64,000 bases of DNA from Bacillota bacterium. GTDB lineage: Bacteria > Bacillota > Clostridia > Lachnospirales > Lachnospiraceae. Below, piece after piece: positions 1 through 64,000 of this stretch; the stretch's first letter is position 1, and the number at the start of each line of letters is the position of its first letter. Location of the stretch: contig JAQXYZ010000066.1 of the NCBI GenBank assembly GCA_029226935.1, positions 1,748 through 65,747 on the forward strand. The letters are read 5' to 3'. The notes under the pieces were generated by a model. It made no database searches and had not been told where the DNA came from. It saw only the letters and a program-made list of their open reading frames with translations. The position numbers were made by a program, and so were the translations under genes.

Positions 1-731
1 ATGAATTTTCCAATCATAGAATGCTCAGAGGTTCCGATCAGGTACAAATCTTCTCCTTCAATCTTGTACATCATTGCATCCATCTCGGCAAAACTCATAA
101 CACCGGTCACTACATTACTTCTGATCATAAAAGGAGGTACACAGTATGTAAATCCTCTATCGATCATAAAATCTCTTGCATATGAAATCACTGCGGAATG
201 AAGTCTTGCAATATCACCCATAAGGTAATAGAAACCGTTTCCCGCTACCTTTCTTGCGCTGTCTAAATCAATGCCGTTTAATCTTTCCATAATATCTGTA
301 TGATAAGGAACTTCAAAATCAGGAACTACAGGTTCTCCATATCTCTTGATTTCTACATTTTCAGTATCATCTTTACCGATAGGAACACTGGGATCGATGA
401 TGTTGGGAATTACCATCATAATTTTGGTAATCTTTTCATCCAATTCTTTTTCTTTTTCTTCCAATTCCACAAGGCGTTTTGCTCCGGCAGCAACCTCTGC
501 CTTCTTGGCTTCTGCTTCTTCCTTTTTGCCCTGAGCCATAAGTGCACCAATTTCTTTAGAAATTTTATTTCTGTTTGCTCTGAGATCATCTGCTTCCTGC
601 TGGGTTTTACGGCTTTCCAAATCCAGTTCAATTACCTCATCCACAAGTTTGATTTTTTCATCCTGATATTTTTTCTTAATGTTTTCTTTTACTACATCAG
701 GATTTTCTCTTAAAAATTTGATATCTATCAT
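1..731 (-). CDS. serS: seryl-tRNA synthetase, N-terminal ~243 aa (3' end lies beyond the window start)
   Basis: Not in the ORF track because it is open at the window edge. My reverse-strand translation from ATG 731..729 reads MIDIKFLRENPDVVKENIKKKYQDEKIKLVDEV, then a coiled-coil arm, then FYYLMGDIARLHSAVISYARDFM...LYLIGTSEHSMIGKF, with no stop down to position 1. A GGGAGGAG Shine-Dalgarno (SD) sequence lies just upstream. The + strand ORFs 1..201, 300..713 and 346..534 are shadow ORFs. Confidence 0.88.
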   Translation of the reverse strand, partial: MIDIKFLRENPDVVKENIKKKYQDEKIKLVDEVIELDLESRKTQQEADDLRANRNKISKEIGALMAQGKKEEAEAKKAEVAAGAKRLVELEEKEKELDEKITKIMMVIPNIIDPSVPIGKDDTENVEIKRYGEPVVPDFEVPYHTDIMERLNGIDLDSARKVAGNGFYYLMGDIARLHSAVISYARDFMIDRGFTYCVPPFMIRSNVVTGVMSFAEMDAMMYKIEGEDLYLIGTSEHSMIGKF

Positions 732-782
732 AATAGACTCCTCCCTTTTTTAACATTGTCTATGTTATTATGTATCTTTTTT

Positions 783-1838
783 TTATGCAAGCACTTTTTC
801 AATAAAAATATTATTTACCTTAATTAAGTCAACTATATCTTCATTATTAACAGATTTCCCATTCTTATCCTTAATTAGCTGCACCACAGGCCTGTCAGGA
901 AATTCCTTGTTTTGTCGTATTACCTTCCCAATAGAATGGTCACTTAAAAGAACCTGACTTCCTGCCGGATATACTGCCGTAAATTCCAGGAATACATCCA
1001 CAATCTCTGAATTATACTTTATACCCTTAAATGTTTTTAAGTATTCAACCGCTTCATATACCTTAAGTCTCTTACAGCCGATACCACAAATCATCTCATC
1101 AAAGGTATCACAGATATTTACAATCTGTGCTTCAAAAGGTATATCCTTTGCTTTTAAAGGATATCCGCTTCCATCCATTCTCTCATGGTGATACAGGATA
1201 ATATTTTTACTGGTATCAGAAATCCAGTTTTCATTTTTGACTGCGCTATATCCATATACAGGATGCTTCATGTATTCTGCAAATTCAATTTTTGATAAAG
1301 TAGAGACATCCTGATCTGTATATTCAATAGTAAGATACCTAAGTCCCAAATCATGTAGCAGACATCCAACCCCAATATCATGTACTTTTTCTTTCGGAAG
1401 CTTCAATTTTAATGCAGTTAATGTACCAAGTGAACAAATACTGATAGAATGCTCATAAATATCAGAACTTCTTTCTTTAATATCAAAAATTTTTTCAACT
1501 ACTTCTTCTTCCTGCAGAATATTCATAATGATATTATCTGCTGTCTGACTTAATTCCATTAATTCATCATTATGACTGTAGGTATGTTTTTCCAAGATGC
1601 TTTTTACTCTGTCTCTGAAGAAATTTTCTACATCTGACTTAAGCAAAACTACTTCCTGTGTGTGAACCTGATCATCCTCTTTTACATAAACCTCTGTGAT
1701 CCCTAATTCTTCAATTTTTTGAATATATTCGGGACGCAACACAGTTTCTTCTGATAACAGGATCCTAAATTCAGAAGTCATAATCGCCTTTGCTAAAACT
1801 TCTCCACCCTTCAATTCACTTACCGTACATAGTTTCAT
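783..1838 (-). CDS. HD-GYP domain protein (c-di-GMP phosphodiesterase-like)
   Basis: 351-aa ORF with an HD motif (GCLLHDLGL) and the HHERMDGSGYP signature. It lies 16 nt downstream of the DUF4446 gene and 51 nt upstream of serS on the same strand. Confidence 0.85.
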   Translation of the reverse strand: MKLCTVSELKGGEVLAKAIMTSEFRILLSEETVLRPEYIQKIEELGITEVYVKEDDQVHTQEVVLLKSDVENFFRDRVKSILEKHTYSHNDELMELSQTADNIIMNILQEEEVVEKIFDIKERSSDIYEHSISICSLGTLTALKLKLPKEKVHDIGVGCLLHDLGLRYLTIEYTDQDVSTLSKIEFAEYMKHPVYGYSAVKNENWISDTSKNIILYHHERMDGSGYPLKAKDIPFEAQIVNICDTFDEMICGIGCKRLKVYEAVEYLKTFKGIKYNSEIVDVFLEFTAVYPAGSQVLLSDHSIGKVIRQNKEFPDRPVVQLIKDKNGKSVNNEDIVDLIKVNNIFIEKVLA

Positions 1839-1854
1839 GTTGTCACCTCTGTTA

Positions 1855-2370
1855 TTATTCTGCTACCCCCATTGCTATATTAAGAGCTTTTTGTTCTTCA
1901 TCTCCTAATGAAATTTTGCACGTTCCGTTTTCAATTTCTTTTGTGTAAGAGTAACATCCTTCAGTACTGTGTACTGAATTCAAAATAAATCCATCATTAT
2001 TTTCATCTAACAGTGCAAGACAGAAACTTAATTTGCCCCCCATCTGATTAAACGCATCATATTTTATGATTCCTATTTTTTGGAATGTTGTTTCGAATTT
2101 CTTATATAAAATGCGAATATCTTTTTTATTGCTTTCTATAGAACTTTTCATAAACTTATTGTCTTCGAAAAGTCCCATAATTTCTTTTTCCAGACTTTTT
2201 GCATTCTTTCCTTGCATGAATTTCTTATAAGTTTTTTTTAATTTAGATATAGAACACATGTTCAGTATATTTAAAACCAACAAAATCAAAATAATTACTG
2301 ACATTATGATTAATAAAATTCCTACATCTATATTTTCCAGACCAATACTGGTTAAGAAAGAATTATTCAT
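1855..2370 (-). CDS. DUF4446-family membrane-anchored protein
   Basis: 171 aa with one N-terminal TM helix. The conserved C-terminal block IGIIKYDAFNQMGGKLSFCLALLDENNDGFILNSVH matches my recollection of the family that follows spo0J in Clostridia. Confidence 0.65.
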   Translation of the reverse strand: MNNSFLTSIGLENIDVGILLIIMSVIILILLVLNILNMCSISKLKKTYKKFMQGKNAKSLEKEIMGLFEDNKFMKSSIESNKKDIRILYKKFETTFQKIGIIKYDAFNQMGGKLSFCLALLDENNDGFILNSVHSTEGCYSYTKEIENGTCKISLGDEEQKALNIAMGVAE

Positions 2371-2447
2371 TTTCTCCGTACCTTTCCTATTTGAGTTATG
2401 TTAAATAAGAATAAACCCAAATTTCTTTTGTTCCATGAAAAATAAAA

Positions 2448-3350
2448 TTATTTTGAAAGCAAATCCATAAGCTTTTCCAAATCATCGTGGCTGTAAAATT
2501 CTATTTCTATTTTACCAGCCCCGTTTCCTTTAGAAGTAATTGTTACTTTTGTACTTAATTTCTGCTTAAGATTCTCTTCAATATCCTGATAAACTGCTTC
2601 AAGACTCTTATCTGTTGAAACATTCTTTTTTACCTTAGCAGGCTTATTCAGATTTTTTACCAGCTTCTCAACATCTCTTACACTTAACTTTTCATCAAAA
2701 ATCTGTTGTGCAATCGCATATTGCTGTTCAGGATCTTCTATTGTAATCAGTGCCCTTGCATGTCCGGTTGTAATCATGTCATCAATAACCATCTGCTGCA
2801 CATCATCACATAATTTTAACAGACGCATGGAATTGGTAACAGCTGTACGGCTCTTTGCAACTCTTTCCGCTACTTCATCCTGCTTTAAATTAAATTCTGT
2901 TAATAACCGTTTATATGCCTGTGCTTCTTCAATTGGGTTTAAGTTTTCTCTTTGGATATTCTCAATCAAAGATATTTCAACTATTTCCTGTTCTGTCAGG
3001 TTCTTAATAATAACAGGTACTTCTTTTAATCCGGCTTTTTTTGCAGCGCGCCATCTTCTTTCACCTGCTATAATTTCATAATGAGTCTTTCTATCCTGAA
3101 CAAGAATAGGCTGAAGAAGTCCAAACTGTTTTATGGATTCAGCAAGTTCTTCCAAAGCATCCTCATCAAAATTCTTTCTGGGCTGTTCTCTGTTTGGCTC
3201 TACCTTTGTAATATTTACAATGGTTTCTCCTTCCAGTTTTTCTGTTTTCTTTTCCTGTTTTTCTTTTACTTCTTCCTTCTTTACCTTTTCATTTATTCCG
3301 CTTGGAATTAATGCATCCAAACCTTTACCCAATCCCCTTGCTGCCGCCAT
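2448..3350 (-). CDS. spo0J: chromosome partitioning protein ParB/Spo0J
   Basis: 300 aa with the ParB box IIAGERRWRAAKKAG and an HTH region. It starts 3 nt after the soj stop. Confidence 0.93.
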   Translation of the reverse strand: MAAARGLGKGLDALIPSGINEKVKKEEVKEKQEKKTEKLEGETIVNITKVEPNREQPRKNFDEDALEELAESIKQFGLLQPILVQDRKTHYEIIAGERRWRAAKKAGLKEVPVIIKNLTEQEIVEISLIENIQRENLNPIEEAQAYKRLLTEFNLKQDEVAERVAKSRTAVTNSMRLLKLCDDVQQMVIDDMITTGHARALITIEDPEQQYAIAQQIFDEKLSVRDVEKLVKNLNKPAKVKKNVSTDKSLEAVYQDIEENLKQKLSTKVTITSKGNGAGKIEIEFYSHDDLEKLMDLLSK

Positions 3351-3353
3351 AAA

Positions 3354-4121
3354 TTAATCATCCTTTCTATTAATAATTTCTTCTGCTAATGCCATATATG
3401 CTTCTGCACCTGCTGATTTTGCATCATACATATTAATTGGCATTCCATAGCTGGGTGCTTCAGCAAGTCTGATATTTCTCGGAATTACTGTTTCAAAAAC
3501 TCTTTGGCTTAAATGACTTTTTACATTTTCAACCACCTGCATAGAAAGGTTTGTTCTTGAGTCATACATAGTAAATACTACACCTTCCATATCCAGATCA
3601 GGATTAAGTCTTTCTTTTACAAGATTGATTGTATGTATTAACTGGCTTAATCCTTCCAAAGCATAATATTCACATTGAATAGGAACTAAAACTGTATCTG
3701 CTGTTGTCATTGCATTAATTGTTAATAAGTTTAATGAAGGAGGACAATCAATCATAATGTAATCATAGCTTTCCTTTACCCATTCAACTTCTCTTTTTAA
3801 AATAAATTCTTTTCTGTCTACTCCTATTAATTCTATCTCTGCCGCAGCAAGATTTACGTTTGAAGGAATAATAGAAACTCCTGGAATTACATCATTCAAA
3901 ATACATTCCTTAATAGAACATTCACTTAAAATTAATTCATAAATAGTATTTTCAAGATCATTCTTTTCAACACCAAACCCGCTGGTTGTATTTCCCTGTG
4001 GGTCAGTATCAATTACTAAAACCTTTTTTCCCTTAGCTGCCAGTGAAGCAGACAAATTAATAGAAGTAGTAGTTTTTCCTACTCCTCCCTTTTGATTGGC
4101 AATTGCAATTATTTTTCCCAT
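3354..4121 (-). CDS. soj: ParA/Soj partition ATPase
   Basis: 255 aa with the deviant Walker A motif NQKGGVGKTTTSINL and the conserved MinD/ParA fold. It lies directly upstream of spo0J. Confidence 0.93.
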   Translation of the reverse strand: MGKIIAIANQKGGVGKTTTSINLSASLAAKGKKVLVIDTDPQGNTTSGFGVEKNDLENTIYELILSECSIKECILNDVIPGVSIIPSNVNLAAAEIELIGVDRKEFILKREVEWVKESYDYIMIDCPPSLNLLTINAMTTADTVLVPIQCEYYALEGLSQLIHTINLVKERLNPDLDMEGVVFTMYDSRTNLSMQVVENVKSHLSQRVFETVIPRNIRLAEAPSYGMPINMYDAKSAGAEAYMALAEEIINRKDD

Positions 4122-4308
4122 TACTCTTTCCTTTCCTATCCGGTAAGTAATCTTTCTTCTCTCAAATGTTTTCTAAATGATTATATCACTTCTAGTTTTT
4201 TTATTCCATAATAAATTAGTTAAAAAGAAAAGTTTCTTATGTTTCACGGTTTTTTTGTGGAATTTATTGGAATGTTTCACGATATCTTCACTAGATTTTG
4301 GGGTTGTA

Positions 4309-4324
4309 TGTTTCACGTGAAACA
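4309..4324. promoter_or_regulatory. parS: parS site, perfect match to the TGTTNCACGTGAAACA consensus
   Basis: The sequence TGTTTCACGTGAAACA was read directly at 4309..4324. Confidence 0.88.
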
Positions 4325-4357
4325 TTATCTTGTGTACCAATTTTTCTATAATAAAAA

Positions 4358-4373
4358 TGTTTCACGTGAAACG
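4358..4373. promoter_or_regulatory. parS: parS-like site with one mismatch at the last base
   Basis: The sequence TGTTTCACGTGAAACG was read directly at 4358..4373. Confidence 0.75.
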
Positions 4374-4414
4374 CTAATAAAGGACATATGCAATTTAGCA
4401 TATATCCTTTTATA

Positions 4415-5059
4415 CTAATATAACTTTACAATATTATTTTTAATTGCAAATACAGCAGCCTGTGTTCTATCAGAAACATCAATTTTCTTAAAAATATTAG
4501 ATATATGATTCTTAACTGTTCTCTCACTAATGCTAAGATTATTTGCAATTTCTTTATTAAACATTCCTTCAGCAACCTGTTTAAGAATTTCTAATTCACG
4601 CTTTGTTAATGAATCTAATTTTTCTTTATCCATATCTCTATTAATTAATCTGGAATTTAAAGCAGGTAATAAACTTGGCTGAATATAAGAGTCATCACTA
4701 ATAATTGCATTAATTGCATTTTTTAATTCTATTGATCCTGAATCTTTTAAAATATATCCGTTTGCTCCAATATCAATAGCTTTTACAAGATATTCCACTT
4801 CACTATGTACTGTCAGAATAAGAACTTTTACAGAATTCTTATTTTTCTTTAGTTCCTCAAGAACTTCAATTCCATTTTTATTAGGCATATTAATATCAAG
4901 TAAAAGAATATCTGGATTAATATTTTTTAATTTTTCCAAACATTCTACTCCATCACTTGCTTCAGCAATAACTTCTATACTTCCATCAAATTCTAATAAA
5001 TGTTTTATTCCTTCACGCATTAATACATGATCATCTGCAAGCATCACTTTAATACTCAT
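4415..5059 (-). CDS. LuxR/NarL-family response regulator (DegU-like)
   Basis: REC domain (MLADDHVLMREG, LLDINMP) plus a GerE/LuxR HTH (LTKRELEILKQVAEGMFNKEIANNLSISERTVKNHISNIFKKI). Confidence 0.9.
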   Translation of the reverse strand: MSIKVMLADDHVLMREGIKHLLEFDGSIEVIAEASDGVECLEKLKNINPDILLLDINMPNKNGIEVLEELKKNKNSVKVLILTVHSEVEYLVKAIDIGANGYILKDSGSIELKNAINAIISDDSYIQPSLLPALNSRLINRDMDKEKLDSLTKRELEILKQVAEGMFNKEIANNLSISERTVKNHISNIFKKIDVSDRTQAAVFAIKNNIVKLY

Positions 5060-5108
5060 AATTAATCTCCCACCATAAATAAAAAATAAATAAAAAATAA
5101 TTAAAACA

Positions 5109-6104
5109 TTAAGTCAAAGGAATTTCTACTTTAATCTCAGTTCCTTCTTCCGGTTTACTATCTATTATAATCTTACCACCCAGTAAATTCACTCTTTCAG
5201 TCATAATTGAAATACCAAAATGCTTGTCCTTCTGCTGATTAGTAATTTCTTCTAAAGAGAAACCCTGTCCATTATCTTTAACAATAATAAGACATTTTTT
5301 ATTTTCGCTTTTTACATTTAAAATAATTTTATCAGCATGTGAATGTTTTAATGCATTCATTAATGCTTCTTGAATAATTCTATAGATAGTAACTAAAATA
5401 AGAGCAACCTCTTGCTTATCTGTTTTAAGAAATTCATCTTCTAATTTGCAAACATCATATGTAATTTCACAATCCTTAAATTGAGACTTTGCATTTAAAA
5501 TCAGATCATCAATTCCTTTTTGAAATCCGAGATCATCGAATGACATTGGTCTTAAATTAAAAATTGTTTCCCTGATTTCATTAATAGAATCTTTTAAAAT
5601 CTTGATACAATTTTCCAATTCAAGTTTTGCTCTAATAGTATCCTGATCAATGAACATTGAACTTAACTCTATTGTATGAACCAAATGAGTAAGGTTTTGT
5701 ACAGAAGAATCATGAAGTTCCCTGGCGATTCTTTGTCTTTCCTTTTCCTGTATATCTAAAACTTTAATATCATTACTATTATATAAAGATTTATTATTTG
5801 TAAGTAATTTTTCTAATTGTTCAATTTTTTTATTTAATTGATTTAATTTATGATAATGATTTTTATTTTCATCTTGGATAATAAGTTTTTCTTCTTCCAT
5901 TTCTTTTATTTTATCGCTAAAAACATTTTCAGCACTTCTGGGAGAAAAAACCTTAAAATCAACATCATCCCTGACAGAATTCAAATAGGCTTCAATTTCT
6001 TCTATTCGATCTGAATTCTTTTTTATATTTCTATTTTCATCTTCTTTTTCCTGAAGAAATTCATCATAAATTTCTTTCAAAATCTTCTTTTCATCTTCGC
6101 ACAT
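5109..6104 (-). CDS. cytoplasmic HisKA_3-type sensor histidine kinase (DegS-like architecture)
   Basis: 331 aa with no hydrophobic segment and a charged coiled-coil N-terminus. H-box RIARELHDSSVQNL; ATPase boxes EALMNALKHS and DNGQGF. Confidence 0.85.
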   Translation of the reverse strand: MCEDEKKILKEIYDEFLQEKEDENRNIKKNSDRIEEIEAYLNSVRDDVDFKVFSPRSAENVFSDKIKEMEEEKLIIQDENKNHYHKLNQLNKKIEQLEKLLTNNKSLYNSNDIKVLDIQEKERQRIARELHDSSVQNLTHLVHTIELSSMFIDQDTIRAKLELENCIKILKDSINEIRETIFNLRPMSFDDLGFQKGIDDLILNAKSQFKDCEITYDVCKLEDEFLKTDKQEVALILVTIYRIIQEALMNALKHSHADKIILNVKSENKKCLIIVKDNGQGFSLEEITNQQKDKHFGISIMTERVNLLGGKIIIDSKPEEGTEIKVEIPLT

Positions 6105-6192
6105 TTAAATGCCATGCCTTTCTTATATGATATCATATAAAAACCTATATAAAAGTATCATATAATAAAAATAAAATTAAGAAAAGAAAAAA

Positions 6193-6918
6193 TTATTCAA
6201 GTGGTTCCTTAGAAGGTAAACCTGCTTTGCGTGGATACTTTAAAGGTGTAATCTTTTCTTTTTTTATTATAAAAAGATTTCGGTAAATATCTGAATTAGG
6301 AAGCTGAAATTCTACCTGACTTTCATATTTACCTCCGAGAATTCTAAGTGCTCCCTTTGCCTGATTAAATTCATCTGCAATTTTTTCAGATTTATAAGAG
6401 ATAAAATACCCATTTTGCTTTACAAATGGAAGACAATATTCGGATAAAGTCGCCAAATTAGCCACTGCCCTTGAAACACAGATATCGAAAGACTCTCTTA
6501 ATTTTCCCGGCTTTGCAAAATCCTCTGCTCTTCCATGAATTGTTATAATATGCTCAAGATTTAAATCCTTAATTACTTCATTTAAAAACTGAACTCTTTT
6601 ATTCAATGAATCCAAAAGTGTGATCTCTAAATTAGGAAAAGCAATTTTAAGTGGAATGCCAGGAAAACCTGCTCCTGTACCTACATCTATTACAGAAAAG
6701 GATTCACAGGATAAATTTGGTACAGCCTTAATAAGAGAAACACTATCAACAAAATGTTTCTTTAAGACCTCATCAAATTCCGTAATAGCTGTCAAATTCA
6801 TAAAAGAATTCCACTCTGATAACAGCTCATAATATCTCATGAACTGTTTCATCTGCATTTCATTCAAATAAATACCAAGTTGTTCCAAATCCTTCTGAAA
6901 AGAAATCATACTTTCCAT
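6193..6918 (-). CDS. rsmG: 16S rRNA (guanine527-N7)-methyltransferase RsmG/GidB
   Basis: 241 aa with the SAM motif DVGTGAGFPGIPL. It sits in the conserved position downstream of mnmG. Confidence 0.9.
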   Translation of the reverse strand: MESMISFQKDLEQLGIYLNEMQMKQFMRYYELLSEWNSFMNLTAITEFDEVLKKHFVDSVSLIKAVPNLSCESFSVIDVGTGAGFPGIPLKIAFPNLEITLLDSLNKRVQFLNEVIKDLNLEHIITIHGRAEDFAKPGKLRESFDICVSRAVANLATLSEYCLPFVKQNGYFISYKSEKIADEFNQAKGALRILGGKYESQVEFQLPNSDIYRNLFIIKKEKITPLKYPRKAGLPSKEPLE

Positions 6919-6961
6919 TTTATATTAATTTCCTTCCTGACCATCAAATTCTATCTTTATT

Positions 6962-8893
6962 TTATTCCTTATTTTCTACATTTCTTTTATACTGCTCTAA
7001 ATAGACCAAAAGAACAGAAATATCCGCGGGAGAAACACCGGATATGCGGGATGCCTGGCCAACAGAAACAGGATGAAAAGATTTTAATTTTTGCCTTGCC
7101 TCCAAACGAAGACTTGGAACATCATCATAATTTAAATCAACAGGAATTTTTTTCTTTTCCATCTTTTTAAATTGCTCTACCTGACGAAGCTGTCTTTCAA
7201 TATATCCTTCGTATTTAATTTCAATTTCTACCTGTTCAATCACATCATCCGGTAAAACTTCTCTTTCAGGATCAAGTTCTTTCAAAATATCATAACTTAG
7301 TTCAGGTCTGCAAAGAAGTTCCGCAAGACAAGTACCGGTTTTTAAGGTTGAACTATTATGACTTTCCAAAAATTCCTGATTACTTTTTGCAGCGCCAATC
7401 TTCGTATTCTTTAATCTTTTTACTTCCTTCTCAATTAAAGACTTTTTCCTTATTACATCATCGTATTGTTCTTTAGAGATAAGTCCAACCTGATAACCTT
7501 TTTCCCTGAGCCTTAAATCTGCATTATCCTGACGAAGTAAAAGTCTGTACTCTGCGCGGGAAGTCATCATACGGTAAGGTTCAAAATTATCTTTAGTAAC
7601 CAAATCATCAATCAAAACACCAATATAAGCTTCTGATCTGTCAAGTACCAGTTCTTCCTTTCCAAAAATAAACTGGGCTGCATTAATACCTGCAATCAAA
7701 CCTTGGGCGGCAGCCTCTTCATAACCGCTGCTTCCATTAAACTGTCCACCACTATAAAGTCCTTCAATATCTTTAAATCCAAGAGTTGGATAAAGCTGCT
7801 TCGGATTAATACAATCGTACTCTATTGCATAAGCATTTCTTACTATTTTACAATTTTCCAGACCGGGAACTGTACGATACATTGCCAACTGGACATCCTC
7901 AGGAAGAGAAGAAGACATACCTCCAACATACATTTCATTCGTATGCAATCCTTCCGGTTCAATAAATACCTGATGTCTTTCTTTATCAGCAAATTTTACA
8001 ACCTTATCTTCTATAGAAGGACAGTATCTTGGACCAGTTCCCTCAATAATTCCGGCATAGATCGGTGAACGATCAAGATTATTCCTGATAATCTCATGTG
8101 TTTTTTCATTCGTATAGGTAAGATAACATGATACCTGATCAATCTGAACATCTTCAGGATTGGTGGAAAATGAAAAAGGGATCACTCTTTCATCACCAAA
8201 CTGTTCTTCCATCTTAGAAAAATCAATACTACGTCTATCCATTCTGGCAGGTGTTCCGGTTTTAAATCTTTGAATTTCTATACCCATAGATAAAAGAGAA
8301 TCTGTTAGATGATTTGCTGCCTGAAGACCATTGGGTCCGGTATAAGTAATTGCTTCACCACACAAACATCTTGCTTTCAAATAAGTTCCTGTACATAAAA
8401 CAACTGCTTTACATTCATAAATTGCACCTGTAAAAGTTTTTAATCCTTTAATTTTTTTTGTAGCCTTTTTTTCTGAATCTTCTATTTCTTCCCAAAGCAA
8501 CTCGCATACTTCTGCCTGTTTAATTGTAAGATGATCCTGATTTTCCAGAACCTTTCTCATAGAACGGCTATATTCAGCTTTATCTGCCTGAGCACGAAGA
8601 GAATGAACAGCAGGCCCCTTGGAGACATTGAGCATTTTGGACTGAATAAAAGTCTTATCGATATTTTTACCCATCTCTCCACCCAAAGCATCAAGTTCTC
8701 TTACAAGATGCCCTTTAGAAGAACCACCTACATTAGGATTACAGGGCATTAGTGCAATGCTGTCAACGCTGACAGTAAAAATAACTGTTTCCAATCCAAG
8801 TCTGGCACAGGCAAGAGCTGCTTCACATCCCGCATGTCCGGCACCTACAATACAAACATCCACTTTTTCTCTGATTTCCATATTAATGACCAT
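6962..8893 (-). CDS. mnmG: tRNA uridine-5-carboxymethylaminomethyl modification enzyme MnmG/GidA
   Basis: 643 aa with the FAD motif [11 protein letters not shown] and conserved blocks [12 protein letters not shown] and [16 protein letters not shown]. Confidence 0.95.
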
Positions 8894-8899
8894 GCCTTT

Positions 8900-10282
8900 C
8901 TATTTTCCCATACAGAATTTCGAAAATATTTCATTTACAAGATCTTCTTCTACTTCTTCTCCAATAATCTTACCAAGGCTGCTATAAGCACTCATAAGAT
9001 CAATGGAATAAAAATCCTCCGGCATATCAGCTTCAAGACTTTTCTTTACTTGACAAAGACTATCCAATGTTTCCTGTAATGCCTCTTTATGTCTCAAATT
9101 TGTTATCATAACCTCATTATTAAATGAAACTTCCCCATGAAAGAATAATTCTTTAATTGCATTTTTAAAATCATCCATTCCAATCTGATTTTTAGTAGAG
9201 GTTTTGACTATTATCATATTTTCATCTAATTCACTTTTTAATTTATCAAAGGATATTTTTGATTCTAAATCTGATTTATTAAAAAGAACAATACATTTTT
9301 TATTCTTTATTAATTTCTTAATCTCAAAATCATTTTCATCCATAGGAACGGAAGAATCAACAACATATATTATCAAATCCGCATCCATAGTATATTTTTT
9401 GGCTTTTTCCACTCCAATTTTCTCAATTACATCTTCTGTAGAACGAATACCGGCGGTATCAATAATATGCAGACTAATTCCGTCAATCTTTATATTTTCT
9501 TCAAGAATATCTCTGGTGGTACCGGCAATATCCGTGACAATCGCTTTTTCTTCACCGGCTAATATATTTAATAAAGAAGATTTTCCTGCATTGGGTTTTC
9601 CGACAATAACAGTATTAATACCTTCCCTTATAATTTTTCCGTTTTCAGCAGTTGACAAAAGCTGATTTACATCTTCTATTAAATGATCTGTTTTTGTCAT
9701 TAGTTTTTCAGAATAACCATCAAGACTGATATGTTCCGGATCATCTAGTGCAGATTCAATAAAGGCAATCTCATAAATAATTTCATTTCTAAGACTCTTT
9801 ATTTTATCAGAAACTGAACCACATAATTGATTTAAAGAACTTTTTAGCGCCATTTCACTTTCGGAGGAAATGACATCCATCACAGCCTCCGCTTCAGAAA
9901 GATCAATTCTTCCATTCAAAAAAGCACGCTTGGTAAACTCTCCCGGTTCTGCCAGTCTTGCACCTTTTTTAATCACAAGATCAAGAATGCGGTTCATAAT
10001 TAAAATGCCGCCATGGCAATTTATTTCAACTGTATCTTCAGAAGTAAAACTGCCTGGTTTTTTCATAACAGAAACCATAACTTCATCTATCATTTCTTCA
10101 TCATCATAAATAAATCCGTAATGAATAGTATTTGTTTTATAATTTTTCAAAACATTATTCCTATTTTTGTTTTTATAAATAGAATTCACAATCTCAATTG
10201 ATTCTTCACCACTTACCCTGATAATTCCTATTCCTGAATTACTCATGGCAGTTGCAATAGCAGCTATTGTATCTGTTTTCAT
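8900..10282 (-). CDS. mnmE: tRNA modification GTPase MnmE/TrmE
   Basis: G1 motif GKPNAGKSSLLN and the C-terminal CMGK tetrapeptide. I place the start at ATG 10282 (MKTDTIAAIAT) behind a GAGG SD; the first 25 codons of the tracked ORF look like a spurious extension. Confidence 0.92.
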   Translation of the reverse strand: MKTDTIAAIATAMSNSGIGIIRVSGEESIEIVNSIYKNKNRNNVLKNYKTNTIHYGFIYDDEEMIDEVMVSVMKKPGSFTSEDTVEINCHGGILIMNRILDLVIKKGARLAEPGEFTKRAFLNGRIDLSEAEAVMDVISSESEMALKSSLNQLCGSVSDKIKSLRNEIIYEIAFIESALDDPEHISLDGYSEKLMTKTDHLIEDVNQLLSTAENGKIIREGINTVIVGKPNAGKSSLLNILAGEEKAIVTDIAGTTRDILEENIKIDGISLHIIDTAGIRSTEDVIEKIGVEKAKKYTMDADLIIYVVDSSVPMDENDFEIKKLIKNKKCIVLFNKSDLESKISFDKLKSELDENMIIVKTSTKNQIGMDDFKNAIKELFFHGEVSFNNEVMITNLRHKEALQETLDSLCQVKKSLEADMPEDFYSIDLMSAYSSLGKIIGEEVEEDLVNEIFSKFCMGK

Positions 10283-10381
10283 TATAAACCTCATTATAAT
10301 TTTTTTATATCCTGTAGAGAAAAAATGTTGGAGAAGAGATCCCCAACATTTTCTCAAAAGATGAAAGCATAAATAAGTAAA

Positions 10382-11017
10382 TTAATTATTTCTGTTATTT
10401 TTTAATGTAACGACAACTCTTCTGAAAGGTTCTTCACCTTCACTATGTGTTGTAACATATTTATCATTCTGTAATGCAGAATGAATAATTCTTCTTTCAT
10501 AAGGATTCATAGGCTCTAAAGAAACAGAGCGTTTGGTTCTCTTTACTTTATAAGCGATATTTTTTGCAAGGTTTTCAAGTGTTTCTTTTCTTCTTTTCCG
10601 GTAATCCTCTGTATCAACTTTCACTCTGATATAATCTTCAGTTTCCTTATTAACAACCAAAGAAACAAGATATTGAAGAGAATCAAGTGTTTGTCCTCTC
10701 TTACCAATTAAAACACCCATTTCATCTCCACTTAAATCAACAGTAAGATTTCTGTTTTCTTCGTCATATTTTACATCTACTACTACTACCATATTCATGG
10801 CTTCAAAAACTTCATTTAAAAAATCCTTCGCTTTATCAGAAACAGAAGATTTCATTCTTGCTTTAATGACAGCAGGCTTTGATCCAATTCCTAAAAAACC
10901 GGTTGCCCCTTCATCAACTACAATATAATCTAATTTATCACTTGTAACTAAAAATTTCTGACAAGCTTCTGTAATTGCATCATTTACTGTTTTTGCTGAA
11001 ATTTCAATGTATTCCAT
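10382..11017 (-). CDS. jag: Jag/KhpB RNA-binding protein (Jag_N, KH, R3H)
   Basis: 211 aa with a KH-like LIGKRGQTLDSLQYL and an R3H-like ERRIIHSALQ. It sits in the conserved yidC-jag position. Confidence 0.85.
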   Translation of the reverse strand: MEYIEISAKTVNDAITEACQKFLVTSDKLDYIVVDEGATGFLGIGSKPAVIKARMKSSVSDKAKDFLNEVFEAMNMVVVVDVKYDEENRNLTVDLSGDEMGVLIGKRGQTLDSLQYLVSLVVNKETEDYIRVKVDTEDYRKRRKETLENLAKNIAYKVKRTKRSVSLEPMNPYERRIIHSALQNDKYVTTHSEGEEPFRRVVVTLKNNRNN

Positions 11018-11029
11018 AACAATACCCTC

Positions 11030-12415
11030 CTATTTGTTGTTCTTTTCATTGTATTGTTTTACCATATTTGCCTTAGCAGCAATGCTTCCCGGCTTTGCAT
11101 TCTGATTATAATATTCAGTAGACTTCTTGAGTGCCTCTTCTCTTTCACTCTGGCTCATAGGTTTTACCTGAGCTTTTGATGACATGGAAGGTTTTGAAGA
11201 ATTAATATTTCTTGTATTCAAAGAAGCATTTCTGTTCACTGTATTAGGATCAATTCCTGCTTTTGCAAGCTTTTTATTTCTCTTTTCAACATTTTTCTTA
11301 ATTAATTCATCAATATCGATTTTATCAATATGTTTATTAATTACGATCTGCTGAATACTTCTTACAACAGAACCTGCAATCCAGTAAACACCCATACCTA
11401 CAGGAAGCGTAAAACAGAAGAACGCTGACATAATAGGCATCATCATATTCATTGTTTTCATGGACTGAGCCATAGAATTCTGCTGATCATTCTGACTGGT
11501 TTCCGCCTGAGGCATCAATTTTACATTAATCCATTGCGTAAGTGCAGATAAAACAGGAATTGCAAGAGCTGCAATAATCATTAACCATTGTATTCCGTTA
11601 GCTGAATTCCATGCTTCACTTACCATAAAGGAAGGAGAATTTCCTATATTAATACCTAAAAAATTATTATATTTCTCAATTAAGCCTTTAGTAATTACAT
11701 CACCGTTAGCTCCAAACTGATTTAAAATATACTCACCATTATATTGAAGAGATGAAAGATTATAATGCTCTGCAACAATATTCATATCTGCAGATGTCAA
11801 TTTATTTAATACATCTACAATACCATTCTGCAGATTTCCTTCTGTCATGTTTTTTCCATACATGCTGAAAATCTTTGCAATACTTTCATTTCCGGAATTC
11901 TGCAAAAACGCACCATTATCTACAGAAATAATTTTATCTGCAAGTACACGGAATGTATCTCCAACCTTTCCTACATATGCAGGAATTGCGTAAATAACAC
12001 GGTAAAGTGCAAATAAAATAGGCATCTGAATCAACAACTGAATGCAGCTTCCGCTTGGAGAAACACCATATTTTGCATATACAGCCTGTGTTTCTTCATT
12101 CATTGCCATCATAGAATCATTGTCTTTTTTATTCTTATATTTTGCCTGAATTGCCTGAAGTTCAGGATTCATCTTAGCAGAAAGCTTTGAAAACTTCTGT
12201 TGTTTAATAGTAAGAGGCATTAATAATAAGTAAATAACAATTGTAAATAATATAATAGATAAACCTATATTAGGAATTCCGATTAAGTCTAATACTGTAA
12301 AAATTCCTTCCATAAGATATCCAAGGATCTTAGCAATAGGACCAAGTATAAAACCATTATCCTGAGTTAAAATAATTCCTGTCAATTTATTTCCTCCTGT
12401 TTTTGATTCTATCAA
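11030..12415 (-). CDS. yidC: YidC/SpoIIIJ-family membrane insertase (long form, 461 aa)
   Basis: Multi-TM protein with the PLTIKQQKFSKLSAKMNPELQAIQAKYK motif and PVGMGVYWIAGSVV. It is downstream of yidD/rnpA. It carries a large internal insertion and a basic C-terminal tail. Confidence 0.85.
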   Translation of the reverse strand: MIESKTGGNKLTGIILTQDNGFILGPIAKILGYLMEGIFTVLDLIGIPNIGLSIILFTIVIYLLLMPLTIKQQKFSKLSAKMNPELQAIQAKYKNKKDNDSMMAMNEETQAVYAKYGVSPSGSCIQLLIQMPILFALYRVIYAIPAYVGKVGDTFRVLADKIISVDNGAFLQNSGNESIAKIFSMYGKNMTEGNLQNGIVDVLNKLTSADMNIVAEHYNLSSLQYNGEYILNQFGANGDVITKGLIEKYNNFLGINIGNSPSFMVSEAWNSANGIQWLMIIAALAIPVLSALTQWINVKLMPQAETSQNDQQNSMAQSMKTMNMMMPIMSAFFCFTLPVGMGVYWIAGSVVRSIQQIVINKHIDKIDIDELIKKNVEKRNKKLAKAGIDPNTVNRNASLNTRNINSSKPSMSSKAQVKPMSQSEREEALKKSTEYYNQNAKPGSIAAKANMVKQYNEKNNK

Positions 12416-12418
12416 TTA

Positions 12419-12655
12419 TTAAGGTACAGGATCATATCCTCCCTTTGAAAAAGGATTACATCTGATAATTCTCCAAAGAGCAAGCAATCCACCTTTAAAA
12501 GCACCATACTTTTCTACTGCTTCAAGACCGTATTCTGAACAGGTAGGAAAATATGGACACTTTGTACTTTTCATTGGAGAAATATATTTTCTATAAAATT
12601 TAATCAATAAAATCAATAATTTTTTCATAATGCTATTTTCTGATTTCTTCATCAC
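12419..12655 (-). CDS. yidD: membrane protein insertion efficiency factor YidD
   Basis: 78-aa ORF with YRKYISP...[19 protein letters not shown]...RCNPF. The start may be the internal ATG at 12628. Confidence 0.88.
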
Positions 12656-13013
12656 TTAAACCATAAAAAAATATCTTAATTACCTGATGAAGCTTTGCAA
12701 GATGTAATAAAGCGCTTTCTATCTCCCAAAATGATACGGAAGAAGCGCTATTTCTGGCTATGACTACTATATCTAAACCACTATTAAATATATTTTCGTG
12801 TAGTCTGTAACTTTCTCTTATCAATCTTGTAACCCTATGTCTGACAACGCTGTTTCCTACTTTTTTACTTACACTTATTCCCAACCTGTTTTTTCCTGTA
12901 TTATTTTCCAAAACATACATAACCAAATATTTGTTGGCATATGATTTGCCATTTTTATAAACATGCTGGAAATCAAAATTACTTTTTAAGGATTCTGAAA
13001 ACTTATATTTCAT
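12633..13013 (-). CDS. rnpA: ribonuclease P protein component
   Basis: 126 aa with [23 protein letters not shown] (RNR-like motif). It lies directly downstream of rpmH. Confidence 0.88.
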
Positions 13014-13038
13014 TTTTTTACCTTTAATAACTGTGTAG

Positions 13039-13062
13039 AAAAAAAGGCCACATAATGCGGCC
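13039..13062 (-). terminator. hairpin plus T-tract at the rpmH stop (attenuator between rpmH and rnpA)
   Basis: On the minus strand: GGCCGCA-TTA-TGTGGCC (7 bp including one G-U pair) followed by TTTTTTT. The stem overlaps the rpmH stop codon. Confidence 0.45.
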
Positions 13063-13196
13063 TATGCTGATAATTTTTTTCTTCCTTTTGCTCTTCTGGC
13101 TGCTAAAACCTTTCTGCCGCCGGGAGTACTCATTCTGGCTCTGAAACCATGAACTTTAGATCTCTGTCTCTTTTTAGGCTGGAAAGTCATTTTCAT
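13062..13196 (-). CDS. rpmH: 50S ribosomal protein L34
   Basis: Below the ORF-track size cutoff. My translation is [44 protein letters not shown] followed by a stop. Confidence 0.93.
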
Positions 13197-13283
13197 ACGG
13201 ATGCACCTCCTTTACTGAACCTTAATCTATGATAAGGTAAACAAATATTTAGATTAACTGTTTCTTTGGAAAATATCATAACG

Positions 13284-13312
13284 ATTATATAAGATTAAAT
13301 CTTTTCCGTCAA
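13284..13312 (-). promoter_or_regulatory. sigma-A type promoter for rpmH
   Basis: The minus strand reads TTGACG, a 17-nt spacer, then TATAAT, about 90 nt upstream of rpmH. The background is AT-rich, so a chance match is possible. Confidence 0.45.
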
Positions 13313-13456
13313 GTAAAATACCATAATTTTATTTGTAAAAAAATATGAAAAAAATACAGTAAAAATCGTTACTTTTTATATCTCTATATATAGTAACAGA
13401 TAGCTCATTAAAACCACAAAATATAGAAATAAAATAAATAATAAATTTACATAATT

Positions 13457-13592
13457 ATATCCACAAAATGTGTATAAGTTGTGGATAACTTTATTTTTTT
13501 ATACATTTTATAAATTTGAAACGCTTTTTTGCCTTATTTAAGGGTGTGTAAATTGTTTATTACTATTTTTAAGTTATTCACAATCATCCACA
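13457..13592. promoter_or_regulatory. oriC: oriC left part: DnaA-box cluster upstream of dnaA
   Basis: ATATCCACA at 13457..13465. Perfect TTATCCACA on the minus strand at 13480..13488. TTATTCACA at 13574..13582. TCATCCACA at 13584..13592. All lie in an AT-rich 500-bp spacer where gene orientation switches. Confidence 0.75.
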
Positions 13593-13625
13593 AAACAGTA
13601 ATAAATTATGTAAACTAAAAAGGAT

Positions 13626-13654
13626 TTGAAATTTTATAAAATTTATATTAATAT
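13626..13654 (+). promoter_or_regulatory. candidate sigma-A promoter for dnaA
   Basis: TTGAAA, a 17-nt spacer, then TAATAT, about 50 nt upstream of dnaA. AT-rich context, so specificity is low. Confidence 0.3.
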
Positions 13655-13703
13655 ATAGTAGAGTAATTTTGTATTTCTCTTTTTACTATTTATTGGGGGC
13701 TAT

Positions 13704-15056
13704 GTGATGGATTTTATTAAAGAAAACTGGGACTTAATTAAAGAAACACTTAGAACAGAATATGATTTATCAGATATCTCCTATAATACATGGGTAAAAC
13801 CTTTAAACTTCCATAATGTGAAGGATGATGTTGTAACAATTATGATTCCTTCCGATCAGGCACATGCCCTGAAATATATTTCCTCAAAATACAAAAGCTA
13901 TTTTCAGGTTACTATTTCTGAAATGATGGATCATACCTATGATATTTCTTTTATTTTGGAAAAGGATGCAGAAGATGAAATGCTTTCTGCACCCGGAGCA
14001 GTCTACAATATCAATTATGAAAATGCCAACTTAAATTCAAAATACAGATTTGATACTTTCGTAGTAGGCGGAAATAATAAATTTGCTCATTCTGCTTCGT
14101 TAGCTGTGGCTGAATCGCCCGGGGTCGCATATAATCCTCTCTATTTATATGGAGGAGCAGGGCTTGGAAAAACTCACCTGATGCATTCCATAGGTCACTT
14201 TATATTAGACCAAAATCCTGATATGAAGGTATTGTATGTTACTTCTGAACAATTTACAAATGAAGTAATTGAATCCATCAGAAGCGGTAATGCCGCTAAA
14301 ATGAATAAATTAAGAGAAAAATACAGGACAGTGGATGTACTCTTAATCGACGATGTCCAATTTATTATAGGTAAGGAAAGTACACAGGAGGAATTTTTTC
14401 ATACCTTTAACGTACTTCATTCTGCAGGAAAACAGATTATACTTTCTTCCGACAAACCACCAAAAGAAATGGAAACTTTGGAAGAAAGATTTCGTTCACG
14501 ATTTGAGTGGGGATTAATAGCAGATATCCAACCACCTGATTATGAAACCAGAATGGCAATCCTTAAGAAAAATGCCGAAAACAGTAATAAGGAAATAAAG
14601 GAAGAAATTTTTCAGTATATTGCAACTAATATTAAATCTAATATCAGAGAGCTTGAGGGTGCATACAATAAAGTAATTGCATTTGCAAAACTAAATAAAG
14701 TAGAAATTACCCTTGATAATGTAGAGGAAGCTTTAAAAGACATTATTTCTCCTAATGCAGACAGACAGGTTACTCCACAGTTAATTATTGATGTAGTAGC
14801 TGAACATTTTGGAATATCATCAGAAGATATTGTATCAAAAAGGCGTAATTCAGAATTTGTTCAGCCAAGACAGATCTGCATGTACCTTTGCAGAAAGCTT
14901 ACTACTGAATCTCTGCAAAGTATAGGCAAATCACTTGGTAAAAAGGATCATACAACAGTTATCCACGGTATTGAGAAAATATCTGAGGAAATTGTTCATA
15001 ACGAAGAATTAAAAAACAGAATTGAAATCATACAGAAAAAAATTAACCCTGTCTAA
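13704..15056 (+). CDS. dnaA: chromosomal replication initiator protein DnaA
   Basis: Walker A GGAGLGKTHLMH, Walker B LLIDDVQF, and the domain IV HTH (KKDHTTVIHGIEKI). The start is GTG 13704 or the adjacent ATG 13707, behind a GGGGG SD. Confidence 0.97.
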   Translation: MMDFIKENWDLIKETLRTEYDLSDISYNTWVKPLNFHNVKDDVVTIMIPSDQAHALKYISSKYKSYFQVTISEMMDHTYDISFILEKDAEDEMLSAPGAVYNINYENANLNSKYRFDTFVVGGNNKFAHSASLAVAESPGVAYNPLYLYGGAGLGKTHLMHSIGHFILDQNPDMKVLYVTSEQFTNEVIESIRSGNAAKMNKLREKYRTVDVLLIDDVQFIIGKESTQEEFFHTFNVLHSAGKQIILSSDKPPKEMETLEERFRSRFEWGLIADIQPPDYETRMAILKKNAENSNKEIKEEIFQYIATNIKSNIRELEGAYNKVIAFAKLNKVEITLDNVEEALKDIISPNADRQVTPQLIIDVVAEHFGISSEDIVSKRRNSEFVQPRQICMYLCRKLTTESLQSIGKSLGKKDHTTVIHGIEKISEEIVHNEELKNRIEIIQKKINPV

Positions 15057-15065
15057 AAAAAGGAT

Positions 15066-15277
15066 TGTGAATAAATAAAAGGTTATCCCTTAAATAAATT
15101 TTAATTATCCACATGTTTTACATTCCTTTTTAAGTCTAAAAATAGTATAATAAAGGAGTTATACACATATTAACATCCATTATTAATTAGATTACTGAAT
15201 TCATTATATATTTATAGGACAGGCAGTAACTTTTTGAACTGGTTGATCATTTTTACAAAGAAAGGAAGTTATACACA
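15066..15277. promoter_or_regulatory. oriC: oriC right part: DnaA boxes and AT-rich stretch in the dnaA-dnaN spacer
   Basis: TTATTCACA (minus strand) at 15066..15074. Perfect TTATCCACA at 15105..15113. TTATACACA at 15159..15167 and 15269..15277. An AT-rich run spans 15170..15230. Confidence 0.7.
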
Positions 15278-15278
15278 A

Positions 15279-16388
15279 ATGAAATTAGTATGTAGTAAAT
15301 CAAACCTGTTAAACGGAGTACAGATTGTTTCAAAAGCTGTTCCTAATAAAACTACTATGTCTATTCTTGAATGTATCCTGATTGATGCTACCGGAAAAGA
15401 CATCAAACTGATTGCAAATGATATGGAACTTGGTATTGAAACAGTTATAGAAGGAAATATAGTTGAGAAAGGACAGATTGCTCTTGATGCAAAAATACTT
15501 CTTGATATCGTAAGAAAACTTCCTGACAGTGAAATTACAGTTGAAACAGATAAATCATTTAAGACAAATATTACCTGTGAGAAAGCTAAATTTACCATTA
15601 TTGGTAAATCAGGAGAAGATTTTTCATATTTACCTTCCATTGAAAGAATTGATTCTATTGTTGTTTCTCAATTTACTTTGAAGGAAGTTGTAAGACAGAC
15701 GATCTTTTCCATTGCTGATAATGATAATAATAAATTAATGACAGGTGAATTATTTGATATCAGCGGAAATAACTTAAAGGTTGTTTCACTGGATGGTCAC
15801 AGAATTTCTATTCGTAAGATAGAGCTTAAGGACAGCTATCCTTCAAGAAAGGTAGTTGTTCCCGGAAAGACCTTGAATGAAGTAAGTAAAATCCTATCAG
15901 GCGATGCAGATAAAGATGTAAGCATCTTCTTTACAGGAAAGCATATTGTATTTGAATTTGATAAGACAACAGTGGTTTCAAGGTTGATTGAAGGAGAATA
16001 TTTTAAAATTGACCAGATGCTTTCAAGCGATTACGAAACGAAGGTTACAATTAACAAGAGAGAATTGCTTGAATGTATTGACAGAGCTACTCTTCTTGTA
16101 AAAGAAGGAGATAAAAAGCCTATTATTATCAATATTACGGATGGAATGATGGAACTTAAAATTAATTCCACTGTTGGAAGCATGAATGAAGAAATTGATA
16201 TTGCGAAGCAGGGCAAGGATCTGATGATAGGATTTAACCCTAAATTTATGATTGATGCACTTCGTGTTATTGATGATGAACAGATTGACATTTATCTTGT
16301 AAATCCTAAGGCTCCATGTTTTATAAGAGATGCAGCAGAAAATTATATTTATTTGATCCTTCCTGTAAATTTTACAACAGTAAATTAA
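15279..16388 (+). CDS. dnaN: DNA polymerase III beta sliding clamp
   Basis: MKLVCSKSNLLNGVQIVSKAV... with the typical three-domain clamp length. I place the start at ATG 15279 behind an AAAGGAAG SD; the first 15 codons of the tracked ORF look spurious. Confidence 0.95.
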   Translation: MKLVCSKSNLLNGVQIVSKAVPNKTTMSILECILIDATGKDIKLIANDMELGIETVIEGNIVEKGQIALDAKILLDIVRKLPDSEITVETDKSFKTNITCEKAKFTIIGKSGEDFSYLPSIERIDSIVVSQFTLKEVVRQTIFSIADNDNNKLMTGELFDISGNNLKVVSLDGHRISIRKIELKDSYPSRKVVVPGKTLNEVSKILSGDADKDVSIFFTGKHIVFEFDKTTVVSRLIEGEYFKIDQMLSSDYETKVTINKRELLECIDRATLLVKEGDKKPIIINITDGMMELKINSTVGSMNEEIDIAKQGKDLMIGFNPKFMIDALRVIDDEQIDIYLVNPKAPCFIRDAAENYIYLILPVNFTTVN

Positions 16389-16451
16389 TTTTTTAATATT
16401 TAATTTTTGATTAGTTTATATGAATGATAGCTGGTTTAAAAGAGGAAAAAG

Positions 16452-16661
16452 ATGGAAACAATCAAATTAAAGGATGAATATATTAAACTTGGACAGGCGC
16501 TCAAAGCTGCAGGTCTGGTTGAATCTGGTGTAGATGCTAAGTTTGCTATTCAGGACGGATTGGTAAAGGTCAACGGTCAAATAGAAGTTCAAAGAGGCAA
16601 AAAGCTATATGATGGTGATATAGTAGAATTTGAAGGTAACCAGATTAATATTAAAAGCTGA
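16452..16661 (+). CDS. yaaA: S4-domain RNA-binding protein YaaA
   Basis: 69 aa with an S4-like fold (LGQALKAAGLVESGVDAKFAIQDGLVKVNG). It sits in the conserved dnaN-yaaA-recF position. Confidence 0.85.
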   Translation: METIKLKDEYIKLGQALKAAGLVESGVDAKFAIQDGLVKVNGQIEVQRGKKLYDGDIVEFEGNQINIKS

Positions 16662-16701
16662 TGAAGGCTGAAATAGAAAGGCTGTTAGGTTAAAATTTAA
16701 G

Positions 16702-17793
16702 ATGATCATTAAATCTCTTGAACTGGCTGATTTTAGAAATTATGAAACTTTAAATATCAATTTTGACAAAGGTACTAATATTCTTTATGGTGATAATGCA
16801 CAAGGTAAAACAAATATACTTGAAGCAATTTATGTCTCTGCTACAACAAAATCCCATAAAGGAAGTAAAGATAAGGAAATTGTAAATTTTAATAAAGAAG
16901 AGGCACATATCAGAACCTATTTAGAAAAAGAAGATGTTGAATATAGAGTTGATATGCATCTAAGAAAGAACAAATCTAAGGGAATTGCTATTGATGGCCA
17001 GAAAATAAAAAAGGCTGCGGATTTGCTTGGACTTTTAAATGTTGTTTTCTTTTCTCCTGAAGATCTTGCAATCATAAAGAATGGTCCCTCTGAAAGAAGA
17101 AGATTTGCAGATTTAGAGCTTTGTCAGTTGGATAATTTTTATCTTTATAATTTAAATCATTATAATAAAATCATTAATCAGAGAAATAAGCTTCTTAAGG
17201 ATATGTATTTTAATCCGGGACTTAGGGAAACTCTAAATATCTGGGACTCTCAATTGGTGTCTTTTGGAAGTAAAATTATTGAAAGAAGAGAGCTTTTTGC
17301 AAAACAGCTGTGTGAAATTATAGGAGATATACATAAAAAGTTATCCGGTGGAAAAGAAGAACTTATTATTCAATATGAGCCTGATGTTTCAATAGAAGAT
17401 TTTGAAAAAAAAATGAAGGAAAATCAAGAAAAAGATATTCGTTCCAAAATGACTTCTACAGGACCACACAGAGATGATTTTTCTTTTATCGTGAATGGAA
17501 TTGATATTCGAAAATATGGTTCTCAGGGACAGCAGAGGACAGCTGCACTTTCTCTTAAATTATCTGAAATTGAACTGGTTAAAAAAATGACGAAGGATAC
17601 TCCGGTTCTTCTTCTTGATGATGTTTTATCAGAATTAGACAGCAACAGACAAAATTATCTTCTTAACAGTATAGGAGATATTCAAACCATTATAACCTGC
17701 ACCGGTTTGGATGAATTTGTAAATAACAGATTTGAAATTAACAGGATTTTTAAGGTTAACAGTGGCATTGTTGAAATGATAACAAATAATTAA
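16702..17793 (+). CDS. recF: DNA replication and repair protein RecF
   Basis: Walker A GDNAQGKTNILEA, signature SQGQQRTAALSLKL and Walker B LLLDDVLSELD. Confidence 0.95.
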   Translation: MIIKSLELADFRNYETLNINFDKGTNILYGDNAQGKTNILEAIYVSATTKSHKGSKDKEIVNFNKEEAHIRTYLEKEDVEYRVDMHLRKNKSKGIAIDGQKIKKAADLLGLLNVVFFSPEDLAIIKNGPSERRRFADLELCQLDNFYLYNLNHYNKIINQRNKLLKDMYFNPGLRETLNIWDSQLVSFGSKIIERRELFAKQLCEIIGDIHKKLSGGKEELIIQYEPDVSIEDFEKKMKENQEKDIRSKMTSTGPHRDDFSFIVNGIDIRKYGSQGQQRTAALSLKLSEIELVKKMTKDTPVLLLDDVLSELDSNRQNYLLNSIGDIQTIITCTGLDEFVNNRFEINRIFKVNSGIVEMITNN

Positions 17794-19758
<1,965 letters not shown>

Positions 19759-19780
19759 TGTCAAATAGTTAGGAGCAAAA

Positions 19781-22351
19781 ATGGAAGATAATATTTTTGA
19801 TAAAGTCCATGATGTGGACCTGAAAAAAACCATGGAAACATCTTATATTGATTATGCAATGAGTGTTATTGCTTCCAGAGCACTTCCTGATGTAAGAGAT
19901 GGTTTAAAGCCTGTACAGAGAAGAGTTCTATACTCAATGATAGAACTTAATAACGGACCCGACAAACCGCACAGAAAAAGTGCCCGTATTGTCGGTGATA
20001 CAATGGGTAAGTATCACCCTCACGGTGATAGTTCTATTTATGGTGCTTTGGTAAATATGGCACAGCCCTGGTCATTTCGTTATCCCTTGGTAGATGGTCA
20101 TGGAAATTTTGGTTCTGTAGATGGTGACGGTGCTGCTGCCATGCGTTATACAGAAGCAAGATTAAGTAAAATTTCCATGGAACTTCTGGCTGATATCAAT
20201 AAGGATACAGTAGACTTTGTACCTAACTTTGATGAAACAGAAAAAGAACCTTCCGTACTTCCAAGCCGTTATCCTAATCTTCTTGTAAATGGAACCACCG
20301 GTATTGCAGTAGGTATGGCAACCAATATTCCACCTCACAACTTAAGGGAAGTGGTGGATGCTATTGTTAAAATCATTGATAATAGGATTATTGATGATAG
20401 AGAAACAGAAATTGAAGAGATTCTTTCTATTATTAAAGCACCTGATTTTCCTACAGGCGGTATTATTTTAGGAACAAGGGGAAGTGAGGAAGCTTACAGA
20501 ACCGGACGTGGAAAAGTCAGAGTCCGCGCAGTAACCGATATTGAAACCATGGCAAATGGGAAGACAAGAATTATTGTAACAGAGCTTCCCTATATGGTAA
20601 ATAAAGCAAACTTAATCCAGAAAATTGCAGAATTAGTTAAGCTGAAAAAAATTGATGGTATTACAGACCTTCGTGATGAATCTGACAGAGAAGGTATGCG
20701 TATTGTCATAGAGCTGCGTCGTGATGCAAATGCAAATATTATATTGAATCATTTATATAAGCATACACAGATGCAGGATACCTTCGGTATTATCATGCTG
20801 GCGTTGGTTAACAATGAACCGAAGGTTTTAAATATTCTTGATATGTTGAAAGCTTATATAGCACATCAGGAAGATGTAGTAACCAGAAGAACTAAATATG
20901 ATCTTAATAAAGCAGAAGAAAGAGATCATATTTTACAGGGCTTATTGATTGCTCTTGATAATATAGATGAAGTAATCAAAATTATCAGAGGAAGCCGTAC
21001 TACTCAAATTGCAAAAGAAAATCTGATGGAACGCTTTGGTCTTACCGAGGTTCAGGCACAGGCAATTGTGGATATGCGTCTTCGTGCTCTGACTGGTTTG
21101 GAAAGAGAAAAGCTCGAAAATGAACATCAGGAACTGCTTGCAAAAATTGCAGAATTAAAAGCAATTCTTGCAGATGAAAAGCTTCTGCTTGGTGTGATCA
21201 GGACTGAAATTAAGGAAATTTCCGATAAATTTGGAGATGATCGAAAGAGTAAAATCGGCTTTGATGCTTACGATATTTCAATGGAAGATATGATTCCAAA
21301 TGAAAATACAATTATTGCAATGTCCAATCTTGGATATATCAAGCGTATGACCATTGATAATTTTAAATCTCAGCATCGCGGCGGTAAAGGCATTAAGGGA
21401 ATGCAGACCATTGAAGATGATTTTATTGCAGATCTTCTGATGACAACGACCCACCATTATATAATGTTCTTTACTAATTTTGGTCGTGTTTACAGATTAA
21501 AGACTTATGAAATTCCTGAAGGAAGCCGAACTTCAAGAGGAGTTGCAATTGTTAATATTCTTCAATTAAATCCTGGTGAAAAAATAAGCGCTATTATTCC
21601 TGTTAAGGATTATGAAGAAAATAAAAATCTCTTTATGGTTACCAGAAAGGGTATTGTAAAAAAGACCAGTATTGTAGAGTATAGCAATGTTCGCAAGAAC
21701 GGTCTTGCTGCAATTAATCTTCGTGAAGATGATGAGTTAATTGAAGTGAAGATTACCGATAAAAATACAGAGATTTTCCTTGTAACAAAATATGGCATGT
21801 GCATCAGATTTAAGGAAACAGATGTCCGTGCGACCGGAAGAACTTCTATGGGTGTTATTGGCATGAATCTTGGTGACGGAGATGAAATTGTAGGCATGCA
21901 GCTTGATCATCAGGGTGATTCTCTTCTTATTGTTTCTGAAAATGGAATGGGTAAACGTACTTATTTAAATGAATTTACTGTTCAGAAACGAGGAGGCAAA
22001 GGTGTTAAGTGTTATAAGATCACAGAAAAGACAGGTGATGTGATAGGTGTCAAGGCAGTTAATGATGACCATGAAATTATGATGATTACTACCGGAGGCG
22101 TCATTATTCAAATCAGAATGGAAGATATTTCAACCCTTGGACGTATTACATCCGGTGTGAAGCTGATTAACCTTGATTCCGGCGTAACTGTTGCACAGAT
22201 AGCAAAGGTAAGGGAAAAGGTATCAAATGGAGATCAGGAATTTGAAAATATAGATGATGCAATGGAAGAGATACCTGATCAGGATATGAGTTCTTTAGAT
22301 TTTGAAGAAGATGAGGAAGTTACACTTCCAAAAGAGGACGAAGAAGAATAA
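19781..22351 (+). CDS. gyrA: DNA gyrase subunit A
   Basis: The active-site region [14 protein letters not shown]-like [10 protein letters not shown], and an acidic C-terminal tail. Confidence 0.97.
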
Positions 22352-22363
22352 ATATCGTAATGA

Positions 22364-22396
22364 AAATCCCCATTAGTAAATCTGATGGGGATTTTT
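22364..22396 (+). terminator. rho-independent terminator after gyrA
   Basis: AAATCCCCAT, an 11-nt loop, then ATGGGGATTT followed by TT. It overlaps the first ATG of tracked ORF 22385. Confidence 0.6.
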
Positions 22397-22408
22397 GGGA
22401 GGAAACAT

Positions 22409-22693
22409 TTGAAAAAACAAATCGAAGGGCAGATGAATTTCTTTGATCTGCTTTCAGAAACAAAATTTTTAGAGGAATTTCCACAATTTATTGAATGTAG
22501 TAGTTGCTGGTGCTATGATTGTAGGCATAATGAAAACAATGAAGCTGTTCCAAGAGATTTTGCAGGAGAAAAAAAGGCTTGCCCTTCATGTAGTTTCTGT
22601 ATCGAAAATGGAAAAGCTGATATTTGTGAAATTGGTTCTTATAAAAATGGCTGTAAATTGAGAGCAGAGGAAGAAGGGTTAAAACCTGAATAA
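22409..22693 (+). CDS. small cysteine-rich protein of unknown function (9 Cys)
   Basis: ORF with CSSCWCYDC and CPSCSFC clusters. I favour TTG 22409, six nt after a GGGAGG SD, because ATG 22385 sits inside the gyrA terminator stem. ATG 22433 is an alternative. Confidence 0.5.
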   Translation: MKKQIEGQMNFFDLLSETKFLEEFPQFIECSSCWCYDCRHNENNEAVPRDFAGEKKACPSCSFCIENGKADICEIGSYKNGCKLRAEEEGLKPE

Positions 22694-22723
22694 AAATTGA
22701 TAAATATATGAGGAGATGGGAAA

Positions 22724-23917
22724 ATGGAAAGTTATCTTGTGTTAAAGGATTTGGCAATTATCATTATTGCTGCAAAATTATTTGGTATTATAGCAAGAAA
22801 ATTAAAAGCACCTCAGGTAGTAGGTGAAATTATTGCCGGATTAATTATAGGTCCCAGTATTTTAGGTCTTGTCAATCAGTCTGATTTTCTGGTACAAATG
22901 GCAGAAATCGGTGTAATTCTTTTGATGTTTTCTGCAGGTTTGGAAACAGACTTAAAGGAGCTTGTTAAGACAGGTCCTATTGCTACTTTGATTGCATGTG
23001 CGGGAGTGTTTATTCCTCTTGTATGTGGTGCAGTATTTTATATGATTTATTATGGTATGTCACCCTGGGGTTCTGAAGGTTTTTATAAAGCAGTTTTTGT
23101 AGGTACAATCCTTACTGCCACATCGGTCAGCATTACGGTTCAGTCACTTAAGGAAATGGGAAAATTAAAAGGGAAAGTAGGAACTACCATATTAAGCGCC
23201 GCTATCATTGATGATGTAATCGGAATTATTGTTCTTACTTTTGTAATTGGATTTAAAAACCCTGATTCTGATCCTCTTTCTGTGGTAATCAGTACAGTAT
23301 TATTCTTTATACTTGCAGTTGGAATCGGATTTATTTCTTATAAAGTATTTAAATATATAGACAGAAGATATCCTCATACAAGAAGAATTCCAATTGCAGG
23401 ATTAGCTTATTGTTTTGCAATGTCTTATATTGCAGAAAGATACTTTGGAATTGCTGACATTACCGGTGCATATGTGGCAGGAATCATTCTTTGTTCCATT
23501 GATGATTCCAGTTATATAGAAAGAAAAGTGGATATTAACTCATATATGTTATTTGGACCGGTATTTTTTGCAAGTATTGGTTTGAAGACAAATATTGACA
23601 GTGTAACAGGAAGTATTTTGCTTTTCTCATTAGGATTTGTTATAGTAGGTTTATTGAGCAAAATTATTGGTTGTGGATTAATGGCAAGATTGTGCAAATT
23701 TAAAGGAAATGATGCACTTAAGATTGGTGTCGGAATGATGACCAGAGGAGAAGTCGCATTAATTGTTTCACAGAAAGGACTTTCCGTTGGATTGCTTGAA
23801 CCGGTATATTTTACATCAGTTATTTTATTGATTATTGTTTCTTCAATTTCCACGCCAATTATTTTGAAAATCCTTTATTCTAAAGATAAAGAGCCGGAAG
23901 AATTGCAGACAGTTTAA
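22724..23917 (+). CDS. cation:proton antiporter (CPA2, Na_H_Exchanger family)
   Basis: 397 aa with roughly 11-12 TM segments. The N-terminus LKDLAIIIIAAKLFGIIARKLKAPQVVGEIIAGLIIGPSILG is typical of NapA/KefC-like exchangers. Confidence 0.85.
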   Translation: MESYLVLKDLAIIIIAAKLFGIIARKLKAPQVVGEIIAGLIIGPSILGLVNQSDFLVQMAEIGVILLMFSAGLETDLKELVKTGPIATLIACAGVFIPLVCGAVFYMIYYGMSPWGSEGFYKAVFVGTILTATSVSITVQSLKEMGKLKGKVGTTILSAAIIDDVIGIIVLTFVIGFKNPDSDPLSVVISTVLFFILAVGIGFISYKVFKYIDRRYPHTRRIPIAGLAYCFAMSYIAERYFGIADITGAYVAGIILCSIDDSSYIERKVDINSYMLFGPVFFASIGLKTNIDSVTGSILLFSLGFVIVGLLSKIIGCGLMARLCKFKGNDALKIGVGMMTRGEVALIVSQKGLSVGLLEPVYFTSVILLIIVSSISTPIILKILYSKDKEPEELQTV

Positions 23918-23923
23918 ATAAAA

Positions 23924-23975
23924 AGTCCCAAAACCGGGATATACTCATAATTGAGTTACGGTTCTGGGACTTTTT
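23924..23975. terminator. bidirectional terminator between the antiporter gene and the convergent regulator gene
   Basis: AGTCCCAAAACCG and CGGTTCTGGGACT form a 13-bp stem with one mismatch. A/T tracts flank it on both sides. Confidence 0.55.
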
Positions 23976-24008
23976 GAATTTTTAAGAAACAGTTTCACTT
24001 TTATGAAG

Positions 24009-24419
24009 TTATTTTTCCTTGATATTGTTAATAAAATGGAGTAAATCCTTTTCTTTTATAATTGCAATCCCCTGTTTTTCATCACCAAGTAGAATAAGAT
24101 TATCACCGGCTTTAATTTTAAAAATATCCCTTGCTTTTTTTGGGATTACGATTTGTCCCTTTTCTCCTACAGTTACGGCACCAAATAGATATTTACCTTT
24201 AGGAGGTACAGGAAACCCCATACTATCCGAGAAATTAACCAAATCATCTAGTAAAACATCATAAAGAGATGCAAGTGCCTTGCAGTTATAGATATCAGGA
24301 GTTGTTTCTCCGCTTTCCCATTTTGCAACAGCCTGTCTGGATACACCTACATGCTCAGCTACCTCTTCCTGAGATAATTTGTTCAGTTTCCTTAAATTTA
24401 ATAAATTTTCACTTAGCAT
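24009..24419 (-). CDS. XRE-family HTH fused to an AbrB/SpoVT-type swapped-hairpin domain
   Basis: The N-terminus LRKLNKLSQEEVAEHVGVSRQAVAKWESGETTP is an HTH_3 domain. The C-terminus GAVTVGEKGQIVIPKKARDIFKIKAGDNLILLGD is AbrB/MazE-like. I place the start at ATG 24419 (MLSENLL). Confidence 0.75.
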   Translation of the reverse strand: MLSENLLNLRKLNKLSQEEVAEHVGVSRQAVAKWESGETTPDIYNCKALASLYDVLLDDLVNFSDSMGFPVPPKGKYLFGAVTVGEKGQIVIPKKARDIFKIKAGDNLILLGDEKQGIAIIKEKDLLHFINNIKEK

Positions 24420-24732
24420 ACAATTCCTACTCCTGTTATGTTTAATAGCATTATATATTGAAAAAATAGATGTGTCCATCAAACAAAAATGACATTTATG
24501 CTGAAAATATGTAATGTTTGGTTGCATAAAATTAATAATAATCTGATATACTTCATATAATTACTACTATTTTTTAATTTAATATGAGTTACTCTATTCG
24601 TGCATATTGACTAAAAAAAATGTGTTTGATATACTATTTGTATAAAAAATGGTAAATATTTTATAAAGGATGTACAAATAAATTTGTAATATACGATTAT
24701 TGTGATGAACGATAAACCAAGGAGTAAGTGTC

Positions 24733-25833
24733 ATGAAATTATGGCTTGGAAATATTTTTAATTATATAAGGAATTTAATCACAAAGGATGTAGCAGCAAA
24801 GAATGAATCCAAAAAGTTAATTGTGATTATAAGAATTCTTCTACTTTCTGTAATTGTATGTTTGTTCTTAAATGGAATCATATGTATTTCACAGCTGGAT
24901 GTCAGGACGATATTATTTTATGGTGGTTTTCTTGCAGTTTTTATAGGTATTTTTGCTCTTTCTTATCGCTACAGATCAAAGATCATTTTTTGGATGTTTA
25001 ATATAGAAATGATCATATGGATATGCATGATTCTTCATATGTTTGGATGGAATATAGGAGTACAGCATTTTCTGATGGTGCTTTTGGTTTTGTCCTTTTT
25101 TTCCAGTTATAAACAATATGCAGGAAAAATATTTTATGCAATTTTTTTGTGTGCTTTAAGAATTGTATTGTTTTATATATATCATGAAAGAGAAGGTTTA
25201 TGGTCTGTAAATGCAGCAGAAATAAATTTATTGCAGGTTATTAATACAATTACAATTTTCTGGTGTATTTCCGTGATTGCCTTTATTTTCAGTAATAACA
25301 GCCAGGAGCTTGAAAGCAAGCTGATAGAATATAATATTCAGCTTGAAAAGCAGGCAAATACAGATACTCTTACAGGATTATATAACAGAAGAAAAGCCAT
25401 GGAATATATGGAATATCTGTTAAAAAATCAATCAGGAAGTTTAGGGTTTAGCCTGTGTATATGTGATATTGACTTCTTTAAAAAGGTAAATGACAGTTAT
25501 GGACACGATTTCGGTGATGAGGTATTAAAAGCCATTTCACGTCTGTTTATGGATGAAATAGGAGAAAAGAATTTCGTTGCACGTTGGGGAGGAGAAGAAT
25601 TCCTTTTATTATTTCCTGAATGTAACGGTGATAATGCCTGGAATATTCTCGAAAAACTTCGGAGAAAAATAAAGGAATTAAAGGTTAAAAAGGGTGACAT
25701 GGAAGTAAGTGTTACCATGACATTTGGTCTTGCAGAATATGATTTTACTAATGGACTGACAGCTACTATTACAGAAGCAGATGAAAAATTATATAAGGGA
25801 AAAAAGAGGGGAAGGGATATTGTTATTTTTTAA
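24733..25833 (+). CDS. membrane-anchored diguanylate cyclase (GGDEF)
   Basis: About 6 N-terminal TM helices followed by a GGDEF domain (TGLYNRR, active site GGEEF, CDIDFFKKVND). Confidence 0.88.
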   Translation: MKLWLGNIFNYIRNLITKDVAAKNESKKLIVIIRILLLSVIVCLFLNGIICISQLDVRTILFYGGFLAVFIGIFALSYRYRSKIIFWMFNIEMIIWICMILHMFGWNIGVQHFLMVLLVLSFFSSYKQYAGKIFYAIFLCALRIVLFYIYHEREGLWSVNAAEINLLQVINTITIFWCISVIAFIFSNNSQELESKLIEYNIQLEKQANTDTLTGLYNRRKAMEYMEYLLKNQSGSLGFSLCICDIDFFKKVNDSYGHDFGDEVLKAISRLFMDEIGEKNFVARWGGEEFLLLFPECNGDNAWNILEKLRRKIKELKVKKGDMEVSVTMTFGLAEYDFTNGLTATITEADEKLYKGKKRGRDIVIF

Positions 25834-27343
25834 GAAAAAACTAAATGAAACTTTAAAAGCAGTACTTCCAATACTTATGATTGTATTATTATTATGTTTT
25901 ACAATTGCTCCTATACCGCCCAGTATTCTTATGACATTTTTGGTTGGTGCGGCATTATTGATAGTTGGAATGCTGCTTTTTAATGTTGGTGTGGAAATGT
26001 CCATGACTCCCATGGGAGAACGTGTAGGTACAATCATGACAAAGTCAAAAAAACTTTATGTTGTACTTTTTATTAGTTTTATCATGGGATTCATTATTAC
26101 AATTTCAGAGCCGGATCTACAAGTACTGGCTCAGCAGGTGCCTTCAATACCAAATATGGTATTGATTTTAGCGGTTGCAACAGGTGTGGGAGTTTTTTTG
26201 GTAATCGCATTGCTTCGTATGCTGTTTGAGATTACATTATCTCATCTTTTAGTTATTTTTTACGGGATTGTTTTCATACTTGCATTTATGGTGCCAAGAG
26301 ACTTTTTGGCTATTGCTTTTGATTCAGGCGGTGTAACAACAGGGCCTATGACAGTTCCCTTTATTATGGCATTTGGTATTGGTATTGTGGCAATCAGAAG
26401 TGATAAGCATGCGGCGGATGACAGTTTTGGTCTGGTTTCGTTATGTTCGATAGGCCCAATTCTTGCAGTTCTTATTTTGGGAATGATTTATCATCCGGGT
26501 CAGACTGAGCATGTTTCAGAATCTATTCCTATTATTGATAATACTGTAGATTTGTGGGGATTATTTGAAAAAGAATTTCCTACATATATTAAGGATATGG
26601 CAGTTTCGCTTTTTCCTATTGTATTTTTCTTTGCTATCTTTCAGTTGATTTCAAGAGACATTAACAAAAAAACTTTAATAAAAATTGGGATAGGTCTTGT
26701 ATATACATATTTAGGTCTGGTACTTTTTCTTACAGGTGTAAATGTAGGATTTATGCCGGCAGGAAATTATTTAGGTCAGATTATTGCCGGTTTTTCTTAT
26801 GCATGGGTCATTATTCCCATAGGAATGATTATCGGGTATTTTATTGTTCTTGCTGAACCTGCGGTATTTGTCCTTACAAGACAGGTAGAGGAAATGACAT
26901 CGGGGGCAATTTCTGCGAAGGCAATGAGATTGAGCTTATCTATAGGCGTTTCCTTATCAGTAGGTCTTTCAATGATTCGTGTGCTTACAGGTATTTCTAT
27001 TCTCTGGTTATTGATTCCGGGATATGCAGTTGCGCTTATTTTGACCTTTTTCGTACCAAAAATATTTACAGCAATTGCTTTTGACTCCGGAGGTGTGGCA
27101 TCCGGTCCTATGACAGCAACCTTTCTTTTGCCATTTGCGATGGGAGCCTGTGCATCAAGAGGAGGAAATATCATTACGGATGCTTTTGGAATTGTTGCGA
27201 TGGTAGCAATGACACCACTCATCACTATTCAGATTATGGGTATGGTATTTAAATTAAAGGAAAGCAGACTTCACAAAAAGACTCTGGAAACTCAAGACTT
27301 GTCTGTGGAAGCATATGGAGATATGGAAATTATCGAATTATAG
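25781..27343 (+). CDS. DUF1538-family polytopic membrane protein (internally duplicated)
   Basis: FDSGGVTTGPMTVPF and FDSGGVASGPMTATF each occur once per half. The real start is probably TTG 25820 behind GAGGGGAAGG, which overlaps the GGDEF stop by 14 nt. Confidence 0.75.
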   Translation: MKNYIREKRGEGILLFFKKKLNETLKAVLPILMIVLLLCFTIAPIPPSILMTFLVGAALLIVGMLLFNVGVEMSMTPMGERVGTIMTKSKKLYVVLFISFIMGFIITISEPDLQVLAQQVPSIPNMVLILAVATGVGVFLVIALLRMLFEITLSHLLVIFYGIVFILAFMVPRDFLAIAFDSGGVTTGPMTVPFIMAFGIGIVAIRSDKHAADDSFGLVSLCSIGPILAVLILGMIYHPGQTEHVSESIPIIDNTVDLWGLFEKEFPTYIKDMAVSLFPIVFFFAIFQLISRDINKKTLIKIGIGLVYTYLGLVLFLTGVNVGFMPAGNYLGQIIAGFSYAWVIIPIGMIIGYFIVLAEPAVFVLTRQVEEMTSGAISAKAMRLSLSIGVSLSVGLSMIRVLTGISILWLLIPGYAVALILTFFVPKIFTAIAFDSGGVASGPMTATFLLPFAMGACASRGGNIITDAFGIVAMVAMTPLITIQIMGMVFKLKESRLHKKTLETQDLSVEAYGDMEIIEL

Positions 27344-27357
27344 AAATGGGATGAGAT

Positions 27358-28035
27358 ATGGGTAAATTATATTTAATGACCACAATTGTGGATAGGAAAA
27401 AAGCAAAAAAATATTTTGAGCTTTATAATGATAATGACCGGAACGTTATGTTTTCCATTATGGGAAGAGGTACAGCATCCGGTGATATTTTAGACTATAT
27501 TGGATTGGAATCCATAGAAAAAGTGATTATCTTTTCTGTTCAGGAGGAAGAAGGCTGGTTTCATCTGAAAAATCAGCTGCAGAAAAAGCTGAAGATTGAT
27601 GCTCCCGGAGAAGGAATAGCTTTCATTGTTCCGTTAAGCAGCATTGGTGGAAAAAAACCTTTACAATTTTTGCTGGAAAATCAGAATTATCAGAAAGAGG
27701 AGGAATCAACCTTGAAGGATACAGAGCGTGAGTTAATTATTGTGATTGCGAATCAGGGAAATATAGAAATGATTATGGATGCAGCCCGGGGAGCCGGTGC
27801 TTACGGTGGCACAGTAATTCATGCAATAGGAACCGGTATGGAACAGGCAGTAAAATTTCTTGGGGTTTCGTTGGCAGCAGAAAAGGAAATGATTTTTATC
27901 GTTACCAAAAAAGAACAAAAAAATGATATTATGAAAGCAATTATGGAAAAAGCGGGAATAGAGAGTCGTGCCGGATCTATTGTATTTTCTCTTCCTGTAA
28001 CAGATACGGCAGGATTAAGATTAATAGAGGATTAG
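27358..28035 (+). CDS. tandem P-II-like signal-transduction protein
   Basis: 225 aa made of two ~100-aa halves, each with a P-II-like beta-alpha-beta pattern (LYLMTTIVDRKKAKKY...GEGIAFIVPL and LIIVIANQGNIEMIMDAARGAGAYGGTV...GSIVFSLPV). It lies 14 nt after the DUF1538 gene. Confidence 0.6.
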   Translation: MGKLYLMTTIVDRKKAKKYFELYNDNDRNVMFSIMGRGTASGDILDYIGLESIEKVIIFSVQEEEGWFHLKNQLQKKLKIDAPGEGIAFIVPLSSIGGKKPLQFLLENQNYQKEEESTLKDTERELIIVIANQGNIEMIMDAARGAGAYGGTVIHAIGTGMEQAVKFLGVSLAAEKEMIFIVTKKEQKNDIMKAIMEKAGIESRAGSIVFSLPVTDTAGLRLIED

Positions 28036-28042
28036 CGTGTTG

Positions 28043-28798
28043 CTAATCCTCTATTTCTAAACCAACCGGACAGTGATCTGATCCAAAAATATCTTTGTAA
28101 ATCACGGCATCTCTTAACGAACTGTCTAAAGACCGCGAAGTCAAAAAATAATCAATACGCCATCCGGCATTTTTTTCTCTTGCTTTAAATCGATAAGACC
28201 ACCAGGAATATGCACCTTCCAAATCAGGATAAAAATACCGGAAAGTATCTGTAAATCCAGAATCTAAAAGTTTGGAAAATTTATTTCGCTCTTCATCTGT
28301 AAAACCGGCATTCTTTCGATTTGTTTTGGGGTTTTTCAAATCAATTTCCTTGTGAGCAACATTCAAGTCTCCACAGACAATGACCGGTTTCATTCTTTCC
28401 AGTGTTTTCAGATATTTCAGAAAATCATTTTCCCATTCCATTCGATAATCTAATCTTTTTAGTTCGTCCTGGGAATTGGGAGTATAGACGGTAATCATAT
28501 AAAAATTTTCAAATTCCAATGTGATAAGACGTCCCTCCTGATCATGTTTTTCAATTCCCATTCCGTAAGAAACAGATAAGGGTTCTTTTTTGGAAAAAAT
28601 GGCAGTTCCTGAATATCCTTTCTTTTGGGCATAATTCCAATATTGATTATAACCGGGAAGGTCCAGGTTAATTTGTCCTTCCTGCAATTTGGTTTCCTGC
28701 AGACAGAAAATGTCAGCATCGACATCTTTAAAAAATTCAGGGAAACCTTTATCCATACAGGCACGGAGACCGTTTACATTCCAGGAAATCAATTTCAT
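28043..28798 (-). CDS. xth: exodeoxyribonuclease III
   Basis: [19 protein letters not shown], and the C-terminal SDHCPV. The start is ATG 28798 or 28801. Confidence 0.92.
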
Positions 28799-28907
28799 CA
28801 TAAGTAGTATCCTTTCCAATTATTATTTTCCTTTGTTCCGAAAGTTTATGGTTTTGCTTGGAACATCTATATTATACTGGAAAATCTTTTTAAAAGACAG
28901 GAAAATA

Positions 28908-29531
28908 TCATGTATTTAAAATTCTTTTTTCAAGGATATCCAGTGCACGTTCATTTTCCTGCTGGCAGTAAGCTACCATGGCATCCTTTCCTTCTTTTAC
29001 CAGAGAAGTAATATCAGCTCCTAACTGTATATAGCAGACATAATTATCGATGACCTCTATTCTGGATGCAAATACTTTTGCTTCATTTTGCGATTGTTGC
29101 TCATAGATATTTAAAAGTACGTCACGATATTCATTCAGGTATTTTTCAACAGTTTCAACCTCATTTTCCTTTGCTTTAATAAGAATGATCATATCGATTC
29201 CGGCTTCCGCACGCTGATATTCTGCCAGAAAATCGTCATACATATTTTCAGAGATTCCTGTTCTTTCTGCCAATTCTTCAGCACTCAGGAGAGTGTCAGG
29301 CCAATAATGGTCTCCAAGGATTTCTATTATGGCATCTTTAAGTTCATCCATTGGTCCTGCGATTTTGTATTTACTTCCTACCTGAAGTGTATTTACGGCA
29401 TCTTCCTCTCCATTGCCTTCATTTAGATATGCAGGGTCATCATAAGGAACATTTTCCTCTCTTCTTTCCACACATCCGGTTAACAGGATAGCACTGCAGA
29501 CAATCATTTCTATAAATATAATATTTTTCAT
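28908..29531 (-). CDS. lipoprotein (DUF4358-like)
   Basis: The signal peptide with lipobox MKNIIFIEMIVCSAILLTGC follows an AGGAGGA SD. The start at ATG 29531 is preferred over the tracked 29579. The family name is from memory only. Confidence 0.6.
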   Translation of the reverse strand: MKNIIFIEMIVCSAILLTGCVERREENVPYDDPAYLNEGNGEEDAVNTLQVGSKYKIAGPMDELKDAIIEILGDHYWPDTLLSAEELAERTGISENMYDDFLAEYQRAEAGIDMIILIKAKENEVETVEKYLNEYRDVLLNIYEQQSQNEAKVFASRIEVIDNYVCYIQLGADITSLVKEGKDAMVAYCQQENERALDILEKRILNT

Positions 29532-29676
29532 AAAATCCTCCTTTCTGTGCATGATAAATGATGTGATAAGTATTTCCATATATTAGACAAAATATGTGGA
29601 CATGTGATAAAATGAGCCTTGCAGTGGATTGTGTTTGTATAGACCGATATCAAGCAGAAAGGAGAGGAAATAAATT

Positions 29677-31173
29677 ATGCTGTTCAATTCCTATATTTTT
29701 ATATTTCTATTTCTTCCCCTTACATTGTTGGGATGGTACATTCTGAATTATTTTAAAAAATACGAGGCCGCCAAGCTGTTTTTGGCAGGAATGTCCCTGT
29801 GGTTTTATGGATATTTTAATAGTTATTACCTTCTCATTATTGTTGTCAGTATATTAGGAAATTATCTTCTCAGCTATTTGATGAAATTTTCCCGAACCGT
29901 ATTGACTTCCCGGATCGGGCTGATTACGGGGATTTTGTTTAATTTAGGATTCCTTTTTTATTTTAAATACTACGATTTCTTTTTTGAAAATATCAATTTA
30001 GTATTTCATACAAATTTTAATTTAAAGTATATCCTTCTTCCTTTGGGAATTAGTTTCTTTACCTTTCAGCAGCTTTCCTTCATTATTGACAGATGTACCG
30101 GGAAAGCGGAGCACTATTCCTTTATTAACTATCTGACTTTTGTAACCTTTTTTCCTCAGCTGATTGCCGGTCCGATTGTTTTATATACGGAAATGATGCC
30201 TCAGTTTGAGGATGTTACCAAAAAAAGGTTCAATGCTGATTCCTTTGCAAAGGGGATTGTATTTTTTACAATAGGGCTTGGAAAAAAGGTCTTATTGGCT
30301 GATACTCTCGCGATTCCGGTCAATTATGGATTTGAGCAGACACAGTTTCTGGATACACCTGCTACGTTGTTAGTGATTTTAGCGTATACTTTTGAAATTT
30401 ATTTTGATTTCAGTGGATATAGCGATATGGCAATTGGTCTTGGTAAGATGTTCAATATCGAGCTGCCGGTAAACTTTAATTCTCCCTATAAAGCATGTTC
30501 AGTTAAGGAGCTTTGGCAGCGTTGGCATATGACATTATCTCGTTTCTTTATCCAATATGTTTATATTCCTTTGGGAGGAAGCCGGAAGGGTAAACTTAGA
30601 ACCATCTTTAATACTTTTATGGTATTTTTTTTAAGTGGTCTGTGGCATGGAGCAAACTGGACCTATGTAGCGTGGGGAACTATGCAGGGACTTCTGGTAA
30701 TCTGGGACAATCTTGGAATTGTAGGGGTAGAAGGCAGCAATGAGAAGGTTCCTGCCAAATTTCATATTCCAAAATGGATGGGATGGATTTTTACCTTTAC
30801 TTTCTTTAATTTGTCTCTGTTCTTTTTCCGCAGTGACAATATGGCAAATGCCTTTCAGATGTTTAAAAATATTTTTGCCTTTAAAAATACCGGATATCTC
30901 TATAAAGTGGCAGCTAAAATGGATATTCCGGAGTTTTATCTGATAAAACAGGTAATTAATTTAACTATGCCGGACATGCTTACTTTTGCATACTTAGCAG
31001 TATTTATTTTACTTTTGGTAATCAGTGGATTTATCCTTACCCGGAAAAACACTATGCAGATTGTTTATGAGCAGCCGCTAAACAGAGGCTTTTGTCTTTG
31101 GATCACCGTTATTTTTGTCTGGTCTGTAATTTCTTTCTCACAGGTCAGCACCTTTATTTATTTCAATTTTTAG
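29677..31173 (+). CDS. MBOAT-family membrane O-acyltransferase (AlgI/DltB/PatA-like)
   Basis: 498 aa, polytopic, with the conserved LWQRWHMTLSRFFIQYVYIPLGG and GLWHGANW histidine motifs. Confidence 0.9.
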   Translation: MLFNSYIFIFLFLPLTLLGWYILNYFKKYEAAKLFLAGMSLWFYGYFNSYYLLIIVVSILGNYLLSYLMKFSRTVLTSRIGLITGILFNLGFLFYFKYYDFFFENINLVFHTNFNLKYILLPLGISFFTFQQLSFIIDRCTGKAEHYSFINYLTFVTFFPQLIAGPIVLYTEMMPQFEDVTKKRFNADSFAKGIVFFTIGLGKKVLLADTLAIPVNYGFEQTQFLDTPATLLVILAYTFEIYFDFSGYSDMAIGLGKMFNIELPVNFNSPYKACSVKELWQRWHMTLSRFFIQYVYIPLGGSRKGKLRTIFNTFMVFFLSGLWHGANWTYVAWGTMQGLLVIWDNLGIVGVEGSNEKVPAKFHIPKWMGWIFTFTFFNLSLFFFRSDNMANAFQMFKNIFAFKNTGYLYKVAAKMDIPEFYLIKQVINLTMPDMLTFAYLAVFILLLVISGFILTRKNTMQIVYEQPLNRGFCLWITVIFVWSVISFSQVSTFIYFNF

Positions 31174-31213
31174 AATGATATGTGATATGCTGATTTTGGA
31201 CTGAAGGAAAGAT

Positions 31214-32311
31214 GTGGAAAGAACTATGAAAAATACATCTCAAAAATTTATCAGGCAATTTTTTATATCCTGTGGTGTTTTATTGATACTTTGTATTGTC
31301 ATTGTAATATTGTTTGATCCCTTTTTTCAGTATCATAAGCCTCTTCCCGGATTGAAAGCAGTGCTTACAGACAAGGAATACCAATGTGTAGGTTCTCTTA
31401 AGACTTTTGATTACGACAGTGTGATTGCAGGATCTTCCGTTGCAGAAAATTATTACAATGATTGGTTTAATGAGGGATTTGACTGTCAGGTTATTAAGGC
31501 AATCCGCTCTTATGGCGCCACAGCAGATTTATGCTATCTTCTGGACATTGCTTTTGAGAATCAGGACCTGAAATATGTTTTTTATAATTTAGATCCCTCG
31601 GCACTGGTAGCCGATCCGGAAACAACTTATGAGATGACAGGTTGTCCTATGTATCTTTATGATGACAATTATATCAATGATGTGGAGTATTGGTTAAACA
31701 AAGGTGTTCTTATGGAAAAGATTCCTTATCTGATTGCCAATTCCTTTATGGGTGATTATGACGAAAATGATTCCTATAACTGGGCACAGTGGAAACAATT
31801 TAATTCTGACATGGCACTTGGACTTTATATCCGAAAACCTTCTGTGAATGAAATGAAGCCGGAAAAATATTATCAGGATGTTCTCGATGCAAATTTAAAT
31901 TTACTGACCAGCCGAATTGAAGCCCACCCGGATACAATGTTTTATGTGTTTATTCCCCCTTATTCTATGTTGTGGTGGGATAATATTTATCGGGAAGGCG
32001 ACACAGAAAGCTATCTTTATAATATGGAATATGCAATGAAGACATTGCTCCCCTATGACAATGTAAAATTTTATTATTTTCAGGATGACCGGGAAGTGAT
32101 TACCAATCTGGAAAATTATATGGACATTCTTCATTTTTCACAGGATATCAATCACTATATCTGTAACAGTCTGATTAGCGGTGAACATCAGGTAAATGAA
32201 GATAATTATGAAGAAAGAATCAGCGGAATGAGAGAATTGTCTTATGAGATTGTAAATAAACTGATTAAGCCCTATGAAGATAGGATTAAGGTAGATATTT
32301 ATGATAATTGA
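31214..32311 (+). CDS. membrane-anchored DltD/SGNH-like partner of the MBOAT protein
   Basis: One N-terminal TM helix, a candidate catalytic Ser block VIAGSSVAEN, and a C-terminal D-x-x-H (MDILHF). The start is GTG 31214 or ATG 31226. Confidence 0.55.
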   Translation: MERTMKNTSQKFIRQFFISCGVLLILCIVIVILFDPFFQYHKPLPGLKAVLTDKEYQCVGSLKTFDYDSVIAGSSVAENYYNDWFNEGFDCQVIKAIRSYGATADLCYLLDIAFENQDLKYVFYNLDPSALVADPETTYEMTGCPMYLYDDNYINDVEYWLNKGVLMEKIPYLIANSFMGDYDENDSYNWAQWKQFNSDMALGLYIRKPSVNEMKPEKYYQDVLDANLNLLTSRIEAHPDTMFYVFIPPYSMLWWDNIYREGDTESYLYNMEYAMKTLLPYDNVKFYYFQDDREVITNLENYMDILHFSQDINHYICNSLISGEHQVNEDNYEERISGMRELSYEIVNKLIKPYEDRIKVDIYDN

Positions 32312-32375
32312 CAGTTAAAAAAGTATATTGATATAAAAGTGGCAGGGATGAATATCATTCCTGCCACAAAACTTA

Positions 32376-33473
32376 TCAGGTATTGCTTTTTGCCAAAACA
32401 GCATCCTCAATTAGTCTCATTATTGTTTTAATGGAACTTAACTGATTGCTTTTTCCCATAGCATCAATATAAGTTTGTCTTGTAAAATATAATTCTGTTA
32501 TTTTTTCAATAAGTAGTTCAGCGGATAAATCATCATCATCAATTACCATGGAATATCCTTGGGATTCAAAGGACTTGGCATTTAATATCTGATCTCCGCG
32601 ACTGCTATTTGCAGACAATGGTATCAAGAGATTTGGTTTTTTCAGGGCAAGAATTTCGCAGATGGAATTTGCCCCTGCTCTGGAAATAACCACATCTGCC
32701 ATGGCAAACAGATCTTTTAATTCGCTCTTTACGTATTCAAACTGGATGTAACCCTTTTCATGAAGAAGCATATTATCAATCTTGTCTTTTCCACAGATAT
32801 GCACAATTTGAAAATCATGTAAAAGCTTTGGGAGTGCTTCTCTTACAGCTTTATTGATAGAAGCAGCTCCAAGACTGCCACCGATTACCATGATAACCGG
32901 TCGATTTGCGGTAAATCCGCACAAATCAAGAGCAGCAAGTTTATCTCCCCTTTTCAGTTCGTCTCTGATAGGAGACCCGGTTAATACCGCTTTTTCTTTG
33001 GGAAGCATCGCCATGGTTTCCGGAAAATTGCAACAAACTCGTCTGGCAACCGGAATACATAATTTATTGGCAAGTCCCGGTGTCATGTCAGATTCGTGAA
33101 TGATGCAGGGAATGTGCAGGGAGGCAGCAGCTCGCACCACTGGAACACTGACAAAGCCGCCCTTTGAAAAAACCACATCAGGTTTAATCTTTTTCAGATA
33201 TTTTCTTGCTTCTCCAAATCCTTTTATTACGCGGAAAGGATCGGTAAGATTCTTTATGTCAAGATAGCGTCTGAATTTTCCGGTAGCAATTCCATAATAA
33301 GGAATATCAAAATCAGTAATCAGCTTCTTTTCGATTCCGTCATAAGAGCCGATATAAGAAATTTCATATTCCGCTTCTTTTAAATAGGGCAATAGCGCAA
33401 TATTTGGTGTTACATGTCCGGCAGTTCCGCCACCTGTGAGAACTATTTTTTTCGTTGGGTTTAAGTCGCTCAT
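32376..33473 (-). CDS. murG: undecaprenyldiphospho-muramoylpentapeptide beta-N-acetylglucosaminyltransferase
   Basis: LTGGGTAGHVTPNIAL G-loop, GGSLGA, and the overall 365-aa GT28 layout. Confidence 0.92.
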   Translation of the reverse strand: MSDLNPTKKIVLTGGGTAGHVTPNIALLPYLKEAEYEISYIGSYDGIEKKLITDFDIPYYGIATGKFRRYLDIKNLTDPFRVIKGFGEARKYLKKIKPDVVFSKGGFVSVPVVRAAASLHIPCIIHESDMTPGLANKLCIPVARRVCCNFPETMAMLPKEKAVLTGSPIRDELKRGDKLAALDLCGFTANRPVIMVIGGSLGAASINKAVREALPKLLHDFQIVHICGKDKIDNMLLHEKGYIQFEYVKSELKDLFAMADVVISRAGANSICEILALKKPNLLIPLSANSSRGDQILNAKSFESQGYSMVIDDDDLSAELLIEKITELYFTRQTYIDAMGKSNQLSSIKTIMRLIEDAVLAKSNT

Positions 33474-33490
33474 AAAGGAGCCTCCTAAGT

Positions 33491-33745
33491 TTAACAGTTT
33501 CCTTTTTTAATCTGTTCCAAAGCAAGTGCCAGCTGGTCAGGACAGGAGGTGGACTTAAAGCCACAACGGATTCCTTTCAGCTTGGAGATAGCTTCATCTA
33601 CAGGCATACCGGTTACCAGGCTTGCAATTCCCTTGAGATTGCCGTTACAGCCTCCAAAAAACTCAACATATTTAACCTTGCCGTCTTCAACTTCAACATC
33701 AATCGAGGTAGAACAAGTTCCTTTGGTCTGATATTTCATAATCAC
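33491..33745 (-). CDS. TIGR03905-type TSCPD-domain 4-Cys protein
   Basis: 84 aa with GTCS...FFGGCNGNLKGI...GIRCGFKSTSCPDQLA. Confidence 0.75.
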   Translation of the reverse strand: MIMKYQTKGTCSTSIDVEVEDGKVKYVEFFGGCNGNLKGIASLVTGMPVDEAISKLKGIRCGFKSTSCPDQLALALEQIKKGNC

Positions 33746-33924
33746 TCATCCTTTCTTTAATGGATAAGTATAGCAGAAAACAACTGTTTTTTCCAGTGGA
33801 AAAAGGGATTTTCGGGAAAATGAAACAGTTTTTTGAAAAAATAAGGCGAGCACTTACAGCCTTCATCATATTGAGGGAAAAAAATCCTTCTACTATAATT
33901 AGTATAGTAAAGAAAGGAGAAAAT

Positions 33925-34620
33925 ATGTTTACAATATTGTTTGAGCACAAATTACTTACGGGTTTAATTTCTTTTTTTCTGTTATCCAGTATTTTATGTC
34001 AGATCATTTCCGGTGTGATTTACCAAAATATGATTTCTGAATCGGATAATATGTCTGCTACAGAAAATAAGCTGTTAAAACAATGTAAGCAGAAATATGC
34101 AAATTACTATAAGCTTAACGGAAAAATGGTCAATACAGATGTCTTTGTGGACAAGTTTCTTCAGAAAATCTGTATTGCAAAAATACACTTGGTGCGTTTG
34201 CCTTATCTGGCAGGACAGATGATGATGTTTTCTGTACTGATGACAGGAATATCTGTCTGCCTTTCACTGGCAGCAGGAAATACTTTATTTCAGATTATTC
34301 CCTATTATCTGATTAGTATACTGGGGCTTTATCTGTATTTTTCAGTTTCAGGTATAATTGATGTGCAGGAAAAGAGAAAGATTTTAAAAATAAACCTGAT
34401 TGATTATCTGGAAAATCACTTTGCGCCAAGACTGGAGACAGAAAAGGAAAATGCCCTGGAGGAAGGCATCAAAAAAAGAGAAAAATATGCAAAAGAATTT
34501 TTGCCGGAGGATCTTTTGGCAAAGCCTGTCATAAAAGAAAAAAGCCAAACAGCAGAAAGCCAGGATACAAGGGTATGTCAGGAAGAATTGGAAGATCTGC
34601 TGGAAGAATTTTTTGCCTGA
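33925..34620 (+). CDS. hypothetical membrane protein with an acidic C-terminal tail
   Basis: ATG 33925 follows an AAAGGAGA SD. About 4 TM helices; no recognisable motif. The upstream part of tracked ORF 33760 is probably not translated. Confidence 0.5.
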   Translation: MFTILFEHKLLTGLISFFLLSSILCQIISGVIYQNMISESDNMSATENKLLKQCKQKYANYYKLNGKMVNTDVFVDKFLQKICIAKIHLVRLPYLAGQMMMFSVLMTGISVCLSLAAGNTLFQIIPYYLISILGLYLYFSVSGIIDVQEKRKILKINLIDYLENHFAPRLETEKENALEEGIKKREKYAKEFLPEDLLAKPVIKEKSQTAESQDTRVCQEELEDLLEEFFA

Positions 34621-34703
34621 AATATTGGAAAACCGGATTATTTATGATAAAGTTGAAAACGTAGCAAAAAATTACAGAAAAACGGTAAGGTTGGATAAGA
34701 TAC

Positions 34704-35474
34704 ATGGAAGCAGACATTGAGAAAGAGAAAAAATGCCGATATGGTTTTCTGGACAGTATCAGGGGATTGGTGCTTGTAAGTATGATTCTTTTTCATACCT
34801 GCTGGGATTTGGTCTATCTGTTTGGAAATGAGTGGGAATGGTATCGAAGTCCCGGTGCTTATGTCTGGCAGCAGAGCATTTGCTGGGTCTTTATTTTGTT
34901 ATCAGGTTTTTGTTGGCAATTGGGAAAGAATCATTTAAAGAGAGGATTGACAGTTTTTCTTGCAGGTGGATTGGTGTCATTGGTTACAATCATTTTTATG
35001 CCGGAAAATCGGGTTGTTTTTGGTGTGCTCACATTGATTGGATGCTGTATGTTGTTGATGATTCCATTGCATGAGATTTTTCAAAAAGTGCCTGCAGGAT
35101 GGGGATTTGCTATCAGTGCACTATTGTTCTTACTTACCCGCAATATAAATGACGGATATCTTGGATTTGAAGGCTTCAATATCTGTAAATTACCGGAATT
35201 TTTGTACCGGGGAAATTTAATGACTTTTTTGGGTTTCACGGAAGCCGGTTTTTATTCAACGGACTATTTTTCAATGATACCTTGGGCATTTCTATTCTTT
35301 ACGGGATATTTCAGTTATCGTTTTCTGGTGGAGACAAAGGATGAAAAAGTTATGGATCAGTATTTTGCAAAAGGATGGAAGCCTCTTTCTTTTTTGGGTC
35401 GGCATTCTTTGATCATATATATACTGCATCAGCCGTTTATCTACGGAATACTCCTGTTTTTTTATGGAAGATAG
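34704..35474 (+). CDS. DUF1624 / heparan-alpha-glucosaminide N-acetyltransferase-like membrane acyltransferase
   Basis: N-terminal RYGFLDSIRGLVLVSMILFHTCWDL signature, polytopic. Confidence 0.75.
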   Translation: MEADIEKEKKCRYGFLDSIRGLVLVSMILFHTCWDLVYLFGNEWEWYRSPGAYVWQQSICWVFILLSGFCWQLGKNHLKRGLTVFLAGGLVSLVTIIFMPENRVVFGVLTLIGCCMLLMIPLHEIFQKVPAGWGFAISALLFLLTRNINDGYLGFEGFNICKLPEFLYRGNLMTFLGFTEAGFYSTDYFSMIPWAFLFFTGYFSYRFLVETKDEKVMDQYFAKGWKPLSFLGRHSLIIYILHQPFIYGILLFFYGR

Positions 35475-35525
35475 TCCTTTTCTGTGTTATACTTGATGTG
35501 TTTGACACAGGAAAGGATTATTTTT

Positions 35526-36728
35526 ATGAATAATGCGATTGTTACCCTGAAAAAGGGGGAAGGGCGTACCATCAAATCGGGTGGTATGTGGATATTTGAT
35601 AATGAAATTGCAAGTATTATGGGTAGTTTTACTAACGGAGATATCGTGGAAATTCACGATTTTGATGGCTATCCCATGGGAAAAGGATTTATCAACCAGA
35701 ATTCCCGGATCAGAATCCGTTTGATGACCAAAAATATACACCGGGAAATTGACAGTGATTTCTTGTATCAGAGAGTCAGGGAATCTTGGGAATACCGAAA
35801 AAAGGTGGTAGATACCACAAGCTGCCGTGTGATCTTTGGGGAGGCGGATTTCCTTCCGGGGCTTGTAATTGATAAATTTTCGGACGTATTGGTGGTAGAA
35901 TCGCTGGCTCTTGGAATTGACAGATATAAAGAAGAAATAGTTAATATTTTGAAGGAGCTTCTTTTGCAGGACGGAATTTCTATCCGGGGCGTTTATGAGA
36001 GAAGCGATGCCAAGGTAAGACTGAACGAGGGTATGGAACGGGTCAAGGGTTTTATCGGGGATGAATTTGATACCAATGTTGAAATTGTTGAAAATGGTGT
36101 TAAGTATATTGTAGATGTGAAGGATGGTCAGAAGACAGGATTTTTCCTTGATCAGAAATATAACAGACTGGCAATTCAGAAGCTTTGTAAGAATGCATGT
36201 GTATTGGATTGTTTTACTCATACAGGTTCATTTGCACTTAATGCGGGAATTGCAGGTGCAAGGAAGGTCATTGGTGTGGATGCTTCTCAGCTTGCTGTGA
36301 ACCAGGCCACAGAGAATGCAAAGCTGAACAGATTGGAGGATATCGTAACCTTCCGGTGTCAGGATGTGTTTGAACTGCTGCCGCAGTTGGAGGCTGCCGG
36401 AGAGAAATTTGATGTGGTCATCTTAGATCCACCTGCATTTACCAAGTCCCGCAATTCTATTAAAAATGCCGTCAAAGGGTACAGAGAAATCAATTTGCGT
36501 GCTATGAAGCTGGTAAGGGATGGCGGATTTCTGGCAACCTGTTCCTGCTCGCATTTTATGTCCTATGAACTGTTTACGGAAACCATTAATCAGGCTGCAA
36601 GAAATGTACATAAGAGATTAAGACAGGTTGAATTTCGCACTCAGGCGCCGGATCATCCCATTCTCTGGGCAGCAGATGAATCTTATTATTTGAAGTTCTA
36701 TATTTTTCAGGTGGTGGAAGAAAAGTAG
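35526..36728 (+). CDS. class I SAM-dependent rRNA (cytosine-C5) methyltransferase, RlmI/YwbD-like
   Basis: PUA-like N-terminus (VTLKKGEGRTIKSGGMWIF), SAM-binding VLDCFTHTGSFAL, and ILDPPAFTKS. The start is ATG 35526. Confidence 0.85.
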   Translation: MNNAIVTLKKGEGRTIKSGGMWIFDNEIASIMGSFTNGDIVEIHDFDGYPMGKGFINQNSRIRIRLMTKNIHREIDSDFLYQRVRESWEYRKKVVDTTSCRVIFGEADFLPGLVIDKFSDVLVVESLALGIDRYKEEIVNILKELLLQDGISIRGVYERSDAKVRLNEGMERVKGFIGDEFDTNVEIVENGVKYIVDVKDGQKTGFFLDQKYNRLAIQKLCKNACVLDCFTHTGSFALNAGIAGARKVIGVDASQLAVNQATENAKLNRLEDIVTFRCQDVFELLPQLEAAGEKFDVVILDPPAFTKSRNSIKNAVKGYREINLRAMKLVRDGGFLATCSCSHFMSYELFTETINQAARNVHKRLRQVEFRTQAPDHPILWAADESYYLKFYIFQVVEEK

Positions 36729-36792
36729 AAAAAGGAATAGCGAGCTGCTATTCCTTTTTTAATCAGGGCTTATTGAAGAATTGTTAATCATT

Positions 36793-38499
36793 TTATAAGT
36801 GGAAATATTTCATTGTATTAGACAGGTCGTCTGCAATTGCCTTTAACTGTAATGCACTATCTTCAATCTGCTCAAATGTATTTGAAACCTCGATGGTCTG
36901 TGCATAGGTTTCTTGTGTATTTGCTGCATTTTGCTCTGCTATTTCAGACAAACCTTCCACTGCCTGAATAATTTTGTTTCGTGAGCTTTCTAACTGAACT
37001 GTAGTGGACTCAATCTGTTCAATCTTTTCTACAGAAGTACCAATTCCATCCATTACTTCTGAAACGATTTTTTCGGTTTCCATCATATTCTGACTTTGAC
37101 TGTTAATAATTTCCTGTACTCTGCTCATAATGTCTACCGCTTCACCAGAGTTGTTTATTAAATCATTGGTAATCACATCAATCGCATGACTTGATTCATT
37201 GGATTGTTCTGCCAATTTTTGAATCTGTGCAGCGACAACAGCAAATCCACGGCCACTTTCCCCGGCTCTGGCAGCCTCAATGCTGGCATTTAAGCTAAGG
37301 AGATTTGTTTCTTCTGCAATGGAAGTTATGATTTCGGTTGCAGAGCGGATTTTTTGTGCAGAATCGTTGGTTAAATTTATTTGTCTGGTAATTGTTTCTA
37401 TGGATTTTTCGACTTCTTCGTTAATCTGCCGTAACTGTTGTATGGTAGTTGTTGCCTGTTCACTGGATTTCCTCATCATGTCCGCATTTTGATTAAGTAA
37501 ATCTACCTCGCTTGAAGTCACACCAATCTGCGCTCCCATAAGCATAATATTTTCTGTTGTACTTTTGGTGCTTTTAGCTTGTTCTGTGATATTGCCTGTA
37601 ATGGAGCTAACTGTGTTTTCAACTTGCTTCATAGTGGAATTAGTTTCCTTTGCCGTTATACCGAGCTCATTTGCCGCAAATGTAAGTTTATCTGTACTTT
37701 GTGCAATTTTGCTTATGATGTTCTGGAGCGCCTTTTGCAATGTGTCTATTGAATTTGCCAAGTCGCCAATCTCGTCTTTTCTACTTAATATTTTCTTATC
37801 AATGGGATTACCCAATTCGCCTTCCGCTACTTTATGTACAGCGCCAATTCCTTTCTTTAATGACTTTGTTATTGAGACGGAAATAATTACTGCAATAATG
37901 ATACAAACCATCACAACTGCAACGACAGAAAAAATAACCGTCCAAAGAATGTTATTGATAGTTGCGTCCTTTGCTTTTTTATCTGTTCCAACAAATATCA
38001 TTCCAATTGGATTTGTATCCGTTCCTTTTTGATAAACCGGAATGTAATAACCATAATTTATTATGCCATCTAAAGATACAGAGGAACTAAAATATTCCTC
38101 ACCGCCGTTTAACACTTTTTCAACAATAATATCACCTGCCGGGGAGCCTAAAATACGTTCGCCATCACTATCTTTTGCGGAAGTCATGATTCGTTCATTT
38201 CCATAAAAGAAAGTAACATCCATCCCAGATTCTTCTTTGATGTTATCCAGCAGGTTCTCTGATTTTGAAATATTATATCCGCCCTTCCACACATCTCCAT
38301 TTTCTGCTCTTAGATAATTTCCTGAATTTTGATTATAAGCAGCCAGAGTTGCTGTTGCTGTACCTCTAAGTGAGTCTTTCACTTCACTGACAAGTGAATT
38401 TTTCACCTTTGTCAGCGTAATCATAATTGTGACTATTCCTAATAATAAAATTGGTAAAATTGCAACTGACAATATCTTCTTTTTCAAATCCATTTTCAT
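36793..38499 (-). CDS. methyl-accepting chemotaxis protein with an extracellular Cache-like domain
   Basis: TM1, a ~150-aa sensor (GYYIPVY, GMIFVG), TM2, HAMP, and the conserved signalling hairpin [38 protein letters not shown]. The start is ATG 38499 or the TAATG-coupled ATG 38523. Confidence 0.9.
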
Positions 38500-38522
38500 A
38501 ATTGCCACCATTCCTTCCTGCA

Positions 38523-39698
38523 TTAATCTAAAACAACCACATTTTTAAAATACCAGTTAATGCCTCCTGTAATAGTAGCATCATCTAAAGTTTTACCTTC
38601 CTCACCTACTGTACTTCCGTCGTTTGTTTCAATCACCCCGTCAAATACATTGAATGAACCTGAAAGAATTTGTGCTGTAGCCTCGTCTACTTTTTCCTGT
38701 GTTCCATCTGCGCAGAAACTTGCAAGGTCTGTCACTTCTACAAGTCCTTCTTTCATACCACCATAATAATTTGAACCATCCCATGTGCCGTCAATAATGC
38801 TTTCTACCGCTGATGTATAATATGCGCTCCAGTTCCAAATAACGCTGCACAAACAAGAATCCGGAGTTTCCTTACTCATATCAGAATTATATCCAATTCC
38901 GTATACTCCCCTTTCCTGCGCCAGTGTCTGTGGATAAGGCGTATCGCAGTGCTGCGACATTACATCACATCCCATATCTAACAGCTCTTCTGTTGCTGCC
39001 TTTTCAGCTTCAGGATCGAACCAGCTGTTTGTAACTTTTACATATATGACTGCATCCGGGTTCACTGAATATATACCCATTGCAAATGCATCAATACCGC
39101 CTGTTACTTCTGAATTAGAGGAATCCTGTGCAGCAACATACCCGATTTTATTGGTTTTTGTGTTCATTCCTGCAACAATGCCACTTATATATCTTGCTTG
39201 ATAGATTCGACCAAAGTAATTGTTGAAATTTTTGCCATTACTCATATATCCTGTTCCATGTGAAAAATATATGTCCGGGTATTTTTCTGCCATATCGGAT
39301 GTCGGCTGCATATAACCCCAGCTTGTAGTGAAAATCACATTACATCCTTCATCTATACATTCCTGAATGGCTGTGCAGATTGCTTCTGCATCTCCATCAT
39401 CTACATTCAGTTTTCGTACGATCTGATCGTCTGTTAGTCCGAGGTTTGCCTGCATTCCCTGAATGCCTATGTCATGTGTATATGAGTATCCGCTTCCTTC
39501 TGCCGGGTCTGAAATATGTAATACCCCAACTTTTATTTCTTCTTTAGGTATTCCTTTGCTATCTTCCACTACCTCCGTCGGTTTTTCATATCCCTTATTG
39601 GTTGCATAATCATCCATATTTTCACTTCCGCAGGCAGTTAATAGAAACAAACATGATAGGAAGATGGATAAACATTGACATTTTCGTACTTTTTTCAT
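38523..39698 (-). CDS. BMP-family (PnrA/Med/TmpC-like) substrate-binding lipoprotein
   Basis: Lipobox [11 protein letters not shown] and a BMP-like core ([24 protein letters not shown]). Confidence 0.8.
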
Positions 39699-39967
39699 TT
39701 GTTCTTTGAACCTCCTTTTGTGTTTAACTTTGCTTTGCCATGATATTTCAAATCCTGAATGATTGGAAAATAATACTAATTATTTAACATTATCATTATA
39801 TTCAGCTGAAAATGTTTTTGGCAATATAAATAATAAGGTTTTAAGAAATGATTTTAAAGTAATAGATAAAAAATAAGGATGAGATAGAAATAAAAATCAG
39901 TTGAATCCACGTCTAAGGTAATGATATACTGTGCGTATGTCTGATTGATGGAAAGAGGAGTACGAAA

Positions 39968-40828
39968 ATGGTAGCAGATGTGGTAATGGATACTTTACTT
40001 GACGGGATAAAACTGTTTCCGTTCTTACTTATTACCTATTTGGTAATGGAATATATAGAACATAAGACCAGCAGTAAAACACAGCAAATCATGAAAAACG
40101 CAGGAAAATGGGGTCCCATCGCGGGCAGTATTCTGGGGGTAGTTCCGCAGTGTGGATTTTCTGCTGCAGCTTCTAATCTGTATGCAGGGCGCATTATTAC
40201 GGTGGGAACGCTGGCAGCAGTATTTTTATCAACATCAGATGAAATGCTCCCTATTTTAATATCTGAGCAGGTAAACCCTGTTACTATTATTCGAATTCTT
40301 GCAGTGAAAGTTTTAATCGGTATGGTAATAGGCTTTCTTTTAGATCTTATTATTCGCCGGAAAAAGGGAACTGAAAAAGAAGAATTTCGCATTGAACACA
40401 TGTGTGATCATGAGCACTGTCATTGTAAAGAAGGAAAAATTTTCAGGTCTGCATTCAATCATACGTTACAGATTTTTATCTTTATTCTTGTAATCTCTTT
40501 TTTGCTTAATCTGTTGATTGGTTATGTGGGAGAAGATAAGCTTGCAGCGCTTATTTCCGGTAAACCTGTTTTAGGACCGATGCTTTCTGCACTGATTGGA
40601 TTGATTCCTAACTGCGCGTCTTCTGTGGTGCTGACTCAGCTTTATTTGGAAGGGGTACTGGGAGCAGGGGCTATGATAGCAGGATTACTATCCGGATCCG
40701 GAGTCGGACTTTTGGTGTTATATAGAGTAAATGATGATTTGAAGGAAAATCTTAAGATTACAATCATGCTTTATGCAGTAGGGGTTGTATTTGGAATTCT
40801 GATTGAGATGCTGGGGATTGTGTTTTAA
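39968..40828 (+). CDS. polytopic membrane protein of the putative heavy-metal/arsenical permease type (ArsP_2 / putative manganese transporter family)
   Basis: 286 aa with VPQCGFSAAASNLYAGRIITVGTLAAVFLSTSDEMLPIL and a second half containing GLIPNCASSVVLTQLY. The central loop is HMCDHEHCHCKEG. The family name is from memory. Confidence 0.5.
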   Translation: MVADVVMDTLLDGIKLFPFLLITYLVMEYIEHKTSSKTQQIMKNAGKWGPIAGSILGVVPQCGFSAAASNLYAGRIITVGTLAAVFLSTSDEMLPILISEQVNPVTIIRILAVKVLIGMVIGFLLDLIIRRKKGTEKEEFRIEHMCDHEHCHCKEGKIFRSAFNHTLQIFIFILVISFLLNLLIGYVGEDKLAALISGKPVLGPMLSALIGLIPNCASSVVLTQLYLEGVLGAGAMIAGLLSGSGVGLLVLYRVNDDLKENLKITIMLYAVGVVFGILIEMLGIVF

Positions 40829-40887
40829 AGAAACAAAAAAAGCACCATCCCCAAGGCTCTTATGTCCTCAAAAATGGTACTCCTAAG

Positions 40888-40960
40888 TGCACCGCCAGGG
40901 GCTCGAACCCTGGACACCCTGATTAAGAGTCAGGTGCTCTACCAACTGAGCTAGCGGTGC
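40888..40960 (-). tRNA. tRNA-Lys (anticodon CTT), 73 nt, no encoded CCA
   Basis: The minus strand folds as GCACCGC-TA-GCTC-AGTTGGTA-GAGC-A-CCTGA-CTCTTAA-TCAGG-GTGTC-CAGGG-TTCGAGC-CCCTG-GCGGTGC-A, a full cloverleaf with anticodon loop C-T-CTT-A-A. Confidence 0.92.
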
Positions 40961-41001
40961 AAATTTATTTTATCTGTCGTTTCATTTACAACGCAAGTGT
41001 T

Positions 41002-41030
41002 ATTATAGTATAATGTCATTTGATTTGCAA
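41002..41030 (-). promoter_or_regulatory. candidate sigma-A promoter for tRNA-Lys
   Basis: The minus strand reads TTGCAA, a 17-nt spacer, then TATAAT. It interdigitates with a plus-strand TTTACA (40985), 18-nt spacer, TATAAT (41009) facing tatD. Confidence 0.4.
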
Positions 41031-41073
41031 GCTTTTTTTTAAAAAAATTTTTAGAAGGAATGAAAAATAAAAA

Positions 41074-41841
41074 ATGATCTTTGATACGCATGCACATTAT
41101 GATGATGAAGCCTTTGATAAGAACAGGGGTGAACTGTTAAAAAAAATGAAAAGTGAGGGTGTGGGTTTTATTGTAAATGTAGGCGCCAGTATGGATTCTG
41201 TGAAAACGACACTGGCACTTGCAAAAGAATATCCCCATATTTATGCAGCCATCGGTGTACATCCCTCAGAGACGGAAAAATTGTGTGAACAGGACATGCA
41301 GTGGCTTAGGGAGCAGGTTCCCAACGAGAAGGTGGTTGCCATCGGTGAAATCGGGCTTGATTATTATTGGCCGGAGCCGGATCATCCTACTCAGAAGAAA
41401 TGGTTTGAGAGACAGCTATCACTTGCCAGTGAAGTAAAGCTTCCCGTTGTTATACATTCAAGAGATTCTGCAAAGGATACTCTTGATATTTTAAAAGGAT
41501 GGCATAAGGAACTGCATGGAGGGGTGATTCACTGCTTTTCCTACACGAAGGAAATCGCAAGGGAATATTTAAATATGGATTACTATTTCGGAATTGGCGG
41601 TGTTCTTACCTTTAAGAATGCCAAAAAGCTGATAGAAGCTGTGGAATACATTCCTTTGGATAGAATCTTATTGGAAACAGATTGTCCTTATCTTGCACCG
41701 GAGCCATATCGCGGAAAGAGAAACCAATCTTCTTATATTGACTTTGTGGCTCAGAAGCTTTCTGAAATTAAAAAGCTTGATAAGGAAGAGATCTTGATGC
41801 GTACCATGGAAAATGCAAGGAAATTTTATGGGATAGATTAA
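41074..41841 (+). CDS. tatD: TatD-family metal-dependent hydrolase (YabD)
   Basis: MIFDTHAHY, GEIGLDY, VVIHSRD, ETDCPYLAP. Confidence 0.92.
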   Translation: MIFDTHAHYDDEAFDKNRGELLKKMKSEGVGFIVNVGASMDSVKTTLALAKEYPHIYAAIGVHPSETEKLCEQDMQWLREQVPNEKVVAIGEIGLDYYWPEPDHPTQKKWFERQLSLASEVKLPVVIHSRDSAKDTLDILKGWHKELHGGVIHCFSYTKEIAREYLNMDYYFGIGGVLTFKNAKKLIEAVEYIPLDRILLETDCPYLAPEPYRGKRNQSSYIDFVAQKLSEIKKLDKEEILMRTMENARKFYGID

Positions 41842-41857
41842 AAGGAGAGCAACTAGC

Positions 41858-42742
41858 ATGGCTTATTTGGCAACACCTACGGCAACTACCGAGGTAATAA
41901 AAAAGCATGGTTTTAATTTTCAAAAAAAATTTGGACAGAATTTTTTGATTGATGCCAATATTCTGGAAAAAATCGTAGATTCCGCAAAAGTCACAAAAGA
42001 TGACTGTGTAATAGAAATTGGTCCCGGAATTGGCACAATGACGCAATATTTAGCAGAGCGCGCCAGAGAAGTGGCTGCTGTGGAAATTGACAAAAATTTA
42101 ATTCCCATTCTGAAAGAGACACTTTCTGAATATGATAATGTGACTATCATTAATGAAGATATTTTAAAGGTTGATATCAACAGACTGGCAGAAGAAAAGA
42201 ACGGAGGCAGACCCATCAAGGTAGTGGCAAATCTGCCTTACTATATTACAACACCTATTATTATGGGATTATTCGAAAGCCATGTACCTTTATCCAGTAT
42301 CACGATCATGGTTCAAAAGGAAGTGGCAGATCGTATGCAGGTAGGACCCGGAACAAAGGATTACGGAGCACTCAGTCTTGCAGTGCAGTATTATGCCAGA
42401 CCGGAAATCGTGGTAAATGTCCCCCCAGCCTGTTTTATGCCAAGGCCTAACGTGGGAAGTGCAGTGATACGCCTTACCAGATTTGAAAAACCTCCTGTTA
42501 AGGTAGATGATGAAAAAAAGATGTTTTCCATCATTCGTTCTGCTTTTAATCAGAGAAGGAAGACATTGGCAAATGCTCTTGCAAACGGTTTTTGTCATGT
42601 CGACAAAGATGGAAAGGCGGTACATGTAAGCAGGCAGGAGGTTTGTGAGGTTCTTAATCAAATGGGAATCAGCGAAACCATCAGAGGAGAAGCGCTCACA
42701 TTGGAGCAATTTGCGCTTTTAAGCAATTTATTGAAAGCATGA
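41858..42742 (+). CDS. rsmA: 16S rRNA (adenine1518/1519-N6)-dimethyltransferase
   Basis: KKFGQNFL, the SAM motif EIGPGIGTMT, and NLPYYITTPI. Confidence 0.93.
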   Translation: MAYLATPTATTEVIKKHGFNFQKKFGQNFLIDANILEKIVDSAKVTKDDCVIEIGPGIGTMTQYLAERAREVAAVEIDKNLIPILKETLSEYDNVTIINEDILKVDINRLAEEKNGGRPIKVVANLPYYITTPIIMGLFESHVPLSSITIMVQKEVADRMQVGPGTKDYGALSLAVQYYARPEIVVNVPPACFMPRPNVGSAVIRLTRFEKPPVKVDDEKKMFSIIRSAFNQRRKTLANALANGFCHVDKDGKAVHVSRQEVCEVLNQMGISETIRGEALTLEQFALLSNLLKA

Positions 42743-42806
42743 TACAACATATATGGATAAAAAAACCAGTTAATCGCCATATATTGAGGATTTATCGCAT
42801 ATTTTT

Positions 42807-42835
42807 TTGACATACGAAAGGGCATATGGTAAACT
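42807..42835 (+). promoter_or_regulatory. candidate sigma-A promoter for the 900-aa gene
   Basis: TTGACA, a 17-nt spacer, then TAAACT. The tracked ATG 42826 lies inside this spacer, which argues for the downstream start at 42859. Confidence 0.4.
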
Positions 42836-42858
42836 TAAAAAATGAAAATAGGATAATT

Positions 42859-45555
42859 ATGCCCTGTGGCGATAGAATGTATGAGGTGAGTACCTTGGAT
42901 AAGTATGAATACAAAGTGCGTGCGGATGAAATTAAGTCCCTGATCTCAGAGGGAGAATATGCAGAAGCAGTTAAGATAGCAGATACTATTGACTGGCGTA
43001 GAGTAAAGAGTGTGATGATGCTCTGTACCATCAGTGATTTGTACAAGATAAACAGAAGATATGAGGACAGCAGAGATATTCTTCTTCTTGCTTATGAAAG
43101 ACATTCCGGTGGACGCCTGATAGTCTATTCTTTGTGTGAATTGTCAATTAAACTGGGAGAATATGTACAGGCATTGGAATACTATAAGGAATTTGTACAG
43201 CTTGCCCCTAAGGATAGCGGTAGATATATTCTTCAGTACAAATTATATGAGGCTCAGGAAGTAAGCTTAGAGGAAAGAATCGAAGTTTTAGAGGAGCTGA
43301 AGAAACGGGATTATCGTGAGAAATGGGCGTATGAGCTGGCATATCTCTACCACAGGGTAGGACTTGCTTCCAAGTGTGTGGAAGAATGTGATGAGATGGT
43401 ACTCTGGTTTGGAGAAGGCAGATATGTGCTAAAAGCGCTGGAACTTAAAATGCTCCACGAACCTCTCAGCGAAGAGCAGCAGATTAAGTATGAGCAGATG
43501 AAACAGACAGGCGGATATATGCTGTCTGATTACGCGGCAGACCAGCAGGCGATTCGCGAGGAGGCAGAAAAAGAAACTGAGGATGAGGAGGACAACGAAT
43601 TTAGTCTTCAGGAAAATATTCTTACAGATACCACCAGAGAAATGCCTGCCAAGGAAGAGCTTGATATACAGGTAAAGCCTGTGGATGTCAGCCAGTATAA
43701 TACCATCAACCTTCAAAAAGAATTAGCGGAAAGCATGAAGGAATTCCTGGATCAGAACAAGACACAGGAGATGCCGGAACCTGAAGAAGTTCAGCCACTG
43801 GAACAGGTAAATCAAGAGGCTGTTGAATCAGAAGAAAAATCAATGGATCGGGAGCCTGTTCTGAATCAGAATACGGATGAAATAAAGCTGATTACAAGAC
43901 CGGAACAGAACCCGGAACAGGAGTCAGAGGAAGTCTTTTTTGGAAATACGGAAGAGGTAAATATTCAGGATGTAGTCTCAGAACTGGAGGAGAAAAACAG
44001 TACTGCTGCACATTTTGCTCCTGTAAGTGAGGAAATCAGAGCTGTTTCAGAGGATGCTCCTTCAAAGACAGAGGTCTCAGTACAGGAGTCTTCATTTAAA
44101 GCAGCAAGCCCTGATCCGTCTATCAGCAACACCGGAGTAATCAGAACCTTCCATAAGCCGTCAGGATATGACGATATTCTCTCTCAGGAATATGACGGAC
44201 AGATTTCTCTGGTAGTTCCTGAGGAAGAAAAAATTGAAAAGCAGATTACAGGTCAGCTCAGCATTGACGATATCATGGCAGAGTGGGAAAAGATGAAGCA
44301 GGAAAATGAGCGCAAACGGATGGAAGAAATCCGTAAGCGGGTTCATCAGCAGACGGATACTCTTTTTGCTGATTTTGATGAGTCCACGAAGTCAGGTCTT
44401 TTGGAAGAGCTGGAAAAAGCAATGGTAACTGCAGCGATCAAGGAAGAAAAAGAGAAGGCTGCAATGGAACGACCAAGAGTGGTCAAAGTTGCTGATATTG
44501 AGAATAAAGCCAATACGGCACCGGCAGAAGAGACTTCTAAGAAAACCGTGAAAGAAGAAAGTCCGGAACCGGAGACCCCTCAACCTATAAAAGTAGAGGA
44601 AGAGGTTTCGGAAATCGAAGAAGTGGAAGAAGTTCCAGAGAACGAGGAAATTGCACAGGAAGCTGTTTCGGAAGTGGGGGATATTGAAATTACAGAATCG
44701 GAACCCACAGAACCGGATGCAGATTCAGAGTCTGAAGAAGCTTCGGAGAAGGAACCAAATACTACAGAAGTTTTGGAAAAGGAAGAAGAAAATAAGTATT
44801 CTGTTCGCGAAATGACAGATGGTGAGAGAGAACAGTTTGCTCCCTTTATTCATCATAAGAGAACGAGAAAGCAGATCGTAGAGGCAATTGATAACATCAG
44901 CATGGCATCTTATACCGGTAACGTGATTATTACAGGTGAAGAGGGGACAGGAACAACTGCTCTTGCAAAGTTGTTGGTGAAAGAAGTTCAGCTTTCTGAC
45001 AGCAATTTTTCGGGCAGGGTAGCTAAGATTTCCGGTTCCACCATGAATAAGAAGGATGTTGCGGCTACTTTATCCAAGCTTTCGGGCGGTGCACTGATTA
45101 TAGAGGATGCCGTATCTATGAAAAAGGCAACCGTGGAACAGCTGTTAAAGGAATTGAATCAGGAGGAAAAAGGGCTTATTGTTCTTTTGGAAGATACAAA
45201 AGCTAATATGAATGGATTCCTGACAAAATATCCGAATTTGACAGATGCTTTTAATCTTCGGGTTGATGTGGAGGCTCTGGACGATCAGACACTTGTAAGA
45301 TACGCTCAAAAATATGCGCTGGAGCAGGAATATTCCATTGATGAACTGGGTATTTTAGCGCTGCACACAAGAATTGCAGACATGCAGACCAGTGATCATG
45401 AGGTTACCTTATCAGAAATTGAAGAATTAGTCGATGAAGCAATTTATTATGCGGATAAAAAGACGCCGAAACATTTCTTTGATATTCTTGTAGGAAAGAG
45501 GTATGATGAAGAGGACATGATTGTTTTGCGGGAAAAGGACTTTATGCATTATTAA
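42859..45555 (+). CDS. large protein with a TPR-like N-terminus, a ~400-aa acidic low-complexity linker, and a C-terminal AAA+-like domain with degenerate Walker motifs
   Basis: N-terminal helical repeats ([30 protein letters not shown]). An E/P/S-rich middle region. The C-terminus has [18 protein letters not shown] in place of GxxGxGKT, and GALIIEDA in place of hhhhDEA. Confidence 0.6.
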
Positions 45556-45571
45556 ACTGGGGGTTTAAGGT

Positions 45572-47491
45572 ATGGATATAGCAGGAAAAAAAGCAGAAAA
45601 TGAAGTTTTTATTTCAGAAGCAGATCAGTATTTATTTGCACAGGGGACACATTACGACATTTACAAAAAGCTGGGGGCACATCCATCTGTACAAAATGGG
45701 CAGAAAGGAATGTTTTTTGCAGTCTGGGCTCCTAATGCAGCAAGTGTCCATGTAATTGGAACTTTTAATAACTGGAATGAAACAGCAAATCCCATGAAAA
45801 AATTGGGACCGGGTGGAATCCATGCAGTATTTGTTCCGGGAGTAGGAGTTCATGAGTTGTACAAATTTCTTATAACAACGCCATATGGTGAAAAGCTGTA
45901 TAAGGCAGATCCTTTTGCTAACAGCGCAGAGCTTCGTCCCGGTACAGCTTCCAGGACAGTGGATATATCCGGGTTTAAATGGACAGACGATGGGTGGATG
46001 AAAGAGCGGGAAGGCAAAGACTATAATCATGAGCCTTTGGCAATTTATGAATGTCATATTGGTTCATGGATGCGTCATCCAAGACCGGATGAAAAAGCAT
46101 TTTACAATTATCGTGAGTTTGCAGACAGAATTGTAGAATATCTAAAGGAAATGAAGTATACCCATATTGAACTGATGGGTATTGCAGAATATCCTTTTGA
46201 CGGTTCCTGGGGGTATCAGGTAACTGGTTATTATGCACCTACCTCCCGCTATGGAGAGCCGGAAGACTTTATGTATCTTGTGAATAAACTTCACAAAAAT
46301 AAAATTGGTGTAATTCTTGACTGGGTACCGGCTCATTTTGCTACAGATGCCCATGGTCTTGGAAGGTTTGATGGGCAGTGTATTTTTGAAGATCCCGATC
46401 CGCGAAAGGGTGAGCATCCTGAATGGGGAACCAAGATTTTTAATTACGGTAAGACAGAGGTAAAGAATTTCCTGATTGCTAATGTGTTATTCTGGATCAA
46501 GGAATTCCATATTGACGGTATTCGTGTGGATGCAGTGGCTTCCATGCTGTATTTGGATTACGGGAAAAAGGATGGACAATGGGTAGCAAATAAGTATGGC
46601 GGTAATAAAAATCTGGAGGCCATTGAGTTCTTTAAGCATATGAATTCTGTTGTGCTTGGTACATATCCCGGATTTTTGACGATTGCAGAAGAATCCACGG
46701 CATGGCCGAAGGTAACAGGAGCAGTAAAGGATGACGGACTGGGATTTTCCTTTAAGTGGAATATGGGCTGGATGCATGATTTTTGTGAATATATGAAACT
46801 GGACCCCTATTTCAGAAAGAATGATCATTACGCACTAACCTTTGCAATGTCCTACAATAGCAGTGAAAATTATATACTTCCTCTTTCACATGATGAAGTG
46901 GTGCATTTAAAGTGTTCTATGATTAATAAAATGCCGGGTTACGAGGTGGATAAATATGCAAATCTGCGCTGTGGTTATACTTACATGTTTGGGCATGCCG
47001 GCAAGAAGCTTCTGTTCATGGGTCAGGACTTTGGGCAGGAGAGAGAATGGAGCGAAGAAAGAGAACTTGACTGGTATTTGTTAGGTGAAGATTTAAACAA
47101 AGGGCTTCACGAATATGTTAAAGAGCTTCTTAATATTTACAGAAAGTATCCCTGCATGTATGAATTTGATAACTGCTGGGATGGATTTGAATGGCTCAGC
47201 TGTGATGATAAGGACAGAAGTACCTACAGCTTCTTTAGAAAATCTTCCACGGGAAGAAATAACCTGTTATATGTTATTAATATGACACCTATGAATTGGG
47301 AAAACTTCCAGCTGGGTGTGCCTAAAAAGAAAAAATATAAATTGCTGCTTTGCAGCACGGAAGAAAGATTCGGCGGTTCAGGAGCATCAATTCCAAAGGA
47401 AATTACTGCAAAGAAGGACAGCTGTGATTACAGGGATTACAGTATTACCTTTGATCTTCCAGCTTATGCAGCTGCAATATTTGTTTTTTAG
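45572..47491 (+). CDS. glgB: 1,4-alpha-glucan branching enzyme
   Basis: GH13 signatures DWVPAHF, GIRVDAVASMLY, IAEESTAWP and LSHDEVVH, with a CBM48-type N-terminus. Confidence 0.95.
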   Translation: MDIAGKKAENEVFISEADQYLFAQGTHYDIYKKLGAHPSVQNGQKGMFFAVWAPNAASVHVIGTFNNWNETANPMKKLGPGGIHAVFVPGVGVHELYKFLITTPYGEKLYKADPFANSAELRPGTASRTVDISGFKWTDDGWMKEREGKDYNHEPLAIYECHIGSWMRHPRPDEKAFYNYREFADRIVEYLKEMKYTHIELMGIAEYPFDGSWGYQVTGYYAPTSRYGEPEDFMYLVNKLHKNKIGVILDWVPAHFATDAHGLGRFDGQCIFEDPDPRKGEHPEWGTKIFNYGKTEVKNFLIANVLFWIKEFHIDGIRVDAVASMLYLDYGKKDGQWVANKYGGNKNLEAIEFFKHMNSVVLGTYPGFLTIAEESTAWPKVTGAVKDDGLGFSFKWNMGWMHDFCEYMKLDPYFRKNDHYALTFAMSYNSSENYILPLSHDEVVHLKCSMINKMPGYEVDKYANLRCGYTYMFGHAGKKLLFMGQDFGQEREWSEERELDWYLLGEDLNKGLHEYVKELLNIYRKYPCMYEFDNCWDGFEWLSCDDKDRSTYSFFRKSSTGRNNLLYVINMTPMNWENFQLGVPKKKKYKLLLCSTEERFGGSGASIPKEITAKKDSCDYRDYSITFDLPAYAAAIFVF

Positions 47492-47498
47492 CAGATGT

Positions 47499-47525
47499 TA
47501 AGAAAAGAAAAAGATATGCCGAAAT
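47499..47525 (+). promoter_or_regulatory. sigma-28 (SigD/FliA)-type promoter match
   Basis: TAAG, exactly 15 nt, then GCCGAAAT, compared with the consensus TAAA-N15-GCCGATAA/T. It lies about 55 nt upstream of the 1012-aa gene that precedes flagellin. Confidence 0.55.
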
Positions 47526-47528
47526 AAA

Positions 47529-47558
47529 GGGTGAACGCAAGATGCGTTTACCCTTTTT
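47529..47558 (+). terminator. rho-independent terminator after glgB
   Basis: GGGTGAACGC, loop AAGAT, then GCGTTTACCC (10 bp, one G-U pair) followed by TTTTT. Confidence 0.65.
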
Positions 47559-47580
47559 ATTGTATGCATGAGGTTATTAT

Positions 47581-50500
47581 ATGAATATTATGCTTGAAGG
47601 AACTAAAACAGGTTCCACCCAAACACATACAAGTGCAGGCAGGGATACAACTATATATCGTACACCGCAGGATACAGAAAAGGTTGAAAATTGCGGTTTT
47701 GCATTAGACATTTCTGGTACAGTTATGGATAACAGCGCTTATGCAGGTCATGGACGGACCACAGAAGAGGTTATGCTGGAAGCAGGGCAGCAGGATATTA
47801 CTGCCCGGCGCAACTATATGGCAGTTATGTCTAATTCTATGTCAGATGAAGATTTTGCAAAGCTACAGAAGGAAGGATTTCATCCCGGCAGTACGGATGT
47901 TGAGACAGTTGTAACCATTGTAGATCATATAAAAGCAGCGCTTATAAAAGGCGGAAATCAGGTAACTGGTTATACAGATACCATTTCTGATGATGTGCTG
48001 AAGAACATTACCGGAAGTGAGACCTTTGCACAGGAGCTTAAGAAGCAGTTTGCACAGAAGGATATTCCTTTAACGGAAGAAAATGTAACTGCTGTAACTG
48101 ATGCATGGAATATGCTGACAGAAGTAGGTTCCATGACAGAGGGCAGCGAAAAATATATGATTGAAAATAGTCTTGCCATTACGCCTGAAAATATATATAC
48201 CTCCCGGTTTTCTGCATCCTATGACAGCAGCAGACAGGGAAAGGGCTATTATGCGGCAGGTGCAGTAGCCGGTTATTATGCCAAAAAACCGGAGGAGATT
48301 GATTTTGAAAAGCTTAAGCCGCAGATGGCAGGTGTAATCGAAGAGGCAGGATATGAAGTAAATGAGGATCGTCTTGCAGATGCAAAATGGCTGGTAGAAA
48401 AGGGAATCCCTTTAAATGTTGATACCTTTTCCCTTTTAAGTGACATTCGTAAGCAGACTTTTCCAATATCTTATCCGGATTTTGTTTCAGCTGTTACCTG
48501 TGCCATTGCTGATGGAACCGCTCCTGAAAAAGCAGATCTTACCCAGAAGCAGACCTGCATTGAACAGGCAGCAGAGCTTGTAGAGAAGCTTAGTGGAATA
48601 GAGAACAGGGCAGCAGACCTTATTATGATGAGAGAGCTTCCTCTTACCATAAAGAATTTACTGGCTATGCAGGATCAGATGAACCATGGTTCCGGTCAGG
48701 TTCTTTTGTCGGAGCAGGGGACGGAGAACACGCATGGACGCCGACTTCTGGAAGAGATCAGGCTATCTATGACGACAGAGGCAAATTTAAAGCTGTTAAA
48801 GAGCGGATATCAGATTGAAACTGCCCCTTTGGAGGAATTGGTTGCCAAATTAAAGGAGGCAGAAATCAGCTATAATAAAGCCCTGACCGGAGAGGTGGAC
48901 GCCGGAAAGGCACAGGAGAAGGCATCACTTTATCAGGAAACGCTTACGGTAATACAGGGAATCTCGTCATCTCCGGCAGCTGTTCTGGCACAAATATCAG
49001 GAGAGGATACCCTAAAAGATATCTATTCTTATGGACTTGACCGAAGTCTTATTTATGAAAAGGCAGGTCAGACTTATGAGACGATGATGACAGCTCCAAG
49101 GATGGATATGGGGGATTCCATACAAAAAGCATTTCGCAACGTGGACACAATCCTTGAGGATATGGGTGTAGCACTTTCAGAAGCTAACAGACGCGGAGTT
49201 CGAATTTTAGGATATAACAATATTGAGATTACTGAAGAAAATCTTGCAGAAATCAGGGATAAAGATGATTTGCTGATTGGTGTAATCAGGGAAATGAAGC
49301 CGGGCCGGGTTTTAAAAATGATTCGGGAAGGAGTAAACCCTTTAAATATGCCGCTGGAAGAATTGAAGCAGTATCTGGGCAATCAAACTGATATTGCCGA
49401 AGAAATAGAGTCCTATAGCAGATTCCTTTATAAGCTGGAAAATCAAAAGGATATCACAGAGGAAGAAAGAAGTGCTTATATCGGCATTTACAGGCTGGTA
49501 CGCCAAATTGAAAAGGGCGATGATGCAGCAATTGGAGCAATCTGGCAAAGCGGTGCTGAATTTACTTTGGGGAATCTTTTGAGTGCAGTAAGAAGCAGTA
49601 AGCGCGGACATATGGATTATTCCATCAATGACAGTTTTGGAGGCGTTGAATCTAAAGGCAAGGGCAGAGAAAAAATTACCGATCAGATTGCAAGAGCATT
49701 TGCCTCCGGTACTGTACCGGACAAAAAGGAAATGGAAGCGCTTGTTGAAAAAGCAGGCAATGAGACAGCCGGAGAAGAATTTGACAGGATGATTTTTGAT
49801 CAGGCACGGAGCGCGGTAAGATCAGAGGATGCGATATATCAATATCTGGAAAATTACGGGCAGACGGTAACAACAGATCATCTCTTGTCAGCAGGTATGC
49901 TTTTGAAAAATCCGAGATCAATTTGGCGTGGTTTTAAAAGCAACTTTGATGTGCAGCCAGCAGATGAGAAAGAAAATTACATTGAAAAAGCGGGTTCAGA
50001 GGTTATCAAAGCTCTGGGCAGCCGGGAAGAAGTACAAACGGCATATGAAGGTTTTAGGGAAAGACTTCAGAATATGCTTAAAGATACAGCATTTACAGGT
50101 TCAAATACCGCGGTGGACGTGAAGGCGATGAGCACCCTTTACAAACACATTTCTTTCTTAAGTTCCATGGCAAGGGAAGAAAATTATGAAATTCCTGCAA
50201 ATATCGACGGATCATTAACCTCTATTAATCTTAAGATTGTACATAGTAATCAGCAGGAAAGTAAGGTTGCCATAAGTTTTGAAACAGAAGAAATGGGAAA
50301 AACAGCGGCAGAATTTAAGCTGACGGAACAGGGGCTTACAGGATTTTGTATTTCTTCCTCTGATGAATGGACACAGAAGATGGAAGAAAGCAGAGAATTG
50401 CTTGAAGAGAAATTAAAAGAAGAGCAGATTCCCGTGGGAGAAATTTATTTTGCAACCGGCAAAAAGCTTAATCTGGAAGAATTTTCACTAAAGGAATCAA

Positions 50501-50619
50501 GTGGTCGACAGGCTCTTGGCAATTCAGGAACTCTTTACCGGGCGGCGAGAGCATTTATTGGATACATACAGGAAACAGGCTTAAAGAAAGGAAATACAGC
50601 TTATGAAAATCAGTTTTAA
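47581..50619 (+). CDS. 1012-aa soluble protein of unknown function, probably flagellum-associated
   Basis: A long ORF behind a GAGG SD, with no TM or signal peptide and a polar, disordered N-terminus. Its stop overlaps the flagellin start by 17 nt. The flagellar role is inferred from context only. Confidence 0.7.
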   Translation: MNIMLEGTKTGSTQTHTSAGRDTTIYRTPQDTEKVENCGFALDISGTVMDNSAYAGHGRTTEEVMLEAGQQDITARRNYMAVMSNSMSDEDFAKLQKEGFHPGSTDVETVVTIVDHIKAALIKGGNQVTGYTDTISDDVLKNITGSETFAQELKKQFAQKDIPLTEENVTAVTDAWNMLTEVGSMTEGSEKYMIENSLAITPENIYTSRFSASYDSSRQGKGYYAAGAVAGYYAKKPEEIDFEKLKPQMAGVIEEAGYEVNEDRLADAKWLVEKGIPLNVDTFSLLSDIRKQTFPISYPDFVSAVTCAIADGTAPEKADLTQKQTCIEQAAELVEKLSGIENRAADLIMMRELPLTIKNLLAMQDQMNHGSGQVLLSEQGTENTHGRRLLEEIRLSMTTEANLKLLKSGYQIETAPLEELVAKLKEAEISYNKALTGEVDAGKAQEKASLYQETLTVIQGISSSPAAVLAQISGEDTLKDIYSYGLDRSLIYEKAGQTYETMMTAPRMDMGDSIQKAFRNVDTILEDMGVALSEANRRGVRILGYNNIEITEENLAEIRDKDDLLIGVIREMKPGRVLKMIREGVNPLNMPLEELKQYLGNQTDIAEEIESYSRFLYKLENQKDITEEERSAYIGIYRLVRQIEKGDDAAIGAIWQSGAEFTLGNLLSAVRSSKRGHMDYSINDSFGGVESKGKGREKITDQIARAFASGTVPDKKEMEALVEKAGNETAGEEFDRMIFDQARSAVRSEDAIYQYLENYGQTVTTDHLLSAGMLLKNPRSIWRGFKSNFDVQPADEKENYIEKAGSEVIKALGSREEVQTAYEGFRERLQNMLKDTAFTGSNTAVDVKAMSTLYKHISFLSSMAREENYEIPANIDGSLTSINLKIVHSNQQESKVAISFETEEMGKTAAEFKLTEQGLTGFCISSSDEWTQKMEESRELLEEKLKEEQIPVGEIYFATGKKLNLEEFSLKESSGRQALGNSGTLYRAARAFIGYIQETGLKKGNTAYENQF

Positions 50620-51697
50620 TGCATCGGCAGTGCTTGCCAATAACTCATTAACCAGAAATGATAACAGATTACAGGATTCTTTAGCCAGACTCTCTTCCGG
50701 TCTTAAGATTGTAAATGCCAAGGATAATCCTTCCGGTCTTGCCATGTCAAAGCGAATGAACGCACAGATTGAAGGAATCAATCAGGCAACACAAAATTCC
50801 GGCGATGGAATATCCATCATTGAGATTGCTGACGGAACCTTAAGTGAAATTCACGATATTCTTCAGAGAATCAATGAACTCGCCGTAAAATCAAGTACGG
50901 GAACACTTACCGATGATGACCGGAAAATGATAAATGATGAAGCTCAGCAGTTGATGGAAGAAGTGGAACGGATGGCAAATGAGGCTGAGTTCAACGGACA
51001 AAACATTTTGGACGGTTCTTTTGATCTTAAAGGATATACAGATAAAGAAAACGTGAAACTGACCTATTGCAGTGAGAACATGAAGGCGGGAACTTATGAT
51101 TATAAGATTGATGTGACTTATAATGATGATGGTACAATTGCAAAAGCAGAAACAGCTGATGGGGAGATCAGCCATATTAATGGGAACAGCATTACTGTTA
51201 CCCGGGGTAAGGACTCCGAAGTAAAGCTTCACATTGAGCCGGAGGCAGGTCAGGCTGCAGGAACAGTACATACGGTAAACACAAGCATACAGATAGAAAA
51301 TTTTGGCGCTATGGATATGCAGATCGGAGCAAACGAAGGACAGCAGCTGTCTATTAAAATTCCTAAAATTTCTCTTGAAAATATTGGAATTTCAGGCGCA
51401 GACTTAAGCACACAGGAGGGTGCTGCAGATGTATTAAGCAAAATGGGGGATGCTGTAAAATTTATATCTTCCGTGCGAAGCCGGCTGGGTGCATATCAGA
51501 ATCGTCTGGAGCATACTATCAACAGTCTGGATATTACCAATGAAAATATGACAGCCGCCTACTCCCGTATTATGGATGTGGATATGGCAGAAGAAATGAC
51601 AGAGTACACAACCGTACAGGTATTATCACAGGCAAGTACATCCATGCTGGCACAGGCGAATGAAAGACCTGCACAGGTATTACAGCTGTTACAGTAA
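50603..51697 (+). CDS. fliC: flagellin
   Basis: N-terminal D0/D1 (LARLSSGLKIVNAKDNPSGLAMSKRM, ILQRINELAVKS) and C-terminal D1/D0 (VRSRLGAYQNRLEHTINSL, QVLSQASTSMLAQANERPAQVLQLLQ). Confidence 0.9.
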   Translation: MKISFNASAVLANNSLTRNDNRLQDSLARLSSGLKIVNAKDNPSGLAMSKRMNAQIEGINQATQNSGDGISIIEIADGTLSEIHDILQRINELAVKSSTGTLTDDDRKMINDEAQQLMEEVERMANEAEFNGQNILDGSFDLKGYTDKENVKLTYCSENMKAGTYDYKIDVTYNDDGTIAKAETADGEISHINGNSITVTRGKDSEVKLHIEPEAGQAAGTVHTVNTSIQIENFGAMDMQIGANEGQQLSIKIPKISLENIGISGADLSTQEGAADVLSKMGDAVKFISSVRSRLGAYQNRLEHTINSLDITNENMTAAYSRIMDVDMAEEMTEYTTVQVLSQASTSMLAQANERPAQVLQLLQ

Positions 51698-51731
51698 ATA
51701 GTGTGAAGAATTAGAAGGAAAGGCTCAGGAT

Positions 51732-52208
51732 ATGACAAAGGAATTAAAACAGCAATATACCCTGAAAATTACTCAGGCAAATAAAACTCAGCTGGTAGTT
51801 ATTCTCTATGAAATGCTTCTCATTTATCTTGATGAAGCACAGAAGGCTCATGAGGAAAACAGCAGAGAAGGGTTTCGGGAAGGAATCAGAAAAGCCAGAG
51901 GCTGCCTTAAAGAACTGATGGCATCTCTGCATTTTGAATATGAGCCTGCCATGAATCTGCTGCAGCTCTATCTGTATGCCAACAGGGAACTTGCAAGAGC
52001 AGATATCAGAAACAGCCTTAAGGAGCTGGATCATGTAAGAATGGTCATGACCAGACTCCATGAGGCATATGCGGCAATCAGTAATCAGGATACCTCCGGT
52101 CCGGTTATGGAAAATACCCAGACCGTTTATGCCGGGCTTACCTACGGAAAAACAGCTCTTACTGAAAATTTATCCGATCAGGGAAGCAGCAGGGGTTTCC
52201 GTGCTTAA
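51732..52208 (+). CDS. fliS: flagellar export chaperone FliS
   Basis: 158 aa with the four-helix pattern QLVVILYEMLLIYLDEA...KARGCLKELMASL...NLLQLYLYANRELARA. It lies directly after flagellin. Confidence 0.8.
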   Translation: MTKELKQQYTLKITQANKTQLVVILYEMLLIYLDEAQKAHEENSREGFREGIRKARGCLKELMASLHFEYEPAMNLLQLYLYANRELARADIRNSLKELDHVRMVMTRLHEAYAAISNQDTSGPVMENTQTVYAGLTYGKTALTENLSDQGSSRGFRA

Positions 52209-52496
52209 AGGTGCAGAATGTGTACTTTCTTCGGGCAGCAGGCTTAAGGCCGCTGCCTGTTCTAATAAAAATTTATAACGTTTCATGACAGAATTTAACT
52301 CATAAATATAACAGTCAATTAAATCAGGCTCTGTTACATTATCAAATCCTGCATATGCGACTTCTAAAGCTCTTTTTGTTTTTTCCAGATCAGACAGCAG
52401 GGCATTTCGCTCAATCTCTTTTTCTGATAAGGTTCGATTTGTGCGTGAACTTTGGCTAAAATACATTTTCATAATTTTCAGATCTTCCTTTTCCAT
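52170..52496 (-). CDS. yaaL: DUF2508 (YaaL) family protein
   Basis: Core ALEVAYAGFDNVTEPDLIDCYIYELNSVMKRYKFLLEQA. The 3' tail overlaps the end of the convergent fliS by 39 nt. Confidence 0.7.
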   Translation of the reverse strand: MEKEDLKIMKMYFSQSSRTNRTLSEKEIERNALLSDLEKTKRALEVAYAGFDNVTEPDLIDCYIYELNSVMKRYKFLLEQAAALSLLPEESTHSAPLSTETPAASLIG

Positions 52497-52638
52497 AACA
52501 GATAACCTTATTACATACTATTCACGGATTATCCAATAATTACCTTTATGCTATGAGTATAAGCAGAAAAAATCTTCTTTATTCCGTCATAAGTAAAAAA
52601 ACTGGGACATATATTGAACGGAAGAAGGGAGTGATTTT

Positions 52639-52911
52639 ATGGATACATATATGAGCATTTATATGATAGTCGGAGTTCTGGCTTTGGTGCTGTTAATTGG
52701 TGTTATGAAGAGCAGGGCAGAGTGGATCATCAATTTTTTTCTGCGTGGAATCATGGGACTCATGGTAATTTATTTCCTGAATTTTTTGCTTGCAGACTAT
52801 GTACCGGGAGTGTGTATAGGGTATAATTTCGTCACTTTTTTAACGAGTGGAATCCTTGGTTTTCCAGGGGTTGCGATGCTATATGGCATAAATTTTTATA
52901 TGCTTTTGTAA
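52639..52911 (+). CDS. bofA: pro-sigma-K processing inhibitor BofA
   Basis: 90-aa two-TM protein ending in GILGFPGVAMLYGINF. It neighbours yaaL, as in Bacillus. Confidence 0.75.
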   Translation: MDTYMSIYMIVGVLALVLLIGVMKSRAEWIINFFLRGIMGLMVIYFLNFLLADYVPGVCIGYNFVTFLTSGILGFPGVAMLYGINFYMLL

Positions 52912-52947
52912 AAAGTTAACAAAGTTGAAAAAAATAAAGTTAACTAC

Positions 52948-52976
52948 TTTACAAGTATTAAAATCTTTTTTATAAT
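52948..52976 (+). promoter_or_regulatory. sigma-A promoter for the Tad operon
   Basis: TTTACA, a 17-nt spacer, then TATAAT, about 160 nt upstream of the first Tad gene. Confidence 0.5.
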
Positions 52977-52989
52977 TCATTCTACAAAC

Positions 52990-53001
52990 AAGAACGTTCT
53001 T
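52990..53001. promoter_or_regulatory. perfect 12-bp palindrome just downstream of the Tad promoter (operator candidate)
   Basis: AAGAACGTTCTT was read directly, 14 nt after the -10 element. Confidence 0.35.
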
Positions 53002-53135
53002 CAAAATCTTTTTTGTTTGGTCGGATGGCACGGCAATGTGTCATGGATCATCTTCAGTTTCACTTGGAAGGTTTCCTTCCGGAAATCAACATTTATATTT
53101 TCAAATTTGATTGAATCATCAGAAAGGGGGATCTA

Positions 53136-54164
53136 TTGGACAAAAGAATCCTTGCGATTTTTGACAGCGAGGAGGGATATGCATATCGGCTGATGGAGTT
53201 TATGAGCGGAAAGAAAAATCTGCCTTTTGAGGTATATGTTTTTACCGATGGAGAGAAATTTTACTCCTGTGCCCAAATTACAAATATTGAATGTCTTCTC
53301 ATATCAGAAAGCGCATATAAACAGGAAGTGGAGACTCTGAAAATTCCACACATTATTATTCTAAGCGAAAGCGGAGCAAATCTAAGCAAAACATTACATC
53401 ATATCAGTAAATATCAGTCATGTGAAATGATTTTCCATCAAATAATGGAATATTATACAGACCGATCAGAAACAGTACCCATAGCCTTAAGAACAGGATT
53501 ACGGAAAATGAAAATAATAGGGATTTATACGCCTGTTGGAAGATGTCTTCAAACCACGTTTTCCCTGACGCTTGGACAGATGCTTGCGAGGCAGTTTAAA
53601 ACTTTGTATCTGAATTTTGAGGTTTATTCAGGATTTTCCAGGATGCTTTCCAGAGAATTCCGCAGTGATATTACAGATCTAATGTATTATTTTAATTCTG
53701 CCAGAGAAAAGCTGGTATGTCGGCTGGAGAGTATCGTCGAAACGGTAAGTGGGCTTGATTTTGTGCCACCGGCACAAATGATACAAAACCTGAATGGAAT
53801 CAGAGGTGCCCAGTGGCTGGATTTATTTCATGAGATAGAAAAGACCAGCGAATATGAATATCTGATACTGGATCTTACAGACGGAATTATGGATTTATGG
53901 GACGTTCTGCGGGGGTGTGATCACATTTACACTATTACCAAAGGAGATCCTCTGGCAATAGCAAAAGTGGAACAGTATGAAAAGATTCTGGAGGATATGG
54001 ATTACGGGGATATTACTGCCAAAACTACCAAATGGAGGCTTCCTGTGTTTAAGCAGCTTCCGGTCTGCTTCGAGGAACTGACTTATGGGGAGCTTGCCCG
54101 GTATATCCGCACGCAGGTTTTTCCCGAACTTTTCGGGGAGGATGCAGATGAATACAAAAGATGA
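53136..54164 (+). CDS. TadZ/CpaE-like protein: atypical receiver domain plus a ParA/MinD-like domain with a degenerate P-loop
   Basis: TTG start behind an AAAGGGGG SD. The N-terminal ~110 aa are receiver-like (ILAIFDSEEGYAY...ECLLISES). Next comes IIGIYTPVGRCLQTTFSLTLGQMLA where CpaE has SxKGGxGKTT. It lies immediately upstream of cpaF. Confidence 0.6.
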   Translation: MDKRILAIFDSEEGYAYRLMEFMSGKKNLPFEVYVFTDGEKFYSCAQITNIECLLISESAYKQEVETLKIPHIIILSESGANLSKTLHHISKYQSCEMIFHQIMEYYTDRSETVPIALRTGLRKMKIIGIYTPVGRCLQTTFSLTLGQMLARQFKTLYLNFEVYSGFSRMLSREFRSDITDLMYYFNSAREKLVCRLESIVETVSGLDFVPPAQMIQNLNGIRGAQWLDLFHEIEKTSEYEYLILDLTDGIMDLWDVLRGCDHIYTITKGDPLAIAKVEQYEKILEDMDYGDITAKTTKWRLPVFKQLPVCFEELTYGELARYIRTQVFPELFGEDADEYKR

Positions 54165-55293
54165 CAAAAACCTGCAGGAGCTGATCATAAGCAGACTGGA
54201 TCTGTCCAAACATATGAGTGCGGATGAAATACGGGAATTGATTGATGTGGAAATTCAAAAGGAGAGCAAAAAACGGCATCTGGATGTTCGCATCAGAGAA
54301 GAGATAGGAAGAGAAATTTTTCATTCTGTCAGGCAGCTGGGAATTTTACAGGAGCTGATTGAAAACCCGGAAATCACTGAGATTATGGTCAACGGTACAC
54401 AGAGTATCTTCATAGAGCAGAAAGGAAAGCTGAAACAACTGGATATATGTTTTGACTCGACCGAAAAACTTAAACATGTAATTTGGCAGATTACAGCAGG
54501 CTGCAATAGGGTGGTAAATGAAGCTTCTCCCATTGTGGATGCCAGATTGCCGGATGGCGCCAGAGTAAATGTGGTACTTGACCCTATTGCCATTAATGGT
54601 CCTATTCTGACCATCAGAAGATTCCCGCCTGACCCTATTACCATAGATCAGCTTCTTCGGATGGGTTCTTTGACGGAAGAATGTAAGGATTTGCTTGAAA
54701 AACAAGTGCAGGAAGGCTGCAATATTCTGGTAAGTGGAGGAACCGGATCAGGGAAGACTACTTTTTTAAATATTCTGTCACAATTTATACCTAAGACAGA
54801 AAGAGTTATCACGATTGAAGACAGTGCGGAGCTGCAAATCAGAAATATTCCCAATCTGGTCAGTCTTGAGACAAGAAATGCAAATGTAGAAGGCTGCAGG
54901 GAAATTACCATTCGTGATCTGATCAGGACTTCCCTGCGGATGCGGCCGGACAGGATTATCGTCGGAGAGGTACGGGGAAAGGAAGCTGTAGATATGCTCC
55001 AGAGTGTCAATGTTGGACACAGCGCCATGACGACAGTACATGCAAACAGCGTCAGAGATGTGGTCAGCCGCCTGGAGACAATGGTGCTTATGGGAATGGA
55101 AATGCCTCTTTCTGCCATACGAAAACAGATTGTATCAGGCTTTGATCTGATGGTTCATCTGGGAAGGCTCAAGGATGGAAGCAGACGGGTTTTGGAGATT
55201 GCAGAGCCTTTGGAAATTCGTGAAGGGGAGGTTATTATGCGGACCATTTACCGACTTGAGCAGAAAGGAATACCTGCAAATGAGAAAAAGTAA
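54148..55293 (+). CDS. tadA: CpaF/TadA-family secretion ATPase
   Basis: Walker A VSGGTGSGKTTFLN, Asp box ITIEDSAELQ, Walker B RPDRIIVGEVRG, and His box GHSAMTTVHAN. The start is ATG 54148, six nt after GGAGG, overlapping the upstream gene by 17 nt. Confidence 0.92.
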   Translation: MNTKDDKNLQELIISRLDLSKHMSADEIRELIDVEIQKESKKRHLDVRIREEIGREIFHSVRQLGILQELIENPEITEIMVNGTQSIFIEQKGKLKQLDICFDSTEKLKHVIWQITAGCNRVVNEASPIVDARLPDGARVNVVLDPIAINGPILTIRRFPPDPITIDQLLRMGSLTEECKDLLEKQVQEGCNILVSGGTGSGKTTFLNILSQFIPKTERVITIEDSAELQIRNIPNLVSLETRNANVEGCREITIRDLIRTSLRMRPDRIIVGEVRGKEAVDMLQSVNVGHSAMTTVHANSVRDVVSRLETMVLMGMEMPLSAIRKQIVSGFDLMVHLGRLKDGSRRVLEIAEPLEIREGEVIMRTIYRLEQKGIPANEKK

Positions 55294-56032
55294 CAGTGAA
55301 AGGATACTTCTTCCATTTACGAAAAGGGAAAGGTGGATATTGGCAGCAAAAAGCGTAATGGTGGTGCTGATATTGGATTATTTTTTTTACCAATCATGGC
55401 TGGCTGTTTTTCCTTTGGCGGCAGCAGGATTTCTTTATTGCCGGATGGAAAAGAAAATTCTCTATGAAAAGAAAAAAGATTTGGCACTGGAACAGTTTAA
55501 AGAATTAATGCTGTTAGTTTCCACCGGACAAAAAGCAGGATATTCTGCGGACAATGCTTTTCTCTCAAGCTATCAGGATATGAAGGTGCTTTACGGAAGT
55601 AGCAGCAGTGTCTGCATCATGATAGATATGTTAAAAGCGGGAAAAGAAAATCATATTCCGTTTACGGAGCTATGGAAGCAGATTGGAGAAAAAATTCATA
55701 TTGAAGAAATCAGAGAGTTTGCAGATATTTATGAAATTTCCCATAAGAGCAGCGGAAACGTTGCAGCAGTTATGGAAAAGACAGCAGAGATTATCGTCCG
55801 AAAAATTGAGACAGAGAAAGAGATTGCCGTTATGATAAGCGCCAAAAGGCTGGAACAGAAGATTATGAATATGATGCCGTTTCTGATTATGCTTTATATC
55901 AGTATAGTATATCCGGGATATTTTGAACCACTTTATCATTCCTTACCCGGCGTTTTGATAATGAGCGTCTGCCTGCTTGTCTATCTGTGCGCTTACGGGC
56001 TGTCAGTTTACATCATTTCCATCAAAATATAA
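55280..56032 (+). CDS. tadB: TadB-like T2SSF-family inner-membrane platform protein
   Basis: 250 aa with an N-terminal TM, a cytoplasmic helical domain and C-terminal TM helices. The ATG at 55280 overlaps the cpaF stop by 14 nt. Confidence 0.75.
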   Translation: MRKSNSERILLPFTKRERWILAAKSVMVVLILDYFFYQSWLAVFPLAAAGFLYCRMEKKILYEKKKDLALEQFKELMLLVSTGQKAGYSADNAFLSSYQDMKVLYGSSSSVCIMIDMLKAGKENHIPFTELWKQIGEKIHIEEIREFADIYEISHKSSGNVAAVMEKTAEIIVRKIETEKEIAVMISAKRLEQKIMNMMPFLIMLYISIVYPGYFEPLYHSLPGVLIMSVCLLVYLCAYGLSVYIISIKI

Positions 56033-56045
56033 AGAAGGAGGATCT

Positions 56046-56843
56046 ATGAAAAACCCGTTTTTTCAGTTAGCAGCATGGATATATGGAAAGCATAAGCAAA
56101 ACCGGTCAAATGGCAGAAATCAGATGATATATAAGGAATTGTCACAATTGCATCCATTTGAGGATCAGGAAAAACTTTATGAAAATTATCAGATCAAAAA
56201 AATGGCAACAGTAGTTTCTGCTTGGACTGTAGAAATAATTTATGTGATATTCTTTCACTTTTCTAATCGGTCAGAGAACAGATGGATGGAAGGGGCGTTG
56301 TTTTTACTGTTATCCGGAGTACTGATTTCAATGGCAATGGACAGTGACTTAAAAAAGAACTGCCGGAAAAGAAGCAGGCAGTTACTTATGGATTATGGGA
56401 GATTTGTTAACAGGCTAAGGCTGTATTTATCCGCCGGGCTTACCCTAAAAAATGCGTTTGTCAGAATTATGAGAGAATTAAAGAAAGAAAAGAGAGGAAA
56501 AGAGAAATGTTATCTACAGGAAGAAATGCAGATAGCATGTTATCGGTTAGAAAATGGTGTGTTAGAGGAAAAGGTTTATCAGGACTTTGGCAGACGATGT
56601 GACGAAATGCCTTACAGAAGATTATGTTTTTTGTTGGCAATGCATTTAAAGCAGGGTAATCATCAACTTTTGTTACTGCTTGAAAAAGAGGCGGACAGTG
56701 CACAGGAGGAGAGAAGAAATATGGCAAAAAAACTGGGAGAAGAGGCAGGAACCAAATTGCTCTTTCCAATGATGCTGATGCTTGGCATAGTAATGTTTTT
56801 GATACTAATCCCTGCTTATTTCAGCTTTGGGACTATTTCATAA
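56046..56843 (+). CDS. tadC: TadC-like T2SSF-family inner-membrane platform protein
   Basis: 265 aa with the same architecture as the preceding gene. ATG 56046 follows a GAAGGAGG SD. Confidence 0.7.
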   Translation: MKNPFFQLAAWIYGKHKQNRSNGRNQMIYKELSQLHPFEDQEKLYENYQIKKMATVVSAWTVEIIYVIFFHFSNRSENRWMEGALFLLLSGVLISMAMDSDLKKNCRKRSRQLLMDYGRFVNRLRLYLSAGLTLKNAFVRIMRELKKEKRGKEKCYLQEEMQIACYRLENGVLEEKVYQDFGRRCDEMPYRRLCFLLAMHLKQGNHQLLLLLEKEADSAQEERRNMAKKLGEEAGTKLLFPMMLMLGIVMFLILIPAYFSFGTIS

Positions 56844-56875
56844 GAAGAACATAAAATCGAAATGGAGGATGAAAA

Positions 56876-57061
56876 ATGAAAACAATTAAGAAAAGATTCA
56901 TGGAACAATGTAAGGATAACAGAGGTATGGGCACAGTAGAAATGATATTAATCATTGTGGTATTAATCGGTCTGGTGCTGATTTTTAAAAATCAGATCCA
57001 ACAACTGGCAGCAGTAATTTTTGACAAAATATCCGTAGACAGCGCTGCAATTTTGTCCTGA
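56876..57061 (+). CDS. flp: Flp-family type IVb/IVc pilin
   Basis: 61 aa with a basic leader MKTIKKRFMEQCKDNRG, then MGTVEMILIIVVLIGLVLIF (Glu at +5 after the Gly, then a hydrophobic helix). GGAGG SD 7 nt upstream. Confidence 0.8.
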   Translation: MKTIKKRFMEQCKDNRGMGTVEMILIIVVLIGLVLIFKNQIQQLAAVIFDKISVDSAAILS

Positions 57062-58449
57062 TGAGGGGATATTTGACAGTGTTTCTGGCGATGTCTTTAT
57101 CTGTATTGACCGGTTTTATTCTGCTGCTTGCCGGAGGCGCAATCAGAAATGAAGAAAAAGTCAGGTTGGAATGTGCTTTAGACACAGGCATGAATGCGGT
57201 ACTTTCCGAATATCATATTGGATTGTTTGAAAGATATGGACTTTTATATGTGGATGCTTCTTATTTAGGGCGTGCCCCGGCAATATCCAACGTAGAAGAA
57301 AGACTGATGTTTTATCTAAAAGAGAATACAGAAAAGACATTGGAAGGAGAGCATACGCCTTGGGGAAACCTGCATATTGAAAAGGTACAAATCCCCTGTT
57401 TTGAAACAGCAGCCGCCAACAGAGGAGCATCCATGAGAAATCAGGCAGTTTGTTATGTGGAAGATGTTGGAATGAAGGAACAGGAGAAAGAAGCCTTTTT
57501 GCATATAGAAGAGATCAGGGCGCTGGAAGATAATGATCCTATAACAGAGTGGAATGACATTATGGAACAGCTGGCAGGGATAGAACTTCCCCGGATTTTA
57601 AATGAAAAAGGAATATGGGAGGAGGTTCCCTTGTCCAATCCAGCAGATTGGGTGTTTGGGCTTATAAACAGCGATATTTTGTATCTGGCAGGAATTGAAC
57701 CGCAAAATATTAATCCGGCACATGTTTCTCTGGAAGATTATATTTCTCACAGACAGATTGAAAACATAAATTCAGATGACCAAAGGGAAAAAAATGATAC
57801 AGAGCTTTTTGCATCATATTTATTTCATCAGATGGGCTGTCTGAAAGGTGTAAGGGAAGGTTCTCTTCTTACCTGCCAATTAGAGTACCTTGTCCAAGGC
57901 AAGGATTCTGATTTGGAAAATGTGAGAGGGGTGGCAGAGAAGCTAATGCGTTGGAGATTTTCAGACAATCTTTCAAGAGCCATATCCGACGGAGATTTAA
58001 GAGCGCAGGCTATGGATGCAGCAGAAAAATTACAGGCTGTTCAACTAAAAGAAGCATTAAGGGACCCGGTTGCAGAGAGTATTTTGTATGCATGCGCTTT
58101 TCTGGAAAGTATTGGAGACATTCAGTCCCTTTACAACGGCGGCAGAGTGCCGGTGAGAAAAACGGGTCATCAGATGTCGGTGAATCAAGTATTGCATGGG
58201 AACTTCTGTGCGACAAATAGCAGTAGTGGGCTGACCTATGAACAGTATCTTGCCTGTATGCTTTTACTTACAGAAGACGACATTTTAAATTTAAGAGCAA
58301 TGGATCTAATGGAAATGGATATTCGTTATAGTGACGGAAACCATAATTTTGCCATGGATTGGTGTATAGAAAGATATGAGGCGACTGTAATCGCAAAATC
58401 AGGCTTTGGAATTAATTTGTCTTTAAGACGAAAATACGGTTATTTCTAA
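57061..58449 (+). CDS. 462-aa pilin-like or pilus-associated protein (DUF5702-like, from memory)
   Basis: The start overlaps the flp stop (TGATG). The N-terminus MRG-YLTVFLAMSLSVLTGFILLL resembles a class III signal/anchor, but Phe replaces Glu at +5. Confidence 0.6.
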   Translation: MRGYLTVFLAMSLSVLTGFILLLAGGAIRNEEKVRLECALDTGMNAVLSEYHIGLFERYGLLYVDASYLGRAPAISNVEERLMFYLKENTEKTLEGEHTPWGNLHIEKVQIPCFETAAANRGASMRNQAVCYVEDVGMKEQEKEAFLHIEEIRALEDNDPITEWNDIMEQLAGIELPRILNEKGIWEEVPLSNPADWVFGLINSDILYLAGIEPQNINPAHVSLEDYISHRQIENINSDDQREKNDTELFASYLFHQMGCLKGVREGSLLTCQLEYLVQGKDSDLENVRGVAEKLMRWRFSDNLSRAISDGDLRAQAMDAAEKLQAVQLKEALRDPVAESILYACAFLESIGDIQSLYNGGRVPVRKTGHQMSVNQVLHGNFCATNSSSGLTYEQYLACMLLLTEDDILNLRAMDLMEMDIRYSDGNHNFAMDWCIERYEATVIAKSGFGINLSLRRKYGYF

Positions 58450-58484
58450 TGGATACCGGAAGAAAGGAAAAGTGCTCTCCTTAG

Positions 58485-59360
58485 GTGAGCATAGTAACTA
58501 TTAACAAGCAAATGATAAGAATCCCTTCTCTCAAATTCTACCAAATAAAAATATTAAGGTTTATCAGGAGAGCATTTTTTCTTTCTTCCGGGAAGCTGAA
58601 AGCAGGAATGACGCTGGAAGGATGTATGGTTCTTCCGATTTTTCTTTTCTTTATGATGACGGTTATGTTGAGCATTGAAACAGTGCGGTTTCAGAGCCAT
58701 ATTCAGGAAGCATTATATCAGGCAGGAAATGAAAGAGCGTTTTCGGAATATCGAGTAAAGTATCAGGGAAAAACAAAAGTGAATTCACAGGAGCAAATAA
58801 AAGAATATCTTGAAAGTCAGCTGTATCCTTATCTTTGTGTGAAGGGAGGAAAAGAAGGTATAAGGTTTCAGGATCTATCCGTTACAGAGCAGGGAAAGAT
58901 TGAATATGTCCTAAGCTGCCGGATTAAGCCGTTCATTGAATGGCTTCCCATAGGCGATGTTGTTATGAATGACAGGTTTTTCAGTCATTCATGGATCGGT
59001 TACAGCAAAATAGAGTCGCAGGACGGTAATGTCGTGCCGGAGATTTATGTATATGTGACCCGGACAGGGAGCAGATATCATATGTCCTATGAGTGTACAC
59101 ATCTGAACGTTCAGGTACATATGGAAGAGTACGAAAATCTTTTCGGTCTGCGAAATCAGTCTGGTGGAAAATATTATGCCTGCGAGAGATGTAAACCTCT
59201 GGCAGAGGGCACAGTTTATATTACAAATGATGGAGACTGTTATCATGGTCAGGCAGATTGTTCTTCTCTTAAGAGAACGATTTGTATGATTCCATTAAGT
59301 GAGGCAGCAGGATATAGTCCCTGCAGCAAATGTGCAGGAAAGAAGGAAAGGGCTTTTTAA
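58485..59360 (+). CDS. TadE-like pseudopilin fused to two C-terminal His/Cys (HCCC) zinc-knuckle modules
   Basis: KAGMTLEGCMVLPIFLFF is a TadE-type N-terminus. The C-terminus has VYVTRTGSRYHMSYECTHL...YYACERC and VYITNDGDCYHGQADCSSL...YSPCSKC. The start is uncertain (GTG 58485, ATG 58512 or ATG 58605). Confidence 0.6.
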   Translation: MSIVTINKQMIRIPSLKFYQIKILRFIRRAFFLSSGKLKAGMTLEGCMVLPIFLFFMMTVMLSIETVRFQSHIQEALYQAGNERAFSEYRVKYQGKTKVNSQEQIKEYLESQLYPYLCVKGGKEGIRFQDLSVTEQGKIEYVLSCRIKPFIEWLPIGDVVMNDRFFSHSWIGYSKIESQDGNVVPEIYVYVTRTGSRYHMSYECTHLNVQVHMEEYENLFGLRNQSGGKYYACERCKPLAEGTVYITNDGDCYHGQADCSSLKRTICMIPLSEAAGYSPCSKCAGKKERAF

Positions 59361-59365
59361 GGGCA

Positions 59366-59782
59366 ATGAAGACTGTGGCATATTGTGGGGGACTTTTATT
59401 TTTGGCAGTACTTTCGGCAGAGGACATCAGAGAAAAGAAAATATCTGCCTGTAAAATTTTTATTTTTGCTGTTTTTGCAGTGATATACAGAGGACTTGAA
59501 TATCAGTATCCCTTTTCGGAAATAGTGTGTTGTATTCTGCCCGGAGGAATCTTGCTCTTGGTATCGTTATTGACAAAAGAGAGCATTGGATATGGGGATG
59601 GCGTAGCGGTTATGGTACTGGGATTGTGGACAGGAGCCTGGTTTACGGCAGGAGTTCTGTGTGTTGCTGTTATATTGGCAGGATTATTTGGAATAGGTTA
59701 TCTGGTAATGGGAAAGCGGGATGCGATTCCCTTTATCCCCTTTTTATTAGTCGGATTGGAGGTAATGTTATTTTATGCATAA
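59366..59782 (+). CDS. tadV: A24-family prepilin peptidase (TadV/CpaA-like, no methyltransferase domain)
   Basis: 138 aa, polytopic, with two Asp-containing motifs: LSAEDIREKKI and GYGDGVAVMVLG. Confidence 0.8.
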   Translation: MKTVAYCGGLLFLAVLSAEDIREKKISACKIFIFAVFAVIYRGLEYQYPFSEIVCCILPGGILLLVSLLTKESIGYGDGVAVMVLGLWTGAWFTAGVLCVAVILAGLFGIGYLVMGKRDAIPFIPFLLVGLEVMLFYA

Positions 59783-60206
59783 AAAATGGAAGGGTTATTT
59801 TACGATAGAGGCTACCTTTATACTTCCTATTATTCTGTTTCTTTACTTACTGATTATCTCGGCTGCTCTTTTTCTGTATTGTCGCTGTGCAATTTCTCAG
59901 AATAATTTTCTTCTTGCAATGAGAGCAGCAAGATTTACTCAGGGAGAAGATTACTATGGAGAGATTATTTATGGAAATACAAAAGATGGTTCATGGCAGG
60001 CAGAAGATTATGTAAAGGAGCGACTTACTCAAATAGAAAATCATTATCCCTTTTATCCTGCCCGGGGAGGGGAATGTAAAGTAGATGAAGGATATGCGCT
60101 GGTAGAAACAGGGCAAAGGTCATCAAAGCTTCTGATTACAAAAAAGGTGCAGAGACTTAACCCGGTAGAGATGGTCAGAAAGGGGAGAAAGGAGCAAAAT
60201 GTTTGA
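59775..60206 (+). CDS. TadE-like pseudopilin
   Basis: MHKKWKG-YFTIEATFILPIILFLYLLII: Gly, then Glu at +5, then a hydrophobic helix. It overlaps the peptidase gene by 8 nt. Confidence 0.7.
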   Translation: MHKKWKGYFTIEATFILPIILFLYLLIISAALFLYCRCAISQNNFLLAMRAARFTQGEDYYGEIIYGNTKDGSWQAEDYVKERLTQIENHYPFYPARGGECKVDEGYALVETGQRSSKLLITKKVQRLNPVEMVRKGRKEQNV

Positions 60207-61467
60207 GACAAAGTATTATAAAGATTATAGGCATAATTATTTAATTATTAAAGATAATGGATGCCTTCAGAATAATGTATATCAATGTAAGATGATAACG
60301 GAAAATAGAATCAAAGGGCTGCTTCCGTGTCAGGAAAGATATATTAACGGAGATATTCTTTTGTATTATGAGATCACTTCAAAGCAGAGTGTTTTCAGTA
60401 TTTATGAGAACAAAAGTATCGGAAGGGAACAGTTGTACATTTTTTTCGTACAGCTGAAAATAGTAAATGATATGCTTCAAAAATATTTGTTGGATGGAAA
60501 TGGAATTGTTTTACTTCCTGAGTATATTTTTCAGAATCTTGAGACAAGTGAGTATTCCTTTCTGTATTATCCGGAACCGGAGGAGGATAGTTTTTCGCAG
60601 CTTATGGAGTTCTTTATTGCAAGAGTAGATAACGAAGACATGAAGGCGGTAGAGCTTGTATATAAAATTGCTGATTTGATTCATAGTGAACAATTTGTTC
60701 TGGATGAGGTGCTAAAGTGGTTTCAGGAAGATACATACCTTTGCGTAGAGGAAGAAAAATCAGAATACCAGTTTAAAGGAGAAGAGCCCGCTCAACAGCT
60801 TCTGCCAGATAAAGAAGAACAGGAGGAAACAGAAGATGTTGGCAATAATATAAAAAGGAAAAACTACAGATTATTGCCGGTAGCAGGAGCAGGTATATTG
60901 GGCATTGTCATGTTATGTTATATTATGGTTTCTTATGAGTTATCTTATCAGGAAGAAATTTATCTAATGCTTGGACTAGCCGGATCAGGATTACTTATTG
61001 TAGGAAGTCTTATATACTTTTTTTATTCTAAATTTATGGAAAGGCTGCCAAAAGGAGAGACTTCAAAGGAGGAGAAATCAAATATTTACAGTTACAGAGA
61101 TTCTTATGAAGAGTTTGAAATGGAGTCTAAAGTGGATGCTGGCAACACAATATTTATTCCCTGGACGGAGAATTGTGAAAATAAACTTTACAGTACAAAT
61201 AAAAAATTCAGATGTCATATTGATTTAGGAAAACTTCCACTTACTGTTGGAAAGCTTGCAGGGGCTGTAGATATGGTAATTGATGAATCAAGCATTAGCC
61301 GTATGCATGCAAAATTCTCCAGAAAAGGAAATGAAATCCATATTACGGACTTAAATTCTACGAACGGAACCTTCAGAAATGGTGTCAGGCTCTCTCCAAA
61401 TGCATCAGAAATAATTGAACCGGGAGATGAAATCCGACTGGGAAAATTAAAATTTATTTACAGATAG
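60199..61467 (+). CDS. membrane protein with an N-terminal uncharacterised domain, two TM helices and a C-terminal FHA domain
   Basis: FHA signature LTVGKLAGAVDMVIDESSISRMHAKFSRKGNEIHITDLNSTNGTFRNG...GDEIRLG. TM helices LLPVAGAGILGIVMLCYIMV and LGLAGSGLLIVGSLIYFFY. It overlaps the upstream gene by 8 nt. Confidence 0.8.
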   Translation: MFETKYYKDYRHNYLIIKDNGCLQNNVYQCKMITENRIKGLLPCQERYINGDILLYYEITSKQSVFSIYENKSIGREQLYIFFVQLKIVNDMLQKYLLDGNGIVLLPEYIFQNLETSEYSFLYYPEPEEDSFSQLMEFFIARVDNEDMKAVELVYKIADLIHSEQFVLDEVLKWFQEDTYLCVEEEKSEYQFKGEEPAQQLLPDKEEQEETEDVGNNIKRKNYRLLPVAGAGILGIVMLCYIMVSYELSYQEEIYLMLGLAGSGLLIVGSLIYFFYSKFMERLPKGETSKEEKSNIYSYRDSYEEFEMESKVDAGNTIFIPWTENCENKLYSTNKKFRCHIDLGKLPLTVGKLAGAVDMVIDESSISRMHAKFSRKGNEIHITDLNSTNGTFRNGVRLSPNASEIIEPGDEIRLGKLKFIYR

Positions 61468-61518
61468 AAAAAACCGCTTTATACTGGATATAGTAGTCTA
61501 GTGAAAGGCAGTGTCAAT

Positions 61519-62526
61519 ATGAAGATAAATATTTATTATGGCGGCAGGGGTCTTATGGATGATCCTACATTATATGTAATTAATAAGATGCAGGCAGTTT
61601 TAGAGGAGCTCCATGTCACGGTAGAGAGGTTTAATTTGTATGAATTGAAGAACAGTATTACCACATTGCCCCAGACCATTAAGACTGCTGATGGCATTAT
61701 TCTTGCTTCTACTGTGGAATGGTATGGCATAGGTGGATATATGCATCAATTCTTGGATTCCTGCTGGCTGTATGGAGATAAGGAAAAGATTGCCAAAACA
61801 TATATGTGTCCGATAGTCATGTCAACTACTTACGGAGAAAGAGAAGGAAAACTGACACTTTCCGTTGCCTGGGAAATCTTAGGAGGGCTTCCATGCAGCG
61901 GCATTTGTGGTTATATTGCAGACACCTCCATTTTTGAAGGAAATGAAGATTATAATAAGATTATTGAAAAGAAAGCAGAAAATATGTACCGAACCATCAA
62001 TCAGAAGCTGGCAAGCTTACCTGCAAGTAATCAGGCAGTAAAACAGATGGTTTCCATTACGAAAAACATTGACTTAACACCTCAGGAATCCGAACAGCTA
62101 TCCCAGTATGCCTCTGATGACAGCTATGTTAAACGTCAGAAGCAGGATATACAGGAGCTTACAAGCCTTTTCAGGGATTTAATGGGAAACGCTGAAAAGG
62201 AAGATGGTAAGGAAGAGTACATTGCAGAATTTAAAGAGCATTTTGTTCCTCAGGCAGGGTTTAAGGCTGTTTATAAAATACAGATAGAAGGAAAAAGCAA
62301 AGCTCTTATTATAGAAATAAATGGTTCTGAGCATAACTATTACTATGGCAATGCAGATAATCCTGATGTCGAAATACAGATAAACAGAGAGACTATGGAT
62401 GACATTACTTTTGCAAGGATGACTTTTCAGAGAGCATTTATGGGTGGCGCTATGAAGATGAAAGGTGACTTTAAAATCCTTCGCACACTGGATCAAATAT
62501 TTGTATTTCAAGAGAGAATACTTTAA
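61519..62526 (+). CDS. flavodoxin-like-fold NAD(P)H oxidoreductase domain fused to an SCP2-like lipid-binding domain
   Basis: The N-terminus KINIYYGGRG...ADGIILASTVEWYGIGGYM is a flavodoxin_2/FMN-reductase pattern. The C-terminus FQRAFMGGAMKMKGDFKILRTLDQIF is an SCP2 pattern. Confidence 0.6.
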   Translation: MKINIYYGGRGLMDDPTLYVINKMQAVLEELHVTVERFNLYELKNSITTLPQTIKTADGIILASTVEWYGIGGYMHQFLDSCWLYGDKEKIAKTYMCPIVMSTTYGEREGKLTLSVAWEILGGLPCSGICGYIADTSIFEGNEDYNKIIEKKAENMYRTINQKLASLPASNQAVKQMVSITKNIDLTPQESEQLSQYASDDSYVKRQKQDIQELTSLFRDLMGNAEKEDGKEEYIAEFKEHFVPQAGFKAVYKIQIEGKSKALIIEINGSEHNYYYGNADNPDVEIQINRETMDDITFARMTFQRAFMGGAMKMKGDFKILRTLDQIFVFQERIL

Positions 62527-62595
62527 AATTTATGATACAAAGGAAGCACGAGAATGGTTTATTTCTTAAGGTGAATGCTTCGGAATGGAGGAAAT

Positions 62596-63006
62596 ATGAA
62601 ACAGGATAATTGTATTTTTTGTAAAATTATAGCAGGGGAAATTCCTTCTCAGACGCTTTACGAAGATGATCGGTTCAAGGTCATTCTGGATGTAGGTCCT
62701 GCCACTAAAGGTCATGCATTGATTCTCCCCAAGGAGCACTATGCAAATCTTTATGAGCTGCCGGAAGATACTGCAGCCGATGTATTTAAGCTTGCAAAAA
62801 AGATGATGACAAAAATGACAGAGAAACTGCACTGCGATGGATTTAATATTGTTCAAAACAATGGAGAAGTCGCAGGACAGACTGTATTTCATTTTCACAT
62901 GCATCTGATTCCCCGATATGAAAATGACGGAGAGATCTTGAAATACGTTGCCGGATCTCCCAGTCAGGAAGAACTGGCAGAAATCAAAAAGACTATTGCC
63001 GAATAA
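62596..63006 (+). CDS. HIT-family (Hint-like) nucleotide hydrolase
   Basis: CIFCKII and the histidine triad HFHMHLIP. ATG 62596 follows a GGAGG SD. Confidence 0.9.
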   Translation: MKQDNCIFCKIIAGEIPSQTLYEDDRFKVILDVGPATKGHALILPKEHYANLYELPEDTAADVFKLAKKMMTKMTEKLHCDGFNIVQNNGEVAGQTVFHFHMHLIPRYENDGEILKYVAGSPSQEELAEIKKTIAE

Positions 63007-63027
63007 ATGCTAAGCGGAGATTTTGTG

Positions 63028-63870
63028 ATGAGAACAATCAGCGTGGATGAAATTACCAAAAACATTAAAGAAATGTGCATAGAGGCAAATCATTATCTTT
63101 CGGAGGATATGAAGGAAGCATTAGAGCAGACAGCAGTTAAAGAGAAGTCGCCTCTGGGAAAGCAGATTTTGTGTCAGCTGAAAGATAATTTAAAGATTGC
63201 AGCCGAAGACATGATTCCCATTTGCCAGGATACAGGAATGGCTGTTATTTTTATGGAGATTGGGCAGGATGTGCATGTGGAAGGCGGACTTCTGACAGAT
63301 GCAGTAAATGAGGGGGTACGTCAGGGGTACACAGAAGGGTATCTGCGTAAATCAGTGGTAAAGGACCCCATTTACAGGGAGAATACCAAGGATAATACAC
63401 CTGCAGTCATTCATTATGATATTGTTGCAGGAGATCAAATTAAAATTACGATTGCGCCAAAGGGATTTGGAAGTGAAAATATGAGCCGTGTTTTTATGCT
63501 GAAACCGGCGGATGGAATTGAAGGTGTTAAGAATGCTATTCTTACAGCCGTAAAGGATGCTGGTCCCAATGCCTGTCCACCTATGGTAGTCGGTGTCGGC
63601 ATTGGTGGCACCTTTGAAAAATGTGCACTTCTTGCTAAAAAAGCATTGACCAGACCTGTGAATGAGCACTCAAAAATACCTTATGTGCGGGAAATGGAAG
63701 AGGAATTACTTTTGAAAATTAACCGGACAGGAATTGGTCCGGGGGGACTTGGTGGGAGTACCACGGCACTAGCCGTCAATATTAATACATATCCTACTCA
63801 CATTGCCGGTCTTCCTGTGGCTGTCAATATTTGCTGTCATGTGAACAGACATTGTGTCAGGATACTATAA
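63028..63870 (+). CDS. class I (Fe-S) fumarate hydratase / tartrate dehydratase alpha subunit
   Basis: ICQDTGMAVIF, KGFGSENMS, GPNACPPMVVGVGIGG, and CCHV near the C-terminus. Confidence 0.85.
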   Translation: MRTISVDEITKNIKEMCIEANHYLSEDMKEALEQTAVKEKSPLGKQILCQLKDNLKIAAEDMIPICQDTGMAVIFMEIGQDVHVEGGLLTDAVNEGVRQGYTEGYLRKSVVKDPIYRENTKDNTPAVIHYDIVAGDQIKITIAPKGFGSENMSRVFMLKPADGIEGVKNAILTAVKDAGPNACPPMVVGVGIGGTFEKCALLAKKALTRPVNEHSKIPYVREMEEELLLKINRTGIGPGGLGGSTTALAVNINTYPTHIAGLPVAVNICCHVNRHCVRIL

Positions 63871-63962
63871 AAATTAATGTATTAAGTATTCAGGGGATAA
63901 ACCTGTATCCCCATACATATATAGGCAGACAGGCAAGCCTGATATTTACCGAGGAGAGAAAA

Positions 63963-64000
63963 ATGGACAGACATATTACAGTGCCTTATGATGAGAAGAC
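63963..64000 (+). CDS. start of the probable Fe-S hydro-lyase beta subunit (partial, runs off the window)
   Basis: ATG 63963 follows a GAGGAGAG SD and reads MDRHITVPYDEK. It sits where a beta subunit would be expected after the alpha subunit. Only 12 codons are visible. Confidence 0.4.
   Translation, partial: MDRHITVPYDEK

What the first reader, a model, noticed from the sequence alone, without database searches (positions are those of the whole stretch)
47581..50619. 1012-aa unknown protein transcribed from a sigma-28-type promoter and overlapping the flagellin start codon
Flagellin genes normally have their own strong promoter. Here I see no sigma-28 match in the 100 nt before flagellin. 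Instead, a 3-kb ORF ends 17 nt inside it (ATG 50603, stop 50617..50619). The big protein has no TM or signal peptide and a polar, Thr/Gly-rich N-terminus, as flagellar type III substrates often do. It contains recurring [G]IPL[TN]-x-[ED][NT] helical modules (KDIPLTEENV, KGIPLNVDTF, NPLNMPLEEL). Its last ~120 aa (SINLKIVHSNQQESKVAISFETEE...EQIPVGEIYF) loosely resemble the FliK hook-length-control C-terminal pattern. I cannot assign it to a named family.
Basis: partly seen in the sequence, partly recalled or inferred. Interest (0 to 1): 0.65.

Follow-up and report, generated by a model that had tools for sequence, protein, structure and literature searches.

The report
FliK-like giant protein leading a minor-flagellin operon
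The 1012-residue protein is a real, widely conserved but unstudied flagellar protein of gut Lachnospiraceae (Pfam DUF6240) that ends in the same "export-switch" domain as the hook-length ruler FliK. It heads a flagellar-sigma-factor operon with the poorly understood "FlaB-like/silent" flagellin and a dedicated FliS chaperone.

Summary
ORF 47581..50619 (+) encodes 1012 aa. It overlaps the flagellin ATG (50603) by 17 nt and has no transmembrane segment.

It is not family-less. It matches Pfam DUF6240 (391 bits). Its C-terminus is a FliK/YscP-type T3S4 domain: Flg_hook E 2e-6, and the two best Foldseek PDB matches are PscP and FliK switch domains.

In 79 species-level Lachnospiraceae loci the order DUF6240 – flagellin – fliS is kept wherever the contig allows. 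This holds down to 32% identity. A motif gTTAAGAAA-N12-TGCCGAAAT sits upstream in 77/79 loci. It matches the sigma-28 consensus TAAA-N15-GCCGATAA and occurs once in the window.

The linked flagellin belongs to the "FlaB-like" clade (Neville clade a). This clade includes the prototype silent flagellin RhFlaB, and a 2025 preprint found it almost absent from filaments.

In Roseburia intestinalis the DUF6240 gene coexists with a canonical fliK in the hook operon, so it is a second, late-class FliK paralogue.

Best reading: a sigma-28-controlled T3S4 protein that acts at the FlhB export gate, and is probably exported itself, to control handling of the minor flagellin. The function is inferred, not shown.

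I class it as a new variant of a known kind, with interest about 0.62.

The parts
47498..47505 (+). -35 region of the sigma-28-type promoter (TTAAGAAA; core TAAG at 47499-47502)
   Evidence: TTAAG is invariant in 67 aligned orthologous upstream regions. It is the only exact match to the motif in the window.
47518..47525 (+). -10 region of the sigma-28-type promoter (GCCGAAAT; consensus GCCGATAA), 15 nt after TAAG
   Evidence: CCGAAAT is invariant in 67 aligned loci and the motif is present in 77/79 loci. It stays with the DUF6240 gene even where another gene separates it from glgB (L087).
47527..47561 (+). Conserved RNA hairpin (stem 47527-47556) followed by a T run. It looks like the glgB intrinsic terminator, and its 5' arm begins 2 nt after the -10 element.
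   Evidence: Terminator scan. Folding energy -22.2 kcal/mol, z = -6.4. Of 12 pairs, 8 show compensatory changes, and the U-G/G-U wobbles pair only in + strand RNA. The hairpin is absent in L087, where glgB is not the upstream neighbour.
47569..47572 (+). Ribosome-binding site (GAGG), 8 nt before the ATG
   Evidence: Read directly from the sequence.
47581..50619 (+). Gene for the 1012-aa DUF6240 / FliK-like protein (stop codon included)
47581..47694 (+). Variable, polar, Thr/Gly-rich N-terminus (aa 1-38). Across the family it begins M-[KN]-I-[TY]-F. It is a candidate type III export signal.
   Evidence: Low conservation with a conserved start. pLDDT is below 50.
47698..47712 (+). Conserved aromatic-x-x-x-hydrophobic motif (FALDI, aa 40-44), at the position of a gate-recognition motif
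   Evidence: The pattern [FY]-x-[LIV]-D-[ILF] is conserved across 143 representatives, a median of 38 residues from the N-terminus. The comparison with early substrates comes from PMC8983047.
47695..47985 (+). Strongly conserved N-terminal region (aa 39-135, with VMSN..S.ED..) that is modelled with low confidence
47986..48660 (+). Helical-hairpin module (aa 136-360) with IPLTEEN-type helix-start motifs. It is a diverged copy of part of the DUF6240 core.
   Evidence: Model secondary structure, hhalign, motif count.
48748..49581 (+). DUF6240 core (Pfam PF19753, aa 390-667), the most conserved part (MT.PR.D.GDSI.KAF.N, RILGYN, IGIYR)
50176..50463 (+). C-terminal T3S4 (FliK/YscP-type substrate-specificity-switch) domain, aa ~866-961. 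The Pfam Flg_hook match covers aa 887-961.
   Evidence: Pfam matches. Model of five strands, two helices and one strand at pLDDT 80-90. Foldseek top hits are 5cuk (PscP) and 2rrl (FliK).
50587..50594 (+). Weak ribosome-binding site (AAAGGAAA) of the flagellin gene. It lies inside the codons for the K-K-G tail of the big protein.
   Evidence: Sequence. Orthologues that stop earlier keep AAAGG(G/A)A in front of the flagellin ATG.
50603..51697 (+). 364-aa flagellin of the 'FlaB-like' clade (Neville clade a): N-terminus MKISFN, signature AKDNPSG
   Evidence: Flagellin_N and Flagellin_C domains. Clade signature in all 78 linked flagellins. Closer to R. intestinalis ROSINTL182_05247 than to a co-resident ordinary flagellin.
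51732..52208 (+). fliS, the flagellin export chaperone and last gene of the operon
   Evidence: Pfam FliS E = 7.5e-22. It follows the flagellin in 76/79 loci, and the three misses are contig ends.

Best explanation
The ORF encodes a late-class paralogue of the hook-length and export-switch protein FliK.

**Architecture**
- A disordered N-terminus with features of an early type III export substrate.
- About 800 residues of conserved helical-hairpin modules, which make up the DUF6240 region.
- A C-terminal T3S4 domain, the module by which FliK and YscP act on FlhB/YscU at the export gate.

**Operon**
It is the first gene of a three-gene operon: DUF6240, a FlaB-like flagellin, and fliS. The operon is read from a sigma-28 (FliA/SigD)-type promoter. 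That promoter is nested just upstream of the glgB terminator hairpin. Operon transcripts would therefore start inside the hairpin's 5' arm and escape termination, while read-through from glgB is stopped.

**Proposed mechanism (inferred)**
1. Once sigma-28 is active, the cell makes this protein together with a low-abundance specialised flagellin and that flagellin's own chaperone. Translation of the first two is often coupled.
2. The protein docks at the cytoplasmic domain of FlhB and is probably exported.
3. It gates or measures the export and assembly of the minor flagellin relative to the main filament flagellins.

**Shown:** gene, family, domain, operon synteny, promoter conservation, flagellin clade, and coexistence with a canonical fliK in R. 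intestinalis.

**Inferred:** sigma-28 dependence, export, FlhB binding, and the role in minor-flagellin handling.
For: - **Family.** DUF6240 at 391 bits. 1646 clusters at 50% identity.
- **T3S4 domain.** Flg_hook E = 2e-6 to 5.5e-6 in the window protein. 14 of 20 orthologous C-termini match at E <= 0.01, best 2.8e-8. Many homologues, including the 99%-identical P0001, carry PF02120 in the precomputed annotation. Foldseek of the C-terminal model ranks the PscP switch domain (probability 0.98, rmsd 2.6 A) and FliK-C (probability 0.80) first and second of 350,542 chains.
- **Operon.** A flagellin follows in 78/79 loci and fliS in 76/79. All misses are contig ends. The order is kept at 32% identity. 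Stop and start overlap or lie within 6 nt in about 66 of 78 loci.
- **Promoter.** Conserved in 77/79 loci, unique in the window, and it stays with the gene in L087.
- **Hairpin.**
- **Coexisting FliK.** Locus L084 reproduces R. intestinalis ROSINTL182_05247 exactly: first ten residues, 486 aa, TAGA-N15-CCGATAT, and 78 nt to the start codon (against Table 1 of PMC3720852). That species has FliK ROSINTL182_07391 next to flgD.
- **Minor flagellin.** FlaB-like flagellins were undetected, or at 1-6% of the weakest flagellin, in sheared preparations (bioRxiv 10.1101/2025.07.18.665615).
- **Export-signal-like N-terminus.**, compared with PMC8983047.
Against: - The Flg_hook score of the window protein is just below Pfam's gathering threshold. 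The Foldseek E-values are weak (0.057 and 0.15).
- The DUF6240 region is highly conserved and predicted to be folded. FliK's ruler region is poorly conserved, which argues against a simple ruler role.
- A gate-recognition motif marks early substrates, whereas sigma-28 expression is late. The timing is therefore not self-evident.
- No transcription start, secretion or interaction data exist. The public runs found held only assembled contigs and were uninformative.
- In R. intestinalis the gene is 7 kb from the flagellin, so linkage in cis is not obligatory.
- The aromatic-xxx-hydrophobic motif is short and could be a coincidence.
Confidence: 0.5

Rival explanations
1. It is a cytoplasmic regulator or holding factor for the FlaB-like flagellin and is not exported. 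In this reading a large acidic helical scaffold uses its T3S4-like domain to occupy FlhB-C, or binds the flagellin-FliS complex. Export of the minor flagellin is thereby held back or timed.
For: - FlaB-like flagellins are nearly absent from filaments although the genes are conserved.
- The protein has net charge -50 and a long, conserved, folded helical region.
- Translational coupling points to matched synthesis of the two proteins.
Against: - Every characterised T3S4 protein (FliK, YscP, PscP, HrpP) is itself secreted. This rests on established knowledge, not on a test here.
- The N-terminus is disordered and polar, with a conserved M-K-I-x-F start and a gate-recognition-like motif at residue ~40. 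These are features of exported substrates.
Confidence: 0.2
2. It is the organism's real hook-length ruler, functionally FliK. The shorter 'FliK' annotated in the hook operon of Lachnospiraceae would then do something else or be redundant.
For: - It has a T3S4 domain and early-substrate-like signals.
- One NCBI record names a family member 'flagellar hook-length control protein FliK' (P0238).
Against: - A canonical fliK sits between fliJ and flgD in five Lachnospiraceae genomes, including R. intestinalis, which also has DUF6240.
- The gene is expressed with late genes (flagellin, fliS) from a sigma-28-type promoter.
- By Salmonella scaling, 1012 residues would give a hook far longer than usual. 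That scaling is my own estimate.
Confidence: 0.1
3. It is an exported structural component, for example a cap, adaptor or scaffold for a short filament segment made of the FlaB-like flagellin. In this reading the C-terminal domain serves only as a targeting module.
For: - It is strictly linked to one flagellin clade and its chaperone.
- It is conserved along its whole length.
Against: - It has no similarity to FliD, FlgK or FlgL, and none of the terminal heptad domains typical of axial proteins.
- The T3S4 domain is a regulatory module wherever it has been studied.
Confidence: 0.1
4. The flagellar link is only positional: an unrelated protein that happens to lie between glgB and a flagellin gene.
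For: - glgB is also a conserved neighbour (76/79 loci).
- The surrounding genes (sporulation-related DUF2508 and BofA, a Tad pilus locus) are not flagellar.
Against: - The promoter is of the flagellar sigma-factor type and moves with the gene.
- The C-terminal domain is flagellar or injectisome specific.
- The link to flagellin and fliS holds down to 32% identity even where the downstream neighbours differ.
Confidence: 0.03

Closest known systems
FliK, flagellar hook-length control protein (Salmonella, Bacillus; Pfam Flg_hook PF02120)
   Same: - C-terminal T3S4 domain, by HMM and by fold.
- Disordered polar N-terminus with a hydrophobic start and an aromatic-xxx-hydrophobic motif about 40 residues in.
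- No TM segment or Sec signal.
- Encoded in a flagellar operon.
   Different: - 2.5 times longer than Salmonella FliK (405 aa).
- The central region is a well-conserved helical-repeat domain (DUF6240), not a poorly conserved Pro/Gln-rich linker.
- It is encoded with flagellin and fliS behind a sigma-28-type promoter, not between fliJ and flgD.
- It coexists with a canonical FliK in R. intestinalis.
YscP / PscP / SctP, injectisome needle-length rulers
   Same: The best structural match of the C-terminal domain is the PscP switch domain (5cuk). The overall architecture is shared: N-terminal signal, long middle part, C-terminal T3S4.
   Different: These belong to virulence injectisomes of Gram-negative bacteria. 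There is no sequence similarity outside the T3S4 fold, and no injectisome genes are present here.
FlaB-like / 'silent' flagellins of Lachnospiraceae (RhFlaB; Neville clade a)
   Same: The co-transcribed flagellin has the clade's N-terminus (M[KR]I[NS][FY]N) and its AKDNP[SA]G signature. It also has the same downstream neighbours (fliS, DUF2508, bofA) as R. intestinalis ROSINTL182_05247.
   Different: This comparison concerns the partner gene, not the finding itself. The window flagellin is shorter (364 aa against 476-506 aa in Roseburia and E. rectale). Neither paper read in full here that treats this flagellin clade (PMC3720852; bioRxiv 10.1101/2025.07.18.665615) describes the DUF6240 neighbour, and no paper in the library contains the term DUF6240.
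Minor-flagellin systems (Campylobacter/Helicobacter FlaB, Caulobacter multi-flagellin filaments) and FlaG filament-length regulators
   Same: A separately regulated, low-abundance flagellin with a distinct role. Accessory proteins tune what is exported after hook completion.
   Different: To my knowledge none of these systems includes a T3S4-domain protein dedicated to the minor flagellin. FlaG is small and unrelated. This resemblance is recalled from memory and is a lead, not a test.

Membership tests
Pfam DUF6240 (PF19753) | Match to the family HMM above the gathering score (26.6 bits) | tested here: met
   391.2 bits, E = 3.2e-117, full-length match over aa 390-667 plus a second stretch. 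All listed homologues carry PF19753.
FliK / T3S4 proteins (Pfam Flg_hook PF02120) | Match to the Flg_hook HMM above the gathering score (29.8 bits) | tested here: inconclusive
   The window protein scores 26.5 bits (whole protein) and 27.9 bits (C-terminus alone), E = 2e-6 to 5.5e-6, just under the cut-off. 14 of 20 orthologous C-termini match at E <= 0.01, best 2.8e-8. PF02120 is precomputed for many homologues, including the 99%-identical P0001.
FliK / T3S4 proteins | Compact alpha/beta T3S4 fold at the C-terminus | tested here: met
   AlphaFold model pLDDT is 80-90 over the domain core. Foldseek ranks 1 and 2 are the PscP switch domain (5cuk, probability 0.98, TM 0.53, rmsd 2.6 A) and FliK-C (2rrl, probability 0.80). 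E-values are weak (0.057, 0.15).
FliK / T3S4 proteins | Secreted by the type III apparatus; N-terminal export signals (hydrophobic extreme N-terminus, gate-recognition motif at least 30 residues downstream) | tested here: inconclusive
   The sequence features are present and conserved: an M-[KN]-I-x-F start, and [FY]xx D[ILF] at a median of residue 38 (criteria from PMC8983047). The motif is short, and secretion itself cannot be tested here.
FliK / T3S4 proteins | Binds FlhB-C and switches export specificity | not testable with these tools
   This needs pull-down, genetics or complex modelling. No FlhB sequence from this organism lies in the window.
Canonical FliK (orthologue) | Gene position in the hook-basal-body operon (fliJ - fliK - flgD - flgE) | tested here: not met
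   The gene lies between glgB and flagellin-fliS in all 79 loci. In R. intestinalis the hook-operon position is occupied by another gene annotated FliK (ROSINTL182_07391), while the DUF6240 gene is elsewhere.
Sigma-28 (FliA/SigD) regulon | Promoter matching TAAA-N15-GCCGATAA upstream of the gene | tested here: met
   TAAG-N15-GCCGAAAT at 47499..47525, 10 of 12 consensus positions. It is unique in the window and conserved in 77/79 orthologous loci. It agrees with the Butyrivibrio and general consensus quoted in PMC3720852.
Sigma-28 (FliA/SigD) regulon | Transcription start 5-9 nt after the -10 element, and dependence on the flagellar sigma factor | not testable with these tools
   No usable RNA data. 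The runs found were assembled contigs without strand or end information.
FlaB-like flagellin clade (partner gene) | Clade-specific N-terminus and D1 signature, and positional orthology | tested here: met
   M[KR]I[NS][FY]N and AKDNP[SA]G occur in the 78 linked flagellins. The window flagellin scores 152+143 bits against R. intestinalis clade (a), compared with 101+90 bits against an ordinary flagellin of the same kind of locus. Downstream neighbours fliS-DUF2508-bofA are the same. No formal phylogeny was made.

The most novel reading that the evidence does not exclude
Lachnospiraceae flagella may have a second, post-hook checkpoint. In this reading the DUF6240 protein is a sigma-28-dependent, exported molecular ruler or switch. 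It measures or limits a short hook-proximal segment built from the FlaB-like ('silent') flagellin, and then lets the main flagellins through.

By Salmonella FliK scaling (405 aa for a 55-nm hook, my own arithmetic), about 1000 residues would span roughly 140 nm. That is about rod plus hook plus a few tens of nanometres. A segment of that length would make up about 1% of filament subunits. This is the order of abundance reported for FlaB-like flagellins.
Probability: 0.15. Interest if true: 0.9.

Novelty: new variant of a known kind. Interest (0 to 1): 0.62.

Why it matters
- **Medical relevance.** Lachnospiraceae flagellins are major antigens and TLR5 ligands of the gut microbiota. The FlaB-like clade supplied the prototype 'silent flagellin' (RhFlaB).
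- **An open puzzle.** A 2025 preprint reports that these flagellins are barely present in filaments and that their role is unclear.
- **A concrete lead.** The gene for this flagellin is, across the family, the second gene of a flagellar-sigma-factor operon. The first gene encodes a 1000-residue FliK-like protein and the third a dedicated FliS. This suggests that the silent flagellin is a specialised, tightly controlled export substrate rather than a bulk filament subunit.
- **Broader significance.** This would be, to my knowledge, the first case of a second T3S4 protein in a flagellar system that acts in the late class. It also gives a first functional hypothesis for DUF6240, which comprises more than 1600 clusters at 50% identity and is not mentioned in any paper in the library searched.

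Tried and rejected
- **Sequence searches against solved structures.** Searches with the protein, the family profile and the C-terminal profile found nothing meaningful.
- **NCBIfam.** No match.
- **Foldseek with the whole model.** It gave only noise, apart from the PscP hit for the C-terminus. The helical DUF6240 region has no structural relative in the PDB.
- **Rfam on the leader.** No family matched; all hits were far below threshold. I therefore dropped the idea of a known riboswitch or leader.
- **Public sequencing runs.** They held only assembled contigs, so they gave no transcript ends and no operon evidence.
- **Apparent in-frame fusions.** DUF6240 and the flagellin seemed fused in L024, L035 and L077. 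This was an artefact of my stop-codon scan. A TAG lies about 15 nt before the flagellin ATG.
- **Conserved frameshift or fusion.** Rejected, because the overlaps put the flagellin in different frames in different species (-17 and -11 against -4).
- **CsrA-type leader.** Considered, but the hairpin loops have no conserved GGA.
- **Divergent FliD, FlgK or FlgL.** No domain support.
- **Canonical fliK in the window's own genome.** I could not check this.
Full report
**1. The observation**

The window has an ATG-initiated ORF at 47581..50619 (+) of 1012 codons. A second ORF at 50603..51697 (+) starts 17 nt before the first one's stop codon. The second ORF has Flagellin_N and Flagellin_C domains, and the next ORF (51732..52208) is FliS.

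Upstream, TTAAG-N15-GCCGAAAT lies at 47498..47525, between the glgB stop (47491) and the ATG. It is the only exact occurrence in the 64-kb window. Matches allowing two mismatches are no more frequent than in shuffled sequence. No sigma-28-like match lies in the 300 nt before the flagellin ATG.

The protein has no segment hydrophobic enough for a membrane helix or signal peptide (highest 19-residue mean 1.16). Its net charge is -50, and 9 of its first 40 residues are Thr.

**2. What the protein is**

The protein is not family-less. It matches Pfam DUF6240 (PF19753) at 391 bits over residues 390-667, with a second weaker stretch. It also matches Flg_hook (the FliK C-terminal domain) over residues 887-961 at 26.5 bits, just under the 29.8-bit cut-off. 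NCBIfam has nothing.

The family is large:
- At least 1616 proteins in the word-indexed search.
- 1646 clusters at 50% identity in the exhaustive search, of which 959 have E < 1e-30. Nearly all are 900-1200 residues long.
- The names sources give are 'DUF6240 domain-containing protein', 'hypothetical protein' and, once, 'flagellar hook-length control protein FliK'.
- No paper in the library contains the word DUF6240.

**3. The C-terminal domain**

Of 20 orthologous C-terminal segments scanned one by one, 14 match Flg_hook at E <= 0.01, best 2.8e-8. The AlphaFold models show a compact beta/alpha unit: five strands, two helices and one strand, at pLDDT 80-90.

I searched the C-terminal model against 350,542 PDB chains. 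The two best hits are the substrate-specificity-switch domain of the Pseudomonas needle ruler PscP (5cuk, probability 0.98, rmsd 2.6 A over 66 columns) and the C-terminal domain of Salmonella FliK (2rrl, probability 0.80). PscP also stood out from noise in the whole-protein search.

The E-values are weak. Still, the HMM and the fold independently point to the same small family, so I take the T3S4 assignment as likely (about 0.8). Sequence searches against the PDB find nothing.

**4. The rest of the protein**

- **Residues 1-38.** Variable and polar, but across 143 representatives they begin M-[KN]-I-[TY]-F.
- **Residues ~40-44.** A conserved [FY]-x-[LIV]-D-[ILF] motif lies at a median of 38 residues from the N-terminus. 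[quoted passage not shown] They also carry a gate-recognition motif at least 30 residues downstream, which docks on FlhB-C (PMC8983047). The F-x-x-x-hydrophobic form of that motif is my recollection of Evans et al. 2013. The resemblance is suggestive only.
- **Residues 39-135.** Among the best conserved, yet modelled with low confidence.
- **Residues 136-865.** Helical hairpins. hhalign aligns ~248-365 with ~521-600 at 73-80% probability. A hydrophobic-T-x-E-N-hydrophobic motif at helix starts recurs 8 times against 0.8 expected. That pattern was chosen after seeing the sequence.
- **Most conserved stretch family-wide.** It lies in the DUF6240 core: MT.PR.D.GDSI.KAF.N, RILGYN, IGIYR. This degree of conservation is unlike the ruler region of FliK.

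**5. Genomic context across species**

A scan of one genome per species returned 79 loci, all Lachnospiraceae or unclassified Bacillota, at 37-77% identity.
- A flagellin follows the gene in 78 loci and fliS in 76. The misses are contig ends.
- glgB precedes the gene in 76 loci.
- More distant members (32-41% identity) keep glgB - DUF6240 - flagellin - fliS even where the downstream genes differ.
- The stop/start spacing is -17 nt in 33 of the 79 species loci (and in the window itself), -4 in 19, -11 in 5, +1 to +6 in 8, and 15-112 nt in about 10.
- The last ~10 residues of the protein are poorly conserved. Their K-K-G codons coincide with the flagellin ribosome-binding site AAAGGA. The overlap is therefore a by-product of tight packing, not a feature of the protein.

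**6. Promoter and hairpin**

The motif gTTAAGAAA-N12-TGCCGAAAT is present upstream of the gene in 77 of 79 loci, at 36-343 nt from the start codon. TTAAG and CCGAAAT are invariant in a 67-sequence alignment. It matches the sigma-28 consensus quoted for Butyrivibrio and for bacteria in general (PMC3720852).

Where another flagellin gene is inserted between glgB and the DUF6240 gene (L087), the motif stays directly upstream of DUF6240.

Two nucleotides after the -10 element begins a 12-bp hairpin followed by a T run.
- 8 of its 12 pairs show compensatory changes.
- Its frequent U-G and G-U pairs can form only in + strand RNA.
- Its folding energy is -22.2 kcal/mol, z = -6.4.
- It is missing in L087, where glgB is not the neighbour.

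I read it as the glgB terminator. A sigma-28 transcript starting 5-9 nt after the -10 element would begin inside the 5' arm. It would keep only a 7-bp 5'-terminal stem, separated from the U run, and would not be terminated. That arrangement would insulate the operon from glgB read-through. The start site itself is unmapped. No Rfam family matches.

**7. The partner flagellin**

All 78 linked flagellins start M[KR]I[NS][FY]N and carry AKDNP[SA]G where ordinary flagellins have ADDAAG. The same features mark R. intestinalis ROSINTL182_05247, which is in Neville's clade (a).

Locus L084 reproduces that gene's published details exactly: first ten residues MRINYNVSAA, 486 aa, TAGA-N15-CCGATAT, and 78 nt to the start codon. 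L084 is therefore R. intestinalis or a very close relative.

In that species DUF6240 (P0357, 1053 aa) still follows glgB, behind a sigma-28-like TAAT-N15-TCCGATAT. However, a 7-kb insertion separates it from flagellin - fliS - DUF2508 - bofA, and the flagellin has its own promoter.

Neville's Table S1 lists a canonical FliK (ROSINTL182_07391) beside FlgD in the hook operon of the same species. The DUF6240 protein is therefore an additional T3S4 protein, not the only one.

RhFlaB, the prototype 'silent' flagellin, has a residue 478. It must therefore be the 506-aa clade (a) protein RHOM_15820, because the other R. hominis flagellins are 270-275 aa.

A 2025 preprint reports that FlaB-like flagellins are encoded by 95% of its 'G1' Clostridia. 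In sheared preparations they were undetected (strain 28-4, R. intestinalis) or at 1-6% of the weakest flagellin. Its authors call their role unclear. Strain 28-4 is locus L062 here, with the same operon.

**8. Interpretation**

Shown:
- The gene is real and conserved.
- It belongs to DUF6240.
- It carries a T3S4-type C-terminal domain.
- It heads a conserved operon with the FlaB-like flagellin and a FliS.
- The operon has a conserved promoter of sigma-28 type.
- In at least one species it coexists with a canonical fliK.

Inferred: the protein acts at the export gate through FlhB-C, as other T3S4 proteins do. It is probably exported, and it controls how the minor flagellin is handled relative to the main flagellins.

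The rivals are a non-exported regulator, the true hook ruler, a structural component, and mere co-location. They are listed with their tests in the Rival explanations section. The boldest reading not excluded is a second, post-hook ruler for a short FlaB-like filament segment.

**9. Novelty**

The family is catalogued but uncharacterised. Its T3S4 domain is visible in database annotations. The conserved operon with the silent-flagellin clade, the late-class promoter and the coexistence with FliK are, as far as the library searched shows, undescribed. I class it as a new variant of a known kind (a FliK/T3S4 protein with a new architecture and context). I give it an interest of about 0.62.

Noticed in passing
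window 47498-47561: The sigma-28-type promoter is nested immediately upstream of the glgB terminator hairpin. The left arm of the hairpin (AAAGGGTGAATG) is almost invariant across species, while the right arm varies through wobble and compensatory changes. This suggests the left arm is under double constraint, from the promoter-proximal DNA and from RNA pairing.
   Followed up: yes
L054-L066 (Kineothrix-like clade), about 211-226 nt upstream of the flagellin ATG, inside the DUF6240 ORF: A second sigma-28-like motif, TAAA-N16-[TG]CCGATAT, is conserved inside the 3' part of the DUF6240 coding region in this clade only. It may be an internal promoter for flagellin-fliS. The window has none.
   Followed up: partly
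L084-L086 (Roseburia intestinalis), 13196-19850: A 7-kb insertion splits the operon between DUF6240 and the flagellin. It carries an amidase_3, a 579-aa protein, a Ser/Thr kinase, MecA and DUF1858. The flagellin there has its own TAGA-N15-CCGATAT promoter.
   Followed up: partly
L087-L089, 7725-9797: One prevalent species has an extra 690-aa ordinary-type flagellin (ADDAAG signature) inserted between glgB and the DUF6240 gene.
   Followed up: partly
window 42826-45555: A 909-aa protein with N-terminal TPR, a long acidic low-complexity middle and a C-terminal SpoVK/CbbX-like AAA ATPase. It is conserved upstream of glgB in 74/79 loci. Function unknown.
   Followed up: no
window 52170-52208: The 3' end of fliS (+) overlaps the 3' end of the convergent DUF2508 gene (-) by 39 nt. 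The simple scan finds no intrinsic terminator after fliS.
   Followed up: no
window 53136-61467: A Tad/Flp-type pilus locus lies downstream: a TadZ-like protein, a T2SSE ATPase, T2SSF proteins, DUF5702, an A24 prepilin peptidase, a TadE-like protein and an FHA/DUF6382 protein. It is conserved next to the operon in many loci.
   Followed up: no
window 47581-47595 and 50603-50620: The N-termini of the DUF6240 family (M-[KN]-I-[TY]-F-[DE]) and of the linked flagellins (M-[KR]-I-[NS]-[FY]-N) resemble each other. This may reflect a shared export signal or may be chance.
   Followed up: partly
window 36793-38523 (-): A methyl-accepting chemotaxis protein (sCache_3_3, HAMP, MCPsignal) is the only other motility-related gene seen in the window.
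   Followed up: no

Follow-up and report, generated by a model that had tools for sequence, protein, structure and literature searches.

A predicted Tad/Flp-type pilus operon of a Lachnospiraceae member, with three proteins that are conserved but uncharacterised and a conserved RNA hairpin at the start of a minor-pilin gene

Ten open reading frames (ORFs) lie head-to-tail on the forward strand between positions 53136 and 61467 of the window, the whole stretch of 64,000 nucleotides that was analysed. The initial annotation had described them as a complete ten-gene Tad/Flp-type operon on one strand, and all ten ORFs were indeed found intact. The genes and associated features are given below.

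52948..52976, + strand: candidate sigma-70-type promoter (TTTACA, 17 nt spacer, TATAAT; 11/12 matches)
53136..54164, + strand: g1, TadZ-like protein, 342 aa, TTG start; atypical receiver domain and ParA/MinD-like domain with a degenerate P-loop
54148..55293, + strand: g2, CpaF/TadA-type secretion ATPase, 381 aa (PF00437 T2SSE, 2.5e-57)
55280..56032, + strand: g3, TadB-like platform protein, 250 aa (PF00482 T2SSF, 8e-4, and position)
56046..56843, + strand: g4, TadC-like platform protein, 265 aa (PF00482 T2SSF, 8.8e-7, 29.4 bits)
56876..57061, + strand: g5, Flp-type prepilin, 61 aa (PF16982 Flp1_like, 4.9e-20)
57061..58449, + strand: g6, DUF5702 protein, 462 aa (PF18960, 2e-59)
58456..58481, + strand: left arm of RNA helix, containing the g7 Shine-Dalgarno region and ending 4 nt before GTG 58485
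58485..59360, + strand: g7, TadE-like minor pilin, 291 aa (TadE matches in its family, residue conservation, AlphaFold2)
58566..58591, + strand: right arm of RNA helix, inside g7, coding for leader residues RRAFFLSSG
59366..59782, + strand: g8, TadV/CpaA-like prepilin peptidase, about 138 aa (PF01478 Peptidase_A24, 1.7e-10)
59775..60206, + strand: g9, TadE-like minor pilin, 143 aa (PF07811 TadE, 4e-4; cleavage motif KWKG/YFTIE, Glu at +5)
60199..61467, + strand: g10, DUF6382-2TM-FHA protein, 422 aa (PF19909, 1e-47; PF00498, 5.2e-17)

The gene overlaps reported earlier were all confirmed at the nucleotide level. The start of g2 (ATG 54148) precedes the g1 stop (54164), and the same arrangement is seen for g3 and g2 (ATG 55280, stop 55293), g9 and g8 (ATG 59775, stop 59782) and g10 and g9 (ATG 60199, stop 60206), while TGATG at 57059-57063 combines the g5 stop with the g6 start. 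A purine-rich Shine-Dalgarno sequence lies 5' of every chosen start. The g6-g7 spacer is occupied by one arm of a conserved RNA helix. The candidate promoter has the top promoter-like score in 52400-62600 and falls within the 224-nt bofA-g1 spacer; its assignment to the operon is inferred, since the scan overall showed no enrichment compared with shuffles. The upstream flank carries a DUF6240/FliK-like gene, flagellin, FliS, DUF2508 and BofA, and the downstream flank carries SCP2, HIT and fumarase genes, in agreement with the proposed position next to flagellin and bofA in an otherwise housekeeping region.

Profile searches placed the core genes in the T2SSE, T2SSF, Flp, A24 and TadZ families, and the core recognised previously (TadZ-like, CpaF, TadB, TadC, Flp, A24 and TadE-like proteins) was borne out by Pfam, NCBIfam and PDB 3FKQ matches. 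The g1 product scores 26.5 bits against PF21194 TadZ-like_ARD, just below the cut-off of 27.4, and aligns over residues 6-283 (278 residues), including both domains, with the solved Eubacterium rectale TadZ (PDB 3FKQ; E 8.5e-11). Its canonical Walker A is missing, and the position is occupied by YTPxGRCLQTTFS, which is conserved across loci. For g2, the top NCBIfam match is TIGR03819 (TadA family ATPase) at 5.4e-88, under the equivalog cut-off, and the Walker A motif GGTGSGKTT can be read in the sequence. The g3 match to PF00482 reaches 19.8 bits, under the cut-off of 25.2, and its placement between cpaF and tadC is constant in all loci. The g4 start codon, ATG 56046, is preceded by a strong Shine-Dalgarno sequence, AAGAAGGAGG. 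The peptidase g8 is of the A24 type without a methyltransferase domain and retains the sequence around each of the two catalytic Asp residues (AEDIREK and GYGDG); ATG 59366 is the more likely start, rather than the alternative at 59330, because homologue N-termini agree with it. None of the ten products matched secretin, TadD or RcpB/RcpC profiles, as the initial annotation had also stated.

Among the pilin genes, g5 is predicted to encode a 17-residue leader, cleaved at RG/MGTVEM, and a mature pilin of 44 aa whose N-terminus, MGTVEMILIIVVLIGLVLIFK, is nearly invariant in 46 species. Class III signal motifs with Glu+5 are present in Flp, g7 and g9. The g9 product scores 20.9 bits against PF07811 (cut-off 22.9), and its cleavage motif is conserved at all loci. 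Pilin-type N-termini occur in g6, g7 and g9, of which the g6 product is the largest; it has an invariant Gly3 and no Glu at +5. Its AlphaFold2 model (pLDDT 88.5, pTM 0.83) consists of a 47-residue N-terminal helix (residues 2-48) followed by a large globular domain. Foldseek found no structural neighbour of this fold in the PDB (best E 0.64) or BFVD (best E 0.26), a profile search of the PDB returned no match, and neither did TadG, TadE and vWA profiles. The earlier label "pilin-like" has its basis in the N-terminal helix and Gly3; Glu+5 is missing, and the TadE and TadG profiles do not match. Because the "leader" is only 3 residues long and Glu+5 is absent, g6 may be a bitopic membrane protein and not a fibre subunit.

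The most likely start of g7 is GTG 58485, which corresponds to the ATG of the nearest relative (L024) and gives a roughly 40-residue leader ahead of a putative cleavage motif at about KA/GMTLE, with Glu at +5. The window protein has no Pfam or NCBIfam match; PF07811 TadE is matched by 31 of 61 family members, and the family comprises 2,246 representative clusters at 50% identity (E<=1e-3). The AlphaFold2 model (pLDDT 86.9) shows a helix at 33-85, a sheet at 117-159 and two small beta modules. The C-terminal part contains two tandem His-Cys3 (HCCC) modules, and the pseudopilin with Cys/His knuckles noticed earlier is this protein. Counted from the alternative start Met 58512, the invariant residues are E36, H190, C195, C224, C227, H245, C250, C271 and C274, and the modules presumably bind metal.

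Such modules could also bind DNA at the tip of a competence pseudopilus, as part of a DNA-uptake system like that of Micrococcus luteus and not of an adhesive pilus. Natural transformation in M. luteus is driven by Tad/Flp systems (PMC4322843; PMC6916266). The Ada zinc/DNA-binding domain gave weak matches in 5 of 61 g7 family members (best E 0.0024), and the family motif xEAxxxGxxPCxxC resembles the C-terminal zinc ligands of Ada. This likeness was rejected, as hhalign returned a 12% probability over 14 columns only and the PDB profile search contained no Ada entry. No comEA, comEC or comFA-type genes were found in the operon or scanned flanks, and the neighbours are flagellar and housekeeping genes. 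A role of the operon in DNA uptake is therefore considered unlikely.

The start of g7 is marked by a 26-nt inverted repeat (58456-58481 and 58566-58591) that is 92% complementary and forms a helix of 25-26 bp. Folding of 58440-58610 yields a dG of -54.8 kcal/mol with a z of -6.56. Double compensatory changes occur at 20 of 25 pairs, and paired cells amount to 96.6%, compared with 59-68% in slid controls; the observed value was reached by 0 of 500 shuffles. The helix is found again, with a different and unrelated sequence, in distant loci, where it always takes in the ribosome-binding site with GGAGG and mostly includes the g7 ATG. An uninterrupted stem of at least 12 bp was present in 55 of 75 distinct distant loci versus 16 of 750 shuffles. 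In the window, the g7 start codon is 4 nt outside the helix; in most species it is inside, and in L002, L018 and L023 the in-frame start sits in the loop. No Rfam family matched the helix.

In gut bacteria, invertible switches typically consist of a short segment bounded by inverted repeats of 20-30 bp. Covariation of the arms would also be expected if the repeat marked the ends of a DNA segment that turns g7 on and off by phase variation. Non-Watson-Crick cells are, however, strongly asymmetric (97 G-U versus 20 A-C), which places the structure on the sense RNA and does not suit duplex DNA. The loop motif ATCCCTTCTCTCAA has one orientation in 43 of 43 aligned loci and in every metagenome locus carrying it, no recombinase gene is linked to the locus, and the constant inclusion of the ribosome-binding site in distant helices also speaks against a DNA switch. 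Phase variation is accordingly judged highly improbable, and an RNA structure is preferred.

The final gene, g10, encodes DUF6382, an acidic linker, two transmembrane helices and an FHA domain, in this order, which bears out the FHA membrane protein of the initial annotation. Both DUF6382 and FHA are predicted to be cytoplasmic. The invariant FHA residues are G-K352, S367-x-x-H370 and N389, with Lys in place of the usual phosphothreonine-contacting Arg. In nearly all loci g10 closes the cluster. Some homologues have no transmembrane hairpin, and the DUF6382 genes of L048 and L049 encode no FHA domain. Phospho-dependence of g10 is uncertain, because Lys replaces Arg and FHA is absent from some relatives.

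The same protein raises the question of whether the locus could be a device, under the control of phosphorylation, for secretion or for contact-dependent effectors, with DUF6382-FHA as trigger, in the manner of the Kil system or a type VII hybrid. DUF6382-FHA proteins TseJ and TsfJ are components of T7SSe and T7SSf, T7SSf also has a TadZ-like receiver-domain protein, and T7SSg and T7SSh loci always adjoin Tad genes (PMC11217815). FHA proteins are also a known feature of the Tad-like Kil system of Myxococcus, which has many of them (PMC8460266). Against this, EssC/FtsK-type ATPase, WXG100, YukD-like, LXG and toxin-immunity genes are all absent from the ten-gene operon and the scanned flanks, the set of pilus genes is complete, its Flp pilin is highly conserved, and the operons of L048 and L049 are otherwise the same despite the lack of FHA. 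A secretion device is thus very unlikely.

The ten-gene order is identical in 46 Lachnospiraceae genomes (protein identity 25-93%, ORFs intact) and about 85 metagenome contigs. In L048 and L049 the order is retained between unrelated flanks. The initial annotation held that its reading would fail if the core genes were not T2SSE, T2SSF, Flp or A24 members, or if the uncharacterised genes were not syntenic with cpaF. The profile searches assign the core to these families, and the uncharacterised genes have the same order relative to cpaF in the 46 genomes, four contigs reached via distant g7 homologues and 80 metagenome loci; both objections therefore fall away. Where synteny fails, the contig is cut or mobile elements have disrupted the locus: in L044 an IS21-like element has inserted into g7 and g6 is split, and g1-g4 were lost to mobile-element insertions in three metagenome loci. 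Such damage could suggest an inactive relic. In the window, however, none of the ten ORFs is interrupted; they have Shine-Dalgarno sequences, stop and start codons overlap, and the catalytic and motif residues have been conserved. Order and reading frames are preserved in >120 loci, and a relic is scarcely credible.

Only three genes out of ten have no characterised counterpart, namely g6, g7 (in its C-terminal half) and g10; the first estimate had been about half. Surveys have already recorded Tad operons whose Flp-like pilins lack Tyr+6 in Clostridia, among them Lachnospiraceae species; Eubacterium ventriosum and Ruminococcus gnavus are two of the species listed (Imam et al. 2011, PMC3244431; Denise et al. 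2019, PMC6668835). Because of these reports, the core of the operon is ordinary, and the "poorly described system" of the initial annotation is under-studied, not unrecognised. The additions to the known core are the three conserved uncharacterised proteins and the conserved RNA hairpin over the g7 start.

Taken jointly, the locus is likely to be a functional Tad/Flp (type IVc) operon, encoding an adhesive pilus suited to the single-membrane envelope of an uncultured Gram-positive gut bacterium of the Lachnospiraceae. Gene families, order and conservation are observed here, and the working steps are drawn from established Tad biology. The A24 aspartyl peptidase g8 would cut the 61-aa Flp prepilin after Gly17, and the 44-aa mature pilin would be pulled from the membrane and polymerised on the TadB/TadC platform (g3, g4), with the CpaF hexamer (g2) as motor. 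The TadZ-like g1, with its degenerate P-loop, may dock or position the machine. The fibre would be primed and capped by the three proteins with pilin-type N-termini, g9, g7 and g6, with the probably metal-binding modules of g7 being extracellular. Either as the fibre tip or as a membrane-anchored TadG-like accessory, g6 might be the source of binding specificity. The g10 protein could be a membrane-tethered cytoplasmic scaffold linking the motor to Ser/Thr phosphorylation or a partner protein; DUF6382 is its constant part, whereas FHA occurs in most relatives and is absent from others.

Post-transcriptional control may hold down the expression of g7 and possibly of later genes. In the helix, codons 28-36 in the g7 leader would base-pair with the ribosome-binding site of that gene, and in most species with its start codon too, such that initiation would be feasible only on nascent RNA, ahead of right-arm synthesis. 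Alternatively, RNase III may cut the long perfect duplex. By either route, minor-pilin output would stay low relative to Flp. The main effect of the helix could, on the other hand, be on mRNA stability and not on translation.

Compared with known systems, the operon resembles the Tad pilus genes of Bifidobacterium breve UCC2003 (tadZ-tadA-tadB-tadC-flp-tadE-tadF, with tadV elsewhere), sharing a monoderm type IVc organisation without secretin, RcpB/RcpC or TadD and the core order of TadZ, ATPase, two platform paralogues, small Flp and TadE-like minor pilins (PMC6916266). It differs in having the peptidase gene inside the operon, an Flp of the Flp1_like family (PF16982) with Met not Tyr at +6, one TadE-like protein with two HCCC modules and a roughly 40-residue leader, the extra conserved DUF5702 and DUF6382-FHA genes, and the mRNA helix over the g7 start. 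The CpaF/TadA motor, TadB/TadC, Flp, TadV/CpaA peptidase, TadZ/CpaE and TadE/TadF-type minor pilins are shared with Aggregatibacter actinomycetemcomitans tad and Caulobacter crescentus cpa. Unlike these textbook systems, the operon has no RcpA/CpaC secretin, RcpB, RcpC/CpaB, TadD or recognisable TadG, its CpaF is short (381 aa) and its TadZ P-loop is degenerate. In the available text of the Clostridia surveys (PMC3244431; PMC6668835), accessory ORFs are left undefined, and the DUF5702/TadE-HCCC/DUF6382 trio and RNA helix are not described. Elsewhere, DUF6382-FHA has been reported solely from type VII secretion loci, where TseJ and TsfJ have the same N-terminal DUF6382 and C-terminal FHA as g10, and TsfJ also two transmembrane helices (PMC11217815); in contrast, g10 is the last cistron of a Tad operon with no T7SS genes nearby, and some of its relatives have no FHA domain or transmembrane hairpin.

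Like the GspK-type tip pseudopilins of type II secretion and TadG/CpaL, g6 is the largest pilin-type-helix protein of its operon, and like GspK it has no Glu+5; no sequence or fold similarity to GspK, TadG or CpaL was detected, and the analogy is positional only. In the maturation gene of phage MS2, the ribosome-binding site is hidden by long-range pairing and translation occurs only on nascent RNA, and intercistronic stems processed by RNase III are also known. The g7 duplex resembles both in spanning the Shine-Dalgarno sequence and AUG with a distant partner. Unlike those, its partner lies 50-140 nt downstream, within the leader-peptide codons of the same gene, and the helix goes with a single gene family in a pilus operon.

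Ten consecutive reading frames run along the plus strand from 53136 to 61467 in the ORF listing, and their products were assigned to families by Pfam and NCBIfam scans together with a PDB sequence search. Reading of the junctions recovered every overlap described in the initial annotation (54148/54164, 55280/55293, TGATG at 57059-57063, 59775/59782 and 60199/60206), and a purine-rich Shine-Dalgarno sequence lies upstream of each preferred start from g1 to g10. The ten genes, with their best family evidence, are as follows.

53136-54164, plus strand: g1, TadZ-like protein; E. rectale TadZ 3FKQ, E 8.5e-11 across both domains
54148-55293, plus strand: g2, CpaF/TadA ATPase; T2SSE, 2.5e-57
55280-56032, plus strand: g3, TadB; T2SSF, 19.8 bits, below the 25.2 cut-off
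56046-56843, plus strand: g4, TadC; T2SSF, 29.4 bits, above the 25.2 cut-off
56876-57061, plus strand: g5, Flp pilin; PF16982 Flp1_like, 71.2 bits (cut-off 33.5)
57061-58449, plus strand: g6, DUF5702 protein; 2e-59
58485-59360, plus strand: g7, TadE-HCCC protein with two tandem His-Cys3 (HCCC) modules
59366-59782, plus strand: g8, TadV/CpaA-type A24 peptidase; PF01478, 1.7e-10, 41.7 bits (cut-off 26.5)
59775-60206, plus strand: g9, TadE-like protein; TadE, 4e-4, 20.9 bits (cut-off 22.9)
60199-61467, plus strand: g10, DUF6382 (PF19909) plus FHA (PF00498) protein; 1e-47 and 5.2e-17

The core genes that had been recognised by eye held up under profile searches, which place products in T2SSE, T2SSF, Flp1_like and A24, and the PDB search matches TadZ. 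Several of these matches lie just under their curated thresholds, namely those of g3, g9 and the atypical receiver domain (ARD) of g1, which scores 26.5 bits against a cut-off of 27.4. The Walker A segment of g1 is degenerate yet conserved (YTPxGRCLQTTFS), which makes ATP binding doubtful, and g1 may be a TadZ-like protein unable to bind nucleotide. At residues ~125-145 (53500-53560) this segment reads YTPVGRCLQTTFS, compared with SPCGGVGTSTVA in E. rectale TadZ. The ATPase g2 carries the Walker A motif GGTGSGKTT, and its best NCBIfam match is the TadA-family TIGR03819 (5.4e-88), at 295 bits below the 373-bit equivalog cut-off. The adjacent g3/g4 platform pair is kept in all loci, and the g4 HMM cross-matches g3 homologues. 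In most of the related genome loci, TadC has ~280 extra N-terminal residues, giving products of 402-474 aa with a weak aBig_2 Ig-like match; this stretch is absent from the window (56046-56843), from one further genome locus (L043) and from the Anaerobutyricum-like loci L027-L034.

Alignment of homologues gives the Flp processing site of g5 as RG/MGTVEM, with Glu at +5 and Met instead of Tyr at +6, and the class III signal motif of g9 as WKG/YFTIE, with an invariant Glu+5. The g8 peptidase, at 138-150 aa, is too short to carry a methyltransferase domain, and both catalytic Asp contexts, AEDI and GYGD, can be read in its sequence. By sequence, the locus has the parts by which a Tad/Flp system is recognised: an ATPase, a TadB/TadC pair, Flp, a truncated A24 peptidase, TadZ and TadE-type minor pilins.

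In Tad systems, Flp and the minor pilins mature through cleavage by the peptidase, and CpaF powers assembly of the fibre on the TadB/TadC platform; TadZ gives the machine its position, and the minor pilins prime and cap the fibre. A monoderm needs no outer-membrane parts. By the same scheme, g8 would mature Flp and the minor pilins, g2 would drive assembly on g3/g4, and g1 would position the machine. The reported lack of secretin, RcpB and TadD genes is reproduced, since Pfam found no RcpA secretin, RcpB, RcpC or TadD among the ten products or in the scanned flanks. These parts belong to the diderm form only, and their absence is expected in monoderms, whose minimal Tad set has been reviewed (PMC6916266). 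Two papers describe Tad operons as widespread among Clostridia, with Lachnospiraceae species among the carriers and with pilins that are 'Flp-like' and lack Tyr+6 (PMC3244431; PMC6668835). With both the clostridial operons and the monoderm set documented, the core of the window locus is an ordinary Tad member.

With a DUF5702 alignment as its seed, a genome scan found 46 loci, nearly all labelled Lachnospiraceae or unclassified Firmicutes from gut samples, among them Parablautia, Anaerobutyricum, CAG:95, CAG:534 and many MAGs. When the window proteins were compared by BLAST with the ORFs of these loci, all ten genes were recovered in the same order and on the same strand wherever the contig allows, and the flanking genes are also shared with the window in most of these loci. 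When g7 was searched against 1.84 billion cluster representatives, 2,246 relatives were obtained at E<=1e-3 and 1,800 at E<=1e-10, mostly full length. The contigs of four distant representatives (~30-40% identity) encode TadZ, CpaF, TadB, TadC, Flp1_like, DUF5702, g7, A24, a small ORF and DUF6382. On two of them, L048 and L049, the flanks are unrelated to those of the window and the DUF6382 gene is without an FHA domain. A metagenome scan with a g7 alignment added 80 further loci, and HMMs built from the Lachnospiraceae set recovered the order in essentially every one with enough sequence.

The initial annotation had named a lack of synteny between the uncharacterised genes and cpaF in related genomes as grounds for refutation. 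The genes stay with cpaF across the 46 genome loci, the four distant contigs and the 80 metagenome loci, and this conserved order indicates that they are integral parts of a ten-gene unit rather than passengers. Some copies are decayed or truncated: in the genome locus L044 (11400-15500) an IS21-like element sits inside the g7 homologue and g6 is split, and in three metagenome loci (L077, L117 and L129, 1-8400) g1-g4 are lost, with transposase or integrase genes in their place. On L048, a second, different Tad-like cluster (12845-20670) directly follows the ten-gene unit, comprising a DUF6133 small protein, an A24 peptidase, an RcpC/SAF protein, a T2SSE ATPase and a DUF4320 protein.

The GC content and GC skew of the operon are continuous with the surrounding chromosome. 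The origin region occupies 6962-22351, with gidA, mnmE and yidC on the minus strand and dnaA, dnaN, recF, gyrB and gyrA on the plus strand, switching near 12.4-13.7 kb; this gene set places the operon ~40 kb from the replication origin and co-oriented with replication. The neighbours claimed in the initial annotation, flagellin and bofA within an otherwise housekeeping region, were confirmed by the ORF listing and flank scan. On the upstream side, a 1012-aa DUF6240/FliK-like gene is followed by flagellin, fliS, a DUF2508 gene read from the opposite strand, and bofA; the downstream side has SCP2, HIT and fumarase genes. The 1012-aa DUF6240 protein (47581-50619) has a FliK-like C-terminus, and its gene overlaps the start of the flagellin gene (50603-51697) by 17 nt. 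This pair and fliS precede the Tad operon in most Lachnospiraceae loci, and not in L048 or L049. Farther upstream, a 909-aa protein (42826-45555) has as its sole match a weak Sigma54_activ_2 hit (4e-6) at residues 693-782. A candidate promoter at 52948-52976 would serve the whole operon. c-di-GMP riboswitches occur upstream of clostridial pilus genes; a riboswitch or structured leader upstream of g1 was rejected here, as the 5' leader has no Rfam match and a fold z-score of only -1.5. The Rfam 15 covariance-model scan also gave a weak sR5 snoRNA match at 50910-50955.

The first of the accessory proteins, g6, begins with M-[KR]-G-Y-L-T-V-F, in which Gly3 is invariant and Glu+5 is absent among aligned homologues. 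An AlphaFold2 model built from 65 homologues (pLDDT 88.5, pTM 0.83) has one unbroken helix at residues 2-48 and, after it, a globular domain that is mostly helical and that beta hairpins close off. A long N-terminal helix is a hallmark of type IV pilins. Foldseek found no significant structural neighbour in PDB (best E 0.64, TM <=0.12) or BFVD, a PDB profile search with the DUF5702 alignment found no relative, and DUF5702 is the sole Pfam match in all 65 family members. Identity with TadG was considered and rejected, because neither PF13400 nor vWA is matched, even by the isolated N-terminus (residues 1-70 and 1-193, E<=10). Its large size and lack of Glu+5 are reminiscent of GspK and similar tip subunits, as an analogy rather than a relationship that has been demonstrated. 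g6 could be a tip or anchor component giving binding specificity.

The window g7 protein matches no Pfam or NCBIfam family at E<=0.1 except a chance DUF1307. TadE is matched by 31 of 61 sampled family members (best 4e-6), and on this basis the N-terminal part is taken as a TadE-like minor pilin. The signal motif is KG/SMALE in most species and KA/GMTLE in the window, with Glu+5 invariant. In the predicted structure (pLDDT 86.9), a disordered leader runs into an alpha1 helix of 53 residues, after which come a sheet of four strands and two small beta modules. For g7, Foldseek against PDB and BFVD returned nothing significant. Each module has one invariant His and three invariant Cys (HX4CX28CX2C and HX4CX20CX2C), a pattern that points to binding of a metal, probably zinc, rather than to disulfide bonds; the modules may serve as extracellular metal-stabilised binding domains. 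The Ada zinc domain (PF02805) was rejected as a homologue. It matches the window protein at E 0.076 in Pfam and only 5 of the 61 family members (E>=0.0024); the g7 PDB profile search returned spurious repeat-protein matches and no Ada entry, and hhalign of HCCC against Ada gave 12% probability across 14 columns. No HCCC match was found in plasmids, and phage carriage of the module was rejected. Three GenBank entries from human faeces that were deposited under the label 'UNVERIFIED: Bacteriophage sp.' (MT835706, MT835518 and MT835924) carry the complete ten-gene operon and look like bacterial contigs.

A second feature of g7 lies in its mRNA. The Rfam 15 scan gave a spurious mir-3660 hairpin match on both strands at 58456-58591 (33 bits, gathering score 70), and this chance match drew attention to a 26-nt inverted repeat, for which Rfam 15 holds no matching family. 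Its arms are 92% complementary and 84 nt apart.

58456-58481, plus strand: left arm, CCGGAAGAAAGGAAAAGTGCTCTCCT, purine-rich ribosome-binding region of g7
58566-58591, plus strand: right arm, AGGAGAGCATTTTTTCTTTCTTCCGG, encoding the g7 leader residues RRAFFLSSG

The ATG that lies within the arm in other species is GTG 58472 in the window and out of frame; the in-frame g7 start is GTG 58485, the counterpart of the ATG in the closest relative, L024. The RNA from 58440 to 58610 folds at dG -54.8 kcal/mol, compared with -32.8 for shuffles (z -6.56), and the helix was found in all 42 other genome loci examined. RNAalifold on the genome-locus alignment gave 25 pairs, 20 of which have compensatory changes on both sides, these covariation statistics being drawn from related sequences. 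With the structure fixed, 96.6% of cells are paired, compared with 59-68% when the partner is slid by 1-3 columns, and in 500 shuffles not one of the five helix measures came up to its observed value. A purely phylogenetic artefact is argued against by this slid-partner control and by recurrence of the helix with unrelated sequence. In distant metagenome loci, GAAAGGAGGTGGGAACGATGTTTCTGCC is paired with GGCAGAGACATCGTTCCCGCCTTCTTTT, and, in a second example, AAGGAGGTGAAGGCAGATGCCCTTCCGGC with GCCGGGAGGGCATCTGCCTTCACCTCCTT; such helices enclose a GGAGG-type Shine-Dalgarno and, mostly, an ATG, with the partner 50-140 nt downstream. An uninterrupted stem of at least 12 bp is present in 55 of 75 distinct distant loci, compared with 16 of 750 shuffles, and 37 of those 55 have an in-frame start codon in or just after the left arm.

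Among the non-Watson-Crick cells of the helix, G-U (97) far exceeds A-C (20), indicating that the constraint acts on the sense RNA rather than on duplex DNA. The loop motif ATCCCTTCTCTCAA (58521-58534, encoding IPSLK of the g7 leader) is nucleotide-invariant across 43 Lachnospiraceae loci, third codon positions included, and no pairing partner beyond chance was found for it elsewhere in the window. An inverton, the other reading suggested by an inverted repeat, is disfavoured by the G-U/A-C asymmetry and by the loop motif, which always has the same orientation. The helix is read as a translational lock that would allow g7 to be initiated on nascent transcripts only, as a target of RNase III, or as a combination of the two. 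In either role it would keep output of the minor pilin below that of the upstream genes and so meter g7.

The last gene, g10, encodes DUF6382, an acidic linker, two transmembrane helices and the FHA domain. Two helices and the lack of a signal peptide should leave both domains in the cytoplasm, in agreement with homologues that have no transmembrane hairpin at all. The phosphothreonine-binding residues of FHA domains are Gly-Arg, Ser-x-x-His and Asn, of which the Arg contacts phosphothreonine. In g10, Ser367-x-x-His370 and Asn389 are invariant, and the Arg position is an invariant Lys352. A PDB profile search with the full alignment returned nothing beyond the FHA domain. The protein could act as a cytoplasmic adaptor, possibly phospho-dependent and perhaps working with TadZ.

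What the analysis shows directly is which families the genes belong to, their motifs, order and conservation, the predicted architectures and the covariation of the RNA. A joint reading can be put forward only tentatively, with considerable doubt that all its parts hold together. The locus would represent a distinct, widespread clostridial Tad subtype with three obligatory lineage-specific parts: a DUF5702 tip or accessory protein of unseen fold, a metal-binding TadE-HCCC pilin, and a DUF6382(-FHA) cytoplasmic adaptor common to type VII secretion (T7SS). Its stoichiometry would be set by an undescribed cis-regulatory RNA class, a long helix locking the ribosome-binding site of the minor pilin against its own leader-peptide codons. 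If true, this would also account for the unusually long, variable leaders of the pilin family, since the leader codons host the right arm. In the literature searched, no description was found of the fixed trio DUF5702, TadE-HCCC and DUF6382(-FHA), of the size of the TadE-HCCC family or of a start-sequestering RNA helix.

Lachnospiraceae are dominant butyrate-producing gut commensals, and, to our knowledge, little has been established about their attachment to mucus, to fibre or to one another. In Bifidobacterium, Tad pili have been proven to serve as colonisation factors. Immune stimulation has been linked to pilus proteins of uncultured gut Clostridia (PMC11680825). The present analysis defines a ten-gene unit whose conservation extends to well over a hundred loci, recasts three 'hypothetical' genes as pilus components open to testing, and adds an RNA element, supported by covariation, through which the dosage of the minor pilin could be set.

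In the literature found, DUF6382 is described only in TseJ and TsfJ of type VII secretion variants, which have the DUF6382 and FHA architecture in common with g10 (PMC11217815). The two settings differ: the TseJ/TsfJ locus includes an EssC-type ATPase and WXG100, whereas neither accompanies g10 in the operon, the scanned flanks or the called genes of the four distant contigs. The same study reports that a T7SSf protein has a receiver domain of the TadZ-like kind and that T7SSg and T7SSh have Tad loci next to them (PMC11217815), and FHA proteins are prominent in the Tad-like Kil machine of Myxococcus (PMC8460266). That Tad pili and type VII secretion have the DUF6382-FHA module in common hints that the two may follow the same control logic in Firmicutes.
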